IMG/VR virus record: IMGVR_UViG_3300020403_000015 | Span: 1-52,382 of that record | Direction: 5' to 3' (one strand) | Length of the DNA: 52,382 nucleotides | From: a virus | Taxonomy: Duplodnaviria; Caudoviricetes | Shown: piece after piece, positions 1-52,382 of the stretch | Numbering within the stretch: position 1 is the first letter of the stretch | How the letters are laid out: every line of letters starts with the position of its first letter | The notes under the pieces: generated by a model | The model's input: only the letters and a program-made list of their open reading frames with translations | What the model was told of the DNA's origin: nothing | Databases searched by the model: none | Made by a program: the position numbers and the translations under genes

Positions 1-1
1 G

Positions 2-430
2 CAGATTCCGGGTCATGTTATCCAGTGTGTGCGAACTTATGTGGCTAGTAGCTCAAATATACAAGCTGCAACGCAAACCTTCACAGCATCAGGTATTATA
101 GCTTCTATTACTCCTAAAGCATCAGGAAATCTAATATTAATAGATTGCACGTTATCAATGGTTGATTGTGAAAGTGATATTATATGGATGAAAATGTATC
201 AGAAAATTGGTAGTGGCTCCTACGCTGTCATGGCGGGGGCCGCAGACTATCAGATGGGTCTTCAATCCGCTTCAAGGTGGCCCCCTGCTGTTTTTGGTGG
301 AAGCTACACAGCAACAAGCACATCACAATTAACATACCAGCCATACTTTAGGTCATCTGGGGGCGGCAATGTAAAAATTGTACACGATAGCAGTGCTTAC
401 TCACTGACCCTGACGGAGATTGCACAATGA
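2..430 (+). CDS. Short tail-fibre/virion-associated protein, 5' partial; paralogue of 427-930
   Basis: Frame is open from base 2 (QIPGHVIQ...). Shares IPGHV.Q, SITP.SxxxILI, TxTSxxTY and terminal LxEIA motifs with the next ORF. Confidence 0.65.
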   Translation, partial: QIPGHVIQCVRTYVASSSNIQAATQTFTASGIIASITPKASGNLILIDCTLSMVDCESDIIWMKMYQKIGSGSYAVMAGAADYQMGLQSASRWPPAVFGGSYTATSTSQLTYQPYFRSSGGGNVKIVHDSSAYSLTLTEIAQ

Positions 431-930
431 GTAAGCTCTTTGTTGATGACATTGTTGAGAAGACCAGCGGTCATGGTGTAAGTATTCCGGGTCATGTGAG
501 TCAAATGATTAGAGCCGCCGCCACTCCCAGATTAACAGGCTCTGTAACGGCTGGAACTTATATTGATACGGGACTTACGGCTTCTATAACCCCAGCATCA
601 ACAAGTAGTAAAATCTTGGTTTTTAGTCGAATAGGAATGAACGCCGATGTAGCCACTTATCATTATAGTAAAGCAGTGCGAAGCATTGGCGGCGGTGCTT
701 ATGCTGTTCCAACTGGGTCTAATCAATACGGACAAGCTGTAGAATATAAAGCTGCCAGTGAATGGACGAGCCTTGATGCTGCTTTTATTGATGAGCCAGC
801 TACAACTTCTGCGATAACGTACAAAGTTCAATACACAACCCACAACAATGCAACTTGGTATTATGGTTTTAACGGTTCAGGTGGCGCTGACAATATGAAC
901 GCATTAATTTTGTTAGAAGTAGGTGGATAG
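427..930 (+). CDS. Short tail-fibre/virion-associated protein (marine phage family)
   Basis: ATGA overlap with the previous ORF; IPGHVSQ, TASITPASTSSKILV, PATTSAITYKVQ and LLEVGG motifs. Confidence 0.65.
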   Translation: MSKLFVDDIVEKTSGHGVSIPGHVSQMIRAAATPRLTGSVTAGTYIDTGLTASITPASTSSKILVFSRIGMNADVATYHYSKAVRSIGGGAYAVPTGSNQYGQAVEYKAASEWTSLDAAFIDEPATTSAITYKVQYTTHNNATWYYGFNGSGGADNMNALILLEVGG

Positions 931-933
931 AAG

Positions 934-1443
934 ATGACAAGCATCTTAAAGGTAGGCGAGGTACAACACACCAACGGGACTAGTGCGCTGACGATTAACA
1001 CTCAAGGTTATCTTTCACCCAAAGTGGTAGCGTTTCATGCCAGATACATTGATAGCTCTGTTGGCACACTGGCAAACGGAAACTATGTTATTTTCCAAAG
1101 CGTCGATACCAATGAAGGCAGTGGGTACAACAATACTACTGGTATCTTTACAGTTCCTACAGGCGCAAATGGTACTTACTATTTCTATAGCAGATTGCTT
1201 TATGACAAAAACTCTTCAGCGAACCCCGACACTAGTTACAAAAACCTTTACTTTCACAAAAACAACTCGTTGGTAGGCGGCACTAATATTTCTCATTACT
1301 ACGGACGAGGCGACTACGACTACGTTGATGGAACGATGTGTGTCAATTTGGCGGCTGGCGACACCATGAGAATTTTCCACGAGGGTAATGCGACTTTGTA
1401 CGCAGGGTCGTATAGTAGTTTTAATGGCTTCAGAATAGGATAG
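934..1443 (+). CDS. C1q/TNF-like domain tail fibre/adhesin protein
   Basis: VAFHA...VIF..V.TNEGSGYNNTTGIFTVP...GTYYFY...L.AGD...SSFNGFRIG is the C1q signature. Confidence 0.8.
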   Translation: MTSILKVGEVQHTNGTSALTINTQGYLSPKVVAFHARYIDSSVGTLANGNYVIFQSVDTNEGSGYNNTTGIFTVPTGANGTYYFYSRLLYDKNSSANPDTSYKNLYFHKNNSLVGGTNISHYYGRGDYDYVDGTMCVNLAAGDTMRIFHEGNATLYAGSYSSFNGFRIG

Positions 1444-1452
1444 GAGAAGAAA

Positions 1453-1836
1453 ATGAGCGTATCACAAGCACTCACAGAACTAGGCATCAACGAATGGGTG
1501 CTTCGTGGTGAGCCAACAACAGAAGATGAATTTAGAGAGATGTTCCGCAAAATTACAGGCGCTGATGAAACTGGAACAGCCATTGAAAGTAACAACCCTG
1601 ATGACTGGGGTACAACTTGGTCAGCGGTCAAAGCAAAGGCTGATGAGATAAAGGCAGCAGAGCCTATGAAACTGCTACGGGCAGAGCGCGACAGACGACT
1701 TGCCGAAGTGGACTGGTGGGCATCTAGCGACCTAACAATGAGCGATGAGCGTAAAGCATATCGTCAGGAACTGCGTGATATTACCAAAAGCGCTACCAGC
1801 CTTGACGATGTTAAGTGGCCTACCAAACCGGAGTAA
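1453..1836 (+). CDS. Phage tail fibre assembly chaperone-like protein
   Basis: LRAERDRRLAEVDW...YRQELRDIT...WPTKP C-terminal motif; AGGAG RBS. Confidence 0.75.
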   Translation: MSVSQALTELGINEWVLRGEPTTEDEFREMFRKITGADETGTAIESNNPDDWGTTWSAVKAKADEIKAAEPMKLLRAERDRRLAEVDWWASSDLTMSDERKAYRQELRDITKSATSLDDVKWPTKPE

Positions 1837-1839
1837 GAC

Positions 1840-2337
1840 ATGAGCAACGCTCGTATACTTGCTAATTTAATGGGAACAAGCACTACAGTTCCGTCTTCTA
1901 AGCTGTCTCTTGTGAAGGGTGATATGCCATCGGGTTCCTTGCTCAATGCAGCTATGTATTCTGCTATGCAACAAGTTAATGTATCAAGTTCAACTTCGTA
2001 TGTCGCTGCATGGACAATTGATTACACACCAGTTAGTTCAAATAGTGTTTTGTATTTTTATATTTCAACTCCGTCTTTAGGTGAAGCAAGCAATAGGATG
2101 GATTTGAAATTAAATTGGAGAGGTGGGACTGATACAGAACTTTTAACTGTGATGGATATTTATACGCGGCCCTCTGGTTGGGACCAGTATACAATCTTTA
2201 TCCCTTATCAAGTGGGTAACAACGCTACCACTCAAGGAACACTAACTTGTACAGCGAGAAGTAATGGTGAAGGCATTGTTTATATAAATTACTCTTACGC
2301 AGGAACAAGAATTATAGTTAATGAAGTAGCTGCCTGA
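1840..2337 (+). CDS. Short tail-fibre/virion-associated protein, divergent paralogue
   Basis: MS.AR.LA.L N-terminus, MPSGSLL, YTPVSSNSVLY and terminal EVAA. Confidence 0.55.
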   Translation: MSNARILANLMGTSTTVPSSKLSLVKGDMPSGSLLNAAMYSAMQQVNVSSSTSYVAAWTIDYTPVSSNSVLYFYISTPSLGEASNRMDLKLNWRGGTDTELLTVMDIYTRPSGWDQYTIFIPYQVGNNATTQGTLTCTARSNGEGIVYINYSYAGTRIIVNEVAA

Positions 2338-3119
2338 TGTTTGGTGAGTTGGCATTATCCGAAAGGGCTATAGCTTCCCAAGGAGTAATGCTTTTTGGTT
2401 CTGAAACTTTAACCTCTGACTTTGAACTTTCGGGCAACGCCACGCCAGTTTTTACAGGCGTTCTTGAATTAAGTGGCACAATGGATATCACAGCCTCTAT
2501 TGGTGTAGGCATTATGTCTGGTGTTTTGACTGGTGACATAAACTTCACCCAGACATCTGATGCATCTGCCATACTCTCTGGCGCACAGGAATGTATAAGC
2601 AGCTTTGAGAGTAGCGCAGCAGCAAACAAAATAAAGGTTACAGAAGCCTCTCTAGACTCGTTCTTTACATTGTCATCTGATGGTTTACGCCTAGCGAGTG
2701 GCGCTAGTACACTAATAACTTCTTTTACTGAGGAGTCAGCAGGAAATATAACGTCTGTAGGTGCAGCCGAATCTTCAGCTAACTTTACTCAGGAGTCTGC
2801 AAGTATTGTAATTCGGTCTGCTTTATCTACACAGTCAGCTAATTTTACGAAGTCAGCCCTTGGCAGTTTAGTCATGCGGGGAGTAGTACCCGCGCAAAGT
2901 TCCTTCACTCAGTCTACCTTGGGTATGGCTGTGTACTCTGGTATTAGTGGTCAAGAGTTCCTTTTTATCCAGACAACAGACGGGGCTGTATTATGGACGG
3001 TTCTTAACACAAGCAGCCCAGCAGAAAATTGGACATCTATGGCTTCCTCTACAACAGAGACTTGGGTTGACTTGTCAACTTCGACTAACGTTGAAAGCTG
3101 GAATAACTGGCTGAGATAG
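2337..3119 (+). CDS. Virion structural protein (Ser/Thr/Ala-rich)
   Basis: 260-aa ORF with repetitive S.FTQ.S units, located in the tail cluster. Confidence 0.55.
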   Translation: MFGELALSERAIASQGVMLFGSETLTSDFELSGNATPVFTGVLELSGTMDITASIGVGIMSGVLTGDINFTQTSDASAILSGAQECISSFESSAAANKIKVTEASLDSFFTLSSDGLRLASGASTLITSFTEESAGNITSVGAAESSANFTQESASIVIRSALSTQSANFTKSALGSLVMRGVVPAQSSFTQSTLGMAVYSGISGQEFLFIQTTDGAVLWTVLNTSSPAENWTSMASSTTETWVDLSTSTNVESWNNWLR

Positions 3120-3165
3120 TTCAGCAGTATCAGTTAACGGTATGATATATTAAAATAAGGAATCT

Positions 3166-3191
3166 GCCTCACCTAAAAGTGGGGCTTTTTT
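3166..3191 (+). terminator. Putative intrinsic terminator
   Basis: GCCTCAC-ctaaaa-GTGGGGC hairpin followed by TTTTTT. Confidence 0.6.
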
Positions 3192-3204
3192 ATTGGGGAT
3201 TGTA

Positions 3205-4134
3205 ATGGCATCAACATACACTAACATTGGTTTTGAAAAACAAGGAACGGGCGAGAACGCCAATTCTTGGGGAGATATTACTAATACCAATTTTGATATG
3301 ATTGATGAGGCTATTGCTGGCATATATTCTATTTCATCCAGCGCCACATCACAGACTGTAACTGCCCCTTCTGATGGAACAGCCAATCAATCTACGAGAT
3401 TTGCTACATATAAGTATTCGGGTTCCCCGTCAGGAGCGGTAACAGTAACCCTTCCAAGTAGTGTTAAGAAAATAATAAATGTTATAAATGGCTACAGTCA
3501 GAACATAACCTTTCAGGTTGGTAGCAACTCTGTCACCGCCACAGTCTACGCAAACTCATCGGGAATAATTCATACAGACGGGGTTAACTCTGTTCATTCT
3601 CTTTCAGAGGGTTCGGCTAATCAGCTTCGTCATAATGGAGTCACCAAAGCGCAAGCGGTATCAGGTGGTGTGGATGTAACTGGTATACTAAATGTTTCAT
3701 CGAACATTGTAGGGTCAGGAACTCTAGCTGCTGGAAACACAACCATCACTGGCACGACCGACATCACTGGCGACCTTGACGTTGACAACATCAATATAAA
3801 TGGAAACGCAATAACATCTACGGACACTAACGGGAATATTACGATTACCCCCAACGGCACTGGCTCAGTGGTTTTAGATGGAAATAATTTTCCGCAAGGG
3901 CAAGGTTCAGCCAATCAGGTTTTAACAACAAATGGTTCTGGTCAGTTAAGCTGGGCCTCGGCATCAAGTTCTCTCGGCGGCAGCTTAAGCCTTACTGGTG
4001 GCAGTGGTTGGTCAATCTCTGTTGATGGAAGTAACAATCTAGTCTTTACATATGGGTCTTCCACCGTAGCTAAGATTGCTACAAATGGCGCGATAACCAG
4101 TGAAGATGATATCTCAGCATTTGGTACAGTCTAA
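3205..4134 (+). CDS. Tail fibre / baseplate-like structural protein
   Basis: MASTY...EKQGTGENANSWGDITNTN N-terminus; GNITITPNGTG and GSANQVLTTNGSGQLSW fibre motifs. ATG at 3205. Confidence 0.7.
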   Translation: MASTYTNIGFEKQGTGENANSWGDITNTNFDMIDEAIAGIYSISSSATSQTVTAPSDGTANQSTRFATYKYSGSPSGAVTVTLPSSVKKIINVINGYSQNITFQVGSNSVTATVYANSSGIIHTDGVNSVHSLSEGSANQLRHNGVTKAQAVSGGVDVTGILNVSSNIVGSGTLAAGNTTITGTTDITGDLDVDNININGNAITSTDTNGNITITPNGTGSVVLDGNNFPQGQGSANQVLTTNGSGQLSWASASSSLGGSLSLTGGSGWSISVDGSNNLVFTYGSSTVAKIATNGAITSEDDISAFGTV

Positions 4135-4763
4135 TGGCGTTACAGTCATCTGGGTCTGTAATTAAGATGAGTCAGATAGCCACGGAATTCGGTGGCTCTG
4201 CACCACATTCGTTAAGTGAATATTATAAGAATGGTGGTTTAGTACCAAACCAAGCGATAGAGACTGTCACTGCATCTAGCCTTGGTGGGAGCAACTCCAA
4301 CCAGCCGGGAGCGAGAACCCCTCAGTTCGGGGGACATGTTCCTCAGATAAATACTTTTGGTCGTTTGTACACACAAGCCCTTTGGGGTGATAACGGCAGT
4401 ACAATAACTATGGACAGAAACTTTACTGTCGATAAAGCTGGAACCTACAATTATTACGTTGCGTATTACATACAAGGCGTTGGTTCAGCTACTGTCAGTA
4501 TGTACGCAAACGGAAGTCTTATCAGGTCACATACTTTATCTCCGGGGTATAATCAAACCGCATCAGCAAGTAACACACTTACTCTTGGTGCTGGACAGGT
4601 AATACGAACCGTTGGAAGTGGTCCATCTTCTGGCTGGGCAGCAATCACTGTTCACGTTGGCGGCAGCAGTACCAGCAATAATACTTTAGTTGTTTCCAAC
4701 AACTCCAACTTGCCAACTAGCGGTTTGATTTCAATGTCCAACTTTTACGGGTCAGCAGCATAA
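4134..4763 (+). CDS. Tail tip adhesin-like protein
   Basis: MALQSSG...EFGGSAPHSLSEYY N-terminus and PTSG.ISMSNFYG C-terminus flank a variable middle. Confidence 0.6.
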   Translation: MALQSSGSVIKMSQIATEFGGSAPHSLSEYYKNGGLVPNQAIETVTASSLGGSNSNQPGARTPQFGGHVPQINTFGRLYTQALWGDNGSTITMDRNFTVDKAGTYNYYVAYYIQGVGSATVSMYANGSLIRSHTLSPGYNQTASASNTLTLGAGQVIRTVGSGPSSGWAAITVHVGGSSTSNNTLVVSNNSNLPTSGLISMSNFYGSAA

Positions 4764-6574
4764 TGCCATTAGCTACGTTAAAATTTGCAGCGGGAATTGT
4801 AAAAGATGACACAAGCTATTCCTCTGAGGGTCGATGGGTAGACAGCGACAAGATACGCTTCTGGAATGGCAAACCAGAAAAACTGAAGGGTTGGCAGAAG
4901 TTAAGTCAAAATCAATTTAGCGGTTCTTGTCGAGGGCTTATTCAGTGGCGTGACAATAATGAATCCGCACTAATTGCTGTAGGCACACACACGCACCTTT
5001 ATATATACAAGGGCGGCGTACTGTATGATGTGACCCCAGCAACAGCCACAGGCAATTTGAGCAATGCTTTTGCAGTAACGAGCGGCTCAAGCGTTGTGAC
5101 AATAACCTCAAACGCACATGGACTAGTCACTGGTAATCGTATCATACTGGGGGCCGCTAACTTTAGCGGTATAACTTGGGCGGCAAGCACAGAGTTTCAG
5201 GTTACTGTTGTAAACACAAACTCATTTACTATTGATGCTTCACAACCCCTGACTGCTGGGGCAACGCCAAGTGGCAACGCATCCGCTACAGCCTCTAGCA
5301 CAGGCGGGACAGTGTCTTACTCCTTTCTTCTTAACCCCGGTCAGTCATCGTCTGTGTTTGATTATGGTTACGGGGTTGGAACATGGAATACAGCGAGAGT
5401 TGGTGGCGGCTGGAATGTTCCAGCCAATACAACTGGTGTTGAGGTTGATGCAAGAACTTGGTCCTTTGATATTCTGGGTGAGGACTTGGTTGCATCAGTA
5501 ATTGGTCAGCCATTGATACAGTGGGATGCCAGCAACGGTGTAGGCAACAGAGCCTTCTTTATTAACGATGCATATACAAGTGACTCAGCCACACCAGATA
5601 CAACCCGTGGTGTTATTGTATCCACACCTGACAGACACCTAATTGCACTTGGGGCTGATGACCCCTTAACAATTGCATTTGCAAGCCAAGAAACAACAAA
5701 CACTTGGACACCCGCTGCAACCAATACAGCGGGTACTCAACGAATTACTGGCGGCTCCAAAATTATTGGAGCAAGAAGAACTCGCGGTCAAATATTGATA
5801 TGGACTGATACAAGTCTCCATTCGATGACATTCAGGGGACCACCCTACACTTTCGGATTCAGAGAGCTTGCTACTGGGTGTGGTCTCAGTGGTCCACTAG
5901 CAGCGGTTGAGGTTGGCGGTATCGTTTACTGGATGGGCATAAAGCAGTTCTTTGCCTTTGACGGTTCGGTTAGACCGTTAATCGGTCCTGTAAATAACTT
6001 TGTATTTGAGGATTTGAATTCAGTTCAAATTGAGAAGGTGGTTGCTGGACTAGATAAAGAACACAGTGAGGTGTTCTGGTTCTATCCAGATGCAAGCAAT
6101 AACGAGAACAATAGATATGTTAAGTATAATTATCGTGAGAACGTTTGGGATATTGGAACCATGTCACGCACGGCGTGGTCAGACGCTTCAACCTTCCCGA
6201 ACAACATTGGGGCAGGAACAACAGGATACCTGTACTCACACGAAATCGGGAATGATGATGATGGCACGGCGATGGACTCGTTTATTACAAGTGCCGACAT
6301 GGATATCGGAGATGGTCAAGAAGTTATGTTTATCCAACGTGCGCTTCCAGACCTCATCGTTGACGGGACAGCAAAAATATCCTTCTCCACCAGAAAAGAC
6401 GCTATGTCCAGTTCTGCAACTAAAGGACCATTTTCAATCACCCCTACTACGACAAAGATTAATCCAAGGGTGCGAGGGCGGCAACTGTCTATCAAGGTTG
6501 AATCAGATGCGGTCGGGACTAGCTGGCGGTTGGGCCATACGAGAGTCGATATGCAACCAGATGGTGAGAGATAA
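4763..6574 (+). CDS. Tail tubular/nozzle protein (P22 gp10 / T7 gp12-like)
   Basis: 603 aa, beta-rich; W.DSDKIRF..G.PEK..GW start and R.RGRQ...WRLG..R.D.QPDG.R end; typical position. Confidence 0.7.
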   Translation: MPLATLKFAAGIVKDDTSYSSEGRWVDSDKIRFWNGKPEKLKGWQKLSQNQFSGSCRGLIQWRDNNESALIAVGTHTHLYIYKGGVLYDVTPATATGNLSNAFAVTSGSSVVTITSNAHGLVTGNRIILGAANFSGITWAASTEFQVTVVNTNSFTIDASQPLTAGATPSGNASATASSTGGTVSYSFLLNPGQSSSVFDYGYGVGTWNTARVGGGWNVPANTTGVEVDARTWSFDILGEDLVASVIGQPLIQWDASNGVGNRAFFINDAYTSDSATPDTTRGVIVSTPDRHLIALGADDPLTIAFASQETTNTWTPAATNTAGTQRITGGSKIIGARRTRGQILIWTDTSLHSMTFRGPPYTFGFRELATGCGLSGPLAAVEVGGIVYWMGIKQFFAFDGSVRPLIGPVNNFVFEDLNSVQIEKVVAGLDKEHSEVFWFYPDASNNENNRYVKYNYRENVWDIGTMSRTAWSDASTFPNNIGAGTTGYLYSHEIGNDDDGTAMDSFITSADMDIGDGQEVMFIQRALPDLIVDGTAKISFSTRKDAMSSSATKGPFSITPTTTKINPRVRGRQLSIKVESDAVGTSWRLGHTRVDMQPDGER

Positions 6575-6816
6575 TGGTACTGCCCCGACCAACTGAAAAC
6601 ATGCAGTACTGGGGTGATGTACTGGTAGACGAACTTGAAAACGAAATAGAAAAGATTAACCAAGCAGCCAACACAGGTGACCCTGATGTTGGCTTTACTG
6701 TTTCTAACTTTACAGAAACAAAAACTCTGAACGCAGGGACTGCAAGCACTGCTCAAGTTGCTGCCGTTCTAGCAACATTAATTAAGGCCATGAGAAACAA
6801 AGGGATATTAGCGTAA
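6574..6816 (+). CDS. Small hypothetical virion protein
   Basis: Translationally coupled 80-aa ORF. Confidence 0.6.
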   Translation: MVLPRPTENMQYWGDVLVDELENEIEKINQAANTGDPDVGFTVSNFTETKTLNAGTASTAQVAAVLATLIKAMRNKGILA

Positions 6817-8267
6817 TGTGCGTCATACAACGTGGGATGAGAAACGGCGGTCCACCCCTCACCGCAGATATTGCTGGTCAGGAACATATGCTGGCCTACA
6901 TTACACCTCAAGAAGGTGGGTTGCTAAAAGCCGCTGGCGGTGCTGGTAAACCCGGCCCAATGGGAATCATGTCATTCTTTTTGGGAGAAGGTTCAGGGGC
7001 TGTCAGCGGTGGAAGTAGCTTTGGCGATTTCAGCGATGATGACCCCGCTGATGACATGGATGGCCCATATGGTGGCGACACCTCTGGGAATATGGGACCA
7101 GACAGTGCTGGCGGTGGGTCATATGGTGGTAGCTTTAGTGATGGAACAGACCTTGGGACAGACTTTGGGGACGATTACAACAGACCTAACGTTCAATATG
7201 ACTATGTAAACGAAGATACCGCAACAATGGGCCGTCAATTCGCTAATAGGAAGGAAGCTCAAAAATACGCTGACATGGTCAGTAAGGTTCCTCTTGGAAC
7301 TAGCTATGGAACCTACAGAACACCAGACCAGAGAACACTAGCTGATGACAAACCAACGGGCATTAGGGGTATATTCAGTCGCCTGAATGCGGCTCGCTAT
7401 AACCCCTATTCTTTAAACCGACAAGACCTAACAACAGGCGCACCTCGCGCATTTGGTGGATTAACCAAGGACCAAGTTACAGCACTCAGTCAGCGAAAAG
7501 ACCCGATTGGAAAGAAAGCGTATGCAGCACACCTCGCTGCCAAACAAGGAAACGTAAAGGATGGGGCTTTTGGGTACATGATAGACCCAGATGACCCAAA
7601 CAGAGTTGGCGGTTACACTCACGACTCAGGGCTTCCCTCACTAGGATTTTCAGGAATAATGAAATCACTCTTTGGTGGTGGGAAGAACCTTGCTGGTGAA
7701 GAGTACGGTAGAATTAATGAAGTTTACACGGGCGACAGTGACCTAAATCCTTTTGACGAAAGCAATTGGAACGGTGATGACGGGGGTGACTCTGAAGTTG
7801 CTAAAAAGAAAGACCCCTGCCCTGAAGGATACGTCTACAGCGAGGAGTCTAACAGTTGTATCAAAGTTGAAACAGACGAAGACGGTGAGCGCGGTACATC
7901 ATTTAAGTTAAACACAGAACCCTTCCCTGACCTCAGTCGCTACGGTCGAGATGGCAAGGGTGAGTATCGTTTCTTTACTGAGATGCCCGGAATCCTGAAT
8001 ATGGATTCAGGTGGGCTTCCATCTTTAAAAAAAAAAGAATTACCACGACAACCTACAGGTGAGGTTGTAGGTCCGGGTGGGCCGAAGGACGACTTGGTAG
8101 GGCCAATCGCCCTATCCAACCGTGAGTATGTAGAGCCATACGAGCGTGTGCTTGACGAAGGAAATGGGAACTATAAGCGGGGTATTGAGGTGTTAGAGAA
8201 AAAACGCCACGCCGCATTGAGGAAATACCGTGACCGAGTTAAGTCTGAGAATAGCAGGGCAGCTTGA
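6816..8267 (+). CDS. Internal virion/ejection protein
   Basis: HMLAYITPQE..LL...GG.G motif and GPGGPKDDLV...LSNREYV motif; Gly/Asp-rich. Confidence 0.55.
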   Translation: MCVIQRGMRNGGPPLTADIAGQEHMLAYITPQEGGLLKAAGGAGKPGPMGIMSFFLGEGSGAVSGGSSFGDFSDDDPADDMDGPYGGDTSGNMGPDSAGGGSYGGSFSDGTDLGTDFGDDYNRPNVQYDYVNEDTATMGRQFANRKEAQKYADMVSKVPLGTSYGTYRTPDQRTLADDKPTGIRGIFSRLNAARYNPYSLNRQDLTTGAPRAFGGLTKDQVTALSQRKDPIGKKAYAAHLAAKQGNVKDGAFGYMIDPDDPNRVGGYTHDSGLPSLGFSGIMKSLFGGGKNLAGEEYGRINEVYTGDSDLNPFDESNWNGDDGGDSEVAKKKDPCPEGYVYSEESNSCIKVETDEDGERGTSFKLNTEPFPDLSRYGRDGKGEYRFFTEMPGILNMDSGGLPSLKKKELPRQPTGEVVGPGGPKDDLVGPIALSNREYVEPYERVLDEGNGNYKRGIEVLEKKRHAALRKYRDRVKSENSRAA

Positions 8268-8691
8268 CGAACCAATAGTCCTTGACTTGTTAATGGCTAT
8301 GCATAGCGAAGCTGGCATGGGTTCTATCAACCCGCAAAAGGTAACTAACGCAATACGGCACTGTCGAGAGATGGGGTGTATACTCGTTGTAGAGGTCAAT
8401 GGTTTGGTCTCTGCCATCATGGGTCTACGTCCTGATGGTTTCTGGTGGTCCGATGATGTGGCTTTGTTCGACCAGTTCACTTACGTCAAGCCTGAAGCAA
8501 GGAAGACACGGGCGATATTCAAGCTGGTCCAGAAGGCAAAAGAAATAGCTGTTGAAGCTGGGATGCCATTGTTAATTGCAAACTTTGGCCCCGTAGACAC
8601 AGACATAAAGTCAAGATTGTATCGCCGCTTTGGGCGAGACATTGGAACAACAATAATCACTGGAGACACAGGAACATTCCTTTGGAGATAA
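8230..8691 (+). CDS. GNAT-fold acetyltransferase-like protein of the virion gene block
   Basis: YVKPEARKTRAIFKLV..AK..A and LYRRFG resemble GNAT motifs A/B. Confidence 0.6.
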   Translation: MTELSLRIAGQLDEPIVLDLLMAMHSEAGMGSINPQKVTNAIRHCREMGCILVVEVNGLVSAIMGLRPDGFWWSDDVALFDQFTYVKPEARKTRAIFKLVQKAKEIAVEAGMPLLIANFGPVDTDIKSRLYRRFGRDIGTTIITGDTGTFLWR

Positions 8692-8694
8692 ATT

Positions 8695-9693
8695 ATGGGT
8701 TCATTTTGTAGTTCAGGTACACAGACCACAAGTCAAACAACGAGGCTTCCTGATTATATCCTCGACCCGTTGAAGGATAATCTTGGTGTAGCTGCTAATC
8801 TGGTCAAACAGCCCTATCAAACATACGGCGGTGATAGGATTCAGGACTATTCACAAGACCAGCTTGATGCCTTTCAAGACATTCGTGACATGCAAGGCAC
8901 TGGTCAGGCTGACCTTGGTCAGGCGATGCAGGGCATCAAAGGGTTATCTCCAATCCAAGCCCAAAATGTACAGGCTCAAACATTTGATGCTGCTGCGGCG
9001 CAACAGTACATGGACCCGTATCAACAGCAAGTCCTCGATGTTGCAAGACAAAGAGCCTTTGACGCTGAAGACATAGCTGCACAAAAACGTGCGGCGAGAC
9101 AGGTAGCTGCTGGGGCTTTCGGTGACAATTCACGAAGGTTTATTGAGAACACAGAGGCTCAGAAAAATCTCCAAGACCGCATGGCTATGATGGAAGCTGA
9201 CCAGTTATCTAAAGCATATAAGAACGCACAGTCTGCCTACGCTACTGATGCGAAGATGGATATGACAGCACAGCAGTTAAACCAAGCTGCCGACCTAACT
9301 GCCCAACAATCAGACTCAGCACAAACAATGGCCCAAGCACAGGGCATACAAGGTCTTGTTGGCGCACAGCAAGGACTTGGATACGACCAAGCAAATGCCT
9401 TGATGCAAGTTGGTGGGGCAAATCAACAGATGGGTCAGGCTGGCCTCGACCTAGCCTATCAGGACTTCCAAGCGCAACAGCAGCATCCCTATGGTCAAGT
9501 AGGGTTTATGGCAAATCTTCTTCAAGGCGCACCAATGGGGTCTACAACAAGCTATACACAACCGACCGCTTCCCCTTTTCAATCTATAGCTGGTTTAGGA
9601 CTAGCTGGTCTTGGATTGTACGGAAAGATGGGTGGTTTCAGTCCATATGGATTTGGTGGGGTTAACCCAACCACGGGTAACCCGTACTCTTAA
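8695..9693 (+). CDS. DNA ejection/pilot protein
   Basis: Q/A-rich; QYMDPYQQQV, GAFG..R and a hydrophobic Gly-rich C-terminus. Confidence 0.65.
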   Translation: MGSFCSSGTQTTSQTTRLPDYILDPLKDNLGVAANLVKQPYQTYGGDRIQDYSQDQLDAFQDIRDMQGTGQADLGQAMQGIKGLSPIQAQNVQAQTFDAAAAQQYMDPYQQQVLDVARQRAFDAEDIAAQKRAARQVAAGAFGDNSRRFIENTEAQKNLQDRMAMMEADQLSKAYKNAQSAYATDAKMDMTAQQLNQAADLTAQQSDSAQTMAQAQGIQGLVGAQQGLGYDQANALMQVGGANQQMGQAGLDLAYQDFQAQQQHPYGQVGFMANLLQGAPMGSTTSYTQPTASPFQSIAGLGLAGLGLYGKMGGFSPYGFGGVNPTTGNPYS

Positions 9694-9704
9694 AGGAATG
9701 AGAC

Positions 9705-12062
9705 ATGATTAATCCTGCTAAATTTCAGTCTGTTCTTGGTCAAGTTCAGGACGCACAGCTAATGGAGATGCTTAAGCGTCCCGACAAAATACCGACCAAC
9801 TTTGTGGTTGCTGAAATAAATCGCCGTCAGGCAATGAGGACTCAAGGCAAGGCACAGCAAGCGGCTCAAGCACAGAACATGTCTGTTATGCCTCATCCAC
9901 AAATGAAGCCTCAGGCCGCTCAACGCCAACCAGCCCAACAGCCTCAGGGTATGTATGACGGCGGGGTTCCGATGCGGCGACCATCTCTTGGTGAGCGTAA
10001 CCGCAACCCATTGAACCTAAGACCATTAACTGGTGAGCAGTTCTTTGGAACAACAGGTGTAAACAAAGGCTACTCAACCTTTGACAGCGACATTGCTGGA
10101 CTTAGGGCTGGCTTTATTAACATGGATGCATCTGCAAATCGTGGAATTGATAACATAAACGACTACATTAATCGCTTTGCGCCAGCCTCTGACCAGCCCA
10201 ATGCTGCAAGCACAGAGAACTATAAGAAGTTTGTAGCAGATGCTGTTGGCGTAGGTGTGGACGATAAGGTTGACTTCAGAAACCCTGACTTCAAGAAACG
10301 GTTGTTAAAGGCGCAGATAGTATTTGAGAATGGGCAAAACAGATATAGTGATGAAACTATTGATAGAGCCTTTGAGTTATCTGGTGACCTGAATACAAAC
10401 CCATTCGGTGTAAGTAAGCGTCAGGTTTCTACAGTAAATCAGCCACCATCTACAGCCAACATGTCAAACCAACAGCTTGTTAATAAGGCTAAAGCCCAGA
10501 TTGCCAAGTTCGGTTCAGGCAACACTGGTTCAGGTAGACCTCAAATCCTAGACACAATAGATGAGTTAGTTGCGGCGAAAGATGTGAGGAGTCTTAATGC
10601 ATTAGCCACTGACCCGTCAGTCGTTGATACTTACGGACAGCAAGTACAGACCTATGCGAAGAACGCTCTAGGTAAAATGACTGCAAATCGACAACCCCTT
10701 GTGCCAAGCCAAGAAAATGCACAGACCGATAGGGCTGGCATAGGTTCAATAAGCGGCAGAGGTTTTTCAACGGCTAACCCATTGCCTAAGAGAATAGACG
10801 ATGCCAAGGCGGCACAGGAAGCGGAAGCGGCAAAGTTTCCTTTCGGCTCCCAACGGGACATGGCAGCAGCATACAGTCGGCTTCAAAATCCTGAAGGTCG
10901 AAACATGGAAGATGATATGAGTTCTGCTGCTGGGATAAAGTCTGCCTATCTGAAAAAGTTTGGCAATAAGATGAACACAAACATGGTTCCGCTTCCAAAG
11001 CCTAAACCAAAGGCAGGGGGAAGCGGCGCAATACAAAGTTTCTTTAACCGCCTCACAACCCAAAGAGATGATGATGCAACAGATGGTAGCTTGCTCGGTG
11101 ACGATGATGGACAGGGTAGGTCTTCAGGTATCTATGGTGGACCACCCATATCTCCCGGTGACAGAAAGCCGGGTGAAGCGTTTGGTAAAAGGTTAGAGAA
11201 TCAAATCACAAGCAGAGGTGGAAGCAGTTCAACAGCAAAAGCTGTTGTTGACGCTGTAAAGGATTCAACAAAAAGCAGTCTTGGGAAGACCAACCTATCA
11301 CAGATAGGCGAACTAGGTTTCTTTGACACAAAGATTAAAGAGATTTCAGAACAGAACAAGGCTCTCCTCGACACATATAATGAGGGAACAACAGAACTTA
11401 TCAAAGCTCGTAAGGAGCTAATGGCACAGTTCGATGCCCAGAAGCGCACACCTCAGTCAATGTTCTTTGATGCGCTTATACAGGTAGGTCTTGACCTTGC
11501 CGCCTCTCCCGAAGCTAACTTTGGTCGCGCACTAGCTGGCGCAGCAAAGCAGGGTATAGCCTCTTACGAGAACATGACCAAGCAACAGCAAGAGAACATG
11601 TTCAAAAAATATAAGATGGCATACGACATTGCTAACGATGAATTCCAACACAAGTTAAAGGGACAAAAGCTGGCAATGGACTTGAACGTCAGCTTGGTTG
11701 GTATTGCAGATACTCTGTCTCAAATTAGCTACCGTCAGAAAATGGGTGATGCGGCTGGAATAAATGCAGAAGCAAGACTGGCTAAAGCAAACCAACCGCC
11801 GAAGCCTAACGCCTCAGTCTATAACTCTGTGATGGGTCAGTTTTACAAATTACAGGAAGACCCACTAGCAGCTTTGTCAGAAGCCCAAAGACTAGGTCTT
11901 GCCCCACCAGATGCGACTGAAGTAACCCCAGCTACCATGAACATGATGGAACAGTATTACGACAAGATGGCACGGTCTAGGGCTTCAGACTTCAGTAGTT
12001 CTGCATCCAACGACAGCGATGACGGTGCAATCCCCCTCTCTACACTCCTTCCTAAGATATAG
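9705..12062 (+). CDS. Internal virion protein with lysozyme-like (muralytic) domain
   Basis: RNRNPLNLR...GY.TF.S...G.RA...I.RFAP....N...NY...ENG segment near the N-terminus; coiled-coil C-terminus. Confidence 0.6.
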   Translation: MINPAKFQSVLGQVQDAQLMEMLKRPDKIPTNFVVAEINRRQAMRTQGKAQQAAQAQNMSVMPHPQMKPQAAQRQPAQQPQGMYDGGVPMRRPSLGERNRNPLNLRPLTGEQFFGTTGVNKGYSTFDSDIAGLRAGFINMDASANRGIDNINDYINRFAPASDQPNAASTENYKKFVADAVGVGVDDKVDFRNPDFKKRLLKAQIVFENGQNRYSDETIDRAFELSGDLNTNPFGVSKRQVSTVNQPPSTANMSNQQLVNKAKAQIAKFGSGNTGSGRPQILDTIDELVAAKDVRSLNALATDPSVVDTYGQQVQTYAKNALGKMTANRQPLVPSQENAQTDRAGIGSISGRGFSTANPLPKRIDDAKAAQEAEAAKFPFGSQRDMAAAYSRLQNPEGRNMEDDMSSAAGIKSAYLKKFGNKMNTNMVPLPKPKPKAGGSGAIQSFFNRLTTQRDDDATDGSLLGDDDGQGRSSGIYGGPPISPGDRKPGEAFGKRLENQITSRGGSSSTAKAVVDAVKDSTKSSLGKTNLSQIGELGFFDTKIKEISEQNKALLDTYNEGTTELIKARKELMAQFDAQKRTPQSMFFDALIQVGLDLAASPEANFGRALAGAAKQGIASYENMTKQQQENMFKKYKMAYDIANDEFQHKLKGQKLAMDLNVSLVGIADTLSQISYRQKMGDAAGINAEARLAKANQPPKPNASVYNSVMGQFYKLQEDPLAALSEAQRLGLAPPDATEVTPATMNMMEQYYDKMARSRASDFSSSASNDSDDGAIPLSTLLPKI

Positions 12063-12069
12063 GATTAAT

Positions 12070-15000
12070 ATGGCTAATACCGTAAGAATGCCTGACGGCA
12101 AACTTTATGATGTGACTGGACATTCTCAGGAAGACATAGAGGCCGCACGGCAAAATCTTTTTGCACAGATGGGCTATGGACCACAGCAAAAGGAAGACCC
12201 CGGAATCCTTGATGCTTTTGGACGGGGCTTGTCGCGTGGTATTGACCAGACATCTGCACTTGTTGGCGATGCCTTACCAGCTATCGTTGCTGACTCTCTT
12301 GGGTATGATGATTATAGGGATGAGCAACTAAAAGAATACACTGAGAGTATGGAACGTATGGAGAAAGAATCTCCAAGCTATGTTCCCACTTATAAAGACG
12401 TAGACAGTGTCGGTGACGCTGCGCTTTACGCCAGTGAAACAGTCGGCATGTTCATCCCGTCTATTCTTACGTCCATTGCTGGCGGTGGTGTTGGTGGTTT
12501 TGTTGGAAAGAAAGTTGCCGAAAGGTTCGCCTCTAAAATGGCTGGCGACTACGCTAAAAAACTAGCAACCGCGCAGACTGTTGGTCGCACCGCTGGATTT
12601 TTTACTGGCAGTGGCGTTCAGACAATACCAGAAGCATACACCTCTATCGCAGAGGGTACTGGTGAGCCACGGGCTGGCGCAGCCTTTATGATTGGCTCTA
12701 TCAACGCAGCCCTAGACTCCCTACTCCCAGCCGCAATTGCCAGTAAGCTGTCAGGTCGTGCAAGGAAGGATGTAGCCCGTAGCATATTTGCACGAATGAT
12801 GAAAGCTGGTGGCAAGGGTGCGTTTGTTGAGGGGTTGACCGAAGGAACGCAGGAAGCCAACCAACTAGCAGCTATTGACTATATAAATAATAACCCTGAC
12901 CTGTTGCGGGGTGAAAACCTAGAGCGTGTCTTAGAGGCTGGCATCCGTGGTTCGGTTGGCGGTGGTGCTATAAGCTCTGTAACAGGAATGCCCCGTGGGA
13001 GACCAACTCCTGAGACTGACCCAGAACTTGTTGATGCTGCACAAGCCTACGCTGAAGGTCGCCCTGCCCCAACAGAACAACTGACTGGACCAGATGCTGT
13101 ACAGCAAATTGGCTTTGACCCAACGGTTCAAAATCAAGAGACCCGTGAAGCTACGGTTCCTATTGTGGAAAGGGGTGAACGCACTGAAAGAACAGTTACT
13201 GACAGTGACGGTAGAACCCAGACCATTGTGGACACCCCAAGCGTTGGTGAAGTTGGCTCATCAGCAAGAGTTCTAACTGGTGACCAACAGCCGTTCTTTG
13301 AAACACTGGACCCAGAAACAGCACCAACAACGGACGCTAGGCAGAATGCGGTGTTTGTTCAAAATGCATCGCGGTACGCCATCGACAACAACCTCGATGT
13401 TGACGAATTTCTAGGTAGCCCAGAAGGTCAGACATTTATGGATGAGCAAGCACAAGCTGCTGATGTCCAAGATGTAAACCTAACACCAACCAAGGTAGGT
13501 CAAGAAGAACGTGATGCTGTAAAATTAAACACGCCACAACTTTTAGAATGGGGAGAACAAAACAAAGCGAATGACCCACAGATTGCTAACATCATGGGAA
13601 GTGGTGTTAATAATAATGTAAAGGCCCAAGCACTACGCCAGTACTTAACTCGTAAAAATGTAACTCCAGCAACCGCTGAACAGGCCAGTCAGACTGGTGA
13701 CCCTATCCTTAGGCCGCGTCCAAAAACTGCTGAAGAAGGTACGGTCGAGTCAACTGACGAAGCCTTTCAGCCCCGTATGTCAAGGCGCAAGGACACAGAA
13801 CAAGGCGCACAGCTACGCGAAGAGGTTGGCCCTGTAGTAAACTCAGCCCTGCTTGAAGCACTCCGATTGCGTGGTGGTGAGGCATCCGTAAGGATGAACG
13901 AGAGCGGCGAGATTGACGAAGCCGCCACAACCAAGGCTAACACCAAGTATGAAGGTGCGGTTCGTTACCTAAACATGAGGCTGAACAACCTCTCAAAACA
14001 AGGCGCACAAGGAAAGAGAGTTGCCGACAGTATTCGCACACAGGTTATGGATAACCAGAGTATGGGCGCGAAGGAAATTGTTGGTGCGTTCTTGGCTGGT
14101 GATGCTGTTGTTGATGTTCTTGGTGGCGAGGGAATATCTGGTGGCGTTGGCCTTATGTTTCACAAGACCCTTAAAGGAAATGGGAAACACTCCCTTGAGG
14201 GTCTTAAAGAATATGTAAACAACGGAAATCAAGCTGTTATCAATCTGGCCTTTTATGAGGATGACCCAAGGCGGGTTGCTCAGACAGCCAGTCACGAAGC
14301 ATTCCACATTCTGCAAGACTTCTACTCAGAGTACAGCCCTTCAGATTCCAAATTGCTTGAGTCTGTCTACAAGATGAAGGACGGAAAGGTAAACTTCAAA
14401 GCCCTTCCCGGCACTATCAAACGCCTGTGGAAAGAGTACGACCCTCAGTTACATCGAATGGCACTTGACGGAACACTGCCTGAAGCAATGTCCAGCCCCG
14501 CTGAGTTTCAGGCGAAGACATTTGAACTGTACAAGAAGGCTCAACAGGCAGGAGAGTCCAACCCACTGACAGGAAGCTACGGTCGGTTCTTTGATTTTGT
14601 AGGTCGATTCCTTCCGCGTCTCAGGAATTACATGCGTGGCTTTGGCTATCAGACAGCCGAAGATGTCTTCACTCGCGCTGCTTCAGGAAAGACTGCACAA
14701 CAGATAAAGGGAAAAAAGGTAAGCTCACGAGACACTCAATCAGGTACTGAGCAGTCAATCGCTGTAGATAGAGAACCTACTCCCAGGGATGTCTACTCAC
14801 AACTTGAAAAGCTGGCAAACAAGGAAGGCTCTGAACAATCCTTAAGGATGGCTGCTGAAAAGCATAGGGATGCTATGCAAGTCACCACCAATGAGCCATC
14901 TCAAATCAGGGTTGAAGGATTCGTTGCGGATACTAATCCTGTAATAACAAAGAACACTGTTTTTGATTTTGAAACGCAGGATAGAAAAGGTAGGGCTGTC

Positions 15001-18000
15001 ATGGCGATGGACCACCTTTTAGGAAGTAAAAAGCACACACGACAACTGGACACTATCCTACGATTGCATGATGCGAATGAAGATGATGGAGAAAGCCGTA
15101 GCGCAGAATTCAATGAAACGGTTGCTCGCTGGAACGAAGCAAAGCAAGACGGTGATAAGGACATGCAATTTAATCTCGCTTTGGACGCTTCTCATATATT
15201 CAGGAAGCTGGGCGATGACGGCATAGAGGTTTATCAGGACCGCAAAAACAACGTAAACGTGGTTTCATTCAAGTTTCCAGAGGACGCTGAGTATGGAACA
15301 CAAGAACATTTCTCTATTGCAATGGTCGGACATAGAGGCGAAGAAGATTTTACCAGCCCCTTTCTGGATGACTATGAATTAACCACATTCAGGTTAGACG
15401 AACAAATACACGACCTCTTTAACAACGAATTAGTTGGCAAAAGAACTGCCACAAGTGACAAGAAAATAACTGTCATAGCCAATTCAAACTCTGATTATGA
15501 CTCCGCGTTTAATAAAGAGTCCGTTTGGAACATAGATTTCTCTGTTGATGGACAGTATACAACTCAAAGGGATACGCCGCCAAAACAAACCATCGAAATA
15601 TTCGGCAAGGTTTTAGCTGGAATAAGAAAGGTTTTGGATGCCATTGATGACAACAACTATGCATTCGGCGGCATTGGATTTACAGCGGCTGGTGGGGTTG
15701 AAGGCTCACCCGCATACAAGAAACAAGCTGTTTATAATAAGATTGCGCGAGACCCTAAAATCCGCGCCATGTTCCCGGAACTTGACGCTGCCCAAAATGT
15801 TGAAAATCTGGGTCAGTTTGAAACGATGGCTGGGTTTATGCCAGCAAAGCCTGATGCTGGTAAAGAGGCATCACTCAGGCTTGACAGGGTTCCAGACCTT
15901 ACTCAGTCTCAGCCGTCCCCTGCTAACAATGACATCGTTAATCAGCTTGTACTAAGCCCACGGGAACGTGCGCTATCTGCTCTCGACATTCTTTACAATC
16001 CAGACTTCAAAGACGAATTACCGCAGAAGGATACCGAAGAAGGTAGAGATGGAAGGAAAAGGGCAAAAGGCAGAAGCATTGCAGAGGTAGGATACGGCCT
16101 TCAGAACAAGGCACTTGCTATCTTGGGTGGGCAAAAGATTACAGAGTCCAATCCTGAGACAGACCAGATGCTTGCAAGGGTGATTGCTTCTGAAGTCATG
16201 GCAGCACTAAAGAATAACCCTGAGGCATCAGCCGCTGACTGGTACACATCTTCCGTTGAACGTGCGATTGATGCTGTAGCACAGCTTTATCCAGAAGTTG
16301 CTACTGACCCTGAACATCGTTCAGCTTTTGCCGCTGCGCTGGCAATCACAAGCCAGAAGATAGTAGTTGACAGAAACTCTCAGCTTGGATTGGCAACCTA
16401 CGAATTCTGGAGAGAGAATGGTCGCTTCCCTCTGTTTGGTGAAGGCGATGCAGCGGGTCCGATGCAAAACAATTTCCGTCTTGCTAACGAGGTTCAGGCT
16501 GCATTTGGGGATGACTTCACAAACTTCCTATCCCGCCAGTATTCTAGAAAAGAACTTGAGCAAGCACTTACTGATGCGGGTATTAAGGTTGGCACAGGGG
16601 GTGTTAACCTTGCTGGCGAGGGTGTAAATGAAATGGTATATGGTTCGTTTATTTTCGGACCAAAAATTGGGCAAGGCTTTTATCAGAACCTGATGGGCAA
16701 CTTTGACCCTGTCACCATTGACCTGTGGTTTATGAGAACATGGGGCCGCATGACAGGTACTCTGGTTGGAAAACCTGAGGCAGCAGCAAAAAACATAGAC
16801 AAGCTCAAGGTGATGATGAGCGAAGAAGGTATTGAGTTTGACAGCAATCTCTTTGGAACTGACGAACAGTACACATTCGACATAGTCACACGCCTAAAAA
16901 GAGACGGCGAAAAACATTACAAGGCTGAGACTGACAGGCTTAAAGAGCAAGGTCTGGAAAAGGAAGACAGAATACCCAAGTCTCCATCTCAGAAAGAGTC
17001 ATCTAATTATATAACCAATATGATGAAAACTATTGAGCAACCCAGAGGCCCGTCTCAGCGGTCTTGGATACGGTCAGTGGTTAAACAGGCTAATGATGTT
17101 TTACGTCAGAATGGAATCAACATAACCAACGCTGACCTTCAGGCTATCATCTGGTATCCTGAAAAGAACTTGTACTCATTGCTTCAGAGCGGAAAACCTA
17201 ACGCTGAAAAATTAAATCAATCATATGACACAACATTTGGAGAACTTATCAATGGCCCAACTGGGATACGCTCCGTGGACCGAGGAAGCGGATTTGACGC
17301 TGTCAGAGAATCTGTCCGAAAAGCAGATAAAAAGCCTAGCAAAAAGTCTAAAGGCAATGTCGGACAGGAAGAGTCAATCCGATTCTCAACAGCAGACTAT
17401 CGAACAACCGATGGAATGAGAAGTGTTCTTGGCGACCCAACCGCCAAGACATTATCTGGTCGAGTCTATAATTTCCTACAAAGGTTTACGACAAAGGAAG
17501 GACGAGCCAACGAAGGACGCAAGTTTATCAATGAATTTGTACACGGCCTCGCCCCACTCGCAAGGCGTGAACTAGCCTTAAGTGAAAAGAGAACTGGAGA
17601 CAGAAGGTATCTGCCGTTTGCACAGTCTGCGTTCAAGGTTACCGAACTAGCCCAGCAAATTCCGGGCCGCATGCAGATGATGTATGAGTTCGGTGCGCCT
17701 AAACTTAACCCTGACGGGTCAATGGGAATAGTTGAAACAACGCAGGGTCTTAAGAAAATCTTTGAACCCATAGGACAGGGTGAAAAGTACGGTCAGTTTC
17801 AGATGTATGTCTACGCCAAGAGAGCGGAGCGACTGAAGCAGGAAGGTCGAGAGAACCTGATGACTGACGCACAGATTGCTGAAGGTCTAGGCTACGGCGC
17901 AGCTAACCCAGAATTTGACCGTGTGTTTCAGGAGTACAGAAAGTTTAACGAAGCACTGATGCAGTTCCTTGTGGACACAGGGTCCATTAATACTGAGACA

Positions 18001-20058
18001 AAGAACAAACTGATAGGCACGGCAGACTACGTTCCTTTTTACCGCATCATCGAAGAAGAGCAATACACAGAGGGGCTGTTCGGTCAGTTGCGTCAGGGCA
18101 ATGACTTTGCACAGAACCAAACTTCTGCATTCGACAACCCTGACAGGTTGGTTAGTAACGTCATTCGCAAACTAAAGGGCGGCGAAGAAAAGATTGGTGA
18201 CCTGTACGAAAATATCTTTGGCAACACACAAGCTATCATATCTGCTGGACTTAGAAACGTAGCCACTAGACGAACCGTTGATGTTGTCGAATCCCTAAAG
18301 AACGAAACAGACTTCTACAAGGGCGTGGACAGTCCAAAGAAAATTAATAAAGACGAAGCAAAGAACAACGACAATCACTTCACCTATCGTGAGAATGGTG
18401 TCACCAAGTTTTACGATGTCGGGGCTGACGGTGAGTTAATCACAGCAATGCGTACCTTCACACCGCCTCAGTTAGCTGGCTTCCTCAAGACGCTTGGTGC
18501 TGTAGGTCGGTTCTTCCGAAACGCAATCACGATAACTCCATCCTTTATGATAGCCAACCTTATCCGTGGTGATATGGCTGGTGTGGTGTCCGTTGACGCA
18601 CCTTTGGTTCCTTTTGTGGACACTATACGCGGTCTGAAAAATGCACTGACAGACTCTGAAACTGTCCAAGAAATGAAAACGATTGGTGGCTTTGGCGGCT
18701 ACACATTTGGTGACAACAACGCCGACTTTGCTAAGAAGATGAAGCGTCATCAACGGCGGCATGACGGTTACGATATCATCGACACACCCCAGCGTATGGG
18801 CGACATGATTGCCACCTTCTTTGAAAAGGTGAACAACGTTGGTGAAGCAACGGAGATGGCTACGAGAGAGGCCATCTTTAGGAAGATGACCGAAGCTGGT
18901 TCAAGTAAGTCAGACGCTGCCTACGAGGCCCTAAACCTCATTAACTACTCAAGGAGAGGCAACCCACAGGGTGCTTTGGCTCAGACATTCTCCATGCTAA
19001 TACCTCTTGTTCCATTCTTGAATGCAAGGGTTCAAGGTTTGTACCGAACTGGCACTGCGTTTAGTACTGAGGCAACTCCAAGGAATACCATAAAGAAAGG
19101 TCTTGGCCTGATGGGGTTATCCCTTGGGCTGTATGCCATCTCAAGCAGTCAAGATGACTGGGACAAAGAGCCACTCCACCGAAAGCTGAATTACTATATC
19201 ATTTACGCTGGTGATAAGAAGTTCCTCATTCCAAAGCCGTTTGAAATAGGCGCGGTCTTCAGCACCATTCCTGAACTGTTCTTTGATTATATAAAGAAAC
19301 GTGATGGTGAAGAGGTTAAGGATGCTGTGCTTCAGATATTCCTGAACAACTTCAGCTTTAACCCCATTCCTCAGGCAGTCAAGCCGTTGGTCGAGGTAGC
19401 ATCGAACTATGATTTCTTTAGAGGTCGGGCGATTGAAAGCCTTGGTGTCAGGGGCTTGCCGACAGAGATGCGTTCCTACTCAACAACAAGCGAGACAGCA
19501 AAACAGATTGGAAGGGTGAGCAGCGCACTGGGTATCTCTCCTATCGAAGCTGAGACTTTAATCAACGGATACGCTGGTAGCCTTGGTTCCTACTTCTTAG
19601 CTGGCGTTGACTCTATCCTTGGCTGGTCAGGGGCTGTTCCACAGAAGCCATCCGGGGTGTTTGGTGACGATATCTCTGGACATGCAGCGGCTGCGCTTGG
19701 TCTGAACCGCTTTGTTAAGGACCGCCCTGCTGACCCCGCATCAAAGTATATGTCTGATTTCTACGAGATGAAGCGTGAAGCTGACGAAGTTGTGCGAGGC
19801 ATCAATCGCTTGAGAGAGGAAGGTGACTACGAAGCTGCGCTTGAGATGAGGAAAGACAACCGCGCACTCATCTCTATCAAGAAGACGCTGAACAAACGTT
19901 ACGTCAAACTCAATCAAATTAACGACCAAATCCAAGGAGTGAAGTCTTCAGGATTAGAGCCTGAAGCAAAACAGAAAAAACTCAACCAACTAATTATTCA
20001 GCGCAACCGTATCGTGTCAGATATGGCGAAGCTGAAGAAGAGAATAAGAGATGTTTAA
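12070..20058 (+). CDS. Giant internal virion / polyvalent protein with C-terminal LPD38-like domain
   Basis: 2662 aa from ATG 12070. HEAFH zincin motif; C-terminal NYSRRG..PFLNARVQG..IPKPFEIG..P.VE...NYDFFRGRAI pattern of LPD38. Confidence 0.7.
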   Translation: MANTVRMPDGKLYDVTGHSQEDIEAARQNLFAQMGYGPQQKEDPGILDAFGRGLSRGIDQTSALVGDALPAIVADSLGYDDYRDEQLKEYTESMERMEKESPSYVPTYKDVDSVGDAALYASETVGMFIPSILTSIAGGGVGGFVGKKVAERFASKMAGDYAKKLATAQTVGRTAGFFTGSGVQTIPEAYTSIAEGTGEPRAGAAFMIGSINAALDSLLPAAIASKLSGRARKDVARSIFARMMKAGGKGAFVEGLTEGTQEANQLAAIDYINNNPDLLRGENLERVLEAGIRGSVGGGAISSVTGMPRGRPTPETDPELVDAAQAYAEGRPAPTEQLTGPDAVQQIGFDPTVQNQETREATVPIVERGERTERTVTDSDGRTQTIVDTPSVGEVGSSARVLTGDQQPFFETLDPETAPTTDARQNAVFVQNASRYAIDNNLDVDEFLGSPEGQTFMDEQAQAADVQDVNLTPTKVGQEERDAVKLNTPQLLEWGEQNKANDPQIANIMGSGVNNNVKAQALRQYLTRKNVTPATAEQASQTGDPILRPRPKTAEEGTVESTDEAFQPRMSRRKDTEQGAQLREEVGPVVNSALLEALRLRGGEASVRMNESGEIDEAATTKANTKYEGAVRYLNMRLNNLSKQGAQGKRVADSIRTQVMDNQSMGAKEIVGAFLAGDAVVDVLGGEGISGGVGLMFHKTLKGNGKHSLEGLKEYVNNGNQAVINLAFYEDDPRRVAQTASHEAFHILQDFYSEYSPSDSKLLESVYKMKDGKVNFKALPGTIKRLWKEYDPQLHRMALDGTLPEAMSSPAEFQAKTFELYKKAQQAGESNPLTGSYGRFFDFVGRFLPRLRNYMRGFGYQTAEDVFTRAASGKTAQQIKGKKVSSRDTQSGTEQSIAVDREPTPRDVYSQLEKLANKEGSEQSLRMAAEKHRDAMQVTTNEPSQIRVEGFVADTNPVITKNTVFDFETQDRKGRAVMAMDHLLGSKKHTRQLDTILRLHDANEDDGESRSAEFNETVARWNEAKQDGDKDMQFNLALDASHIFRKLGDDGIEVYQDRKNNVNVVSFKFPEDAEYGTQEHFSIAMVGHRGEEDFTSPFLDDYELTTFRLDEQIHDLFNNELVGKRTATSDKKITVIANSNSDYDSAFNKESVWNIDFSVDGQYTTQRDTPPKQTIEIFGKVLAGIRKVLDAIDDNNYAFGGIGFTAAGGVEGSPAYKKQAVYNKIARDPKIRAMFPELDAAQNVENLGQFETMAGFMPAKPDAGKEASLRLDRVPDLTQSQPSPANNDIVNQLVLSPRERALSALDILYNPDFKDELPQKDTEEGRDGRKRAKGRSIAEVGYGLQNKALAILGGQKITESNPETDQMLARVIASEVMAALKNNPEASAADWYTSSVERAIDAVAQLYPEVATDPEHRSAFAAALAITSQKIVVDRNSQLGLATYEFWRENGRFPLFGEGDAAGPMQNNFRLANEVQAAFGDDFTNFLSRQYSRKELEQALTDAGIKVGTGGVNLAGEGVNEMVYGSFIFGPKIGQGFYQNLMGNFDPVTIDLWFMRTWGRMTGTLVGKPEAAAKNIDKLKVMMSEEGIEFDSNLFGTDEQYTFDIVTRLKRDGEKHYKAETDRLKEQGLEKEDRIPKSPSQKESSNYITNMMKTIEQPRGPSQRSWIRSVVKQANDVLRQNGINITNADLQAIIWYPEKNLYSLLQSGKPNAEKLNQSYDTTFGELINGPTGIRSVDRGSGFDAVRESVRKADKKPSKKSKGNVGQEESIRFSTADYRTTDGMRSVLGDPTAKTLSGRVYNFLQRFTTKEGRANEGRKFINEFVHGLAPLARRELALSEKRTGDRRYLPFAQSAFKVTELAQQIPGRMQMMYEFGAPKLNPDGSMGIVETTQGLKKIFEPIGQGEKYGQFQMYVYAKRAERLKQEGRENLMTDAQIAEGLGYGAANPEFDRVFQEYRKFNEALMQFLVDTGSINTETKNKLIGTADYVPFYRIIEEEQYTEGLFGQLRQGNDFAQNQTSAFDNPDRLVSNVIRKLKGGEEKIGDLYENIFGNTQAIISAGLRNVATRRTVDVVESLKNETDFYKGVDSPKKINKDEAKNNDNHFTYRENGVTKFYDVGADGELITAMRTFTPPQLAGFLKTLGAVGRFFRNAITITPSFMIANLIRGDMAGVVSVDAPLVPFVDTIRGLKNALTDSETVQEMKTIGGFGGYTFGDNNADFAKKMKRHQRRHDGYDIIDTPQRMGDMIATFFEKVNNVGEATEMATREAIFRKMTEAGSSKSDAAYEALNLINYSRRGNPQGALAQTFSMLIPLVPFLNARVQGLYRTGTAFSTEATPRNTIKKGLGLMGLSLGLYAISSSQDDWDKEPLHRKLNYYIIYAGDKKFLIPKPFEIGAVFSTIPELFFDYIKKRDGEEVKDAVLQIFLNNFSFNPIPQAVKPLVEVASNYDFFRGRAIESLGVRGLPTEMRSYSTTSETAKQIGRVSSALGISPIEAETLINGYAGSLGSYFLAGVDSILGWSGAVPQKPSGVFGDDISGHAAAALGLNRFVKDRPADPASKYMSDFYEMKREADEVVRGINRLREEGDYEAALEMRKDNRALISIKKTLNKRYVKLNQINDQIQGVKSSGLEPEAKQKKLNQLIIQRNRIVSDMAKLKKRIRDV

Positions 20059-20254
20059 GACAATTGTCTTTGCGTGTCTTGTAATTAGTCCAACGGATTG
20101 TTGGGAATACTTAGACACAAGAGGTCCGTATGAGAGCCGTGATGTTTGTATCAAACGAGCCTACGAAATCGGAAATTCAATAATGGAAATTACGCAAGGC
20201 AATGTTCGGCCTCAAAGATTCCGTTGCAAAAAATTGAAGGGAACAAAACTATGA
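20051..20254 (+). CDS. Small Cys-containing hypothetical protein
   Basis: Hydrophobic N-terminus, GPY.S...C motif; overlaps neighbouring ORFs. Confidence 0.55.
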   Translation: MFKTIVFACLVISPTDCWEYLDTRGPYESRDVCIKRAYEIGNSIMEITQGNVRPQRFRCKKLKGTKL

Positions 20255-20643
20255 TTTGGTCCAGCCTACTATCACCCATAGCCACCATTGCGGGTACATG
20301 GATGGAAGGTAAAGTAGCCTCCACGAAAGCAAAAGCAGAAGCCAACGTAGCCGAAGCCAAAAGTAGAGCAACTATCGCTGAGAAAAAAGCGACAGGTGAT
20401 ATTGATTGGGAACAGGCCGCTATAGAAAATACAGCGTCAAGTTGGAAGGACGAGTTTGCTCTAGTAGCCCTTATGGCCCCAGCAATTGGAGTGTACTTTG
20501 TTCCTGATAAAGTACAGGAAGGTTTTGAAATCTTAGCCACACTTCCCGATTGGTATCAGTACCTATTATTCATTGCGATTAGCAGTTCTTTTGGCATCAA
20601 GGGTGTGGGTCAAGCAGCCAAGATGCTACGCAAGGGCAAGTAG
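20251..20643 (+). CDS. Holin-like protein (3TM type)
   Basis: ATG 20251. SWKDEF, LP.WYQ.L and FGIKG motifs, hydrophobic segments, basic tail. Confidence 0.65.
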   Translation: MIWSSLLSPIATIAGTWMEGKVASTKAKAEANVAEAKSRATIAEKKATGDIDWEQAAIENTASSWKDEFALVALMAPAIGVYFVPDKVQEGFEILATLPDWYQYLLFIAISSSFGIKGVGQAAKMLRKGK

Positions 20644-20645
20644 AA

Positions 20646-20855
20646 ATGAGCGATAAGGAAAAGCCTGTATCCGTTAGCATTACTGAGAATAGTTTTGAGT
20701 TGATACTCAGGATACTAGGTAACGAGTTCATAGCTATACGAATAGGCAGCACAAACTTCAGCGGTAAATTAATTGCGGGTAGTATCTTATTGCTTTTCTT
20801 TACATTTATGTTGTTAGAAGTTTTTGGATTGTCTAGGATTCTAGGCATTGAGTGA
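20646..20855 (+). CDS. Small membrane protein
   Basis: C-terminal transmembrane segment; lies in the lysis region. Confidence 0.55.
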   Translation: MSDKEKPVSVSITENSFELILRILGNEFIAIRIGSTNFSGKLIAGSILLLFFTFMLLEVFGLSRILGIE

Positions 20856-21220
20856 TGGCTACAAAATTAAACGAGAACACAGAGGTCGCCCTACCTTTAC
20901 GCAACATTATAAGCATGGTTGCTGCGGCTAGTCTCTGCACTTGGGCATACTTTGGTGTGATAGAAAGACTGAACACGCTAGAGACTTCTAGAGAATTAAT
21001 GAATGCTGACTTGCTTAAAAAATCTGAACAGACGACTACGGATTCTGAACAGTACTTGCTGATAGAGCATCTGGCAAGTGAGCTAGAAAAACTACAGGCC
21101 GACATCGCAGGGGGCAAAGCTCCTTATGACCAGCAGCAAAAGCTGACACTGGAATTTTATGAGAAACGAATAACCAGCCTAGAGGAAAACTTAGAGAAGA
21201 TGAGAAATGGAAATCATTAA
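20855..21220 (+). CDS. Membrane-anchored coiled-coil protein (possible spanin/holin accessory)
   Basis: N-terminal TM followed by heptad-rich helix. Confidence 0.5.
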   Translation: MATKLNENTEVALPLRNIISMVAAASLCTWAYFGVIERLNTLETSRELMNADLLKKSEQTTTDSEQYLLIEHLASELEKLQADIAGGKAPYDQQQKLTLEFYEKRITSLEENLEKMRNGNH

Positions 21221-21428
21221 AACCATAACTCTCATATTATATATGCACGGTGATGTAACTGAACACACCGCCTTTGAAAAGATATCTAAATGTCTAAAAG
21301 CCAAAAGAACCATAGAGCGAAACTTGTACAAGAAGAGCCAGACAGTGCGGTACTCCTGCGAGAATAAGACTGTTGAGGTATCCAAAAATGCAGACGGCTC
21401 CAACTACATAGTTCGGATTGTCGAATGA
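21207..21428 (+). CDS. Hypothetical protein
   Basis: 73-aa ORF coupled to neighbours; S.CLKAKR..ER motif. Confidence 0.55.
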   Translation: MEIIKTITLILYMHGDVTEHTAFEKISKCLKAKRTIERNLYKKSQTVRYSCENKTVEVSKNADGSNYIVRIVE

Positions 21429-21592
21429 TTATGTGGGACATGCACAATCACACAACCCCAGAGCAAGCGAGGAAGAACAGAATGAAAGACTGTGTAAAGG
21501 TTTGTACACTCGATTCGACAGGTAAATACTGCACAGCCTGTGGTCGAACCATCGAAGAGATTGAAGAGCGAGGTAAGAAGGATGCAGATTGA
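21425..21592 (+). CDS. DUF1289-like small Cys-rich protein (not in ORF track)
   Basis: Translated by hand: MIMWDMHNHTTPEQARKNRMKDCVKVCTLDSTGKYCTACGRTIEEIEERGKKDAD. C..VC.LD...YC..C.RT.EEI pattern; alternative start 21482. Confidence 0.65.
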   Translation: MIMWDMHNHTTPEQARKNRMKDCVKVCTLDSTGKYCTACGRTIEEIEERGKKDAD

Positions 21593-22034
21593 CTTGTTAA
21601 TGGAAGAATTAACTATTGATGAGGGCTGTAAAACAGAGACATATCTTTGTACCGAATCCGTAGCAACGTTTGGAATCGGACATGCTGTGCGTAAAGAAGA
21701 CCCGGAGTGGGGTAAACCTGTTGGCACTGAGGTGTCAATGCAGCGGGTACGGGAAGTCTTTGAGCAGGACGTAGCAACCTGTGTTGCTGACTGTATGATA
21801 ATATTTAAGTCATGGGAAAGTTATCCTGAGGAAGCACAGCGATGCTTTGCAAATATGTGCTTTCAATTAGGAAGGCCACGGCTATCTCAGTTTAAAAAAT
21901 CAATAGCCTTTGCCGAAGATGGTAAGTGGGATTCCGTAGCCACCGAAATCCTAGACTCTCGCTGGAGTAAACAAACTCCAGAGAGAGCGGAGAGAATTTC
22001 TAAGCGTTTCGCCCGTCTTTCAATTCCTCAGTGA
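21582..22034 (+). CDS. Endolysin, T4-lysozyme-like (GH24)
   Basis: DEG.....YLC.....TFGIGH catalytic motif, NMCFQLG, LDSRWSKQTPERA. Likely start ATG 21582. Confidence 0.88.
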   Translation: MQIDLLMEELTIDEGCKTETYLCTESVATFGIGHAVRKEDPEWGKPVGTEVSMQRVREVFEQDVATCVADCMIIFKSWESYPEEAQRCFANMCFQLGRPRLSQFKKSIAFAEDGKWDSVATEILDSRWSKQTPERAERISKRFARLSIPQ

Positions 22035-22302
22035 TTCTTTTTAAAGTGTCCTCAACAATAGCAAAACCCTCAGACTCCTCGTCTTGAAGCGGAAGTGTAG
22101 CTAATAACTGAGGGCCACCCCCAAACGGCATAGATTTACTATCATAAAAAATCTGAACTAAATTAGCTGATGCCTGTCTATGGATACTAATGTAAAAATC
22201 AGAGGCGGCTAGGTCGATTTTAACTGGCTTTCGGCTTGTGCCATGTTCTATTGAGTAGTCAAAGTCTTTTTCTTTTCTCGTCTCGATAATCTTTTTTTGC
22301 AT
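22000..22302 (-). CDS. Hypothetical protein
   Basis: 100-aa ORF with GGAG RBS, convergent on the endolysin. Confidence 0.55.
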   Translation of the reverse strand: MQKKIIETRKEKDFDYSIEHGTSRKPVKIDLAASDFYISIHRQASANLVQIFYDSKSMPFGGGPQLLATLPLQDEESEGFAIVEDTLKRITEELKDGRNA

Positions 22303-22369
22303 TGCTTATCTCCAGTAAATGTTCGTAACACATGTTACCTTATTACTCAACCACTCCCTTTAAAAAGAG

Positions 22370-22535
22370 TGGTGCAAGTCTGGTGCAACGCCTTGTAAGT
22401 TATTGTAATCATTTAAAAAATATGGCAGTCTCTCCGCCAGCATTTTTGAATGAATTCAAATGGTTACAAGTAAATTGCACCAGAGTTTGTGTCACAGTGT
22501 GTCACAGTGTGTCAAGCTGTTTCAGCTTTGCACCA
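22370..22535. other. Putative attP site (core GTCTCTCCGCCA, 22428-22439)
   Basis: Directly downstream of the integrase. Core resembles a tRNA-Ser 3' end; TGGTGCAA x2 and TTGCACCA x2 arm-like repeats; 10-bp tandem repeats at 22488-22514; IHF-like sites. Confidence 0.7.
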
Positions 22536-23577
22536 CAGAAAATTTAGGCACTTCGATAAGAGAAGAGCCAACCTCAGAACTCTTCTCCATGAACTTAGGG
22601 TCGAATTTTGCATAGTGTTTTTGTGTTATCTCTATGCTTGTGTGGGCTAGATACTTACTCACCTCGTAAATTTCCACACCGTTCTTCACCATGTGAACAG
22701 CACAGGTGTGGCGCATTATGTGAGGTGTGACATCGGCTGATAGCCCAGCCCTCTCAGCCGCTTTCATAAAGTCGGGATAGATTGAGATAAGCGGCTTACC
22801 ATTTTTCTCCACAAGATAACCAGACTTTGACCTGTTAATTGCATCAGCAAGATGCGGCCTAAGTTTTGCTGGCATCCGTATAACTGGGCGTGGCTTCTGG
22901 CGGCCTTTAATTGTTGGGTCACGGAAGTCTATGATATTATCGTCCATCCTTGTACGGTCTTTGTGCAGCCCTAGAATGGCTCCAGACCGCGCTGCCGTTG
23001 ACAGGGCTATGTTGAGCCACAAACTTAAGTGATAGCTGTCAGAGGACTCCAGAAGCGCAGCAATCTCCTCACGCGACAAGTATCTATCTCTCACGCCAGA
23101 GTTAACGTTCTCAAATTGAACAGGGTTCCAGTCAATCAACTCGACCTTGCGACAAAACATTAACGCAGCATGCAGTACGTTTAATTCGCGTGAAGCTGTT
23201 GAGCCTTTTACCTTACGATTTCGTATGTACTCCACCGACTTACGATTTGTAATCGTTGAGATTTCCAAATCACCCATGTATGTAAGAAGTTGCTTTACGA
23301 TAGAATTATGCCTTGCAAGATTTCTCCCCCAAGTTCCCCTCGCAATTAATTCATTCGTATATTCATTCAACACTTGACTTATCTTGGTATAAGGCCCTGT
23401 TTCTTCTGAGTTTAATCCTTTCAGGAAGTTATCATAGAATAGCCTAGCTTCTGTTTCATCTTTAGTCCCTGTTGAAATGCTTTGATATTTTGTTTTCCAC
23501 TGCCCTTCCCTAAAGATTCGTTCAGGCCAGAAGATTTCAAAGTTTCTCTGTCCCTTCCTTCGCAATATATATTCCAT
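22522..23577 (-). CDS. int: Tyrosine recombinase/integrase
   Basis: TAARSGAI (R), K, HIMRH (HxxR), LAH and YA catalytic residues. Confidence 0.92.
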   Translation of the reverse strand: MEYILRRKGQRNFEIFWPERIFREGQWKTKYQSISTGTKDETEARLFYDNFLKGLNSEETGPYTKISQVLNEYTNELIARGTWGRNLARHNSIVKQLLTYMGDLEISTITNRKSVEYIRNRKVKGSTASRELNVLHAALMFCRKVELIDWNPVQFENVNSGVRDRYLSREEIAALLESSDSYHLSLWLNIALSTAARSGAILGLHKDRTRMDDNIIDFRDPTIKGRQKPRPVIRMPAKLRPHLADAINRSKSGYLVEKNGKPLISIYPDFMKAAERAGLSADVTPHIMRHTCAVHMVKNGVEIYEVSKYLAHTSIEITQKHYAKFDPKFMEKSSEVGSSLIEVPKFSVVQS

Positions 23578-23753
23578 TCTCCTTCTCCTTTATTTTCGTA
23601 AGAACAGACGGACGATAACAGAATTCGTACTAATCGTCCACAGCCCAAGACTGAAATATCACCGCGCTGTATCATTCGATACACAGTGGACCGTGATACA
23701 TTCCACCTACTCATTAGTTCTTTGACTGTTAAGACTGTATCTTGCTCTTTCAT
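23421..23753 (-). CDS. xis: Excisionase-like HTH_17 DNA-binding protein
   Basis: LTVKELMSRWNVSRSTVYRMIQRGDI...GRLVRI; immediately upstream of and overlapping int. Confidence 0.75.
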   Translation of the reverse strand: MKEQDTVLTVKELMSRWNVSRSTVYRMIQRGDISVLGCGRLVRILLSSVCSYENKGEGEWNIYCEGRDRETLKSSGLNESLGKGSGKQNIKAFQQGLKMKQKLGYSMITS

Positions 23754-23826
23754 CTCTTACCCTGACTAGTTAATATTAAAAGTTATAAGCAGCGCCTGGC
23801 CGGGCCGGGTCAATATAACTACAAAG

Positions 23827-24285
23827 TTATGACTTCCATTCCTTGATAAGCCTGTCCATTTTTGCACGGGCCAACTCATTATCTTGATGGCCTAAATCAG
23901 ACCTACTTTGAATTTGTAGGTAGGCTCTTAAAGCACATGCGGTTTCCTTCTCCATGTCTCCAAGTCCCCAGCCATAGAACCCTTCGACCGCTGACTTAAC
24001 TTCCATGAACTTTTGGAAACTTTCTTCCTTACAGAGAAGCGCGGCTCGTTGGATGTACCGTTTGTTAGGGCTTTCCTTCGGCTGTTCAGGATTGTCATAG
24101 TCAAGAGCCTGAAGACCAATCGCCAACGGAGTTCCCGGCTGTGCGTGTATCAGCCAGTCAGCATTTCCAAACTCGGCAACGGTCAATGTAAGCTGCCACA
24201 GTCCATCATTGGTTTGGCGCATGTTGTGTTTCTTTGCCTCAAACCCAGAGACTTCTTGGAACGCTGACAGAGGGATAGGTTTCAT
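23827..24285 (-). CDS. Hypothetical phage protein
   Basis: 152 aa with RBS; A..LC....FQ.F and ..SRS.L motifs. Confidence 0.6.
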   Translation of the reverse strand: MKPIPLSAFQEVSGFEAKKHNMRQTNDGLWQLTLTVAEFGNADWLIHAQPGTPLAIGLQALDYDNPEQPKESPNKRYIQRAALLCKEESFQKFMEVKSAVEGFYGWGLGDMEKETACALRAYLQIQSRSDLGHQDNELARAKMDRLIKEWKS

Positions 24286-24464
24286 TATTCTAACTCCTCG
24301 TAATACACAGCTTGATATGCGTCACGGATAAGCGCACCAACAGAGATATGTTTGTTTTGTTTAAGCGTTTGTTGATGGGCAATCTTTGCAAGGACGTTCC
24401 AATCCAGCACAGGCATTAACAAGTTATATGTTTTTGTTTCGTCGGCTAACTTAGGTTTCGGCAT
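24285..24464 (-). CDS. Small ribbon-helix-helix-like protein (not in ORF track)
   Basis: Translated by hand: MPKPKLADETKTYNLLMPVLDWNVLAKIAHQQTLKQNKHISVGALIRDAYQAVYYEELE. Fills the gap and is coupled to both neighbours. Confidence 0.55.
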   Translation of the reverse strand: MPKPKLADETKTYNLLMPVLDWNVLAKIAHQQTLKQNKHISVGALIRDAYQAVYYEELE

Positions 24465-24753
24465 TTGTTTCTCTCCACAAATGTTCTGCTTCTTTCAAAG
24501 CATCCACACCCTCAAGTACCCAGAAAAGACGCTCACCATCTCGACATGTGTGCAGTTTGTGGTGACACATTCCACACAGCGGCACGGTGTATTGGTCACC
24601 CACCTTCTGCCCAAACCCACGCTCTTCAGAGAACTGAATGTGATGGGCGTGAGAACGAGGTGGGTGGAAACAAACCAGACAAGGTAAAGACCTTACCCTG
24701 TCCAGATGTTTCTTTGACCGTACCTTCTTTTCTTTAAAACGGGATGTCATCAT
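24451..24753 (-). CDS. DUF968/Ref-like HNH zinc nuclease
   Basis: RSKKHL..V..LPCLVC...AHH...GQKVGDQYTVPLC..CHH.LH. Start uncertain. Confidence 0.75.
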   Translation of the reverse strand: MMTSRFKEKKVRSKKHLDRVRSLPCLVCFHPPRSHAHHIQFSEERGFGQKVGDQYTVPLCGMCHHKLHTCRDGERLFWVLEGVDALKEAEHLWRETNAET

Positions 24754-25114
24754 CCACAGTGGACTTAGATGTTGCGGCAGCAGCCGCGCCCTTTGGGGGA
24801 AGAGTAAAATCATCAACCCTAACGTCAAGGTTCATGTAACTCTTGCCATCTTTTTCGTTCAGCTTTGCTGAGAGTTTACCCATGATTGTTACGGTTGCGC
24901 CTTTCTTAAAGCCATCAATAAACTTTGACGCGATACCCTCATCTTTGAACCACTTATAGCAGTTGAACCAGTGTGTATGCTGGTTGTCTTCAGCCTTCTT
25001 GTCGTATTGATTTTGAGCAACCTTGAACATCAGAACGTTCTTGTCATTACCGAATAGTTTTGCATCGTCAACAACGTTTCCGCTGAATGTGATTGACTGT
25101 AAATTATCTGCCAT
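24734..25114 (-). CDS. ssb: Single-stranded DNA-binding protein
   Basis: OB-fold pattern (G.V..D, THWFNC, KKG..V.I.G.L) and DDDIPF C-terminus. Confidence 0.9.
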   Translation of the reverse strand: MADNLQSITFSGNVVDDAKLFGNDKNVLMFKVAQNQYDKKAEDNQHTHWFNCYKWFKDEGIASKFIDGFKKGATVTIMGKLSAKLNEKDGKSYMNLDVRVDDFTLPPKGAAAAATSKSTVDDDIPF

Positions 25115-25124
25115 TTTCTTTTCC

Positions 25125-25757
25125 TTATGCTATATCAGGAAGACTGTTCCTGATTTCTTTAATTTCTTTTTCTATTTCAGAGTGCTTTTCCTCTGAATCT
25201 GACTTCAGGTCTTCAAGAAAACCCTTATGTTCTTTGAGCAAACTGTTTACCTCTGTCTTGCTCTTGCAAGAGTTCATCCTGTCGAGGAGTTTGTCAGCCG
25301 TGATTAGATGAATAACCTTGCCTGTTTCGATAGCATCAAGAACCTCATTTGCTGAAGCCATCTGCCCACCATGTACGCCAAGGTTCCCGATTAAACGCCC
25401 AAGAGCCGAGGTCTCTCCATTCTCGACAGCACTGGTTTTATTTATGTTGTGAGCAGACCTTAGTTCTTCAGCAGTACCTGTTGCTTTTACGTTCTTCATA
25501 GAGACACACTCAAAGCCGTCCTCATTGATGATGACATCAATCTCTTCAGCCAAGTAAGCGCGGGTAACAACCTTTTCGTCAGTGATATCAACCCGTGTAA
25601 ACACATTGGTCAGAGGAAGAATGTCCTCTGCTGTCATGTTTGACCTGAACAACTCCATCCTCAAAGGGACTGTCGAATATTCCTTGCCCTTTATATCAAC
25701 CTTACCTACTTCGGCATCGTTGATTTTTTTCTGAAGGTCTTTGATTTTATCATTCAT
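25125..25757 (-). CDS. Putative single-strand annealing protein (Rad52/Sak-like)
   Basis: IKGKEY..V..R, ATG.AEE, INKTSAVENGETSALGR.I..LG; between exonuclease and SSB. Confidence 0.6.
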   Translation of the reverse strand: MNDKIKDLQKKINDAEVGKVDIKGKEYSTVPLRMELFRSNMTAEDILPLTNVFTRVDITDEKVVTRAYLAEEIDVIINEDGFECVSMKNVKATGTAEELRSAHNINKTSAVENGETSALGRLIGNLGVHGGQMASANEVLDAIETGKVIHLITADKLLDRMNSCKSKTEVNSLLKEHKGFLEDLKSDSEEKHSEIEKEIKEIRNSLPDIA

Positions 25758-26604
25758 TAGTTACTAACTCCTGAGTAAAAAGTTCAGATTGATATTGCTC
25801 ACAGAACTCAGCCACCTCGCAAAACCTTTTGCATCGAATAGGCTCCGCTGTCCTCTTCTCAATCCTTACAGATGATTTAGTGTTATAGTTTAGGGCTTCA
25901 TCTTCTGTGTTAAAAACCCGGATGGCCTTACCAGTTTTCTGGGAGACCACAGCGTACTTGGGTTGAGACATCCACCTCTCTTCGTCAGTACAAAGCGGCA
26001 TGTCCTCTGAGAAGTGTACCTCTAACCGTTCTTTTATATATGCTTCCGTCTCTTCGGGTGACCACATGTTTAATTCAAACACGGGGAACATTGTATCTGG
26101 ATAGTTACCCGTCACTCTTATATCGGACCAGTCCCTGACAACCGCACTGATGAACAGTCTCTCAGGGTTCATTCCATTCTGACGTAACAGGAAAGCGTAT
26201 ATGTTTAGCTGCCGTTCAAACTCAAGCATATCTGACTGAGCCTTGTAAGATGTCATCACCTTGTAGTCCCAGATGTTTACACCTGTTTCAGTAGGTTCGA
26301 TTGCATCTATAGCACCTGAGATAAATCTACCATCAACATCAGCATAGAAACGTTCTTCAGTTATCCAATCCTTCGGAGCGTAGAACTCCATATGTGCATG
26401 CCATGCCTCTCCCAGCTTGGCAAAGCCACGCTTGAGGTAGTCAATCTTAATATCTTTGAAGTGTTTTTTCTGAAGCCGATGGACTCTTGGCGAGTCCTTT
26501 AGCCTTGTCGCACTGATATCTGTTGGCAATGCGCCACTATCGTAGTTTTCTGAGTGGAGATAATTCTCCAACGACTGGGGTAAAAAGGTGCGTTCTAATT
26601 TCAT
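25750..26604 (-). CDS. PD-(D/E)XK exonuclease (Cas4/RecB-like)
   Basis: G.AWH, E.R, ISG.ID, WDYK, QLNIY and C-terminal RC..FC....FC. Confidence 0.8.
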   Translation of the reverse strand: MKLERTFLPQSLENYLHSENYDSGALPTDISATRLKDSPRVHRLQKKHFKDIKIDYLKRGFAKLGEAWHAHMEFYAPKDWITEERFYADVDGRFISGAIDAIEPTETGVNIWDYKVMTSYKAQSDMLEFERQLNIYAFLLRQNGMNPERLFISAVVRDWSDIRVTGNYPDTMFPVFELNMWSPEETEAYIKERLEVHFSEDMPLCTDEERWMSQPKYAVVSQKTGKAIRVFNTEDEALNYNTKSSVRIEKRTAEPIRCKRFCEVAEFCEQYQSELFTQELVTNE

Positions 26605-26609
26605 TCCTC

Positions 26610-26649
26610 ACCGTATCAAAACGGTATGAGGTTGTCAACATATTTCAGA
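26610..26649 (-). promoter_or_regulatory. Sigma70-type promoter of the recombination operon with adjacent operator-like motif
   Basis: Minus strand reads TCTGAAATATG-TTGACA-17 nt-TACGGT, ending 5 nt before ATG 26604. Confidence 0.65.
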
Positions 26650-26659
26650 CTATGCTAAG

Positions 26660-27328
26660 TCAGAAATCCGCACCCTTCCAAGTCATCATGCCAATTACCT
26701 CGACCTTCTCTGGTGAAACCTTTACAGCGTCTTTACCAAGAACATCAGTTGAGACAGTTATATCTTCATCACCAAACCTTACTTCAGCCCAGCGGAAGTA
26801 CAAACGGTTGTTGTTCTTTATTAAATATACGCCCTTCTTACTGACAGTTTCCTGTGTAACTACTCCAGCGGTAACACCCTCACTATTTAATGCATCACAA
26901 TCTGTGTTGCTAACCCTTACATAAAAGAACTCTCTATCATCACCTTTAATATTCAAGGCTTGAAAGTCTTTATACATGCTTATGGTTGTCAGAAACCTGA
27001 GTTCTTCATCACCGTCTGAGGCAGAATAAATACGGGCCTCGACATAATCCCTGATGTTGACTGAGTCAGGTGCTTTATCTTTCTGTTTAGAAAGACCGAA
27101 CAGGTAGTTCAGGTTAATGTCTAGCTTTTGTCCTATCTCACGGATGAGCATGAGGTCTGGATGAACTGGGCCAGAGACAACGTGATTAAATGTACGAGCA
27201 TCCATGCCAACCAGTTTAGCGGCTTCGGTTTGCGTCATGTCTTTTGACGCTAACACAGTTTTGATACGCTCTCTAAATTCCGGGTAATCACGTTTAACTC
27301 TCGTGATTTTTTTATCTAAAGTCGCCAT
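26660..27328 (-). CDS. CI-like repressor (XRE HTH + degenerate S24-like C-terminal domain)
   Basis: MTQTEAAKLVGMDARTF...P....I..I...LDINLNYLFG; ends EVIG; divergent from the 27445 operon. Confidence 0.75.
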   Translation of the reverse strand: MATLDKKITRVKRDYPEFRERIKTVLASKDMTQTEAAKLVGMDARTFNHVVSGPVHPDLMLIREIGQKLDINLNYLFGLSKQKDKAPDSVNIRDYVEARIYSASDGDEELRFLTTISMYKDFQALNIKGDDREFFYVRVSNTDCDALNSEGVTAGVVTQETVSKKGVYLIKNNNRLYFRWAEVRFGDEDITVSTDVLGKDAVKVSPEKVEVIGMMTWKGADF

Positions 27329-27444
27329 ATATTAACTCCTTTTATAATGACATTATGCATGGAGGTTGGGCTTCCATATGTCTGACATATACATTTATGT
27401 TTTAACAAACAAGTGAACGAAACAGGAACATTGCCTTTTTCAGT

Positions 27445-27882
27445 ATGAAATCTGTAGTTAAAAAGAAAAAAACCGTGAAACGTAGGGCTTCAACCGTCCG
27501 AAAAGAACCTGAATTAGCTATTCAAATAGAAATAATTGAGATGCTAAAGAAGGAACTGAAGAAAAATGTTTGCTTTACTGCCTTCCCAGCGGGTGGCGGT
27601 GGTAGGGTAAGAGGTGCTAAACTGAAACGTGCTGGACTTCAGGCTGGCTGGCCTGATATTCAGCTAGTAAGTGACGGAATGTTCTATGGTCTAGAGGTGA
27701 AGACAAAGATAGGAAAACTCTCTCCAGCGCAGCTTGCACTGCATAAAAAACTACAAGCAATCGGGTGTTCCATTGCTGTAGTGCGGTCAGTATCAGAGGC
27801 TAAGGAGAAAATAGTTGACTGGAATATCTCTAGAAGCGATAAACAGAATGTGGAGAGCAGTTGTCCTGCAATCATTACTTGA
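27445..27882 (+). CDS. VRR-NUC domain nuclease (resolvase-like)
   Basis: E..IQ..I, LK..G..AGWPDI, LEVKT..GKLSPAQ, VVRS. Confidence 0.85.
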   Translation: MKSVVKKKKTVKRRASTVRKEPELAIQIEIIEMLKKELKKNVCFTAFPAGGGGRVRGAKLKRAGLQAGWPDIQLVSDGMFYGLEVKTKIGKLSPAQLALHKKLQAIGCSIAVVRSVSEAKEKIVDWNISRSDKQNVESSCPAIIT

Positions 27883-28180
27883 TGCAGCGGGATTAGGCCG
27901 TTCTCTCAACGCCTCTTGGCCTGAATGGAAACACACACAAGTAAAACAGGAAGCCATCCAATGGCTTTCTGAAGACAGTCAAGATTTCTCTGATGTCTGT
28001 GATGCTGCAACCATCCCTCAAGAAGCAATACGAAAATTTGCCAAGCGGCTTATCCGTGGTGACGCTGCTGCAAAAAAATTATTAATCGAATGGCGAGATA
28101 CATTTGCCAAGCAAGGAAGGAAACTAACTGATGGCGTGGAAGTCGAACAAGAACCCGATGTTCAGGACGAAATTCTCTGA
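27815..28180 (+). CDS. Hypothetical phage protein
   Basis: WRAV..Q.L.DA...A..WL....DF..VC..A pattern common in marine phages. Confidence 0.65.
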   Translation: MTGISLEAINRMWRAVVLQSLLDAAGLGRSLNASWPEWKHTQVKQEAIQWLSEDSQDFSDVCDAATIPQEAIRKFAKRLIRGDAAAKKLLIEWRDTFAKQGRKLTDGVEVEQEPDVQDEIL

Positions 28181-29810
28181 GGATATATTCAATACAAAAT
28201 ACGCACACGAAAATGCAACCACATGGGCAGAACTATCACGCACCCTCGTTGAGGATGTCTGCCGTGACATGATGCCTCAGGATGAGAAGGATGAATTGAT
28301 TGAACACCTCACCAATCTTAGGTGGGTAGCTGGTGGAAGGTACTTATATTATGCTGGTCGCAAAAATAAATTCTTTAATAATTGTTTCCTATTAAAAGCA
28401 GAAGAAGACACGCGGGAAGATTGGGCAAACCTGAGTTGGAAGTCCGAGAGTTGTCTGATGACTGGTGGTGGAATAGGTATTGACTACTCAATATACAGGC
28501 CAGCGGGTTCAGCACTGGGTGGAACTGGTGGTACTGCATCAGGTGCAGTGACCAAGATGCGGATGATAAACGAGATAGGTCGCTCTGTTATGCAGGGCGG
28601 GTCGAGGCGGTCAGCAATATACGCCAGTCTGAACTGGAAACACGGTGACATCTATGATTTTCTTAACGCCAAGAACTGGCAAGACATGCCTATTGGTAAT
28701 TCAGGATACACCCTCTTCGATGCCAAGCAGGATGACTTCAACTTCCCTGCCCCGCTTGATATGACAAACATCTCTGTGAACTACGACACAGAATGGCTGC
28801 TTAACTACTGGAAGACAGGCGAGGTTGGTGATGTGTTTATGAAGAACTGTCGTCAGGCTTTATCAACAGCAGAGCCGGGATTTTCTTTTAACTTCTTTGA
28901 CAAAGAGAACGAGACACTTCGTAACGCATGTACGGAAGTTACCAGCGACTCTGACTCTGACCTTTGTAACCTTGCGAGTCTTAACTTTGCTAGGATAGAT
29001 GACATTGACCAGTTAAATTCTATTGTTTATCTCGTCACCAAGTTTCTTATCTGCGGTACGATTGTCGCGCAATTACCCTATGAAAAGATATATGAAACCC
29101 GTGAGAAAAACAGGCGGCTTGGCCTTGGTCTCATGGGGCTGCACGAATGGTTGATTAAGCGAGGCGAAAAGTATGAGGTAACACCTGAGTTACATCGGTG
29201 GCTCAAGGTGTATCAGGATGTATCAAATGGTACTTCTACAAAGTTCGCTGATGAATTAAATGTCAGTCGTCCTGTAGCAAAGAGAGCGGTGGCCCCGACT
29301 GGAACCATAGGCATCATAGCTGGCACAACGACAGGCGTAGAGCCTTTGTTTGCTGTAGCCTACAAGCGTAGGTATCTGAAGAATAATCGATGGCACTATC
29401 AGTATGTTGTGGACGCAGCCGCACAAGAAATGATTGATGTTCACGGTGCTGACCCTGATAAGATTGAATCCGCGATTGACCTTGCTGATGATTACGAGCG
29501 GCGGATGAAGTTCCAGTTCGATGTTCAGTCTTACGTTGACATGTCAATATCTAGTACAATTAATCTTCCTTCGTGGGGTACACCGCTCAACAATGAAGAT
29601 AAGGTTGAGGATTTTGCACAGACGTTAGCCCGTTACGCTCATGGATTGCGGGGCTTTACCGTATACCCTGATGGAGCGCGGGGTGGACAACCTCTCACAT
29701 CTGTGAAATACTCTGAAGCAGTTGAAAAAACTGGCGATGAATTTGAAGAGTCCATCGAAACCCACGACATATGTGACATCACCCAGCATGGCGGTTCGTG
29801 TGGAGTGTAG
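28131..29810 (+). CDS. nrdJ: Class II (adenosylcobalamin-dependent) ribonucleotide reductase
   Basis: NNCFLL, GGGIG.D, RNACTE, CNLAS, APTGT, SISSTIN, Y.DG.R..QPL, C-terminal C...C. No ATP cone and no beta subunit gene nearby. Confidence 0.85.
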   Translation: MAWKSNKNPMFRTKFSEDIFNTKYAHENATTWAELSRTLVEDVCRDMMPQDEKDELIEHLTNLRWVAGGRYLYYAGRKNKFFNNCFLLKAEEDTREDWANLSWKSESCLMTGGGIGIDYSIYRPAGSALGGTGGTASGAVTKMRMINEIGRSVMQGGSRRSAIYASLNWKHGDIYDFLNAKNWQDMPIGNSGYTLFDAKQDDFNFPAPLDMTNISVNYDTEWLLNYWKTGEVGDVFMKNCRQALSTAEPGFSFNFFDKENETLRNACTEVTSDSDSDLCNLASLNFARIDDIDQLNSIVYLVTKFLICGTIVAQLPYEKIYETREKNRRLGLGLMGLHEWLIKRGEKYEVTPELHRWLKVYQDVSNGTSTKFADELNVSRPVAKRAVAPTGTIGIIAGTTTGVEPLFAVAYKRRYLKNNRWHYQYVVDAAAQEMIDVHGADPDKIESAIDLADDYERRMKFQFDVQSYVDMSISSTINLPSWGTPLNNEDKVEDFAQTLARYAHGLRGFTVYPDGARGGQPLTSVKYSEAVEKTGDEFEESIETHDICDITQHGGSCGV

Positions 29811-29823
29811 CAGCCAGTATTAG

Positions 29824-29862
29824 AGATACTGTCATCTGAAATATGTTGACAGTATCTTTTTT
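29824..29862 (+). terminator. Terminator-like hairpin overlapping a promoter
   Basis: AGATACTGTCA / TGACAGTATCT inverted repeat plus T-run. The loop holds TCTGAAATATGT and the 3' arm holds TTGACA. Confidence 0.6.
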
Positions 29863-29882
29863 AAGTCTTAATGGTGGGGGCT

Positions 29883-30584
29883 ATGAGGTCAGTAGGTTAT
29901 TACAAAATGCATCGTGGTTGGATGGACAACCCAGTCCTGAAGGACTGTGAAGAGCGCATTGTCTGGCTATCTATTATTGAACGAGCCGCTTGGCAGGACA
30001 CTCAAACATTTGTCAACGGTCAATGTGTATCGGTCAAGCGTGGTACATTCTTCACAAGTCTACGCACCTTATGTGGTCACGTTTACTGGGATGCCAAGAA
30101 GGTTTCGCGCTTTCTTGAACGCCTTGAAAAGTGCCACATGATTGCCACAGTAAACGACAATGGAATGACACAGGTAACTGTCTGTAATTACGATAAATAT
30201 AATCCATCAAGCCACACGGATGCCACAGTGGTGACACAGAAAGTGCCACATAAAGAAAGAATAAATAAAAAAGAAGAAATATATATAGCTGGTTGGGATG
30301 ACTTTCATTCGTCTTATCCGTCAGGTCTTCTTGATAATGGCAAGCCAAGGCGGTGGCCTAAGACTGGTCGGGATTCAGCACAGAATTTATTTAAACAAGC
30401 AGTAGCTTCAGGCGCGACAGTTGTAGAACTGTGCAGGGCAGCGACTAACTACGCAAAAGAAAAGGCAGATGGTCAGTACGTTTTCAATCCTAAGAAGTTT
30501 TTAAAGGACGAGCATTGGAAACAGTACTTAACTGACAGCAGTCCAAAGGACAGCTTCTATTCGTCTGACTGGGATTATCAATGA
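29883..30584 (+). CDS. Replication initiator protein (lambda O/DnaD-like, N-terminal wHTH)
   Basis: GY.KMHR....P, RG.F.TS.R.L...W....V.RFL.RL, T.VTVCNY.KY; C-terminal NP.KFL...W; internal iterons. Confidence 0.75.
   Translation: MRSVGYYKMHRGWMDNPVLKDCEERIVWLSIIERAAWQDTQTFVNGQCVSVKRGTFFTSLRTLCGHVYWDAKKVSRFLERLEKCHMIATVNDNGMTQVTVCNYDKYNPSSHTDATVVTQKVPHKERINKKEEIYIAGWDDFHSSYPSGLLDNGKPRRWPKTGRDSAQNLFKQAVASGATVVELCRAATNYAKEKADGQYVFNPKKFLKDEHWKQYLTDSSPKDSFYSSDWDYQ
30132..30288 (+). repeat. Putative replication origin: TG(C/A)CACA iterons + AT-rich tract
   Basis: TGCCACA at 30132, 30143, 30221 and 30244; TGACACA at 30166 and 30232; A/T-rich tract at 30251-30288. Confidence 0.6.
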
Positions 30585-30898
30585 TGGTTGATAAGTTCCT
30601 TAACAAACACGGTGCATTCGGTACGGAACTGGAGAGCGTTCTGGGTAAGACCTTTAGTGGTTGGCGCAGATGTCGCTGCCCTAAATGTTCCGACACTAGG
30701 AAAAATAAAACGGACAGATGTCTTGGTGTGAGACATCCTGAGGAAGGGGATATATATGTTATCTGTCACAACTGCGGATGGCGGTCAGGCTTCAATGGCT
30801 CTAACTCCAGCAGCTTCGGAGTATCTGGAAGGTCGTTCAATCACAGTCGAAACGGCAGAAAGTCTGGGGGTCTACGCCTTAAAACACCTTGGTACTGA
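30581..30898 (+). CDS. Stand-alone primase zinc-binding domain
   Basis: CPKCS..RK.K.D.CL.V......ICHNCGW matches the T7 gp4/Twinkle ZBD. Confidence 0.7.
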   Translation: MMVDKFLNKHGAFGTELESVLGKTFSGWRRCRCPKCSDTRKNKTDRCLGVRHPEEGDIYVICHNCGWRSGFNGSNSSSFGVSGRSFNHSRNGRKSGGLRLKTPWY

Positions 30899-32258
30899 CT
30901 GCCTCGCCTTTCCTTTTCTGAAAGATGGGAAGATTGTAAACCACAAGTACAAGAATTTTCTGGATAAGAACGGCGTACCCTCTTGGTCTCAGGACAAGGG
31001 TGGAGAGCAGATAGTTTGGAACCGTTCTGTTCTAGAGGACCAATCTCTGACTGACCAGCCAGTGATAATCACTGAGGGCGAATGGGATTGTTGCGTTGCT
31101 GTACAGTGTGGGTATATCAGGTCTGTATCCGTGCCATCAGGCGCACCATCACAAGCCATTGACCCGTCAAGGGATGATGTAAGCAACAAGTATGCCTTCG
31201 TCCGGGATATCTTGCCCTTACTTGAGGAGTGTCGGGAGATAATTCTCTGCACTGATGGTGACACAAACGGTCAGGTTTTACGCGATGACTTAGCTATCAG
31301 GCTAGGCCGCGCACGTTGTAAGTTTGTGACATACCCTAAAGAGTGCAAGGATTTAAACGATGCACTCAATAAATACGGGGCGCGAGGTGTAGAGGAGACT
31401 ATCAAACGTGCCAAGTGGTATGCTGTTGACGGTGTGTTCTCCTTCTCTCAGTTGCCACCGCTTGAGGACAAGCCAGTCTATAACCTTGGTATGTCAGGGT
31501 TCGATGACCATTACAAACTAAGGCGCGGGGATTTTTCTGTAGTAACTGGAGTTCCAAGCAGCGGTAAGTCAACCTTCTTAAATCATATGATGTGCAAGGT
31601 GATTAAAGAACATGGCATGAAGGTATGCTTCGCCAGCTTTGAACAATCACCACAGACAGACCATCATCGTGCGTTAAGGAAGTGGTGGTACTGGTCATAC
31701 AAGAACATCACCGCACCACACAAAACATTTGAAAAGCATTCTGATGCTGAAGAATTTTCAGCATGGTTGGATACTTACTTCCGCATTATCTACCCCAGTT
31801 GGGATGATAGCGTAGATATTGACTGGTTAATGGAGCGCATGACTGCCGCCGTTGTGCAGGAAGATTGTGACATCGTTGTCATAGACCCCTTCAACGAGAT
31901 GGAACACAACACCAGCGGAGAGAGCATGACGCTCTATATCGGGTGGTTCATCAAGACACTGAAGAGATTTGCCAGTAAGCACAACGTGCATGTGATTGTC
32001 GTAGCCCACCCACGCAAGATTAATAAAGATGCAAAGGGCAACGTTGAACTGCCAACGCTGTATGACATTGAACAGTCAGCCATGTGGTATAACAAGGCAG
32101 ACCTTGGGGTCATCATTCACCGCAGGGATGGCGTGACATTAGCACGGGTTGCAAAGTCCCGTTACGAGGATGTTATAGGCAAGCGCGGTGACACACATTT
32201 TATCTTTGATGAGGAGACGGCACATTTCAATGAGTACATCCCAGAAATCTTTGAGTAA
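30756..32258 (+). CDS. TOPRIM primase - SF4 (DnaB/T7 gp4/Twinkle-like) helicase lacking ZBD
   Basis: ITEGEWD, DGD..G, KDLND; Walker A GVPSSGKS; VVIDP, VAHPRK, KSRY. Confidence 0.88.
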   Translation: MLSVTTADGGQASMALTPAASEYLEGRSITVETAESLGVYALKHLGTDCLAFPFLKDGKIVNHKYKNFLDKNGVPSWSQDKGGEQIVWNRSVLEDQSLTDQPVIITEGEWDCCVAVQCGYIRSVSVPSGAPSQAIDPSRDDVSNKYAFVRDILPLLEECREIILCTDGDTNGQVLRDDLAIRLGRARCKFVTYPKECKDLNDALNKYGARGVEETIKRAKWYAVDGVFSFSQLPPLEDKPVYNLGMSGFDDHYKLRRGDFSVVTGVPSSGKSTFLNHMMCKVIKEHGMKVCFASFEQSPQTDHHRALRKWWYWSYKNITAPHKTFEKHSDAEEFSAWLDTYFRIIYPSWDDSVDIDWLMERMTAAVVQEDCDIVVIDPFNEMEHNTSGESMTLYIGWFIKTLKRFASKHNVHVIVVAHPRKINKDAKGNVELPTLYDIEQSAMWYNKADLGVIIHRRDGVTLARVAKSRYEDVIGKRGDTHFIFDEETAHFNEYIPEIFE

Positions 32259-32724
32259 GTTAGTTGAAACAAAGCTCGGTGTTCTCCGCCCTGAGTGGGC
32301 TGACAAGAACAAGCCCCGCATGCGGAGAGTTGACCAACGCACAGTTGACCGATTGCTTTTGTCTGACAAGCTGACATCGGAACAACACAAGGCGGCTGAG
32401 TGGTATCATAACCTAGCAGCAACAGCGAACACCACGCCTCACCTTGTCTCACAAATAGGTGGCATGAGGGTTGACGGTGCGCCTCGCGAGATAAGCAATC
32501 GCCAAGCAGATGCTAGGATTACACTCAAGCTGGTGGATGCTGATATTAAATTAAAGAATAATGATTATACGCTGCATGTGTTGAGGTCTGTAGTTATCTT
32601 TGACGAGTCAATGAGAAACCTCAGTAAACATGACAACCAAAAAACCCGAACAGGCATAGAGACATTACGAATAGGGTTGGATACCCTTGAAAAAATAATG
32701 CCTCGTTATCAACGTTATCTATGA
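32230..32724 (+). CDS. DUF6456-like putative late-gene regulator
   Basis: DRL....KLT.EQ..AA..Y, ADAR..L, VL..VV.....L, G.E.LR.GL..L pattern; last gene of the middle operon. Confidence 0.55.
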   Translation: MSTSQKSLSKLVETKLGVLRPEWADKNKPRMRRVDQRTVDRLLLSDKLTSEQHKAAEWYHNLAATANTTPHLVSQIGGMRVDGAPREISNRQADARITLKLVDADIKLKNNDYTLHVLRSVVIFDESMRNLSKHDNQKTRTGIETLRIGLDTLEKIMPRYQRYL

Positions 32725-32777
32725 CGTATGACGTTGCCTGTCCGTATTGATTTGATTTGACTTGGTAGTTATATATT

Positions 32778-32803
32778 AGGGGCGAGGCTGCATACCTCGC
32801 TTC
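32778..32803. terminator. Hairpin between convergent operons
   Basis: GCGAGG-ctgcata-CCTCGC inverted repeat. Confidence 0.4.
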
Positions 32804-32829
32804 TACTGACGAGAGGGGTAGCCGTGAGG

Positions 32830-33006
32830 TTATCCCTCTTTTTCTTGCAACTCATGGTAAAACTTCTTTGCGGCTTTGAGAGTTTTAAATTTTTTGTTAT
32901 GGAAGGGAGTATCCCACCCCTCATCATTTTCATTGTGAACAATGACTGCCCACAAACCATCAGCACCCTTCTCAATGTGAGATGTTGTATCACGTTCATT
33001 GTTCAT
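32830..33006 (-). CDS. Small hypothetical protein (not in ORF track)
   Basis: MNNERDTTSHIEKGADGLWAVIVHNENDEGWDTPFHNKKFKTLKAAKKFYHELQEKEG; strong AAAGGAAG RBS. Confidence 0.6.
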   Translation of the reverse strand: MNNERDTTSHIEKGADGLWAVIVHNENDEGWDTPFHNKKFKTLKAAKKFYHELQEKEG

Positions 33007-33007
33007 G

Positions 33008-33178
33008 TTACTTCCTTTCTTGAATGCATTTAATCAATAGCGATTGACTCTCCATCATGCAACCTATTGCGTCACACAACAGGTCGAACCCCTCACCCTT
33101 CTCTTTCATCAGCGAGGTGGTTGCATTGATTGTCTGAGACAGGAGAGCCAGAGCCTCACGGTGTTTGAGGTCACTCAT
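33008..33178 (-). CDS. Small hypothetical protein (not in ORF track)
   Basis: 56 aa, MSDLKHREALALL...; GAGGAG RBS. Confidence 0.6.
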   Translation of the reverse strand: MSDLKHREALALLSQTINATTSLMKEKGEGFDLLCDAIGCMMESQSLLIKCIQERK

Positions 33179-33335
33179 CGGTTATCTCCTCAACTTCAAT
33201 TATTGTCATTTCTATTCCACCAACTAACCCTTTCATCTCACTCTGAGCCTCTAAAAGAGCCTTTGCTCTTGAGTCATTCGTTATGATGATGTCACGCTGA
33301 ACTGTTGCTTCCACCTTAATATTATATGTTGGCAT
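33171..33335 (-). CDS. Small hypothetical protein, paralogue of 33322-33504 (not in ORF track)
   Basis: 54 aa, MPTYNIKVEATVQRDIII...EEITDE; GAGGAG RBS. Confidence 0.6.
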   Translation of the reverse strand: MPTYNIKVEATVQRDIIITNDSRAKALLEAQSEMKGLVGGIEMTIIEVEEITDE

Positions 33336-33504
33336 CGGTTATCTCCTCAATGTCATGTGTTTCCTGCTCATATATTTCAGGCGTTCCATCATAGCCAGCA
33401 TGAAACATCTCATGTGCCAACTCTTCAGCATGTTCCTCAGAGTCAGCTATGACCTCAATCGTTTTAGAAATAGAGGCCACAATATCAACGTTAAACTTTG
33501 GCAT
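33322..33504 (-). CDS. Small acidic protein (DpnD/PcfM-like pattern)
   Basis: F.V.I.......IEV.ADSEE.A.E.A; AGGAG RBS. Confidence 0.6.
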   Translation of the reverse strand: MPKFNVDIVASISKTIEVIADSEEHAEELAHEMFHAGYDGTPEIYEQETHDIEEITDANI

Positions 33505-33528
33505 CTTGGTTCTCCTTTTTTAAGTCAC

Positions 33529-33912
33529 TCATGTTACTGTCTCCTCACGAAATATACCTATGCTTGTTTCAGCTAAATCACGGTCACCACGCCGATAGCA
33601 CAAATCGAGGACAAACTTTGTGCCAAAGCTGTTAAAATGTAGACGAGTGCAATCACCATAATCTGCGTCCTCAAGTTCTTCACGCTTATCAACGCCATAC
33701 CTACTCTCCTCTAGGGAAATACCTTTCGTTGCCTCTTGATATCCCAACTCATATGCGGTGCGTATTTCGTCTTCGATATTGTAAAGGTCTTCCTGAGACA
33801 GAATTACTTTTACATCTTCTTCACAATGAACTTGCATATCATCAACATAGTTAGGGTCACCCGTGGCCCACTCAACGATTTTTTTCACACGTTGTTTTGC
33901 ACTAAATACCAT
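33529..33912 (-). CDS. Hypothetical protein
   Basis: 127 aa with AAGGAG RBS. Confidence 0.6.
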   Translation of the reverse strand: MVFSAKQRVKKIVEWATGDPNYVDDMQVHCEEDVKVILSQEDLYNIEDEIRTAYELGYQEATKGISLEESRYGVDKREELEDADYGDCTRLHFNSFGTKFVLDLCYRRGDRDLAETSIGIFREETVT

Positions 33913-34031
33913 TACTCAATCTCCTTCTTACAATATGTGCGGTCAAACTTTTCTCTGTGAATGTGCCAAACACCTTTGTTGTCAATCCAGACTAGGTGTT
34001 TGATACGAACAGGGAATGAAACCCAATCCAT
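33912..34031 (-). CDS. Small hypothetical protein (39 aa)
   Basis: MDWVSFPVRIKHLVWIDNKGVWHIHREKFDRTYCKKEIE; TAATG coupling to the next gene. Confidence 0.4.
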   Translation of the reverse strand: MDWVSFPVRIKHLVWIDNKGVWHIHREKFDRTYCKKEIE

Positions 34032-34053
34032 CCCCTTCTTTTTTCTTAAGCAT

Positions 34054-34311
34054 TCAGGACAAGTGGCTGAGTTCATCATTCACTCCATCCTCTGCCATGC
34101 ATACGGCTTGAGTGCTTATCTTTAACTCACGACAATCATCATAAAGACACTGGAGTTTCTGCCCCATATCCTTGAGCATAATCTTCTTGGCTTCTTTGAT
34201 AATCGCGTCAGCCTCTGTGCCTTTGAGGTGGTCAGTGTTCTTTACAATGAACCTCGCCAGCCACACTGTGCTTTGAATAGTCCGTAGTTGTTCATCAATC
34301 ATCTTCGTCAT
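34054..34311 (-). CDS. Hypothetical protein
   Basis: 85-aa ORF in the operon. Confidence 0.55.
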   Translation of the reverse strand: MTKMIDEQLRTIQSTVWLARFIVKNTDHLKGTEADAIIKEAKKIMLKDMGQKLQCLYDDCRELKISTQAVCMAEDGVNDELSHLS

Positions 34312-34708
34312 CTTTCTCTTTTATGAAGCAGAATTTCTTTTTATTTTTTGACGGTGGTTTTAATTTGATACAGGCCGAACACTTCCACGATGTGCTGGTT
34401 GTTGCGTCCAGGAATTCCGATTGAGTAGTCAGTGGCTCTTTGCACACGCAGCAGCGGGGCAAGTCGTCCGATAGAACTATCTCACCAGTCTGAATATCCT
34501 GAAGGATTACCTTGGTAACCTCACTCAGCTTCATCATAGCACCACCACCACAACGCTGGTTTGTGGGGAAGTGTTCTTGACCCATGTCTTTAAGTTTCGT
34601 TTTTACTGGGGGCAGTGTCTCTAAGTGACCCTGTCTAGGAACCCTAGCGGCTCCTACTTTTCGTTCTTTGTAGCCATCATCAATGTAGTCGCAGTTGTAT
34701 CTCGACAT
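34295..34708 (-). CDS. Hypothetical protein with CxxC...CxxC zinc finger
   Basis: CCVC...CSAC; AGGAG RBS. Confidence 0.5.
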   Translation of the reverse strand: MSRYNCDYIDDGYKERKVGAARVPRQGHLETLPPVKTKLKDMGQEHFPTNQRCGGGAMMKLSEVTKVILQDIQTGEIVLSDDLPRCCVCKEPLTTQSEFLDATTSTSWKCSACIKLKPPSKNKKKFCFIKEKDDEDD

Positions 34709-34802
34709 TACATTCTCCTACTGACAAGAGGGGTTAAATATTTAAGCGCAGGGGGCGCATTACAAAGCTGCACCAAAGTAAGCGTCCCCTTTTGCACCGC
34801 AC

Positions 34803-35078
34803 TCAATGCACTTGTTCACGTTTCCTTGCGCGGTACTTTTGTTTGTAAATCCTGTCGTACTCACGATACCTGACACGATTTTGTAGCCGCCACCTTCGCA
34901 CGGCAGGACGGGACTTGAGATATTTTCGGTGTTGGTTTCGGTACTCTCCAAAGAGGATGAGTAGTTTAACTGTGTCCGATAATAACTCTGCATTCATGTT
35001 ATCCTTTATTAAATCCCAACTAAATTTACCGTGCTTAAGTTTCCAAGCAGCCCTTGCTTTGAGATATTTTTTCTTCAT
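34803..35078 (-). CDS. Basic hypothetical protein
   Basis: K/R-rich, 91 aa; ATGA overlap with Sir2. Confidence 0.55.
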   Translation of the reverse strand: MKKKYLKARAAWKLKHGKFSWDLIKDNMNAELLSDTVKLLILFGEYRNQHRKYLKSRPAVRRWRLQNRVRYREYDRIYKQKYRARKREQVH

Positions 35079-35734
35079 GCCCGTTGCCTCTTCTTGTAGA
35101 GTTCATCAAAGCGTTTGTGTAAGATTGGAAGACCAACAGTCGCTGGCATATTCAAGACCTCATCAAACGCTGGATGACCTGTTGGTTCAGGGTTTAGCTC
35201 TATGCAATGAGTGCCTTTATGCCTCGCCTTAAAGACCATCGAACTATCACCACTGATTGACAGTGAAGAGCCAACAACAATTAAGACATCAGCCTCATCC
35301 AGAAGTTTGTCAGTCTGCTCTTCATGCATCTTCTCTTCTCCAAACAGCACGACATCAGGGATAACAACACCTTCTCGAATGCTACGGGTACGGCTCATGC
35401 AGCCGTGAATTTTGAAAAGGTTTTTAGAGCCAGCCTTTTCATGTAGGTCATCAACGTTGGTTGTGATTAAACCAAAGCCACCCTTACGCTTCGCGACACA
35501 ACGTTCAAACTTACGAATAAGTTTGTGTGCTATAGTCGGTTGGAAGTTTGCTGCTTTATATTCAGCAGTCACCTTGTCCCAAAAGTCGGTGAACTGCTTT
35601 TGGTCTATCAACCAGCCGCCAGTCTGAGCAACGATGGCTGGATTGTGTTCGGCCCATAGAGCCTTGCTTGCACGAAATGTGGGGATGCCACTCTCTGCGC
35701 TGATACCCGCGCCAGTATAGAAAACAATATTCAT
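35075..35734 (-). CDS. Sir2/CobB-family NAD-dependent deacylase lacking the Zn module
   Basis: TGAGISAESGIPTFR, TTNVDDLHEKAG, IHG, PDVVLFGE, VGSS, LNP. Confidence 0.9.
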   Translation of the reverse strand: MNIVFYTGAGISAESGIPTFRASKALWAEHNPAIVAQTGGWLIDQKQFTDFWDKVTAEYKAANFQPTIAHKLIRKFERCVAKRKGGFGLITTNVDDLHEKAGSKNLFKIHGCMSRTRSIREGVVIPDVVLFGEEKMHEEQTDKLLDEADVLIVVGSSLSISGDSSMVFKARHKGTHCIELNPEPTGHPAFDEVLNMPATVGLPILHKRFDELYKKRQRA

Positions 35735-35862
35735 ATCTGATTTCCTTCCTTCACTGGTGGGGCATTGGAAGGGTTGCTCCAGCTAGAGACAACCAAGCCA
35801 ACAAACGTTCCCCAGATTATAAAAATGGAGTAAACGCCAGTCGCGTTGTACTTAAAAAACAT
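35731..35862 (-). CDS. Small membrane peptide (43 aa, not in ORF track)
   Basis: MFFKYNATGVYSIFIIWGTFVGLVVSSWSNPSNAPPVKEGNQI; AAGGAGAAAGGA RBS; ATGA overlap with the Sir2 start. Confidence 0.5.
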   Translation of the reverse strand: MFFKYNATGVYSIFIIWGTFVGLVVSSWSNPSNAPPVKEGNQI

Positions 35863-36049
35863 TGTCCTTTCTCCTTACTAAAAGTTATTAAGACTTAGTT
35901 GCGTTTATAGAGTTACACAGATTAGGCATATTTAATACCTATATTTTTCTGTCTTATCTCTTTTATAAGACCCCCTTCCTTTCTTTTGTTTCACAACCCG
36001 CCCACGATAGAGAGGGGTGCGTAGTATTTTGGCTATCTTATTTTTAATA

Positions 36050-36286
36050 TTAAAAGGTCGTTTCATTTTTCAACCTCGCCAAGTCAGATTTAAAATTGGA
36101 CAAACTCTTTTTACATGACGGTGTGTTTGAAGTTGAAACCTTGAACACCGACTGACCCGTCACCCTACCCCCGCCATAGCTAGGGGTAGATAGTGTTAGT
36201 TTGATATGCTTGCCAACGTCCACACTGACCACGTTAAAGCCAGCTTGCTTGGCTAGTTTCTTTACATCCCTCAGGTGCTTTCTCAT
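36050..36286 (-). CDS. Hypothetical protein (HicA-like fold possible)
   Basis: LAKQAGF.V....GKHIKL...S.TPS pattern. Confidence 0.5.
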   Translation of the reverse strand: MRKHLRDVKKLAKQAGFNVVSVDVGKHIKLTLSTPSYGGGRVTGQSVFKVSTSNTPSCKKSLSNFKSDLARLKNETTF

Positions 36287-37170
36287 TCCAAGGCTCCCAA
36301 CAAATCAGAGGTAAACTCAGCACTAGCTTTGCGCTTGGCAACAGACTTGATATGCATGCGGCTCTTACATAACTTGAGCGAACCCATGTACTTTGCGATG
36401 TAACCTTCTTGCTCTGACCAGTCATTGGCTTTCAAACCCTTGCTGTAGTATTCAACTTGGAAACCTTCGACATCACCGAACATGCCAATCGGCTCAACCG
36501 ACTTGATGATTTTGTTCTCAATGGTGACATGTTGTTGAGCCTTGCTTGACTTGAATGACCTATCCTCGTCATCATCTGTCCTGAGTAGATTGATTTGCTC
36601 TGCCCAGTTCATCGGAACTGGAAGCAAGACTTCATGTGTTTGATAGCCAGTGTCATACTTTTTACAAACCTTACCCTCTTCGTTCAGGTATATTATGCAG
36701 TGCAAGTTAGCCCTGCCATTGGGCTTGTCGCCGTCCCACTCAGCTTTAAATTCACAACTGTAAAACGCTGGCCTCAACCACGGGGATTTTCTCAATCTAT
36801 CTGCCAACCACACTGCTTGTTCGCTATATCTATCCACCGCCGCTGCAAGACCAGTTGGCGTTTTCTCTTTGAACGCAGCCCTTTGTCGGGTCAGCGTATC
36901 CTTGCTCCGCATATAGTCATTTTCAAAATTAAACCCAGTTAGCCCACCCCTATCTAGGTTCATTGCTTGCCTTACCGCATGGGCGTTATTGGATTTTGAG
37001 ATTCTTTTTAGCTTGGTCTTGGACACACCCATAGCCCTGAATATTTCTTGCAAGTCTTTCATTCTGGCTTTGGCTGCAAGGTAATCCAGTTGTGCTTCAT
37101 TACGGACGGTTACCTTTACACCCGTAAATTTTTGTATGTGCTTCAATACATGTGACATATTTTTCTCCAC
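36283..37170 (-). CDS. Hypothetical protein
   Basis: 295-aa ORF, no motif recognised. Confidence 0.65.
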   Translation of the reverse strand: MEKNMSHVLKHIQKFTGVKVTVRNEAQLDYLAAKARMKDLQEIFRAMGVSKTKLKRISKSNNAHAVRQAMNLDRGGLTGFNFENDYMRSKDTLTRQRAAFKEKTPTGLAAAVDRYSEQAVWLADRLRKSPWLRPAFYSCEFKAEWDGDKPNGRANLHCIIYLNEEGKVCKKYDTGYQTHEVLLPVPMNWAEQINLLRTDDDEDRSFKSSKAQQHVTIENKIIKSVEPIGMFGDVEGFQVEYYSKGLKANDWSEQEGYIAKYMGSLKLCKSRMHIKSVAKRKASAEFTSDLLGALE

Positions 37171-37213
37171 TACTGACTGTTAAATATTGATTCCTGACTG
37201 CAATAACTCGCAG

Positions 37214-38503
37214 CTAAAACTTGATAGACATAACCTCACCGAACAGATGACCTTGCCTTTCTGAAGTGACACCCCAGTACACTGGATAGTCTGGCTCTTC
37301 AGGACAGGCTGAATATCCATCCGTTAGGTAGACCAAGGCCATTGGCTTGATGCCCATCTCATCAACCCAATCAAACACGGGCTGAAAATCTGTGCCGCCG
37401 CCAATCTTCACATCAATATCTAGATGTTCGCCCTGTTCAAAAGTCCGTGCGTCCGTTATCCTTGTGCTGCACTGAAGGATATGGACACGGGTTGGTCGTA
37501 ACTCTTCACAGATAGACCTGAACTCAGCGACAAACTGCTGCACCTCATCGGGGCTGCAACTGGCTGACGTATCAAAGGCCAAGACCAGTTCGCCTGTATC
37601 CTCACGGTGAAAGTCAGGCATGAATATGTCATCACTTTCTAACAAGTGGCCCATGTTCTTGTGTGAGCGTTGATATGTGTAGTCAACAACAGACACACCC
37701 TGCATCGTCTCGCGAATAACAGTCTTCCAATCCACGCTTGGTTTCTTGTATTCCTCAAGCAATGTCTGACCCGCACTGGTCTCAAGGCCACGGGCTTTTG
37801 CCATAGTGTGTGCCTGTTCAACCATCACTTCGACTTCGCGTTCTGCTTCAGCCGCTTCCTCTGGGGTTGTGATATCGGCGTTGTCTACCCTGCCCCAGTC
37901 CTGCGGCTTCAGACCATCATCCATTGACTGGTCACCGGGAGATTGAGCATCGCCTTCCTGCTGCTGCTCGCCACCTTTGCCACCTTTGCCATCATCATTA
38001 TCATCACCATCACTAGGCTGCTGCGGTGTTTTGGTTCTTCTGGGGTTAACGTCAGGCTGCTTTTGTTCTTTGAGAAGTGACTTGTAGATATCATCACTGC
38101 TCATGCCCCTGTACTTTTCGTCAAGCAATGCACCTTCGGGCAACTCCATACACGATACACCCCTGCGTTTGATTTCTGCATTGATTGCATCCTGAATTTG
38201 AAGATTAATCCAGTAGTCGGTCGCGATGTTGTGCAGTTCAGGGTCAAGGCCAATACCTCTGATATGATGCTTGCCGTACACATGCATCACCTCATGCACA
38301 ACCAAACCGACTTTTTGCTTCGATGGAAGGGACATTAAGAAGTCAGGGTTAAACTTGATTGACGTTCCATTGGTTGCTGCGGTGTTCATCTTCTCATCAG
38401 AAACCCAGAGTAGCTTGCTTGCACCAGCCCCAAAGAAGGGCTGATGCGCTAGTGTTTTCATCTTAATCTTTGAGATTTCATCCTGTAATTTGTTCATGTT
38501 CAA
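37214..38503 (-). CDS. DUF2201-type metallopeptidase + VWA domain protein
   Basis: TAATNG, HEVMH (HExxH), NIATD..IN, acidic linker, DTSAS MIDAS, GGGTDF.PVF, YLTDGY. Confidence 0.85.
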   Translation of the reverse strand: MNMNKLQDEISKIKMKTLAHQPFFGAGASKLLWVSDEKMNTAATNGTSIKFNPDFLMSLPSKQKVGLVVHEVMHVYGKHHIRGIGLDPELHNIATDYWINLQIQDAINAEIKRRGVSCMELPEGALLDEKYRGMSSDDIYKSLLKEQKQPDVNPRRTKTPQQPSDGDDNDDGKGGKGGEQQQEGDAQSPGDQSMDDGLKPQDWGRVDNADITTPEEAAEAEREVEVMVEQAHTMAKARGLETSAGQTLLEEYKKPSVDWKTVIRETMQGVSVVDYTYQRSHKNMGHLLESDDIFMPDFHREDTGELVLAFDTSASCSPDEVQQFVAEFRSICEELRPTRVHILQCSTRITDARTFEQGEHLDIDVKIGGGTDFQPVFDWVDEMGIKPMALVYLTDGYSACPEEPDYPVYWGVTSERQGHLFGEVMSIKF

Positions 38504-38508
38504 TCTCC

Positions 38509-39543
38509 TTACGAGCGCACAATATTTGCGAGTTCACAATTCAGTTCGATATACTTTTGATTTTTGCATAGCTTCTGGTCACGAGCCGCAATATCAGTCA
38601 GACAAATCAACTGGTATTCACGGTTCATCCTACGCATGAACTTGATTACGTTGTCCATGTTCGCAGCCGTTGCCATCCGCGCAACAGAACCAGTCATGGC
38701 GAACTTTACACACACATCTTCGGGAATCTCGACACTGTCGGGGTCTTTCTCAATCTGCGTGAGGTCAGGAAGTGACCGCCACATTTTGAGGAATGCCATA
38801 TACTCAATGGCAAACCCATGACCACAACAGCCCTCAACCAGTGAGAATTCTAAATCCTGACTCGCACCCTTGATAAGGTTATCCATCATCACGATTGAAC
38901 GTGGCGTTGGAAATGCCGTCATATCTGGCTCAAAGTCGTGCAGTTGGTCTTGCTTGAAGCGCACAAAGGCAACGGTTTGAGGTGACACGCCAGCAGGAAT
39001 TGCCCAACTCGCAAAGTCTGCGACTGACGGTTCAAGCTGCACATGGACAAAGCGGTTACGCAACGGGGCTGGCATTGTATTGGTAACGCCACGGTCCGAC
39101 ACGCGATTGCCAGCAGCCATGATGCGGCAACCCTTGGGCAGTTCATAATCACCCAAGCGTTTATCCAATACCAATTGATAGGACATTGCCTGAATAATAG
39201 GTGATGGCTGGTTGATTTCATCCAAAAGAACAAGGATTTTTGCGTCTGGGTCAGTGGGCAGTCGCCCATCTCTAGCCCATTGAACCTTAACAACAGTACC
39301 ATCTTCAAGTCTGACTGGTACAGGCACACCTTTTAAATCTGACGGGTCAGTGACAGACAACCTCACATCTATGCACCCGTCAAACCCCAGAGCCTCTGCT
39401 AATTGGTGTATCATATCCGATTTACCCGCGCCTGACTTACCCCAAGTCATCAGGGGCAAATCTGCTTGGATACATTGCTTTGCATAGTCGAACCATTTTG
39501 AAGGGCTGACCGTTGCGATATTCATTTCTGTAGATTTTTGCAT
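38509..39543 (-). CDS. MoxR-like AAA+ ATPase
   Basis: Walker A GKSGAGKS, Walker B LLLDE-like (VLLDEI), AAGNR, PLRNRF, PTPRS. Confidence 0.88.
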   Translation of the reverse strand: MQKSTEMNIATVSPSKWFDYAKQCIQADLPLMTWGKSGAGKSDMIHQLAEALGFDGCIDVRLSVTDPSDLKGVPVPVRLEDGTVVKVQWARDGRLPTDPDAKILVLLDEINQPSPIIQAMSYQLVLDKRLGDYELPKGCRIMAAGNRVSDRGVTNTMPAPLRNRFVHVQLEPSVADFASWAIPAGVSPQTVAFVRFKQDQLHDFEPDMTAFPTPRSIVMMDNLIKGASQDLEFSLVEGCCGHGFAIEYMAFLKMWRSLPDLTQIEKDPDSVEIPEDVCVKFAMTGSVARMATAANMDNVIKFMRRMNREYQLICLTDIAARDQKLCKNQKYIELNCELANIVRS

Positions 39544-39572
39544 AATAATCTCGCTTTCATACTGACGTTTTT

Positions 39573-39613
39573 AATATGGGTATTATAACTGACGATGTCA
39601 AACATATTTCTGA
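39573..39613 (-). promoter_or_regulatory. Promoter of AAA/VWA genes with operator-like motif
   Basis: Minus strand reads TCAGAAATATGT-TTGACA-17 nt-CATATT. Confidence 0.55.
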
Positions 39614-39619
39614 CTGACA

Positions 39620-39847
39620 CTAGTCACATTTTTTTGCAGGGATAAAAGTTGACAATCTCCTTCCATTTTTAAGGTGAGCTTTTTTTGCCAGCTTTACTGC
39701 TTCATCAACCACTGACTTGTCAGTGTTTTGATTGTCGTGTATTCGCTGCACAATTTTGAATGTTTCCCACGGCAGCGGTGTCACCTGTTCACGGCAACAC
39801 ACTGCGTTATGGGCTTTCCAGTTTTGCATTCGTTCTACTGCTTTCAT
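39620..39847 (-). CDS. Hypothetical protein
   Basis: 75 aa; ATGA overlap with the upstream gene. Confidence 0.55.
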   Translation of the reverse strand: MKAVERMQNWKAHNAVCCREQVTPLPWETFKIVQRIHDNQNTDKSVVDEAVKLAKKAHLKNGRRLSTFIPAKKCD

Positions 39848-40734
39848 GCTGCTACTCCATATCCAGCCATAGCATCCAAGATGCCTTGGGCTTCATTCGC
39901 TGCTGATTTCCGCGCAACTTCATTTTCTCGTAAATCACCAGCATCTAAGACTGCGAGTTTTTGTTTCACCAACTCGCAATAATTATTTAAGTCTGCGTCA
40001 CCAGTCAGGTTAAGACGGGGCAAGACCTGACAAAGGTCGCGGATATTTTCAACTAGGCTATCCTTGAAACCATCTACAACCTTGCTTTCACCTTTGACTG
40101 CGGGTTTATAGTTGACCATCTTATGATGGAACAACTCAACACGGCTAATCAGGCGTTCCCATAAATCGTGCATTGCCCCGTCAATACGAGACTGCATCTG
40201 GGTTTCTGCGTTTTCGATTAACTGTTGCTCAAGTTCCTCAGAGCCAAACATCTTGTCGAACATATTATTATCAGCCAATGGCTCATAATTTATAGTCATG
40301 CTGAATTTCTCGCGTACAGCCTCAACACTTGGATAATCATCAGCGTTGAACATCTCACCCAGACGGCCTTGCTGGCGGTCACGGTGTCGCTCGTATTTTT
40401 TCAGGAAGTCTTCAACCAGCCCGTCAAAAATATCTTTGAGGTTGCCGATTTTCTCTTTGTGAAAGTCGAACATGGTAACGGGCATCAAGTCCTGACCTTT
40501 TGCGTATGGCAAGGTCAATTCTTTATTCAGGTTTCTAGCCTTGCCAGCAACCTTTTTGATTTCCTTTAGCATCTCGTTATCGGCAAACAAGGACTTAACA
40601 TATTTGCCAGCCTTGCTGCTTGCGTTCTTGTTGTTCGCAACTTCATCAGACACTGAGCGGTCAATCTTTTCACCACCCCACTGTGAGATTTCAAGGCGAA
40701 CAATAACTGCGGATTTTTGAATATTTGTAGCCAT
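39844..40734 (-). CDS. DUF3150-like protein
   Basis: L.ISQW.G.K.D, F...Y, DYPS.E.VR.KF, LNLTGD..L; typical neighbour of AAA/DUF2201 genes. Confidence 0.6.
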   Translation of the reverse strand: MATNIQKSAVIVRLEISQWGGEKIDRSVSDEVANNKNASSKAGKYVKSLFADNEMLKEIKKVAGKARNLNKELTLPYAKGQDLMPVTMFDFHKEKIGNLKDIFDGLVEDFLKKYERHRDRQQGRLGEMFNADDYPSVEAVREKFSMTINYEPLADNNMFDKMFGSEELEQQLIENAETQMQSRIDGAMHDLWERLISRVELFHHKMVNYKPAVKGESKVVDGFKDSLVENIRDLCQVLPRLNLTGDADLNNYCELVKQKLAVLDAGDLRENEVARKSAANEAQGILDAMAGYGVAA

Positions 40735-40765
40735 GTGATTATTTCCTCTTCCAGATAAATATTGA

Positions 40766-41005
40766 CTAGTTAATCTCTGTTTCTGACTTAGTCAAGGCGT
40801 GACGATGCTCACCCTCGTTAAGAGGGAACCGCGAGAGGATATCTTCAAGATGCCCCGCGCAACTGATACCAGCAAAAATTGCTGTTATCATTCCCAGTAT
40901 CCAAAGGTCAGTCAGTCCCTCACTGAACAGCACCACCGCCATTGTTCCAGCGAATGCTGCCAGCGCACCATCTTTAATCATCCAAATAATAGGTCTATTT
41001 GTCAT
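40766..41005 (-). CDS. Small two-TM membrane protein
   Basis: Two hydrophobic segments. Confidence 0.55.
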   Translation of the reverse strand: MTNRPIIWMIKDGALAAFAGTMAVVLFSEGLTDLWILGMITAIFAGISCAGHLEDILSRFPLNEGEHRHALTKSETEIN

Positions 41006-41405
41006 TTTTTCTTTCCACTTCTATCAAGCCTTTGATGTATTTTGTTGTTTTTTGGATTGAACAGGCAATCTGGAACCATTCGATATCGCGGCCCCCACCC
41101 TCTCTACGTCGGACACTTTCACCTTGCTCATAGGCGATATCGTAAAGCTCGTTTAACTTTTGCAGAAAATCTGATTTATCCACGCCAAAATTTGTCGTCC
41201 AAGGCGTTACCGTTTCTGCCATTTTTACCGCTTCCTCATAGGTGTTATGGCTGGAATGATGATGCTTACCTTTGGCTGTTCGGGGTTCGATGTATAACGT
41301 CCAGCAGCCAATGGACTTGTTTATCACAACATATTCTTGACTATTTACCCCAACCCACGTTGCGCGGGTTTCAGGCATTAATTCAAATTTTGCAACTTGT
41401 GACAT
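40995..41405 (-). CDS. Hypothetical protein
   Basis: 136 aa; AAAGGAGG RBS. Confidence 0.6.
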   Translation of the reverse strand: MSQVAKFELMPETRATWVGVNSQEYVVINKSIGCWTLYIEPRTAKGKHHHSSHNTYEEAVKMAETVTPWTTNFGVDKSDFLQKLNELYDIAYEQGESVRRREGGGRDIEWFQIACSIQKTTKYIKGLIEVERKNDK

Positions 41406-41423
41406 GGGCCGTGGCCCTCCTTT

Positions 41424-41663
41424 CTAAAGATGTGAAAAGCTGATTATTTGCTTACCCTTGGGGGTTTGCTCATAAACTATATTAACCAGCCGCCCTTCCC
41501 AGTTTGTGCAAACTTCATAAGCACAAGCTGCGTTAGACTTTGTTTTGAAAACTCCGAATGCTGTATGCAATGCCCAGCGTGGGTTGCCGACACTTGAATT
41601 GTTGAGGCGTTCCACTTTTCGGATGTTGATTTGGTCTTTTATGGGGTTTGTTTTTTTATTCAT
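41424..41663 (-). CDS. Hypothetical protein, first ORF of the early operon
   Basis: RL..S..GNPRW motif; AAAAGGA RBS. Confidence 0.6.
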   Translation of the reverse strand: MNKKTNPIKDQINIRKVERLNNSSVGNPRWALHTAFGVFKTKSNAACAYEVCTNWEGRLVNIVYEQTPKGKQIISFSHL

Positions 41664-41679
41664 GGTTTGGAAAGTTCCT

Positions 41680-42545
41680 TTTCAGTTCCAATGCGGTGAG
41701 GTGTTCACCGTGTCAGGGCTTGGCAAGGGAGATAACCAAGCCCTCACAAGGTGACAGGACCGAAGCCCTGCCGCCTGAAACTGTGTTTTCATCATTGACC
41801 GCCCTGCATTCCTGCACTGGCATGTCATGTTGGCTAGTCAATGGCTGATGTTTACGGCAACCCGTGTCACTTTTTCCACGGGTGCGGCAAACTTGATGCA
41901 ATGTGGCGGTCAGCACCGCCAGCCGCCGAAGCGACAACCTGTCATGGTCAGTGGCAAGGGGTCCGAAGACAATTTTAATTCCAACCGTGCAACCTCTTAT
42001 TACACGGTCAACGTTGCAGCCCTGCTTTGGGGGTCTCGACTGCATAACATCCTATCTGCGGGGTGTGGTGGCCCTGCCCAGTCTGGGGGTCTCAATCAGT
42101 ATTGGAAAGCGTCCTTTGTGGGGAATGGTTACCCTGCCAAGTTGGGGGTCTGTGAAGGGTTGCTGTTAGGACGGTTTGTTGAATTCCTACACCTAACAGC
42201 AGCCGGACAATTGACCAGTTCCAACGGGTCTAACGAACACCTGATGATGCACCAGTTCCAGTGGGTCTAATGTGCAGCAGCGCGATTGACCAATTCCAAG
42301 GGGTCTAGCGCAACGTTGCTTGCGTTTAGCGTTTGTAGTCTTATGAACGATGGGAAAAAGCGAACCGAAGCCAGCGTCCTGCCGCCTATGCGGAGTATCG
42401 GGGGGCGGGAATTGAACTGCCAGTGCAGCCATTAGGCCAGCCCTTGTCCGACTGCCAACATTGCAGCGGGGCGTGGGGTCACCGTGTGAGCGGTGTCGGT
42501 ATGAACTTTGTCAAACAGCGCGGCCCAAAAATGCTAGGGGGCCAA
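41680..42545 (-). ncRNA. Candidate large structured RNA / leader of the early operon
   Basis: No credible CDS; GC-richer than flanks; many hairpins; four C(UUCG)G loops on the minus strand; six repeated AGACCC modules. Confidence 0.55.
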
Positions 42546-42718
42546 TGACGCAACTTGGGCGTCAAGTCAGAAATATGTACTGACAAAGCCTATTTCAAGG
42601 GGTGCTAGTCAAAAAAGTTTCCTGACAAAGAAAGCCCCAAACGGGGCGGGGAAATAACCGCATTGGGGATAAGGGATAAGGTACACTGTAAGGGGATAAG
42701 ACAAAGGGACTAGAAACA

Positions 42719-43204
42719 ATGGCAAGTAAGAAGCACACGACAGCCCACGGGTTGACTGTTAAGCAGGAAGCATTCGCTCAGGCATATGTCACGGGGGATA
42801 GCAAAGGCAATGCATCAGCGGCATACAGGGCGGCCTACGACTGCGAAAAGATGAAACCCAGTAGCGTAAGGGCCGAAGCATGCCGATTGCTGGATAACCT
42901 GAACGTAACCCAGCGCATTGACCAGTTAAACGCTGATATAACGGCTCAACACCGCTTGCAGGGGGTCTCGCTGCGTCAACGAGTGCAGGAAGGACTGTTA
43001 TTGGAAGCAACCGCCGCTGAAAGCCCAGCAGCGCGGGTCAGGGCATGGGAATTGATAGGCAAGCTGCAAGGTGTGGACGCATTCGGTGCTGACCGTGTCG
43101 AGACCAACACCACAATAAACAGCAAAACGGCGGAAAGTGAGCTACAACAAGCAATAGCAGCCGCACTTGAAGATAGTACCGTGGTGCAACTGTTCGATAA
43201 GTAG
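42719..43204 (+). CDS. terS: Terminase small subunit
   Basis: LTVKQEAFAQAYV...NASAAYRAAY...A.RLL.N..V..RI..L; A.ELIGK..G. Confidence 0.88.
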   Translation: MASKKHTTAHGLTVKQEAFAQAYVTGDSKGNASAAYRAAYDCEKMKPSSVRAEACRLLDNLNVTQRIDQLNADITAQHRLQGVSLRQRVQEGLLLEATAAESPAARVRAWELIGKLQGVDAFGADRVETNTTINSKTAESELQQAIAAALEDSTVVQLFDK

Positions 43205-43694
43205 CTGATATCGCTGGTTTCTGGTGGCGGAAATTAGGGGATTGCAAGGCTCACCCTCAAATCGGGGTGTACCTTGACAGATAGAGGGTGTCTTCCCTGC
43301 CTACCCCCACCCCCCTGTACGCACACTCACCCACACTCGCGTATACATAGTACTAAACACCCACAATCCCAGCTTTTTCCAACCAATCCCATACCCCTTT
43401 CCCCCAAAACACAGGAAAAAGGCCAAGGAATCCTACCCCCGGTGGGGATATTTAGTGAATTATAAAGGAAATTATGAAGGAAAGTGAGAACGCTACATAG
43501 CAAAAGAGCATAAAGGCGAAGATATTGCTGAACTTCATAACGATAAAACCTCTTTAAAAGGGGACCAGCCTGAATGCGCTACAAGCTGGTCCGAGTCTAG
43601 GGAGATTTAAAAGCAGCCGGGGAGAAGGAGTAAAACCCCCGACCACTCATTCGGTTATATCGTCAGGAATCTGTAGTGTCAACACCTACGTCAT

Positions 43695-43736
43695 ACATAT
43701 TTCAGAGTTGACAGTGCCAGTAATAGAACATAAGGT
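43695..43736 (+). promoter_or_regulatory. Sigma70-type promoter with operator-like motif
   Basis: ACATATTTCAGA-G-TTGACA-17 nt-TAAGGT. Confidence 0.6.
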
Positions 43737-43817
43737 GAATCTGCATGGTCAAGCATGCGCTGTGAGAACGGGGGTCTTCTTCTATCACCCTTCCACCCAG
43801 AAACGAGGAAGACCCCT

Positions 43818-44039
43818 ATGACAGAAGCTGCAACCCGCAAAGACCTTATCTGGATAACTGACGAAGGCGACATCGACTATGACGAGGCGATGATGGAAGA
43901 GTGGTTCGCAGCCGCCGTAGAGAACCTTTCGGTATACGAGGTCAGTGATGACTCAGCCGCTTGGATGCTTTTCCTCATGGGCGCAGAGACAGCAGTCAGA
44001 GGAAACATCGGAGACCACCCATATGGCGGGAGTGCGTAA
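43818..44039 (+). CDS. Hypothetical acidic protein
   Basis: GAGGA RBS, ATG 43818. Confidence 0.55.
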   Translation: MTEAATRKDLIWITDEGDIDYDEAMMEEWFAAAVENLSVYEVSDDSAAWMLFLMGAETAVRGNIGDHPYGGSA

Positions 44040-44307
44040 ACGTGCAAAAAAAACCCGGCTGGAAAAAAGCACCTCAACCATCCAACTTGAGTGCGCGGGG
44101 TGCGGTAAAGGATTCAGGGCCAGTGAGGATGACTGGGTTGCCCTTGGCAGCGGTCACTATGTCCACTGGGGCGCATGGCACGGAGAAGACTGCTACAAGG
44201 CTCTCCGCAGACGACTTGAAGAGGAAGCGACTGATGAGGCACGAAGCGTGGATGAAGAAGCAGATGCAGAATATTACGAAGAATTCGCAAGAGGATTTAA
44301 TGATTGA
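44023..44307 (+). CDS. Hypothetical protein with CxxC
   Basis: ATG 44023 with GGAG RBS; CAGC...H...C. Confidence 0.55.
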   Translation: MAGVRKRAKKTRLEKSTSTIQLECAGCGKGFRASEDDWVALGSGHYVHWGAWHGEDCYKALRRRLEEEATDEARSVDEEADAEYYEEFARGFND

Positions 44308-44581
44308 GCCTGACGCTTTCAACAACAAGCAGCAGAAATATGAGGACCATCAGGATGAAATGGTTCGTCAGCCCTCTCACTATAATCAGTCAGGGATAGA
44401 GTGTATTGACGCTATCCACGCTTGCCTTGGGGACGAAGGCTTCATCAACTACTGCCACGGCAACATGCTGAAGTATAGCTGGCGTTGGAAATACAAGGGT
44501 GGGTTACAGGATTTAAATAAATCGGCTGAATACGGGATGTTTATAGAGAACGTCACCAACGGCGGGAAGCCTAGAGGGTAA
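44300..44581 (+). CDS. DUF3310 (T7 gp1.7-like nucleotide kinase domain) protein
   Basis: V..PSHY...GIECIDAI...GN.LKY.WR.K.KGG.QDL.K; start 44300. Confidence 0.85.
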   Translation: MIEPDAFNNKQQKYEDHQDEMVRQPSHYNQSGIECIDAIHACLGDEGFINYCHGNMLKYSWRWKYKGGLQDLNKSAEYGMFIENVTNGGKPRG

Positions 44582-44584
44582 CCC

Positions 44585-44947
44585 TTGGAGTATAACAACG
44601 ACTTCCGTTTTGACCTGAAGAGAGGTCAGAAAGCAGAGAAGTGGCTTGGCGGTCTCCTTGAGGGGGACACGATGGAAGTCAAGCGGGACTTTATCGCGCA
44701 CAAGACCAAGAGGGTCTTTGTAGAGTTTGAGTGCAACGGCAAGCCCTCAGGAATTATGAGAACAGAAGCAGAGCTATGGGCATTCGTTACTAACGTCTCG
44801 ACCATAATCGTTTCGACTGACGGGCTGAAGATTCTTGTCGAAGAAGCAATAACCAAGAACCGCGTGAAGAAAGGCGGGGATGGCAATCGTTCAAAGGGAG
44901 CGATGATAGATTTGAGAGATTTGGTTCTTCTATCATTCAATGAGTAG
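44585..44947 (+). CDS. Hypothetical protein, restriction-endonuclease-like fold possible
   Basis: DL..G..AE, EVKRD, VE.EC.GKPSGI..TEA..W, GGD.N.SKG. Confidence 0.6.
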   Translation: MEYNNDFRFDLKRGQKAEKWLGGLLEGDTMEVKRDFIAHKTKRVFVEFECNGKPSGIMRTEAELWAFVTNVSTIIVSTDGLKILVEEAITKNRVKKGGDGNRSKGAMIDLRDLVLLSFNE

Positions 44948-44950
44948 TCA

Positions 44951-45073
44951 ATGACTGACAGAAGGATAGAGAGAAACCGCAGACGGCTAGCGTTTCTTCA
45001 AAGCAAGATTCGTTTCTTCAAGAAGAACAAGAGAAAGATTTTGGTTATCTACCCTGAGAGGAAAAAGAAATAA
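44951..45073 (+). CDS. Small basic peptide (40 aa)
   Basis: MTDRRIERNRRRLAFLQSKIRFFKKNKRKILVIYPERKKK; TAATG coupling to mazG. Confidence 0.4.
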   Translation: MTDRRIERNRRRLAFLQSKIRFFKKNKRKILVIYPERKKK

Positions 45074-45399
45074 TGGACTTTACCACATACCAACAGAAGT
45101 CTCGCGAGACAGCCATCTACAAGAACGAGTTGAAAGTTCTGTACCCGGCCCTTGGCCTAGCAGGGGAAGCTGGTGAGGTCTGTGAGAAGATTAAAAAGAT
45201 TTACCGCGACAAGGATGGAGACATGTCTTCAAACGACCGCTTGGCTATCCGCAAGGAACTGGGTGATGTCCTGTGGTACATCAGTCAGCTTGCCTGTGAC
45301 ATTGACGTAACCCTCGCCTCAGTGGCTACCGCTAACCTTGAGAAGCTGCGTGTTCGCAAAGAGAATGGAACTCTTCAGGGGTCTGGGGATGACCGCTAG
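45073..45399 (+). CDS. mazG: MazG-like nucleotide pyrophosphohydrolase
   Basis: LGLAGEAGEV.EK.KK, KELGDVLWY, N.EKL..R..GTLQGSGD.R. Confidence 0.9.
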   Translation: MDFTTYQQKSRETAIYKNELKVLYPALGLAGEAGEVCEKIKKIYRDKDGDMSSNDRLAIRKELGDVLWYISQLACDIDVTLASVATANLEKLRVRKENGTLQGSGDDR

Positions 45400-45450
45400 A
45401 AATATTGGCGGTGAAACAGATACACATGTTATTTTATATTGTGGAGCCAA

Positions 45451-45669
45451 ATGGATTTAAAAACTTACATTTTAGTCATCACCATGTGGGGACACAATGG
45501 AGACGAATGGGAATATATCGGAAACCAATCGCGTCTCTTGCAACACATGACTGAGGACCAATGTGTTTTTCTTGCAGATATGTGGGACGAGAGTTACGAG
45601 AACAAATACTATAAATTAAAGTATCACTGTTTCCCCTCTGATTGCGCGGGAAAAGAGAGTTGTGACTGA
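45451..45669 (+). CDS. Hypothetical protein
   Basis: GGAG RBS; hydrophobic N-terminus. Confidence 0.55.
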   Translation: MDLKTYILVITMWGHNGDEWEYIGNQSRLLQHMTEDQCVFLADMWDESYENKYYKLKYHCFPSDCAGKESCD

Positions 45670-47176
45670 AACGTCTGCACAAGAACTACTCAAAAATATT
45701 GATAAACTTCCACCTCATCACTACGAAGCTGTAACCAAAGCCCTAGCTAAATGGCATGAAGCCAAGCAGATAGACAAGGCAAAGGACAGTTTTTTAGATT
45801 TTGTTAAGGTGGTATGGCCTTCCTTTATTGAGGGGCCGCACCACCGTATTATGGCAGAAAAGTTTGAGAGGGTAGCCAACGGCGAGTTGAAGCGGGTCAT
45901 CATCAACATAGCTCCTCGCCACGGTAAGTCTGAGCTTACCTCATGGCTCCTTCCCGCTTGGATGCTCGGTAAAGACCCTAGCAAGAAGATAATTGCGGCG
46001 ACACACACCGCAGATTTCTCTGTTCGGTTTGGTCGAAAGGTTCGTAACCTTATTGACGCTGAGTCATTCAAGTCGGTTTTTTCCAACGTCACGCTTCGTG
46101 CTGACTCTAAGGCGGCTGGTCGTTGGGATGTATCAGGCGGGGGTGAATACTTCGCTGTTGGTGTCGGCGGTGCGATGACTGGTCGTGGTGCTGACTTGTT
46201 AATAATAGATGACCCGCACTCAGAGACAGCGGGTATCAATCCGTCTCTGGATTATTTTGACAGTGTCTATGAATGGTATGCCTCTGGTCCAAGACAGCGT
46301 CTGCAACCGGGCGGTGCTATTATAATCGTGATGACACGGTGGCATGAACTGGACCTGACGGGTCACATCCTTCAGTCATCAGAGGAACGCAAAGGCTCCG
46401 ACCAGTGGGAAGTAATCCAACTCCCTGCCCTCTACGAAGACGGTGAACCTTTATGGCCTGACTTCTGGAGTAAGGCCGAACTTGATGCTCTGAAAGCTGA
46501 ACTGCCCATATCAAAGTGGTCAGCCCAGTACCAGCAGCAGCCCACCTCAGAAGAAGGTGCGCTGATAAAGCGTGAATATTGGAGAGAATGGCGAGGCTCT
46601 TCGCCGCCAAACTGCTCGTATATAATCCAGTCTGTTGATACGGCGCACACCAAAAATGCCCGTTCAGATTACTCAGCCATCACCACATGGGGAGTTTTTG
46701 ACCACACAAACGAGGATGGGCAGACAGTCCCGAACATAATCCTTCTGGATGCGATTAACGAAAAACTGGAATTTCCTGAACTTAAGAATAGGGCTTTAGA
46801 ACAATATTATGCTTACGAACCTGATGGATACCTTATCGAAGCTAAAGCGGCGGGTTTGCCTCTCATACAAGAACTACGAGCATCAGGTATACCTGTCACT
46901 GATTACACTCCGAGTCGCGGTCAAGATAAACTATCGCGGGTTAATTCAATCACTGACATCTTTGCGAACAAGATTGTTTGGTATCCAGCCACTCGCTGGG
47001 CTGAAGAAGTGGTTGAGCAATGTGCGGCGTTCCCTAACGGAGCGCATGACGACCTTGTGGACTGCACGACCTTGGCGCTGATGCGCTTCAGACAAGGTGG
47101 CTTCCTTACTTTGGGAAGCGACTACGAAGATTTGGAAGACGAATGGAAGTCACCTCGAAGAGAACCTTACTACTAG
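45662..47176 (+). CDS. terL: Terminase large subunit
   Basis: APRHGKS Walker A, TGRGADLLIIDDP, MTRWH.D, QYQQ.P, DTA, IE.KA.G, FPNG.HDDLVD. Confidence 0.95.
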   Translation: MTETSAQELLKNIDKLPPHHYEAVTKALAKWHEAKQIDKAKDSFLDFVKVVWPSFIEGPHHRIMAEKFERVANGELKRVIINIAPRHGKSELTSWLLPAWMLGKDPSKKIIAATHTADFSVRFGRKVRNLIDAESFKSVFSNVTLRADSKAAGRWDVSGGGEYFAVGVGGAMTGRGADLLIIDDPHSETAGINPSLDYFDSVYEWYASGPRQRLQPGGAIIIVMTRWHELDLTGHILQSSEERKGSDQWEVIQLPALYEDGEPLWPDFWSKAELDALKAELPISKWSAQYQQQPTSEEGALIKREYWREWRGSSPPNCSYIIQSVDTAHTKNARSDYSAITTWGVFDHTNEDGQTVPNIILLDAINEKLEFPELKNRALEQYYAYEPDGYLIEAKAAGLPLIQELRASGIPVTDYTPSRGQDKLSRVNSITDIFANKIVWYPATRWAEEVVEQCAAFPNGAHDDLVDCTTLALMRFRQGGFLTLGSDYEDLEDEWKSPRREPYY

Positions 47177-47185
47177 GGAGATTAG

Positions 47186-48256
47186 ATGCCGCCAAGAAAT
47201 CACAAGAAGTGGCTTGAGAAGCCGAAGGTAGATTTTGTTAGTTCCCTCATCTACTCAGACCACGGACTGTATGAACAAGAACTTGAAAACATATTTTCAA
47301 AGGTATGGATTCCTATCTGTCACGAAAGTGAACTTCCTAACACAGGATGCTTCAGGACAAGCAGTATAGCTAACCAGAATGTAATAGCTGTTCACAGGCA
47401 AAGCGGTATTGAGGTTTACAAAAACGAGGGAATAAGAGCGGTCTCAGGCCAGTTCGACCCAACAGGTCACGGCTACTGGGACAAGCTGCACAGTGAAGTC
47501 AAGTATGGTGGGATGGTGTGGACAACTCTTGACCCAGACCCCCGTCAGAGCCTTGATGAATGGATAGGTGGTGCGTTTGACTGCATCCTGTCAGCTATAG
47601 ATACGGAACCATTAGAGGTATTTCACTACCATAAGGCCATAATAGACACGAATTACAAGCTGTGGCACGACACAAACAGCGAATTTTACCACGATTTCAT
47701 GCATTATTTTAACCGCGTATCGGGCTTTAACGATGAATATTTTGCTAGAAAAAATATACCATTCGATAATGGTCACGTTAACGTCAGCAGTTTCACGGTT
47801 AACTACGAAGAATACGATGGCTTTGAGGATAGAGGAGAGCTTAGTTTCCCTACTCTCCCACCCAATCAATGGTACATGGTGGATTTATTTCCCGGATTTA
47901 ATTTTAATCTTCGCGGCAGTGCTTATCGAAGCGACAGCGTTACACCTCTTGGGCCTGATAAGGTTATGATTGAGTTCAGGGGGTATGGATTAAAAAGCGA
48001 TACACCTGAAGAACGCCAAACAAGAATAAAACATCACAACTCTATCTGGGGTCCATTCGGAAGAAACCTTCACGAAGACCTGATTGGTGTTGCTGGTCAA
48101 GGCACAACCATGAGACAGGGAACAGAGCCGCGCAATATTCTGCATGGCAGACATGAGAACTCAACTATCCACGATGAAGTTGGAATGCGTCACTACTACC
48201 AAGAGTGGAGCAAGTGGATGGGTGTATCAGCAAGCAACCCTTTAACTAAGGACTAG
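47186..48256 (+). CDS. msmA: Methanesulfonate monooxygenase alpha-subunit-like Rieske oxygenase lacking Rieske ligands
   Basis: IFSKVW...CHESELP, PLEVFHYHKA...TNYKLWHDTNSEFYHD.MHYFNR, IWGPFGRNLHEDL.GV.GQG and TIHDE.GMRHYY.EWS match MsmA as I recall it. No CxH/CxxH motifs. Confidence 0.8.
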   Translation: MPPRNHKKWLEKPKVDFVSSLIYSDHGLYEQELENIFSKVWIPICHESELPNTGCFRTSSIANQNVIAVHRQSGIEVYKNEGIRAVSGQFDPTGHGYWDKLHSEVKYGGMVWTTLDPDPRQSLDEWIGGAFDCILSAIDTEPLEVFHYHKAIIDTNYKLWHDTNSEFYHDFMHYFNRVSGFNDEYFARKNIPFDNGHVNVSSFTVNYEEYDGFEDRGELSFPTLPPNQWYMVDLFPGFNFNLRGSAYRSDSVTPLGPDKVMIEFRGYGLKSDTPEERQTRIKHHNSIWGPFGRNLHEDLIGVAGQGTTMRQGTEPRNILHGRHENSTIHDEVGMRHYYQEWSKWMGVSASNPLTKD

Positions 48257-48258
48257 TT

Positions 48259-50616
48259 ATGGAAGAAGAACTAACAGAAGCCGTCCAGTCCACCGATGAC
48301 ATGACCATAGGGATTCTTAATCCTGATGCTGTAGCTATTGAAGATGGCGAAGGCGGCGTTGTTATTGACTTCACCCCACCAGAAGAGATGGAAGAAGAGC
48401 CAATTCCTTTTGACGCAAACCTTGCCGAACACATGGATGAAGGTGACCTTGGCTCTTTGGCTGGGGATTTGATTGCTGCTTACGATGACGACAGAGCATC
48501 TCGCGGAGAATGGGAAGACGCTTACACTGCTGGCTTGGACTTGCTTGGTGTAAAGGTTGAGGAGAGAACCACACCATTTGAAGGTGCTACAGGTGTCACC
48601 CATCCAATTCTTAGCGAAGCAGTAATAAGGTTTGTTTCACAGGCCATGATGGAAATATTTCCAAACAATGGCCCGGTCAGAACAACCGTTATCGGCAATA
48701 AGACAGATGAGCGTCAGGAACAGGCCCGAAGAGTTCAGGATTATATGAACTATCTTCTGACCGAAGAGATGGAAGAGTACCGTCCCTCAACTGAACAGTT
48801 ACTATTTAAAACTGCACTTGCTGGCTCTGGCTTCAGGAAAGTGTACTACGACCCTCACCACAATCGACCAGAGAGTATATTTGTTCCTGCTGAAGACTTT
48901 GTCGTCAGCTATGATACTACAGATATCAAATCATCCCCACGTTACACACACGTTATGCGGAAGTCTGATAACTTTGTTAGACGGCTCCAGTTGAATGGGT
49001 TCTACCGTGATACTGACTTAGGAGATATATCTGATGAAGCCGACAGCGTTAAAACCAAATATGATGAACTCACAGGTGTCACGGAAGTCTCAGAGTCAGA
49101 CATCCGAACACTCCTTGAAGTCTTCGTTGAACTCGACTTGCCCGGATTTGAAGACGAAAGAGACGGAGAGCCGACAGGACTCCAACTCCCCTACGTTGTC
49201 ACCATTGACCAATCCAGCGGAACTGTCTTATCAATTCGCCGTAATTATGAAGAGGATGATGCACTAGCTGAACCCCTTCAGCACTTTGTCCACTACAAGT
49301 TTCAGCCCGGTCTGGGGTTCTACGGCTTTGGTCTTATCCATCTTATTGGAAGTATAGCAAAGTCATCGACCAGCATTCTTCGACAACTGATTGACGCTGG
49401 CACACTAGCGAACCTTCCCGCTGGTTTTAAAGCCAGAGGCTTACGAATTAAGGGAGATGACAAGCCGATTGAACCCGGAGAGTTTAGAGATATAGACCTT
49501 CCTGGGGGTGCAATCCGCGATAACATCTTACCCTTACCATTCAAGGAGCCTTCTCCCACGCTCTCTCAGTTGATGGGAGTTCTGGTCGAGGAAGGTAGAA
49601 GGATTGCTTCGATAGCAGACTTACAGATTGGTGAGGGTAATCAAGAAGCACCAGTCGGCACAACAATAGCTTTAATAGAACGGTCAATGAAAGTTATGAG
49701 CGCGGTGCATGCGAGGCTTCACAACAGCCTACGCCGTGAGTTCAAGCTACTGGCTAATATAATAAAGGATACACTACCAGCGTATCCATATGATGTTGGG
49801 GCAGATTCGTTAATTGCGAGGTCAGACTTTGACGACCGAGTTGATATCATACCTGTTTCTGACCCCAACGCCACATCGTTTGCCCAGCGGATTATGCAGC
49901 AGCAAGCCGCGTTGCAAACAGCACAGGCTGCGCCCCAACTATACGATTTGAGAAAACTCCATAGGTCTTTTCTCAACACTGTTGGCGTGGACGGTGTGGA
50001 CGAAATTGTTCCTGACCCAACGAACATATCTCCTTATGACCCCGTCTCTGAGAATGCTCGTATAATGTCAGGTGCGCCAGTCAAGGTCTTTGCATATCAG
50101 GACCATGACAGCCATATATCTGCCCACATGTCCTTGATGCAAGACCCAAGCCTCAAACAAAACCCGATGGGACAGATGATTGCTCAAGCAATATCCGCTC
50201 ATATATCGGAACATATGGCGCATAAGTACCGCAACGAAGCTGAACAACTTATGGGTACTCAGCTTCCACCTCTGTCAACCGAGAATGATAAGGGGCTTTC
50301 AGAAGAAGAAGAAAGTCAATTGTCAGCAGTGGCAGCGCAAGCAGCCGCTCAGATTACTGGAAAGGCCCAGCAGCAAGCTGTGCTTGAACAGCAGATGGCA
50401 GCAGCGCAAGACCCAGTGGTTCAACAGCAGCAAGCTGAGATACAGGTTAAGCAAGCAAAGGTACAGCAAGAGGCTCAAGAGGCGCAGCTTGATGCAAATG
50501 TTGAAATGCAAAAAGCTACCATGCGTCAACAGCTTGAGAGAGAACGACTAAAACAACAGCGTGAAATAGCCGAAATGAAAGTTGCCGCTGACCTAGCTAA
50601 GTCTAACCGCAATTAA
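48259..50616 (+). CDS. Portal protein
   Basis: PFDANLAE, D..SR.EWE, PFEGA.GV.HP.L.EA..RF, G..F.KVY.D, GFYGFG.IH, RQL.DAGTL.NLP.GFK, APVGTT.A; Q-rich barrel tail. Confidence 0.88.
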   Translation: MEEELTEAVQSTDDMTIGILNPDAVAIEDGEGGVVIDFTPPEEMEEEPIPFDANLAEHMDEGDLGSLAGDLIAAYDDDRASRGEWEDAYTAGLDLLGVKVEERTTPFEGATGVTHPILSEAVIRFVSQAMMEIFPNNGPVRTTVIGNKTDERQEQARRVQDYMNYLLTEEMEEYRPSTEQLLFKTALAGSGFRKVYYDPHHNRPESIFVPAEDFVVSYDTTDIKSSPRYTHVMRKSDNFVRRLQLNGFYRDTDLGDISDEADSVKTKYDELTGVTEVSESDIRTLLEVFVELDLPGFEDERDGEPTGLQLPYVVTIDQSSGTVLSIRRNYEEDDALAEPLQHFVHYKFQPGLGFYGFGLIHLIGSIAKSSTSILRQLIDAGTLANLPAGFKARGLRIKGDDKPIEPGEFRDIDLPGGAIRDNILPLPFKEPSPTLSQLMGVLVEEGRRIASIADLQIGEGNQEAPVGTTIALIERSMKVMSAVHARLHNSLRREFKLLANIIKDTLPAYPYDVGADSLIARSDFDDRVDIIPVSDPNATSFAQRIMQQQAALQTAQAAPQLYDLRKLHRSFLNTVGVDGVDEIVPDPTNISPYDPVSENARIMSGAPVKVFAYQDHDSHISAHMSLMQDPSLKQNPMGQMIAQAISAHISEHMAHKYRNEAEQLMGTQLPPLSTENDKGLSEEEESQLSAVAAQAAAQITGKAQQQAVLEQQMAAAQDPVVQQQQAEIQVKQAKVQQEAQEAQLDANVEMQKATMRQQLERERLKQQREIAEMKVAADLAKSNRN

Positions 50617-50668
50617 ATTAGGCACTGACCAGTAAACACATGTTATATTTACACTAGGAGTTTTTCCC

Positions 50669-50872
50669 TTGAGCGAACATAGCGTTCATGCTTTTACGAA
50701 AGTACATCGTGAAACAATAAGAACTTACATGAATGAATTAACTGATAACCTAGCGCTTGGGTCTGCAAAGACCTTTGAGGATTATCAGCGAACTGTCGGT
50801 CAGATTGAAGGTCTGGCGATAGCAGAGCGAGAGCTTTTAAATCTACTATCGAAGTCCTCTGATGAGGACTAA
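50669..50872 (+). CDS. Small conserved head-module protein
   Basis: G....EDYQ..VG.I.GL motif; AGGAG RBS with TTG start. Confidence 0.65.
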   Translation: MSEHSVHAFTKVHRETIRTYMNELTDNLALGSAKTFEDYQRTVGQIEGLAIAERELLNLLSKSSDED

Positions 50873-50916
50873 CGGCGTAGCTTGACCGCCCCTTAAATAA
50901 GCTAATGAGGTAATAA

Positions 50917-51294
50917 ATGTCGTCCGTATACAGTACGGGCGCGGTTGTCGTGCCTGACAACCCGCCAAAACCTATGGGATATCACGTTCTTATTGTGATG
51001 CCCAAGGTAGAAGAAAAAACGATAGGTGGTGTAATACTACCGTCAGAAGTCAAAAGTCGTGAAGACGTTGCTTCGATTGTTGGAAAAGTTATATCCGTTG
51101 GTGCGACTGCGTACCCCGAAACGGATTCTAGGTTCGCCGCTGGTCCTTGGTGTCAAGAGGGCGACTGGGTGATGGTGAGTAAATACTCAGGTCACCGCTT
51201 CGACTATGATGGCATTGAGATGCGTCTTATGAATGATGACGCGATTCTAGCTGTTGTAGATGACCCAACTAAAGTGTCGAGGGCAACAGCATGA
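50917..51294 (+). CDS. groES: Co-chaperonin GroES-like protein
   Basis: P.G..VLI.....EEKT.GG.ILP, G.V.SVG, GD.V..SKYSG, L.NDD.ILAVV. Confidence 0.88.
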   Translation: MSSVYSTGAVVVPDNPPKPMGYHVLIVMPKVEEKTIGGVILPSEVKSREDVASIVGKVISVGATAYPETDSRFAAGPWCQEGDWVMVSKYSGHRFDYDGIEMRLMNDDAILAVVDDPTKVSRATA

Positions 51295-52163
51295 ACGAAG
51301 AAGATATTAAAGAAGACGAGCTTGAGATTGAACTTGAGGAAGCTGAAGAAGAGGCTCCAAAGGTTGAGGAACAGGTTCAAGATGACGATGCAGGGGATAC
51401 TGTTGCGGCAGCCGAAGATACGCCCTCTCCTAAGAAGTCATCCAAATTTCAAAAACGTATTGATGATTTAGTTCATAAGCAGAAGGAAGCTGAACGTCAG
51501 CGTGATGAGTATTACAAAGTAGCCCAGAGGGTAATGGAAGAAAATAACGCTTTGCGAAATACCGCAAAGGAATTTTCAAACACCTCTGTGTCAGAGATGG
51601 AAGCAAGAATTACTTCTGACATTGACAAGGCAACGTCTGATTTTAAGAAGGCTTACGAAGAAGGTGAAGCGGATAAGTTGGTTGAAGCCCAGAAGAGGCT
51701 TATCCAAGCAAGCTCACAGACAGGTAAGCTGGATAACTTAAAGCAACAGGCTGCGCCAGAATACTATGAACCTCATGCGCCGCTTGACCCACCACCAGAC
51801 TCAAGGGCTGTTGATTGGGCAGCGAAAAATCCTTGGTTTAATCGTGACCGTGTAATGACCAATGCGGCATACGCAATTCACGATGAAGTTGTTAATAGCG
51901 GCGTGGAGATTTCCAGTGAACGTTATTACGACATGATAAACCAAAGGATGCGTGAAGAATTTCCACACAAGTTTACTGGTTCGGTGCAGGACACACCAGA
52001 CCAATCCCGTAAAGGGACCGCAACCTCTGTGGTTACGCCGGGTGGCAATCAAACAGGCCGCTCAAAGAAAGTCCGATTATCACCTTCACAGGTGGCCGTA
52101 GCTAAACGCTTGGGTGTTCCTCTTGAGGAATACGCAAAGCAGTTTGTTGCGCTTGAAAATTAG
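51291..52163 (+). CDS. Capsid scaffolding protein (putative)
   Basis: Acidic N-terminus, coiled coil, W...NPWF, V.LS.SQVA.AK.LG...EEYAK C-terminus. Confidence 0.7.
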   Translation: MNEEDIKEDELEIELEEAEEEAPKVEEQVQDDDAGDTVAAAEDTPSPKKSSKFQKRIDDLVHKQKEAERQRDEYYKVAQRVMEENNALRNTAKEFSNTSVSEMEARITSDIDKATSDFKKAYEEGEADKLVEAQKRLIQASSQTGKLDNLKQQAAPEYYEPHAPLDPPPDSRAVDWAAKNPWFNRDRVMTNAAYAIHDEVVNSGVEISSERYYDMINQRMREEFPHKFTGSVQDTPDQSRKGTATSVVTPGGNQTGRSKKVRLSPSQVAVAKRLGVPLEEYAKQFVALEN

Positions 52164-52174
52164 GAGACATAAAC

Positions 52175-52382
52175 ATGTCTGATACAGCAAAAGCATCTCG
52201 TACCCCTCGTTCTGTAGAGAAGCGTGAACAGGAAGTACGCACCCAAGATTGGACTCCACCTAACATGTTGCCTGACCCTCTTCCTAAAGAAGGTTACACA
52301 TTTAAGTGGGTTCGTATTTCAACTCAAGGCCAAGACGACCCGATGAACTATTCCAAGAAACTCCGTGAGGGGTGGGAAGCAG
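52175..52382 (+). CDS. Head-module protein, 3' partial
   Basis: AGGAG RBS; MSDTAKASRTPR...WTPPNMLP.P...GY..KWVR...KLREGWE runs off the window end. Confidence 0.7.
   Translation, partial: MSDTAKASRTPRSVEKREQEVRTQDWTPPNMLPDPLPKEGYTFKWVRISTQGQDDPMNYSKKLREGWEA

Follow-up and report, generated by a model that had tools for sequence, protein, structure and literature searches.

A candidate family of large structured RNAs lying behind an operator-like site at the head of a leftward phage operon

The gap between terS and the leftward operon

In the window (the whole 52,382-nt stretch of DNA analysed), a minus-strand operon and terS diverge around an ORF-poor gap at 41664-42718. The original prediction had placed the largest gene-free stretch of the genome here, and a reading of the ORFs bore this out, the gap being the longest one without a conserved ORF. 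The features that frame it are as follows.

41424-41663, minus strand: first ORF of the leftward operon, 79 aa, no family match
42565-42588 and 42607-42630, strandless: two operator-like sites of the GTCA..N..TGAC type, direct-repeat family D4
42570-42598, minus strand: tentative sigma-70-like promoter, with -35 TTGAAA (42598-42593), a 17-nt spacer and -10 TATTTC (42575-42570)
42719-43204, plus strand: terS, matching PHROG 51 at 1.1e-18 and PF03592 at 7.5e-9

The leftward operon opens with small variable ORFs, followed by DUF3150-like, MoxR ATPase, VWA and Sir2 genes. Integrase and repressor-like genes are also present, a repressor-like protein being encoded at 26660-27328 with an operator-like site at 26638, which indicates a temperate phage, and the group to which it belongs consists of marine contigs. 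The first ORF of the operon starts about 30 nt past the last hairpin of the element described below, and a terminator scan returned no terminator-like site between the two. Homologues of its 79-aa product were not found in L002-L023, where a single marginal match covered 22 residues. The DNA past the 3' end of the element is unalignable between clades, and the first downstream ORFs vary while the element is kept. Toxin families were not matched by the ORFs adjoining the element, and the neighbouring 296-aa protein, considered as an RNA-linked partner, was rejected as being DUF3150-like and without any hint of RNA binding. ARAGORN found no tRNA or tmRNA genes in the window. The contig does not end at the element, whose G+C content is 52-67% across lineages compared with approximately 46% for the window.

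The operator motif named in the original prediction is real: ACATATTTNNGAC with at most one mismatch occurs seven times in the window against 0.96 expected, and none of 100 shuffles reached seven. The first operator-like site holds the genome-wide motif ACATATTTCTGAC (42566-42578, minus strand). Five copies of the operator-like motif fall between genes, some pointing with the genes and some against them, which led to its reading as a site for a protein and not as a promoter. A promoter role for the conserved ACATATTT..GAC motif was likewise rejected, given copies in both directions. A looser GTCAG..TGAC pattern was not enriched (19 found, 19.6 expected). TTGACG had been put forward as a -35 box; this did not hold, the promoter scan returning no sigma-70-like site in 41300-42900. 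The tentative promoter listed above is the best local match, at 8 of 12 positions, and a co-located candidate ranked in the top three in 6 of 12 lineage representatives. On this placement the RNA would start near 42562-42563. Three 151-nt contigs from two metatranscriptome studies lie inside the element (42354-42504, 41785-41934 and 41923-42073) and none was found in the flanks searched, although the missing flank cover is not evidence. These contigs are unstranded and could reflect DNA carry-over, and they give a weak hint of transcription.

Conserved base pairing and domain architecture

All of the terS relatives L002-L014 contain an ORF-poor gap of approximately 950-1070 nt, the DNA of which aligns to the window at 69-85%. 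Further homologues (L029, L038, L053, L056, L064, L065, L067, L068 and L070) were added by motif scans, and pairwise identity among the homologues is 50-100%. The element is known from about 12 lineages, in four to five clades, of related uncultured phage contigs, a distribution so far confined to one narrow group of marine phage contigs. Its position behind the operator-like site is conserved in all lineages, and its central domain has been exchanged as a module between lineages (L064, L029). Another 7 metagenome and 19 viral matches of the motif scan were set aside as chance. A two-block motif scan of genome contigs for prophage copies that would point to a host gave 10 matches in unrelated taxa, without further similarity. 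GenBank phage DNA contained no match to the element. Shorter gaps upstream of terS in L015-L019 showed no clear folding signal and no CUUCGG. Two covariance models, R1 from the 5' domain and R2 from the end of the 3' domain, were run at E<=1 against L015-L023, the 19 chance loci, HTVC027P and DSL-LC04, and found nothing beyond two weak R2 matches, in L016 (18.6 bits) and L055 (15 bits).

Covariation among these relatives is extensive, with compensatory base-pair changes throughout two alignments, A2 and A3; the structures were derived from the same alignments that were used for the pair counts. In A2 (17 sequences, 92 curated pairs), 95.6% of cells are paired, as against 84.6% after shuffling (0 of 500 shuffles reached the observed value) and 36-47% when partners were slid. 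Both sides change in 32 of the 92 pairs, in 172 cells where the shuffle mean is 55.6, and it should be borne in mind that cell counts taken over about 12 lineages in four to five clades overstate the independent events. A3 covers the long central domain with 10 distinct sequences and 119 pairs. Here, 95.0% of cells are paired compared with 83.8% shuffled (again 0 of 500) and 35-49% slid, and both sides change in 42 pairs (125 cells), which include helices joining sites about 310 nt apart. Long-range helices with changes on both sides are helix 2 (5 of 9 pairs) and helix 7 (3 of 5). The helices of the tiers described below are mostly invariant, which speaks neither for nor against their pairing. 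A closing pairing of CUGUUU near 42510 with AAACAG near 41785 was dropped, a matching change being seen in L053 only. By virtue of the compensatory changes and the absence of a conserved ORF, the region has the conserved structure expected, generically, of a large structured noncoding RNA.

Read 5' to 3' along the minus strand, the RNA would fold into two 5'-terminal hairpins, a 5' domain, a three-tier central rod and a 3' domain of six hairpins, with the following parts.

42547-42563 and 42522-42543, minus strand: two 5'-terminal hairpins, both in the minimum free energy (MFE) fold
42351-42520, minus strand: 5' domain, a small hairpin (42478-42497) plus a long irregular hairpin (about 42363-42477)
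42336-42375, minus strand: weak UUCG-capped hairpin (42360-42375), then a U-rich linker of high conservation, its columns invariant where A4, the alignment of this domain, reaches its 3' end
42008-42318, minus strand: central domain, a long rod closed by 42310-42318 with 42008-42017, from the consensus fold and repeat families D1, D3 and D6
42274-42310, 42236-42272 and 42199-42235, minus strand: central 5'-strand modules, in nested pairing with the 3'-strand modules
about 42019-42040, 42073-42095 and 42132-42155, minus strand: central 3'-strand modules, nested partners of the 5'-strand modules
42158-42204, minus strand: apical hairpin of the central domain, covarying
41984-42008, minus strand: hairpin between the central and 3' domains, helix 21 of A3
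41691-41979, minus strand: 3' domain, hairpins 41922-41935 (UUCG), 41904-41921, 41793-41843, 41750-41775 (UUCG), 41711-41748 and 41694-41710

Every lineage has two hairpins at the 5'-terminal place, unrelated in sequence and several of them UUCG-capped. In the 5' domain, helices 2-5 of A2 are 94-100% paired, with 5 pairs changing on both sides. The loop of its small hairpin swaps among UUCG, UCCG and GCAA, and its long irregular hairpin contains the most conserved stretch of the element. The hairpin and linker at 42336-42375 might attenuate or terminate transcription internally, or might be recognised as single-stranded RNA; the terminator scan made no call there.

In the central domain, the nested modules form three near-identical stacked helical tiers, built from three 37-38-nt units that are 68-81% alike. 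Six GGGGTCT direct repeats, 400-700 bp upstream of terS, correspond to the two strands of these tiers. Both sides change in 5 of the 9 pairs of the central closing helix, and L038 has a short UUCG hairpin in place of the long apical one. Several stems had been singled out in the original prediction. That at 41984-42008 is 100% paired and 8 of its 9 pairs change on both sides. Of the long stems, 41711-41748 (8 of 13 pairs with changes on both sides) and the one within 42158-42204 were confirmed, whereas that at 41860-41883, although found in the window, is an insertion that only some lineages carry. Helices 10-16 of A2, in the 3' domain, are 92-100% paired.

Strand of the RNA and alternative readings of the region

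When folding energies were compared with those of shuffled sequences on each strand, the whole element gave z = -3.43 on the minus strand versus -1.25 on the plus strand (20 shuffles each), in line with the strand originally proposed. The 3' domain (41691-41979) carries the clearest difference, with z = -5.23 on minus, a value matched by none of 200 shuffles, and -1.78 on plus, matched by 8 of 200. For the 5' part (42351-42563), neither strand stands out from its shuffles in folding energy (z = -0.09 and +0.33), covariation being its sole support, and the whole element of L038 reaches only -0.23. All six lineages compared have their lower MFE z-score on the minus strand. CCGAAG on the plus strand (CTTCGG on the minus strand) occurs where it had been reported, at 41760, 41926, 41963 and 42365, so that 4 of the 27 CTTCGG in the window, both strands counted, fall in 866 nt, where about 0.45 would be expected from the window-wide density. 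Across 12 lineage representatives, CTTCGG is found 39 times on minus and once on plus. UNCG or GNRA loops cap 31 of 98 hairpins on minus and 5 of 98 on plus, among hairpins with a 4-bp Watson-Crick stem and a 4-nt loop. With symmetrically selected helices, G-U to A-C is 46:26; the plain count over pairs common to the predictions for both strands, in minus-strand letters, is ambiguous (45 G-U, 60 A-C). On the minus strand, A-C outnumbers G-U in several central helices, which bears out the earlier remark that some wobbles favour the plus strand. From the strand-specific tetraloops and the folding z-scores, the minus strand is assigned as the RNA strand.

An RNA of the plus strand would instead be a giant leader of the late, structural terS operon. 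Pairing is largely strand-symmetric, consensus fold energies are alike on the two strands (-332.9 and -344.2), the A-C-rich central helices would suit it, and terS comes next on that strand; however, the tetraloops, the z-scores (the 3' domain above all) and the symmetrically selected wobbles all favour minus, and the left end has no promoter-like site, and we regard this alternative as quite improbable. Still less probable is an element acting as DNA, either double- or single-stranded, in which the repeats and palindromes would form a binding-site array for terminase (pac/cos), a replication initiator (iterons) or a repressor. The GGGGTCT-core repeats upstream of terS, the real operator-like sites at the right edge and the modular exchange of the central block are all compatible with such an array. 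Nevertheless, compensatory changes maintain pairing across distances of about 310 nt, which no protein site on duplex DNA, a pac/cosB-type terminase array included, needs; the repeats pair with one another in nested order, RNA-type tetraloops lie on one strand only, loops are exchanged for one another, and the contig does not end here, as an assembled cos end would. A caution follows: direct repeats upstream of terS invite a reading as pac or iteron sites, yet they can represent the paired strands of an RNA helix. The chance that the ORF reading overlooked small or overlapping protein genes is close to negligible. The region of the element does contain ORFs of 79-147 aa on both strands of the window, and translated similarity to L053 is 48-55%, but on both strands simultaneously, as DNA conservation would give. 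The position, frame and strand of these ORFs vary from one relative to another, L002 and the window already differing in all three, and of 546 pairwise indel runs, 479 have a length not divisible by three.

Interpretation and comparison with known systems

Covariation, the lack of a conserved ORF, the strand signals and the lack of an Rfam match together support the core of the original prediction, a novel large structured minus-strand RNA heading the leftward operon; the further proposals made there, expression first on infection and a role in antitermination or as a decoy, are conjectural. The lack of an Rfam match had been anticipated: the whole window has no Rfam match at gathering thresholds, and a search of 41500-42800 with Rfam 15 at E<=10 gave chance-level matches only (a snoRNA at 20 bits, with 40 needed, and a miRNA at 16, with 70 needed). 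Membership of GOLLD, ROOL, OLE, HEARO (likewise an Rfam family) or another Rfam 15 family was not found, nor did a literature search reveal a published report of the element. Rfam profiles exist for GOLLD, ROOL and OLE (PMC12286853). The element is accordingly regarded, with somewhat better than even confidence and from sequence evidence, as representing a hitherto undescribed family of large structured phage RNAs; it would be about 870 nt long, run on the minus strand from about 42563 to 41691 and serve as a giant leader or a noncoding RNA.

In the mechanism proposed, the RNA would begin directly after the operator-like site and run on at its 3' end into the leftward operon. Since its 3' end has no terminator, every transcript of that operon would carry it as a giant 5' leader, which may also be cut out as a stable noncoding RNA. 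The three tiers could possibly, though this is doubtful, be a multivalent docking platform for a phage or host protein, probably a dimer; release of the operator would let the RNA titrate or assemble this protein. The terminal hairpins, together with the dense folding, would shield a long untranslated stretch from Rho and RNases, and through this proposed shielding the operon behind would be expressed. The promoter, the RNA ends, cotranscription with the operon, any partner and any effect on expression are putative throughout.

A more restricted function, as a purely cis-acting leader with no role in trans, is a minority possibility. It might control the operon through attenuation at 42336-42375, processive antitermination or anti-Rho activity, mRNA stabilisation or the first ribosome binding site, and the open 3' end with a start codon only about 30 nt away, the position kept behind the operator-like site and the invariant U-rich stretch after a UUCG hairpin past the 5' domain would all agree with it. 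Leader elements of the put, nut and EAR types need far less than this length, and the element, at some 870 nt and with over 200 conserved pairs and three tiers, far exceeds the needs of known leaders of this kind; moreover, the element persists while the first downstream ORFs vary between clades, and its central domain is swapped between lineages. Unlikely, on present evidence, is a self-assembling RNA-only particle in which tiers and conserved loops make contacts between RNA copies, despite a size, ornate fold and phage origin that resemble GOLLD and ROOL (PMC12286853) and tier nucleotides that are invariant, as expected for tertiary or quaternary contacts. No Rfam match to either RNA was obtained, the window has no tRNA genes, and on informal inspection of the alignments no loop stays palindromic while varying, the hallmark of kissing loops according to PMC12286853. 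Beyond the favoured reading of a new family of minus-strand phage RNA, a broader one is offered as speculation: GOLLD and ROOL would be joined by an unrelated third class of giant "ornate" phage RNA, released at the operon head on the lytic switch and acting in trans on the host as a three-tier multivalent assembly, RNA-only or with a captured host or phage protein. If true, an RNA of this sort would for the first time have a defined regulatory setting (operator, promoter side and operon), which would make its function testable.

The nearest resource in kind is the set of candidate structured RNAs of IMG/VR by Fremin, Bhatt and Kyrpides (2023), which shares the data source and the type of evidence, covariation in intergenic viral regions, and which comprises motifs of 29-151 nt only (PMC10690425). 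Single hairpins of the element may be listed in that catalogue.

Among phage leader RNAs (HK022 put, lambda nut, P4 CI RNA and the c4-type RNAs of P1 and N15), the likeness is one of position: in a temperate phage, the element follows a repressor-controlled promoter region and precedes the first gene of its operon, and it could act while that operon is transcribed. Those elements measure tens to a few hundred nucleotides and consist of one or two hairpins or short antisense pairings, whereas the element has about 870 nt in three domains and matches no Rfam family at E<=10. With sponges of the CsrB/RsmZ type it shares a short GGA-containing motif, present in three successive modules. In such sponges many GGA motifs are exposed in hairpin loops; here, in contrast, the GG of each module pairs with a partner CC, with UA-to-CG covariation adjacent, and the GGA-bearing helices 4 and 13 of A3 are 100% paired with one change on both sides each. 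There are three tiers, not many loops, and no Rfam match, and the element does not qualify as such a sponge. Type III antitoxin RNAs (ToxI-like) are near-identical tandem repeats of about 34-45 nt adjoining a toxin endoribonuclease gene; this identity was rejected, as the units of the element are 68-81% alike and pair in nested order with other modules, and its neighbours have no toxin family.

Very large, highly structured RNAs of bacteria and phages are rare and their functions mostly unknown; each new class has been informative. The element equals GOLLD in size, its covariation is strong given the small number of sequences, and the internal triplication of a helical tier is unusual; ROOL has about 580 nt. 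GOLLD (over 800 nt) and ROOL are phage and prophage RNAs of unknown function that form homo-oligomeric cages, and OLE is grouped with them as giving unexpected multimeric assemblies (PMC12286853). The element resembles GOLLD and ROOL in being a very large, many-helix phage RNA found through covariation in metagenomic sequence, with a function unknown and a variable part beside a conserved one (PMC12286853). In phages and prophages, GOLLD and ROOL lie close to tRNA genes or islands (PMC12286853), whereas no tRNA gene lies beside the element. It also differs in lacking an Rfam match in sequence or structure, in heading an operon behind an operator-like site without a terminator of its own, and in being built around three repeated tiers. 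Unlike GOLLD and ROOL, it has a readable regulatory setting, behind a recurring operator-like site and before a conserved DUF3150-MoxR-VWA-Sir2 operon, which gives experimental handles and may show what purpose giant phage RNAs serve.

Genomic setting and relatives of the element

The element lies in a 1,055-nt gap between two diverging genes of a linear record (52,382 nt, estimated 83% complete), and downstream of terS follow terL, portal and virion genes. The gene content, with an integrase and a repressor-like gene, indicates a temperate phage, and the isolates closest to the window by terL were phage DSL-LC04 (57%) and Pelagibacter phages HTVC027P and HTVC023P (53%).

Genes referred to in the text
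22522-23577, integrase
26660-27328, repressor-like gene
33529-41663, minus strand, leftward operon behind the RNA
35075-35734, minus strand, Sir2-family protein of the operon
37214-38503, minus strand, VWA/DUF2201 protein of the operon
38509-39543, minus strand, MoxR-type ATPase of the operon
39844-40734, minus strand, DUF3150-like protein of the operon
41424-41663, minus strand, 79-aa ORF, no family
42719-43204, plus strand, terS (PHROG 51 and PF03592)

The PHROGs label "HNH endonuclease" on the VWA protein is unsupported by Pfam. Amid the virion genes, a single 2,679-aa ORF (12019-20058) matches PHROGs of unknown function in its C-terminal third and, weakly, a virion structural protein at its N terminus.

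A protein-guided scan with terS recovered 13 close loci (L002-L014; terS 75-95% identical), every one of which has an ORF-poor gap of ~950-1070 nt ahead of terS, with gap DNA that aligns to the window at 69-85%. Two scans with a motif drawn from the best-conserved stretch brought in L029, L038, L053, L056, L064, L065, L067, L068 and L070; the remaining pattern matches in viral, metagenome and genome collections were rejected as chance, the similarity ending at the pattern. The family as recovered here comprises ~12 lineages of 50-100% pairwise identity, all from uncultured contigs and all sharing one neighbourhood. The 79-aa first ORF is not conserved, and the sequence 3' of the element cannot be aligned between clades; the element is therefore retained while the immediate downstream gene changes. 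Covariance models of the 5' domain (R1) and of the element's 3' end (R2) detected no copy in the more distantly related terS loci, in HTVC027P or in DSL-LC04, and the family therefore seems restricted to a single narrow group of phages.

Two further sites were noted during these searches. R2 gave a weak match (18.6 bits) at L016:3285-3351, minus strand; it is placed ~650 nt upstream of a terS that is only distantly related (41% identical), with the strand and relative position of the element's 3' end, and may point to a remote relative or be due to chance. HTVC027P itself has a 548-nt gene-free gap between diverging gp34 and gp35 (L082:3183-3730). The G+C of this gap is 44%, against 36% for the locus, and its folding z-scores against 25 shuffles were -3.4 for one strand and -5.5 for the other. 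The gap may hold another structured RNA; neither R1 nor R2 matches it.

No conserved protein ORF was found in the element. Open frames of at least 50 aa shift in position, frame and strand and already differ between the window and L002, and of 546 indel runs in pairwise comparisons of seven lineage representatives, 479 have lengths not divisible by three. The translated similarity to L053 is seen for both strands simultaneously, a pattern that conservation of the DNA by itself would produce.

Conserved fold and repeated tiers

The four CCGAAG sites, long stems and operator-like repeat that gave rise to the original prediction are all present where it had placed them, and the element comprises the following parts.

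Parts of the element, 5' to 3' on the minus strand
42547-42563 and 42522-42543, minus strand, two 5'-terminal hairpins, in every lineage with unrelated sequences
42351-42520, minus strand, 5' domain, with a long irregular hairpin that contains the family's most invariant stretch
42336-42375, minus strand, weak UUCG hairpin and invariant U-rich linker
42008-42318, minus strand, central domain
41984-42008, minus strand, single hairpin with 8 of 9 pairs changed on both sides
41691-41979, minus strand, 3' domain of six hairpins
41663, minus strand, start codon of the first ORF, ~30 nt past the 3' domain

The central domain contains six direct repeats with the core GGGGTCT on the plus strand (AGACCCC on the RNA strand), namely three 5' modules spaced 37-38 nt and three 3' modules spaced 56-60 nt. 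In the consensus fold these modules are nested partners (first and sixth, second and fifth, third and fourth). Every such partnership builds one and the same tier, made of three short helices with small internal loops between them. The repeats are accordingly read as the paired strands of a helical unit present three times, and their reading as an array of DNA sites for proteins is rejected. The outer two helices of the tier are nearly invariant, and the middle helix switches from U-A to C-G. A shorter central domain with fewer tiers is found in L003, L007, L009, L010, L064 and L029 and is mosaic relative to its flanks: in L064 (371-1462) the 5' and 3' parts resemble the window (90% and 83%) and enclose a short centre of L003 type, and L029 (489-1591) combines L038-like flanks with the same short centre as L064, so the central domain is exchanged as a module by recombination.

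RNAalifold predicted 130 pairs from a first 13-sequence alignment, 52 of them changed on both sides. Formal counts used two alignments: A2, with 17 of the 20 extracted sequences (L070, L067 and L014 omitted as near-identical to L002, L006 and L012), in which a helix was retained if it had three pairs or more and a share of standard pairs of 88% or above, and A3, with the 11 sequences (10 distinct) that have the long central domain, six short-version sequences being omitted.

Pairing in A2 and A3 (slid, control with pairing partners displaced)
A2, cells paired: observed 95.6%; shuffled 84.6%, 0/500 reaching the observed value; slid 36-47%
A2, cells changed on both sides: observed 172; shuffled mean 55.6; slid 7-32
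A2, covariation score: observed 0.342; shuffled 0.143; slid 0.046-0.087
A3, cells paired: observed 95.0%; shuffled 83.8%, 0/500 reaching the observed value; slid 35-49%
A3, cells changed on both sides: observed 125; shuffled mean 39.9; slid 14-21
A3, covariation score: observed 0.321; shuffled 0.130; slid 0.045-0.075

Covariation among homologues upstream of terS, proposed originally as a check, was thus borne out by compensatory changes in 32 of 92 pairs (A2) and 42 of 119 (A3), counts to be read with the structures having come from the same alignments and the lineages being few and related. The "further pair types" measure was not above shuffles (reached by 170/500 and 44/500). Pairing is extensive and partly long-range: the helix closing the central domain joins 42310-42318 with 42008-42017, ~310 nt apart, and has five different sequences in five lineages, with complementarity kept in each.

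Strand, expression and regulatory sites

A plain count of G-U against A-C pairs was ambiguous: the pairs common to the predictions for both strands gave 45 versus 60 on minus letters, and some of the central helices favour plus. With helices picked on Watson-Crick content only, the count of 46 versus 26 favours minus. Clearer signals all favour minus. CTTCGG occurs 39 times on minus versus once on plus in 12 representatives. Hairpins with a 4-bp Watson-Crick stem and a 4-nt loop occupy 98 sites, shared by the two strands, and have UNCG or GNRA loops at 31 of these on minus versus 5 on plus. One hairpin loop alternates between UUCG, UCCG and GCAA, and in L038 a short UUCG hairpin replaces a 47-nt apical hairpin. 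Folding z-scores, also suggested at the outset, were lower for the minus strand in all six lineages folded (-3.43 versus -1.25 for the window's element), and the 3' domain gave -5.23 versus -1.78 with 200 shuffles; the 5' part gave no folding-energy signal against shuffles on either strand. The RNA strand is very probably the minus strand.

Among public runs, matches came from two metatranscriptome runs, one per study, and in both the share of matching words was small. Within 41000-43400, three 151-nt contigs from these runs (42354-42504, 41785-41934 and 41923-42073) all fall inside the element, a weak hint of expression given that the contigs are strandless, that RNA libraries may contain DNA and that absent cover elsewhere proves nothing.

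The motif ACATATTTNNGAC occurs 7 times in the window at no more than one mismatch (0.96 expected), inside a longer TGTCA..TGAC site; the operator-like site spans ~20 bp and reads TGTCA, 0-2 nt, ACATATTTCWGAC.

Intergenic copies of the motif
26638-26650, adjoining the repressor-like gene
29834-29846
39602-39614
42566-42578, ending three bases ahead of the RNA's first hairpin
43695-43707

These five copies face both ways relative to genes; the motif is therefore read as a putative regulator binding site, and a promoter was rejected. The last copy lies in a second gene-poor gap of ~550 nt directly after terS (43205-43754). No sigma-70-like promoter was evident at the element, the best candidate being TTGAAA-17-TATTTC (42598-42570; 8/12 match). 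A terminator-like site was sought at the element's 3' end and not found, so that transcription of the leftward operon would have to pass through the element. In the stretch separating terS from the operator region, a G+C-rich hairpin precedes a run of T (42634-42651), an arrangement that resembles a terminator on minus, the strand on which no gene lies upstream; all lineages keep the hairpin with changed stem letters.

Possible functions and known RNAs

The element, conserved, ORF-free and carrying three repeated tiers, stands between a repeated operator-like site and the operon. The original proposal of a novel large structured minus-strand RNA heading the leftward operon is upheld by the pairing, the strand signals and the lack of an Rfam match, and we regard this general reading as likely, with good confidence. 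On release of the regulator, the element would be transcribed leftward at the 5' end of the operon's transcript, where the terminal hairpins and dense fold may protect ~870 untranslated nucleotides against Rho and RNases. A protein, probably dimeric, could dock at each of the three invariant tiers. Such a docking platform is put forward tentatively; a purely cis-acting leader is nearly as probable, and a self-assembling RNA particle is improbable. The function is open to testing.

With its unusual core of repeated tiers, the element represents a new family among the giant structured RNAs of phages. Nearest in position are the put, nut, P4 CI and c4 leader RNAs, which are about tenfold smaller. 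The element has no match in Rfam 15, in agreement with the original failure to assign it to a known family, and a literature search found no description of it. The IMG/VR catalogue of candidate structured RNAs, whose entries reach 151 nt at most (PMC10690425), may list single hairpins of the element. Nearest in kind are GOLLD and ROOL, large, ornate, phage-borne RNAs of unknown function that are located close to tRNA genes (PMC12286853); the window itself contains no tRNA gene.

Follow-up and report, generated by a model that had tools for sequence, protein, structure and literature searches.

Six copies of the hexamer GGGTCT stand close together upstream of terS in a temperate marine phage. 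The question that this locus raises is what they are: separate binding sites on DNA or RNA, copies of a host defence RNA, or parts of one larger structure. The window, by which we mean the whole stretch of DNA analysed, is a linear IMG/VR phage record of 52,382 bases that is estimated to be 83% complete and is without end repeats. The phage is temperate, encoding an integrase (22522–23577) and a CI-like repressor (26660–27328), and has its replication genes at 28131–32258. The array lies inside a gap of 1,055 nt (41664–42718) that contains no convincing ORF. On the plus strand to the right of the gap, terS is followed by genes for DUF3310, MazG, terL and the portal protein. A minus-strand operon runs leftward from the gap, its first ORF starting at 41663; small ORFs without family come first, and then a 296-aa DUF3150-like protein, a MoxR-like ATPase, a DUF2201 metallopeptidase/VWA protein and a Sir2-like protein. 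The 296-aa protein is conserved and resembles DUF3150 phage proteins of unknown function, giving no lead to RNA binding. Behind two to four variable small ORFs, this operon (33529–41663, minus strand) is kept in relatives L003–L036: the DUF3150-like protein (39–66% identity) was found in 11 of 13 compared loci and the MoxR-like ATPase (50–67% identity) in seven of 13, some loci being too short to reach these genes. Past terS, about 750 nt (43205–43960) are without a long ORF and include a C-rich tract (~43290–43410). A tRNA search found no tRNA gene.

The sequence scan placed the plus-strand copies of GGGTCT at 42031, 42087, 42146, 42226, 42263 and 42301, with spacings of 56 and 59 nt, then 37 and 38 nt. 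These are the positions named in the original prediction, which had divided the copies into two classes of three with these periods; both of its minus-strand consensus strings match the window sequence. Counted over both strands, the whole window has an excess of the hexamer: 37 copies where 20.8 ± 4.3 are expected, a count reached in none of 100 shuffles. Of the 37, 31 stand away from the array and are spread over the two strands. Fifteen of these are on the plus strand, in ~52 kb. By Poisson arithmetic on such background counts, the chance of six units within 276 nt is ~1e-9 to 1e-10. The repeat finder recovered a 10-nt family and one of 37 nt, whose copies show 68% and 81% identity with the reference.

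Relatives were collected by similarity and by pattern. The IMG/VR search with terS yielded 22 loci. Thirteen of these (75–95% terS identity) retain the whole gap, and all 13 have units at matching offsets upstream of terS, with one to six exact GGGTCT copies apiece. In the nine distant loci (L015–L023, 36–59% terS identity) the region is without similarity. Scanning viral sequences with a conserved two-block DNA pattern gave 17 stretches, three of them by chance, and added four viral contigs. The metagenome scan gave 11 stretches, six in the family (two new, L044 and L045) and five that are chance matches in coding sequence. The scan of a genome collection gave six stretches, none in the family (all chance, in coding sequence), and found no prophage copy and no host. 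A blastn search with the 1,055-nt gap against 50,697 phage records gave no match. The family is small, with ~13 lineages from ~20 contigs, 51–82% identical over the region barring near-duplicates. Public runs containing the stretch are marine or seawater metagenomes. By terL the nearest cultured phages, at 53–58% identity, are the Pelagibacter phages HTVC027P/023P together with DSL-LC04 and 023Pt_psg01, two phages of uncultivated hosts. The gaps near terS in two inspected terL relatives hold neither the motif nor any similarity.

Ten six-unit sequences were given to RNAalifold, which found a nested pairing unaided: 77 pairs, 28 of them compensatory. It paired the flanks of the array with each other (P0), then B3 with A1 and B1 with A3, where B denotes the units spaced 37–38 nt apart and A those spaced 56–59 nt apart; it did not fold the units singly. 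We completed the model by hand, adding B2:A2, the third helix of each module and connector Pa, and counted on the same alignment. The completed arm has 90 pairs in 18 helices over nine distinct sequences (Table 1). On the minus-strand RNA, units B3, B2 and B1 pair with A1, A2 and A3 in nested order. The 5′ strand of the arm would carry B3, B2, B1 and the 3′ strand A3, A2, A1, so that B3:A1, B2:A2 and B1:A3 would form three modules stacked along the arm. Ten letters of unit A1, GGGGGTCTCG, occur again within terS (42959–42968), probably by chance or through coding constraint.

Table 1. Features of the structured region and its neighbours. Positions count from the first base of the window; in helices the 5′ strand of the minus-strand RNA is given first.
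Feature	Position	Strand	Pairing and remarks
Whole structured RNA, ~870 nt	41690..42563	-	Covariation in three sub-alignments; putative ends
Arm, long irregular hairpin holding all six units, ~310 nt	42009..42318	-	Closed by P0
Helix P0	42318-42310 with 42017-42009	-	5/9 pairs compensatory; 97.5% of cells paired
Unit B3, module 1 5′ strand	42288..42306	-	Pairs with A1: AGACCC 42306-42301:42022-42018; UUGG 42299-42296:42030-42027; GGUC 42291-42288:42035-42032
Unit A1, module 1 3′ strand	42018..42036	-	
Unit B2, module 2 5′ strand	42250..42268	-	Pairs with A2: 42267-42263:42079-76; 42261-58:42086-83; 42253-50:42091-88
Unit A2, module 2 3′ strand	42076..42092	-	Followed by side hairpin HA2
Side hairpin HA2	42074-42061	-	Pair 296/309 G-C in 8, A-U in 1
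Unit B1, module 3 5′ strand	42213..42231	-	Pairs with A3: 42230-26:42139-36; 42224-21:42145-42; 42216-13:42150-47
Unit A3, module 3 3′ strand	42136..42151	-	Followed by side hairpin HA3
Side hairpin HA3	42134-42121	-	Pair 232/245 G-C in 7, C-G in 2
Connector region, all between-module helices	42047..42273	-	
Connector Pa	42273-69 with 42051-47	-	3/5 pairs compensatory; 100% of cells paired
Connector Pb	42246-41 with 42099-94	-	1/6 pairs compensatory
Connector Pc	42235-32 with 42113-10	-	2/4 pairs compensatory
Terminal stem-loop capping arm	42158..42204	-	6/12 pairs compensatory; 73.5% of cells paired; loop sequence conserved
Candidate sigma-70-like promoter	42570..42598	-	-35 TTGAAA 42598-42593; 17-nt spacer; -10 TATTTC 42575-42570
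terS	42719-43204	+	Terminase_2; right of gap

The model was compared with decoys in which partners are slid by one to three columns and with 500 shuffles. In the model 93.2% of cells are paired (slid, 32.6–48.8%), 32 pairs change on both sides (slid, 6–9), 93 cells change on both sides (slid, 13–17) and the covariation score is 0.342 (slid, 0.045–0.070); no shuffle reaches any of these four values, a significance that is overstated because the family members are related. The number of further pair types, 58 in the model and 18–27 when slid, was reached by 107 of the 500 shuffles and is not significant. Our reading, to which we assign a probability of about 0.8, is that the six units are the paired strands of a triplicated helical module within a large RNA.

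Each module consists of three short helices with asymmetric internal loops between them. Helix 1 joins AG(A)CCC of the B strand to GGGC of the A strand and is invariant in modules 1 and 2. The middle helix joins NNNGG to CCNNN, and its sequence varies freely. Helix 3 joins GGUC of the B strand to GACC from the A strand's own AGACC. Since both strands begin AGACC, the module is two-fold symmetric. The outer helices are invariant in most cells, so support for their pairing comes from a few compensated exceptions and from the nested context. The motif change AGAACC (L011/L045) is matched by GGUC in the partner (pair 135/229 is C-G in seven sequences and A-U in two), AGACCU (L012/L013) is matched by A in the predicted partner, and AGACAC (L003, a short-arm sequence) is matched by UGU (pair 67/242 is G-C in four and U-A in one). 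The middle helix of module 1 switches from U-A to C-G in four of the nine distinct sequences. That of module 2 measures 6 bp in L004/L005 and 5 bp in L011/L045, the others having 4 bp, and complementarity is kept throughout; column by column, just 66.7% of cells pair, because of one-base alignment offsets.

The order in which units are matched was evaluated separately. The B units and their cognate A units carry complementary variable triplets, and the nested assignment is best or joint best among the six permutations in six of seven distinct RNAs. Cognate partners share 4.24 contiguous pairs and non-cognate partners 3.57, a weak margin, so that it is chiefly the connector helices that support the nested order. 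A side hairpin follows each inner A unit and forms a three-way junction there, which is why the A period exceeds the B period. In L030 the terminal stem-loop is swapped for a short stem with a UUCG loop. The fold of the single sequence recovers P0 and the first module. The arm is not significantly more stable than its shuffles on either strand (z = -0.29 minus, -0.74 plus).

The original prediction had each unit folding by itself as a small hairpin, among unrelated spacers, so that six independent hairpins would serve as multivalent protein sites in a sponge or decoy. The B units do lend themselves to this, their GACC and own GGUC being self-complementary and able to form a local 4-bp hairpin; the invariant GGA-containing motif is reminiscent of protein sites displayed in loops, and copy number differs among relatives. 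The variable triplets, however, covary with the distant partner unit and not within their own unit. AGAACC is likewise compensated in A3 and not at the unit's own 3′ end, the A units are unable to form the B-type local hairpin, and the intervening sequence takes part in covarying helices across the arm, Pa and P0 among them (Table 1). What had been called spacers are, going by their covariation, connector helices that join the modules, and the conserved fold is the long-range pairing of B with A in three duplex modules. We consider the six separate hairpins very unlikely. Multivalent binding of protein to the folded modules is possible.

Among relatives, the triplicated module that we favour comes in two architectures which differ in unit number, six in one and three in the other. 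Five sequences (L003, L007, L010, L026 and L044) have the short arm: the outer helix is the same, one module is full and a half module is closed by a local hairpin. The short-arm model has 85 pairs, 24 of them compensatory, and retains the outer helix and module 1. The 5′ domain and terS side of L044 (metagenome contig, 234–1400) are 89% identical to the window, yet its arm is short and resembles that of L007. From this mosaic it follows that arms have been exchanged or remodelled between lineages, and it suggests recombination inside the RNA gene. With three modules in some lineages and about one and a half in others, the arm acts like a peripheral part of the RNA that can be expanded.

The sequences flanking the arm were aligned as two further domains. 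In the 3′ domain (41664–42025) the model has 48 pairs, 21 compensatory, with 95.1% of cells paired; in the 5′ domain (42300–42665) it has 43 pairs, 20 compensatory, with 93.6% of cells paired. None of 500 shuffles reaches either. Over the three sub-alignments 181 pairs are modelled, 73 of them compensatory, and four measures beat all 500 shuffles. Both flanking domains covary as strongly as the arm, and the array therefore belongs to a structured RNA of ~870 nt. Its putative 5′ end is set by a promoter-like site and its putative 3′ end by the covarying hairpin that comes last. The region has the marks of a large structured non-coding RNA: many compensated helices, no conserved ORF, and retention in diverged relatives. 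Judged by comparison of sequences, the pairing scheme is real and conserved and the region is structured as a whole. At ~42419–42440 (minus strand), in the 5′ domain, most relatives including L011 have CCUAAG opposite (C/U)AUGG, which we take to resemble the 11-nt tetraloop receptor; the window has CCUAAU.

Searched against Rfam (GOLLD, ROOL, OLE, HEARO, raiA and all other 4227 families), positions 40500–44000 gave no match at E ≤ 1. At E ≤ 10, positions 41640–42730 gave three matches of 14.9–16.1 bits, against gathering scores of 41–70. No description of this RNA was found in the literature. We take it for a previously undescribed, very large structured phage RNA, distinguished by its triplicated symmetric module.

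Repeats at such a place might instead act as duplex DNA: pac or cos sites for terS, origin iterons, or operators. Typically, pac and cosB regions contain short boxes in several copies, and this array sits 410–690 bp upstream of terS in a neighbourhood preserved in all relatives. DNA sites, however, give no reason for units up to ~270 nt apart to be complementary and to covary, for motif changes to be compensated or for spacers to covary. The units all share one orientation and lie within ~870 nt of covarying structure. Iterons would be expected beside replication genes, but these lie ~10 kb away (27445–32724, with the helicase loader and primase-helicase at 29871–32258). We regard DNA sites, which the original prediction had offered in the form of terminase sites, as a highly improbable account of the repeats; a second, packaging role of the same DNA is possible.

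The RNA is very probably made from the minus strand, as had been predicted. Each of the 12 sequences has one to four copies of the tetraloop motif cUUCGg on the minus strand and none on the plus strand, and loops that hold UUCG in some sequences hold UACG or UCCG in others. Asymmetry of G.U pairs points the same way. In the compensation-supported helices of structures predicted for the minus strand there are 98 minus-type G.U cells and 22 plus-type, and in those predicted for the plus strand 61 plus-type and 54 minus-type. The hand model of the arm has 39 minus-type G.U cells and four A.C cells. In a crude first full-length alignment the counts were 65 and 59, which does not separate the strands. 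A plus-strand transcript could fold into the same arm, in which case the terS late operon would have a long 5′ leader containing it. Watson-Crick covariation is identical on either strand, in 11 of 12 sequences the plus strand has the lower folding energy, and terS is the sole neighbour conserved throughout. Against this leader stand the UNCG loops, found on the minus strand only, the G.U asymmetry and a promoter-like site on the minus strand; we think it unlikely.

The candidate promoter (Table 1) was read by eye from the 5′-domain alignment and the sequence. It sits just upstream of the first covarying hairpin, and relatives have at this site TTGATT or TTGTTT and, after 16–17 nt, TATTTT or TATATT. 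A consensus promoter scan reported nothing; it missed the candidate because the -10 fits the consensus at three of six positions. Two palindromes lie between the RNA and terS and are kept in relatives: GTCAG-N9-CTGAC (42565–42588), which overlaps the candidate minus-strand -10, and GTCA-N12-TGAC (42607–42630). They are 79% alike and resemble operators in a divergent switch region. A GC hairpin with a U-rich run (42634–42647, minus strand), with compensatory changes in relatives, lies upstream of the candidate RNA promoter and might be the terminator of a short minus-strand RNA antisense to the terS start. Metatranscriptome contigs from four studies map to 41785–42608 and give a weak hint of RNA; they are unstranded and record presence only, so that uncovered parts carry no meaning, the runs were found using this stretch, and such libraries can contain DNA. 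Other RNA-contig matches in the 3.6 kb compared are only 33–39-nt pieces at 43858–43902 (runs X17 and X20; within longer unrelated contigs).

Transcription of the RNA would start at this promoter, divergent from terS, and would run on into the DUF3150/MoxR/VWA operon. No terminator follows the last hairpin, where the ORF starting at 41663 comes next, and in all relatives an ORF starts 33–45 nt after the anchor position. The leftward operon therefore probably has this RNA as its long leader, be it released by later cleavage or not.

An array carried by a phage might also mimic an RNA of host defence; it could resemble the repeats of a type III antitoxin of the ToxI kind, a CRISPR repeat or an anti-CRISPR RNA. 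The original prediction had named an antitoxin and a crRNA mimic. The B period of 37–38 nt falls within the size range of ToxI units and CRISPR repeats. The B copies, though, are just 68% and 81% identical to the reference over 37 nt, and they pair with A units and do not stand alone. Nor do the neighbouring ORFs include an endoribonuclease toxin, Cas or other defence family: among ~33 ORFs scanned with PHROGs, Pfam or PADLOC there was no match to cas or Nop-type families, as had been noted at the outset, and the neighbouring ORFs on either side of the array include no toxin or PADLOC defence family. Compared with CRISPR, the repeats are non-identical, the spacers are structural helices and Rfam gives no CRISPR-repeat match. 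Mimicry of either kind is scarcely credible. In sum, what held of the original prediction is that the repeats are real, conserved, read as minus-strand RNA and variable in copy number among relatives; its independent hairpins and unrelated spacers, and its mimic, sponge and terminase mechanisms, were not supported.

What the triplicated module does in the RNA may be sought in what it conserves. Over three modules and nine sequences the outer helices and unpaired adenines are almost invariant; the middle helix, the connectors and P0 vary. Such a pattern points to repeated, evenly spaced docking sites with base-specific contacts, and the modules most likely serve to dock RNA or a dimeric protein. 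We give nearly an even chance to contacts of RNA with RNA, whether inside one molecule or, as GOLLD and ROOL make them, from copy to copy. A dimeric RNA-binding protein, one per module, is almost as likely a partner. The modules are unlikely to be the substrate of a double-strand-specific nuclease. More speculatively, and with rather low odds in our estimation, this may be a new class of ornate ~0.9-kb phage RNA whose arm modules assemble an RNA-only particle or hold several host-protein dimers, and whose operator-controlled promoter stands at the switch between the packaging and MoxR-VWA genes. The secondary structure of the RNA is well constrained by covariation, and the unusual repeated symmetric module gives handles for structural work and for finding partners. 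Very large structured RNAs without known function are, to our knowledge, rare, and this is a further candidate of GOLLD/ROOL size, from abundant marine temperate phages. More generally, two classes of direct repeats whose periods differ need not be an array of binding sites: they can be the paired strands of a single folded arm.

Several known systems invite comparison. The pRNA of phi29 is likewise a structured phage RNA encoded beside packaging genes. It has ~120–174 nt and multimerises by loop-loop pairing on the portal. The RNA described here is five times longer, is divergent from terS, is read into a non-structural operon and has no Rfam match. Arrays of the ToxI type also consist of tandem RNA units of ~37 nt and are near-identical tandem repeats beside an endoribonuclease toxin gene. 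The units here are 68–81% alike, pair with a second class and are fixed within a larger fold, and no adjacent toxin gene of that kind was found. The CsrB/RsmZ sponges share with it a short GGA-containing motif repeated within one RNA, and display GGA in loops or single strands. In this RNA, by contrast, the GG of GGA lies in the middle helix, paired with the CC of the partner and adjoined by covarying pairs. A sponge for CsrA/RsmA, the kind of decoy suggested earlier, was rejected as a candidate, the GG:CC pairs being 100% standard in modules 1 and 3.

A survey that mined IMG/VR for structured RNAs used the same data source and the same covariation method as here, and its candidates average 67 nt (PMC10690425). 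Pieces of this RNA could be among those candidates, and the supplementary tables of the survey might list fragments of it. There is a likeness too to GOLLD and ROOL, ornate RNAs of phages and prophages that are also very large, with many helices and strong covariation. Those RNAs are found near tRNA islands; this one lies between terS and an operon and is without an Rfam match. A triplicated symmetric module within one arm is not known from those RNAs. GOLLD and ROOL build RNA-only cages, in which one copy touches another through A-minor contacts and kissing loops (PMC12286853). By analogy, contacts of that sort are a plausible use for the invariant symmetric modules of the arm.

Follow-up and report, generated by a model that had tools for sequence, protein, structure and literature searches.

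A phage MsmA-like oxygenase subunit without its Rieske cluster, and a candidate electron partner in SAR116 genomes

How might an oxygenase alpha subunit work once the cluster that should feed it electrons has been deleted? This question is raised by a gene in a 52,382-nucleotide genome sequence of a marine Caudoviricetes phage (IMG/VR record IMGVR_UViG_3300020403_000015), which we refer to as the window. In Rieske oxygenases, the iron of each subunit receives its electrons from the cluster of the adjacent subunit. The product of the gene, P0001, resembles MsmA, the alpha subunit of methanesulfonate monooxygenase, and has no Rieske cluster. Viral msmA figures among published auxiliary metabolic genes as widespread and marine-only, and in the literature searched we found no explanation for the working of a subunit without an electron-input cluster. 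A first, sequence-only reading of the window had proposed that the protein co-assembles with host MsmA, as an extra catalytic subunit or as a dominant-negative modulator, or has been repurposed.

The gene is intact and tightly packed among its neighbours (Table 1). It begins 9 nt 3' of TerL, its ribosome-binding site overlaps the TerL stop codon, and the portal gene begins 2 nt past its own stop codon. The 356-residue reading frame, its ATG start and its GGGAG motif were confirmed as first described, the frame being uninterrupted. The placement between terminase and portal was likewise borne out by the PHROG assignments of both flanks, with both junctions recovered in independent assemblies. 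Contigs from 4/4 runs (four studies) cover the stretch; those of runs X3, X9 and X12 bridge the TerL/msmA and msmA/portal junctions, and those of X3, X7 and X9 cross the deletion site gap-free. An assembly artefact, which the sequence-only reading had named as a possible source of the deletion, is ruled out by these contigs. That reading had also noted the lack of msmB, msmC and msmD genes. Indeed, homologues of MsmB, MsmC and the reductase were found neither in the window nor in any of 80 viral loci. No tRNA or tmRNA was found in the window, and neither the surroundings of the integrase nor the matching stretch of host DNA contained an Rfam family. Between positions 42500 and 51000, promoter-like sites (11 vs 9.9 +/- 3.3 by chance) and terminator-like sites (12 vs 8.1 +/- 2.6 by chance) occurred at chance level.

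Table 1. Features of the oxygenase locus (positions in the window)
Feature	Position	Strand	Basis and remarks
TerL (terminase large subunit)	45662..47176	+	Upstream flank; phrog_38, E 4.3e-106; Pfam Terminase_6N, Terminase_6C
GGGAG Shine-Dalgarno-like motif	47176..47180	+	Read from sequence; 5 nt before ATG
Rieske-less MsmA-like oxygenase alpha subunit (P0001)	47186..48256	+	356 aa, ATG start
Rieske-fold remnant, residues 1-82, preceding the cluster-binding loops	47186..47431	+	Match to solved oxygenases; model
Residues 83-106, short segment without Cys-His ligand pairs	47432..47503	+	Alignments A1 and A4; motif scan
PF00848 catalytic domain, residues 143-346	47612..48223	+	Pfam
E166-F-Y-H169-D-F-M-H173, bridging carboxylate and two His iron ligands	47681..47704	+	Alignment to terephthalate dioxygenase; A2
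H296-E297-D298, with D298 the putative carboxylate iron ligand	48071..48079	+	Alignment to terephthalate dioxygenase; A2
Portal protein	48259..50616	+	Downstream flank; phrog_1216, E 1.7e-31

The protein was described at the outset as keeping its iron ligands while a short linker replaces the Rieske segment, and Pfam, alignments A1 and A4 and motif counts all agree with that description. P0001 matches PF00848 alone (E 4.4e-7, 30.5 bits, cut-off 24.9), with no match to the Rieske domain PF00355, and by Pfam is not a two-domain Rieske oxygenase alpha subunit; the true MsmA of Filomicrobium insigne matches both domains. A 70-residue section of true MsmA that includes CPH-X26-CMFH corresponds to 24 residues of P0001 (A1, A4), and about 46 residues including CXH-X26-CXXH, with all four cluster ligands, are absent. 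The sequence preceding the lost loops still resembles a Rieske fold. Residues 1-82 are 45% identical to true MsmA (37/82), query positions 22-82 match chain positions 20-80 at the Rieske-domain start of solved oxygenases, and the model places beta strands in residues 1-82 with pLDDT 89-96. The monomer model has a pTM of 0.83, and a fold search with P0001 returned the alpha subunits of TPADO and NagGH (E about 4e-20, TM about 0.7). P0001 was assigned to no PHROGs family, and its NCBIfam matches were partial and far below the cut-offs (44 bits vs 750).

At the iron site, E166, H169, H173 and D298 align to D207, H210, H215 and D356, the iron-site residues of terephthalate dioxygenase. None of the 50 rows of alignment A2 departs from the iron ligands or from the bridging E166. 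We then counted motifs in the fetched homologues (161 loci minus L033, whose start is mis-set, and L121, which has an in-frame stop after 61 codons). The pattern C.H-X15-30-C..H is present in 0/102 short forms, while EFYHDFMH and HED are retained in every one of the 102; all three motifs occur in 57/57 long forms.

The assignment to MsmA held up, as the best Rieske-bearing relatives of P0001 are genuine MsmA proteins of msmABCD operons. Overall identity to 58 long-form (Rieske-bearing) loci is 56-61%, and residues 101-356 are 73% identical to the F. insigne protein (188/256). In the tree, short forms constitute a separate clade (stem 0.48, SH-aLRT 100), and P0001 falls inside this Rieske-less clade of phages and SAR116 (HMO-2011 gp61 type, about 350-365 aa). 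With the tree rooted on the long forms, cellular short forms nest within viral ones, and the label 'host-derived' is therefore without support. The AU test leaves a single viral clade tenable (p 0.238); thus, the tree sets no direction of transfer between cells and phages. The dN/dS comparison suggested at the outset indicated strong purifying selection among viral copies (0.070; 624/3160 pairs usable), away from the value near 1 expected of decay, which is ruled out. For residues 101-356 the ratio is 0.037.

The closest published phage counterpart is HMO-2011 gp61 (YP_008320323, annotated 'methanesulfonate monooxygenase'), which is 77% identical over 100% of the query. The two proteins are alike in length class, missing Rieske motif, retained iron motif and membership of the short-form clade. 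The abstract of the primary HMO-2011 description, by Kang et al. in PNAS in 2013, reportedly speaks of an 'atypical methanesulfonate monooxygenase'. The phage backbones differ: tblastn with the window TerL found nothing in the HMO-2011 locus, and the gp61 gene lies upstream of lysozyme and TerL genes, whereas the P0001 gene lies between TerL and portal. TerL comparisons rule out that the window belongs to the HMO-2011-type phage group. The missing Rieske motif of gp61 was published in 2013-2015. The earlier remark that short phage msmA-like sequences had been noticed was thus correct, and as a type of gene the phage Rieske-less msmA was already known. The words methanesulfonate, monooxygenase and dioxygenase have 0 occurrences in the HMO-2011-type phage paper PMC9038755, and nothing found in the literature from 2016 onward joins phage msmA, Rieske and methanesulfonate.

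Rieske loss is not peculiar to the phage copy: SAR116 chromosomes carry this short form too, within their msm clusters. These chromosomal proteins (e.g. L014:8001-9095, P0124) are 74-77% identical to P0001, whose deletion and iron site they share, and the SAR116 short form is likely the cellular orthologue of the phage gene. While the phage copy stands alone, the SAR116 short form is encoded with an ABC importer, an MsmE-like binding protein, MsmB, MsmC, TauE sulfite exporters, SoeABC-like sulfite dehydrogenase proteins, THF C1 enzymes and a second MsmA paralogue. This paralogue has the opposite defect, with its Rieske motif intact, its iron site destroyed and a ferredoxin reductase fused to it.

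The two paralogues are reciprocally degenerate, and they co-occur in SAR116 genomes. In 10/10 fusions, CPH-X26-CMFH is kept while EFYHDFMH and the GRNLHED segment are gone; in three further fusions (G032, G033 and G035) only the first His remains, with neither the second His nor the D298 segment. The HED (D298) segment is deleted in 13/13 host Rieske-bearing paralogues examined. The Rieske domain of the fusion is nearly letter-for-letter conserved in 10/10 copies while the catalytic half decays, which indicates that the cluster still serves something. MsmA-like genes were found in 16/96 genomes of one (SAR116) family. Both halves are present in 14 of these 16; one genome has the short form only and another a fusion piece only, both in incomplete assemblies. 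The fusion lies 2-7 kb upstream of the short form in 13/22 short-form genome loci, and in L005 and L008 the two share a contig at a distance of about 11 kb. Canonical MsmA was found neither in 5/5 SAR116 genomes searched nor among the 16 msm-positive genomes.

To relate the phage protein to this paralogue, we modelled the two as a complex, which scored 0.83 (runs 0.82, 0.83 and 0.83; best control 0.00), a score that may derive from likeness to solved Rieske oxygenase trimers and that denotes compatibility rather than binding. Contacts agree between runs in at least 55%, with a partner pLDDT of at least 84, and the same mark is reached by 116/157 solved complexes and 2/215 mismatched pairs. In the model, the host cluster-binding loops (89-97 and 121-124) contact phage residues 162, 168-169 (H169), 171-172 and 300-330. 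Predicted interface residues are more often invariant (22/37) than residues elsewhere (107/319). A three-fold ring cannot accommodate two alternating subunit types, so that at most one productive interface per trimer would be anticipated. Of the co-assembly proposed in the sequence-only reading, a complex with a Rieske-bearing host subunit is favoured; the pairing with normal host MsmA is not, since none was found in those genomes. The partner is more likely a dedicated paralogue that has kept its cluster, lost its iron site and been fused to a reductase. The SAR116 Rieske-bearing sister thereby suggests an electron source for the phage enzyme.

Hints to the host of the present phage are weak. 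The GC content of the window (46.1%) compared with that of SAR116 loci (42-47%), together with a 101-nt match to one SAR116-family genome (G046), faintly points to a SAR116-family host. No shared prophage genes were found around the match in G046. At only 53% identity, the nearest relatives of the window TerL are those of pelagiphages HTVC027P and HTVC023P, and no similar TerL was found in the 96 SAR116-family genomes, an empty result that is uninformative on the host.

Our preferred reading is that the phage gene probably encodes the purely catalytic half of a methanesulfonate monooxygenase divided between two paralogues. An ancestral MsmA alpha subunit would have been duplicated in SAR116, and the copies would have degenerated in opposite ways. 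One copy would have kept CXH-X26-CXXH, lost its iron site and gained a fused NAD(P)H-ferredoxin reductase; the second copy became the short form and would have lost its cluster loops with the MsmA active site essentially unchanged. Because electrons cross between subunits, such a split pair can still function as a heteromer, presumably with MsmB and the Rieske ferredoxin MsmC. In the present phage, the short form is probably transcribed with the packaging genes. Its product would dock on the host Rieske-bearing paralogue and so sustain or increase the splitting of methanesulfonate into sulfite and a C1 unit during infection. The comparisons themselves establish the anatomy, the opposed defects of the paralogues, their co-occurrence in hosts and the purifying selection; that a heteromer forms, how electrons reach the iron, which substrate is used and what the phage gains are what we infer from them. 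Neither SAR116 growth on methanesulfonate nor enzyme activity towards it was found in the literature searched. The late expression anticipated from the gene's placement fits its tight packing between TerL and portal in the present phage, and is not general, since HMO-2011 and further phages have the gene in different modules. More tentatively, SAR116 and its phages may possess a Rieske oxygenase whose cofactor sites are split over two paralogues, with catalysis only across the heteromer. The phages might then resupply the damage-prone iron half, keeping sulfite (energy) and C1 units for nucleotides available late in infection, like cyanophage psbA. Such a reciprocally split Rieske oxygenase was not found described in the literature searched.

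We also considered that the short form could be an autonomous oxygenase that needs no Rieske-bearing alpha-like partner, forming homotrimers with or without MsmB. The electron donor would be MsmC occupying the vacated site, peroxide or a four-electron substrate. The retention of MsmC in 14 SAR116 loci is compatible with such an enzyme, as are a monomer model that folds, the non-adjacent fusion of L005 and L008, the single genome with the short form alone and the spread of the gene by phages without any partner. We nevertheless regard autonomy as unlikely, given the conserved Rieske domain of the otherwise decaying fusion, the co-occurrence of the halves in nearly all msm-positive genomes and the invariance of the bridging E166 and the neighbour-facing surface.

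A change of substrate seems less probable still. The protein may have been repurposed to another small substrate or reaction, its methanesulfonate label being inherited from annotation. The methanesulfonate activity of the short clade is a prediction from sequence, all proven methanesulfonate growers have the long-spacer Rieske motif (Henriques and De Marco), and the N-terminal 100 residues evolve faster (dN/dS 0.21). Repurposing is opposed by the identity of the catalytic domain to MsmA of bona fide msmABCD operons. It is further opposed by the neighbours of the cellular copies, since their sulfite and C1 genes handle the fates expected of methanesulfonate products.

The dominant-negative role raised in the sequence-only reading would make the phage protein a decoy that displaces the host catalytic subunit and stops or redirects methanesulfonate oxidation. 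The modelled protein would dock where the host short form does, and it has no electron-input site of its own. A decoy needs the interface only, yet the iron ligands are invariant in 80/80 full-length viral copies (the window included; L121, with its early stop, left out). The catalytic domain is under the strong constraint given above, and phage copies are orthologous to the host's working half rather than altered versions of it. We therefore find this role a poor fit and very improbable. Lastly, unrelated inserts occupy the TerL/portal junction in related phages, and msmA occurs there in only 2/42 related loci, but a functionless passenger (moron) at a recombination hot spot is hardly credible for a gene encoded by more than 600 viral stretches among the matches listed, on at least four unrelated phage backbones and under strongly purifying selection (window vs L083, dN 0.002, dS 0.053).

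How does the preferred, two-paralogue reading compare with known enzymes? Canonical MsmA of msmABCD (Methylosulfonomonas methylovora M2; compared here through F. insigne L036:8001-9272, P0123) has the iron ligands and bridging carboxylate in common with P0001. Canonical MsmA carries CXH-X26-CXXH on the same chain and is served by a separate FNR-type reductase, MsmD, whereas P0001 is without cluster ligands. Of the hallmarks of MSAMO, P0001 thus has the iron site and the MsmA kinship, and not the long-spacer Rieske motif or the company of msmB/C/D. A published precedent is the NdmCDE N7-demethylase of Pseudomonas putida CBB5, in which the catalytic subunit NdmC is devoid of a Rieske cluster and the reductase NdmD carries it instead. 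SAR116 clusters show this same split between a cluster-less catalytic subunit and a reductase bearing the Rieske cluster; for the phage, the parallel would depend on its host and on the modelled association. Unlike NdmD, the SAR116 Rieske chain includes a whole dead alpha-subunit body and a glutathione-reductase-type reductase. Unlike NdmC, the short form keeps a Rieske-fold remnant. No GST-like NdmE was seen in the SAR116 clusters.

SAR116 genomes thus add to the phage gene a chromosomal short form, a fusion sister with the reversed defect and the co-occurrence of the two, of which phages carry the catalytic half only. If the pairing is true, NdmCDE would be joined by a second, independent example of a Rieske oxygenase whose cluster has moved to the reductase chain, here via the reciprocal decay of duplicates. 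In that case, surveys whose primers or motifs depend on the long Rieske spacer would overlook the principal catalytic gene of SAR116, an abundant clade, and of its phages.

Both the intact 356-codon reading frame and the GGGAG ribosome-binding site proposed for the oxygenase gene were confirmed by reading the ORF and its upstream sequence (see the table). A Pfam search of the product, P0001, returned PF00848, the catalytic domain of ring-hydroxylating alpha subunits, as its only domain (residues 143-346, E 4.4e-7; 30.5 bits, cut-off 24.9) and detected no Rieske domain. No PHROGs family was found for P0001, and its NCBIfam matches were partial and far under the cut-offs. The match to solved structures came in two pieces, with residues 22-82 and 107-346 corresponding to terephthalate dioxygenase 20-80 and 149-408, respectively; in this structure-sequence alignment the [2Fe-2S]-binding portion of terephthalate dioxygenase is without a counterpart in P0001. 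Residues E166, H169, H173 and D298 of P0001 align to D207, H210, H215 and D356 of the same enzyme, which there supply the bridging carboxylate and the three ligands of the iron.

Alignment with the MsmA of Filomicrobium insigne gave 45% identity over residues 1-82 of P0001 (37/82) and 73% over residues 101-356 (188/256), and between these blocks 24 residues lacking ligand pairs stand for a 70-residue MsmA stretch that holds CPH-X26-CMFH. We refer to homologues with the cluster loops deleted and the iron site kept as short forms, and to true MsmA, which keeps both, as long forms. Among all fetched homologues the motif C.H-X15-30-C..H was found in none of 102 short forms, all 102 of which keep EFYHDFMH and HED, while all three motifs occur in each of 57 long forms; this count omits two of the 161 loci, L033 (start mis-set) and L121 (early stop). 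Retention of the iron motifs and loss of CxH...CxxH in P0001, as read from the sequence, are thus borne out by alignments and motif counts alike. In L121, one of 80 viral oxygenase copies, an in-frame stop follows 61 codons (744-929), which may point to a broken allele or to an error in sequencing.

The sequence-only reading had left room for an assembly artefact or a decaying gene. Four sequencing runs, each from a different study, supplied contigs that were placed on window 45600-50700, and all four runs cover this interval. In runs X3, X9 and X12 the TerL/oxygenase junction and the oxygenase/portal junction are each crossed by contigs, and contigs of X3, X7 and X9 span the deletion site with base differences and no gap, which rules out an assembly artefact. 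In all four assemblies the contigs covering the window phage break near 47,820-47,850, and summed contig depth rises there (window 47652-47993; to 36 in X3 and 103 in X7). This region is the most conserved part of the oxygenase gene, and break and depth rise probably reflect a conserved stretch common to many phage and cellular variants. Decay is ruled out by the Nei-Gojobori dN/dS among the 80 viral copies, which over all columns has a median of 0.070, far from 1, in the 624 of 3160 pairs that were usable, most being saturated at synonymous sites. The viral ratio was 0.21 for residues 1-100 and 0.037 for residues 101-356, the median for 15 cellular copies was 0.028 (8/105 pairs usable), and the window differs from its near-twin L083 by a dN of 0.002 and a dS of 0.053. 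Purifying selection on viral msmA was previously reported in a preprint from which the word Rieske is absent.

A scan with one genome per prokaryote species yielded 198 relatives, of which 80 were kept. Long forms made up 58 of these (match ~1200 nt, 56-61% identical to P0001), from Hyphomicrobiaceae, Filomicrobium, Methyloligellaceae and similar groups, and the other 22 were short forms (~1050 nt, 71-78%). The F. insigne locus is a textbook msmABCD operon: besides an alpha subunit with Rieske and catalytic domains it encodes the beta subunit, the Rieske ferredoxin and an FNR-type reductase, together with a sulfite exporter, and next to it lies a divergently transcribed ABC importer. Among 50,697 records, Puniceispirillum phage HMO-2011 was the only cultured phage with the gene; its gp61, annotated as methanesulfonate monooxygenase, is 77% identical to P0001 over the full length. 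Henriques and De Marco (2015) report that many MsmA-annotated GOS and virome proteins, that of HMO-2011 included, are without the four Cys/His ligands, that the HMO-2011 host has two MsmA-annotated proteins with the motif on one only, and that all proven methanesulfonate growers have the long-spacer motif. The earlier remark on phage-borne and short msmA-like sequences was therefore correct, and both this type of gene and its lack of the cluster are already in the literature. The speculation that methanesulfonate oxidation is started by the phage protein recurs in a review.

The window, 52,382 nt from IMG/VR, is linear and estimated to be 83% complete. The relatives closest to its TerL, only 53-58% identical, are those of Pelagibacter phages HTVC027P and HTVC023P and of two uncultured phages. 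The window TerL has no match in the HMO-2011 locus; it therefore belongs to another phage backbone, and the window copy is a known gene type on a new backbone and at a new site. The long virion-protein ORF at 12019-20058 comes after a DNA-ejection-protein gene and an endolysin-domain protein, and the matches of its C-terminal 750 residues are to PHROG families whose function is unknown.

Features of the window phage and gene order of the chromosomal msm-like cluster in L014 (SAR116)
Feature	Position	Strand	Remarks
Virion protein, 2679 residues	12019..20058		single ORF; N-terminus matches virion structural protein
Integrase	22522..23577	-	
Sir2-like gene	35075-35734		phrog_2162; early region
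TerS	42719		
MazG	45073		
TerL	45662..47176	+	phrog_38, E 4e-106
GGGAG	47176-47180	+	5 nt 5' of P0001 ATG; overlaps TerL stop codon
Oxygenase P0001, 356 residues	47186..48256	+	uninterrupted ORF, ATG start
Portal	48259..50616	+	phrog_1216, E 2e-31; starts 2 nt after oxygenase stop
GroES-like gene	50917-51294		phrog_3188; between portal and scaffold-like gene
Repressor-like protein, exonuclease, SSB			encoded in window
Ribonucleotide reductase, DnaD-like loader, primase-helicase			encoded in window
Tail-fibre genes			encoded in window
L014, 1: ABC permease, NMT1-type binding protein		opposite	
L014, 2: P0122, 815 residues			
L014, 3-4: MsmB-like beta subunit, then Rieske ferredoxin			
L014, 5: conserved 274-residue protein	L014:6921-7745		no Pfam match
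L014, 6: short form P0124			
L014, 7 on: LysR, TauE, PanB-like transferase, formate-THF ligase, two FolD, second TauE			

Fifty viral loci with a related TerL were collected, 42 of which show both TerL and portal. With gaps estimated from alignment ends, the two genes lie within ~35 nt of each other in 22 loci, 39-479 nt apart in 13 and 878-1094 nt apart in 7. Only two of the 42 have the oxygenase at this junction: L176, which is the same phage as the window, and L178, whose TerL is 88% identical to that of the window and whose oxygenase only 76%. Unrelated junction ORFs occur at L202:6013-6825 (270 aa) and L217:3966-4865 (299 aa), neither with a Pfam match, and an 86-aa DUF6321 protein is encoded at L200:4157-4417. 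Because of these varied gaps and unrelated inserts, the junction looks like an insertion hot spot for morons, in agreement with the description of the oxygenase as inserted between terminase and portal. Spacings of 9 and 2 nt around the gene leave no room for separate signals, and pattern scans for promoters and terminators around it gave chance-level results only. From this tight packing, co-transcription with the late genes is a fair inference for the window phage; the late expression suggested earlier should not be assumed for phages with the gene elsewhere.

In SAR116 cells the short form has a putative partner. P0124, the short form on the 606-kb SAR116 contig L014, is encoded in an msm-like cluster together with P0122, a fusion of an MsmA paralogue to a ferredoxin reductase (Rieske domain at 49-137; Pyr_redox_2 and Reductase_C at 406-803). 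The first 400 residues of P0122 align with MsmA, and its cluster-binding stretch is near-identical to that of true MsmA, while the protein is scrambled at EFYHDFMH and the GRNLHEDLIGV segment is deleted. All 10 complete fusions share these three features; those of genomes G032, G033 and G035 are less decayed, still without the second His and the D298 segment. G032 carries a SoeABC-like molybdoenzyme set between ferredoxin and short form. At G002:C5:71188-73571 (L166, L169) the Rieske-bearing paralogue and the reductase are adjacent ORFs of 341 and 491 aa, an arrangement that is either unfused or due to a frameshift.

The fusion or its end lies 2-7 kb upstream in 13 of the 22 short-form genome loci, and ~11 kb off on the same contig in L005 and L008, in one of which it is split into two ORFs. 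Four others (L003, L018, L020, L024) are phage contigs binned into MAGs, carrying TerL and an SU10-type portal, or UvsX/DnaB/ThyX, or ribonucleotide reductase and a tail-fibre domain. The remaining three (L009, L013, L021) are short contigs, two of which have other genes of the SAR116 cluster: L009 carries MsmB, MsmC and the 274-residue protein, L013 the last only. When five SAR116 genomes were searched in full, each yielded no MsmA relatives other than the short form and the fusion. Across 96 SAR116-family genomes, 16 had MsmA relatives (E <= 1e-40): 14 with both halves, one with the short form only and one with a fusion piece only, the latter two being incomplete assemblies. Neither the window nor the 80 viral loci contain MsmB, MsmC, the 274-residue protein or the fusion; the phages carry the short form only. 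The gene for the ~274-residue protein, which has no Pfam match, immediately precedes that of the short MsmA in 15 SAR116 loci and comes right after msmD in 26 of 58 canonical msm loci. The protein, with a further copy at L173:11555-12385, may be an unrecognised methanesulfonate monooxygenase accessory.

A search of the 96 SAR116-family genomes detected no window-like TerL, and no tRNA was found in the window. GC content is 46.1% in the window and 42-47% in SAR116 loci. Beside the integrase stop (22522), window 22442-22542 is 82% identical over 101 nt to G046:C12:38285-38385 (E 1e-21), within a ~1.7-kb ORF-poor region (L226, L229) of a SAR116-family genome that has the short form. The match carries GTGTCACAGTGTGTCA-type repeats, and no shared genes, tRNA or Rfam family were found around it. 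The stretch may be an att site or a common regulatory element, and is a weak hint at the host. Trees calculated with the Rieske columns removed place all short forms in one clade (SH-aLRT 100, stem 0.48), within which the 17 cellular short forms form one clade (95) nested among viral copies; the fusion halves group apart in a long-branched clade of their own. Although the cellular copies are nested, an AU test did not reject a single viral clade (p 0.238), so the trees set no direction of transfer between cell and phage.

Rieske oxygenases transfer electrons between subunits: an electron leaves the cluster of one alpha subunit and reaches the iron in the adjacent one by way of a bridging carboxylate. 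Opposite defects in two paralogues can therefore be made good at the interface between them. Consistent with such complementation, none of the 50 rows of alignment A2, which has both long and short forms, departs from the bridging E166 or the iron ligands, and the fusion combines a near-unchanged Rieske half with a decayed catalytic half. We modelled P0122 residues 1-400 with P0001, using alignments A3 and A2. The predicted complex scored 0.83 (runs 0.82, 0.83 and 0.83), compared to 0.00 for the best of three controls; at least 55% of contacts agree between runs, and partner pLDDT is at least 84. Of 157 solved complexes 116 attain this mark, as do 2 of 215 mismatched pairs. In the model, P0122 89-97 and 121-124, loops holding C91, H93, C120 and H123, contact P0001 162, 168-169, 171-172 and 300-330, including iron ligand H169. 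Solved structures include Rieske oxygenase trimers in good number, so the score may reflect likeness to these rather than binding. Across 50 sequences, 22 of 37 predicted interface residues are invariant versus 107 of 319 elsewhere, a modest enrichment that is partly an active-site effect. The monomer model of P0001 (pLDDT 78.7, pTM 0.83, metal-site loops of low confidence) matches the alpha subunits of terephthalate dioxygenase and salicylate 5-hydroxylase (E ~4e-20, TM ~0.7).

The published precedent for a catalytic subunit without a cluster, with the cluster on the reductase, is NdmCDE of Pseudomonas putida CBB5, in which NdmC lacks the cluster and the reductase NdmD has an extra Rieske cluster. 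Alternatively, the ferredoxin MsmC might reduce the short form directly. In the case of pairing with the fusion, two types of subunit cannot alternate around a ring of three, so that at most one productive interface would form per trimer. The literature searched contained neither this phage/host split nor a demonstration of methanesulfonate oxidation by SAR116; high msm transcript levels in coastal water are known from a cited report. On balance, we somewhat favor a methanesulfonate monooxygenase divided between two paralogues, in which the phage would supply the iron-site half and the reductase fusion of the host would serve as the cluster-bearing half.
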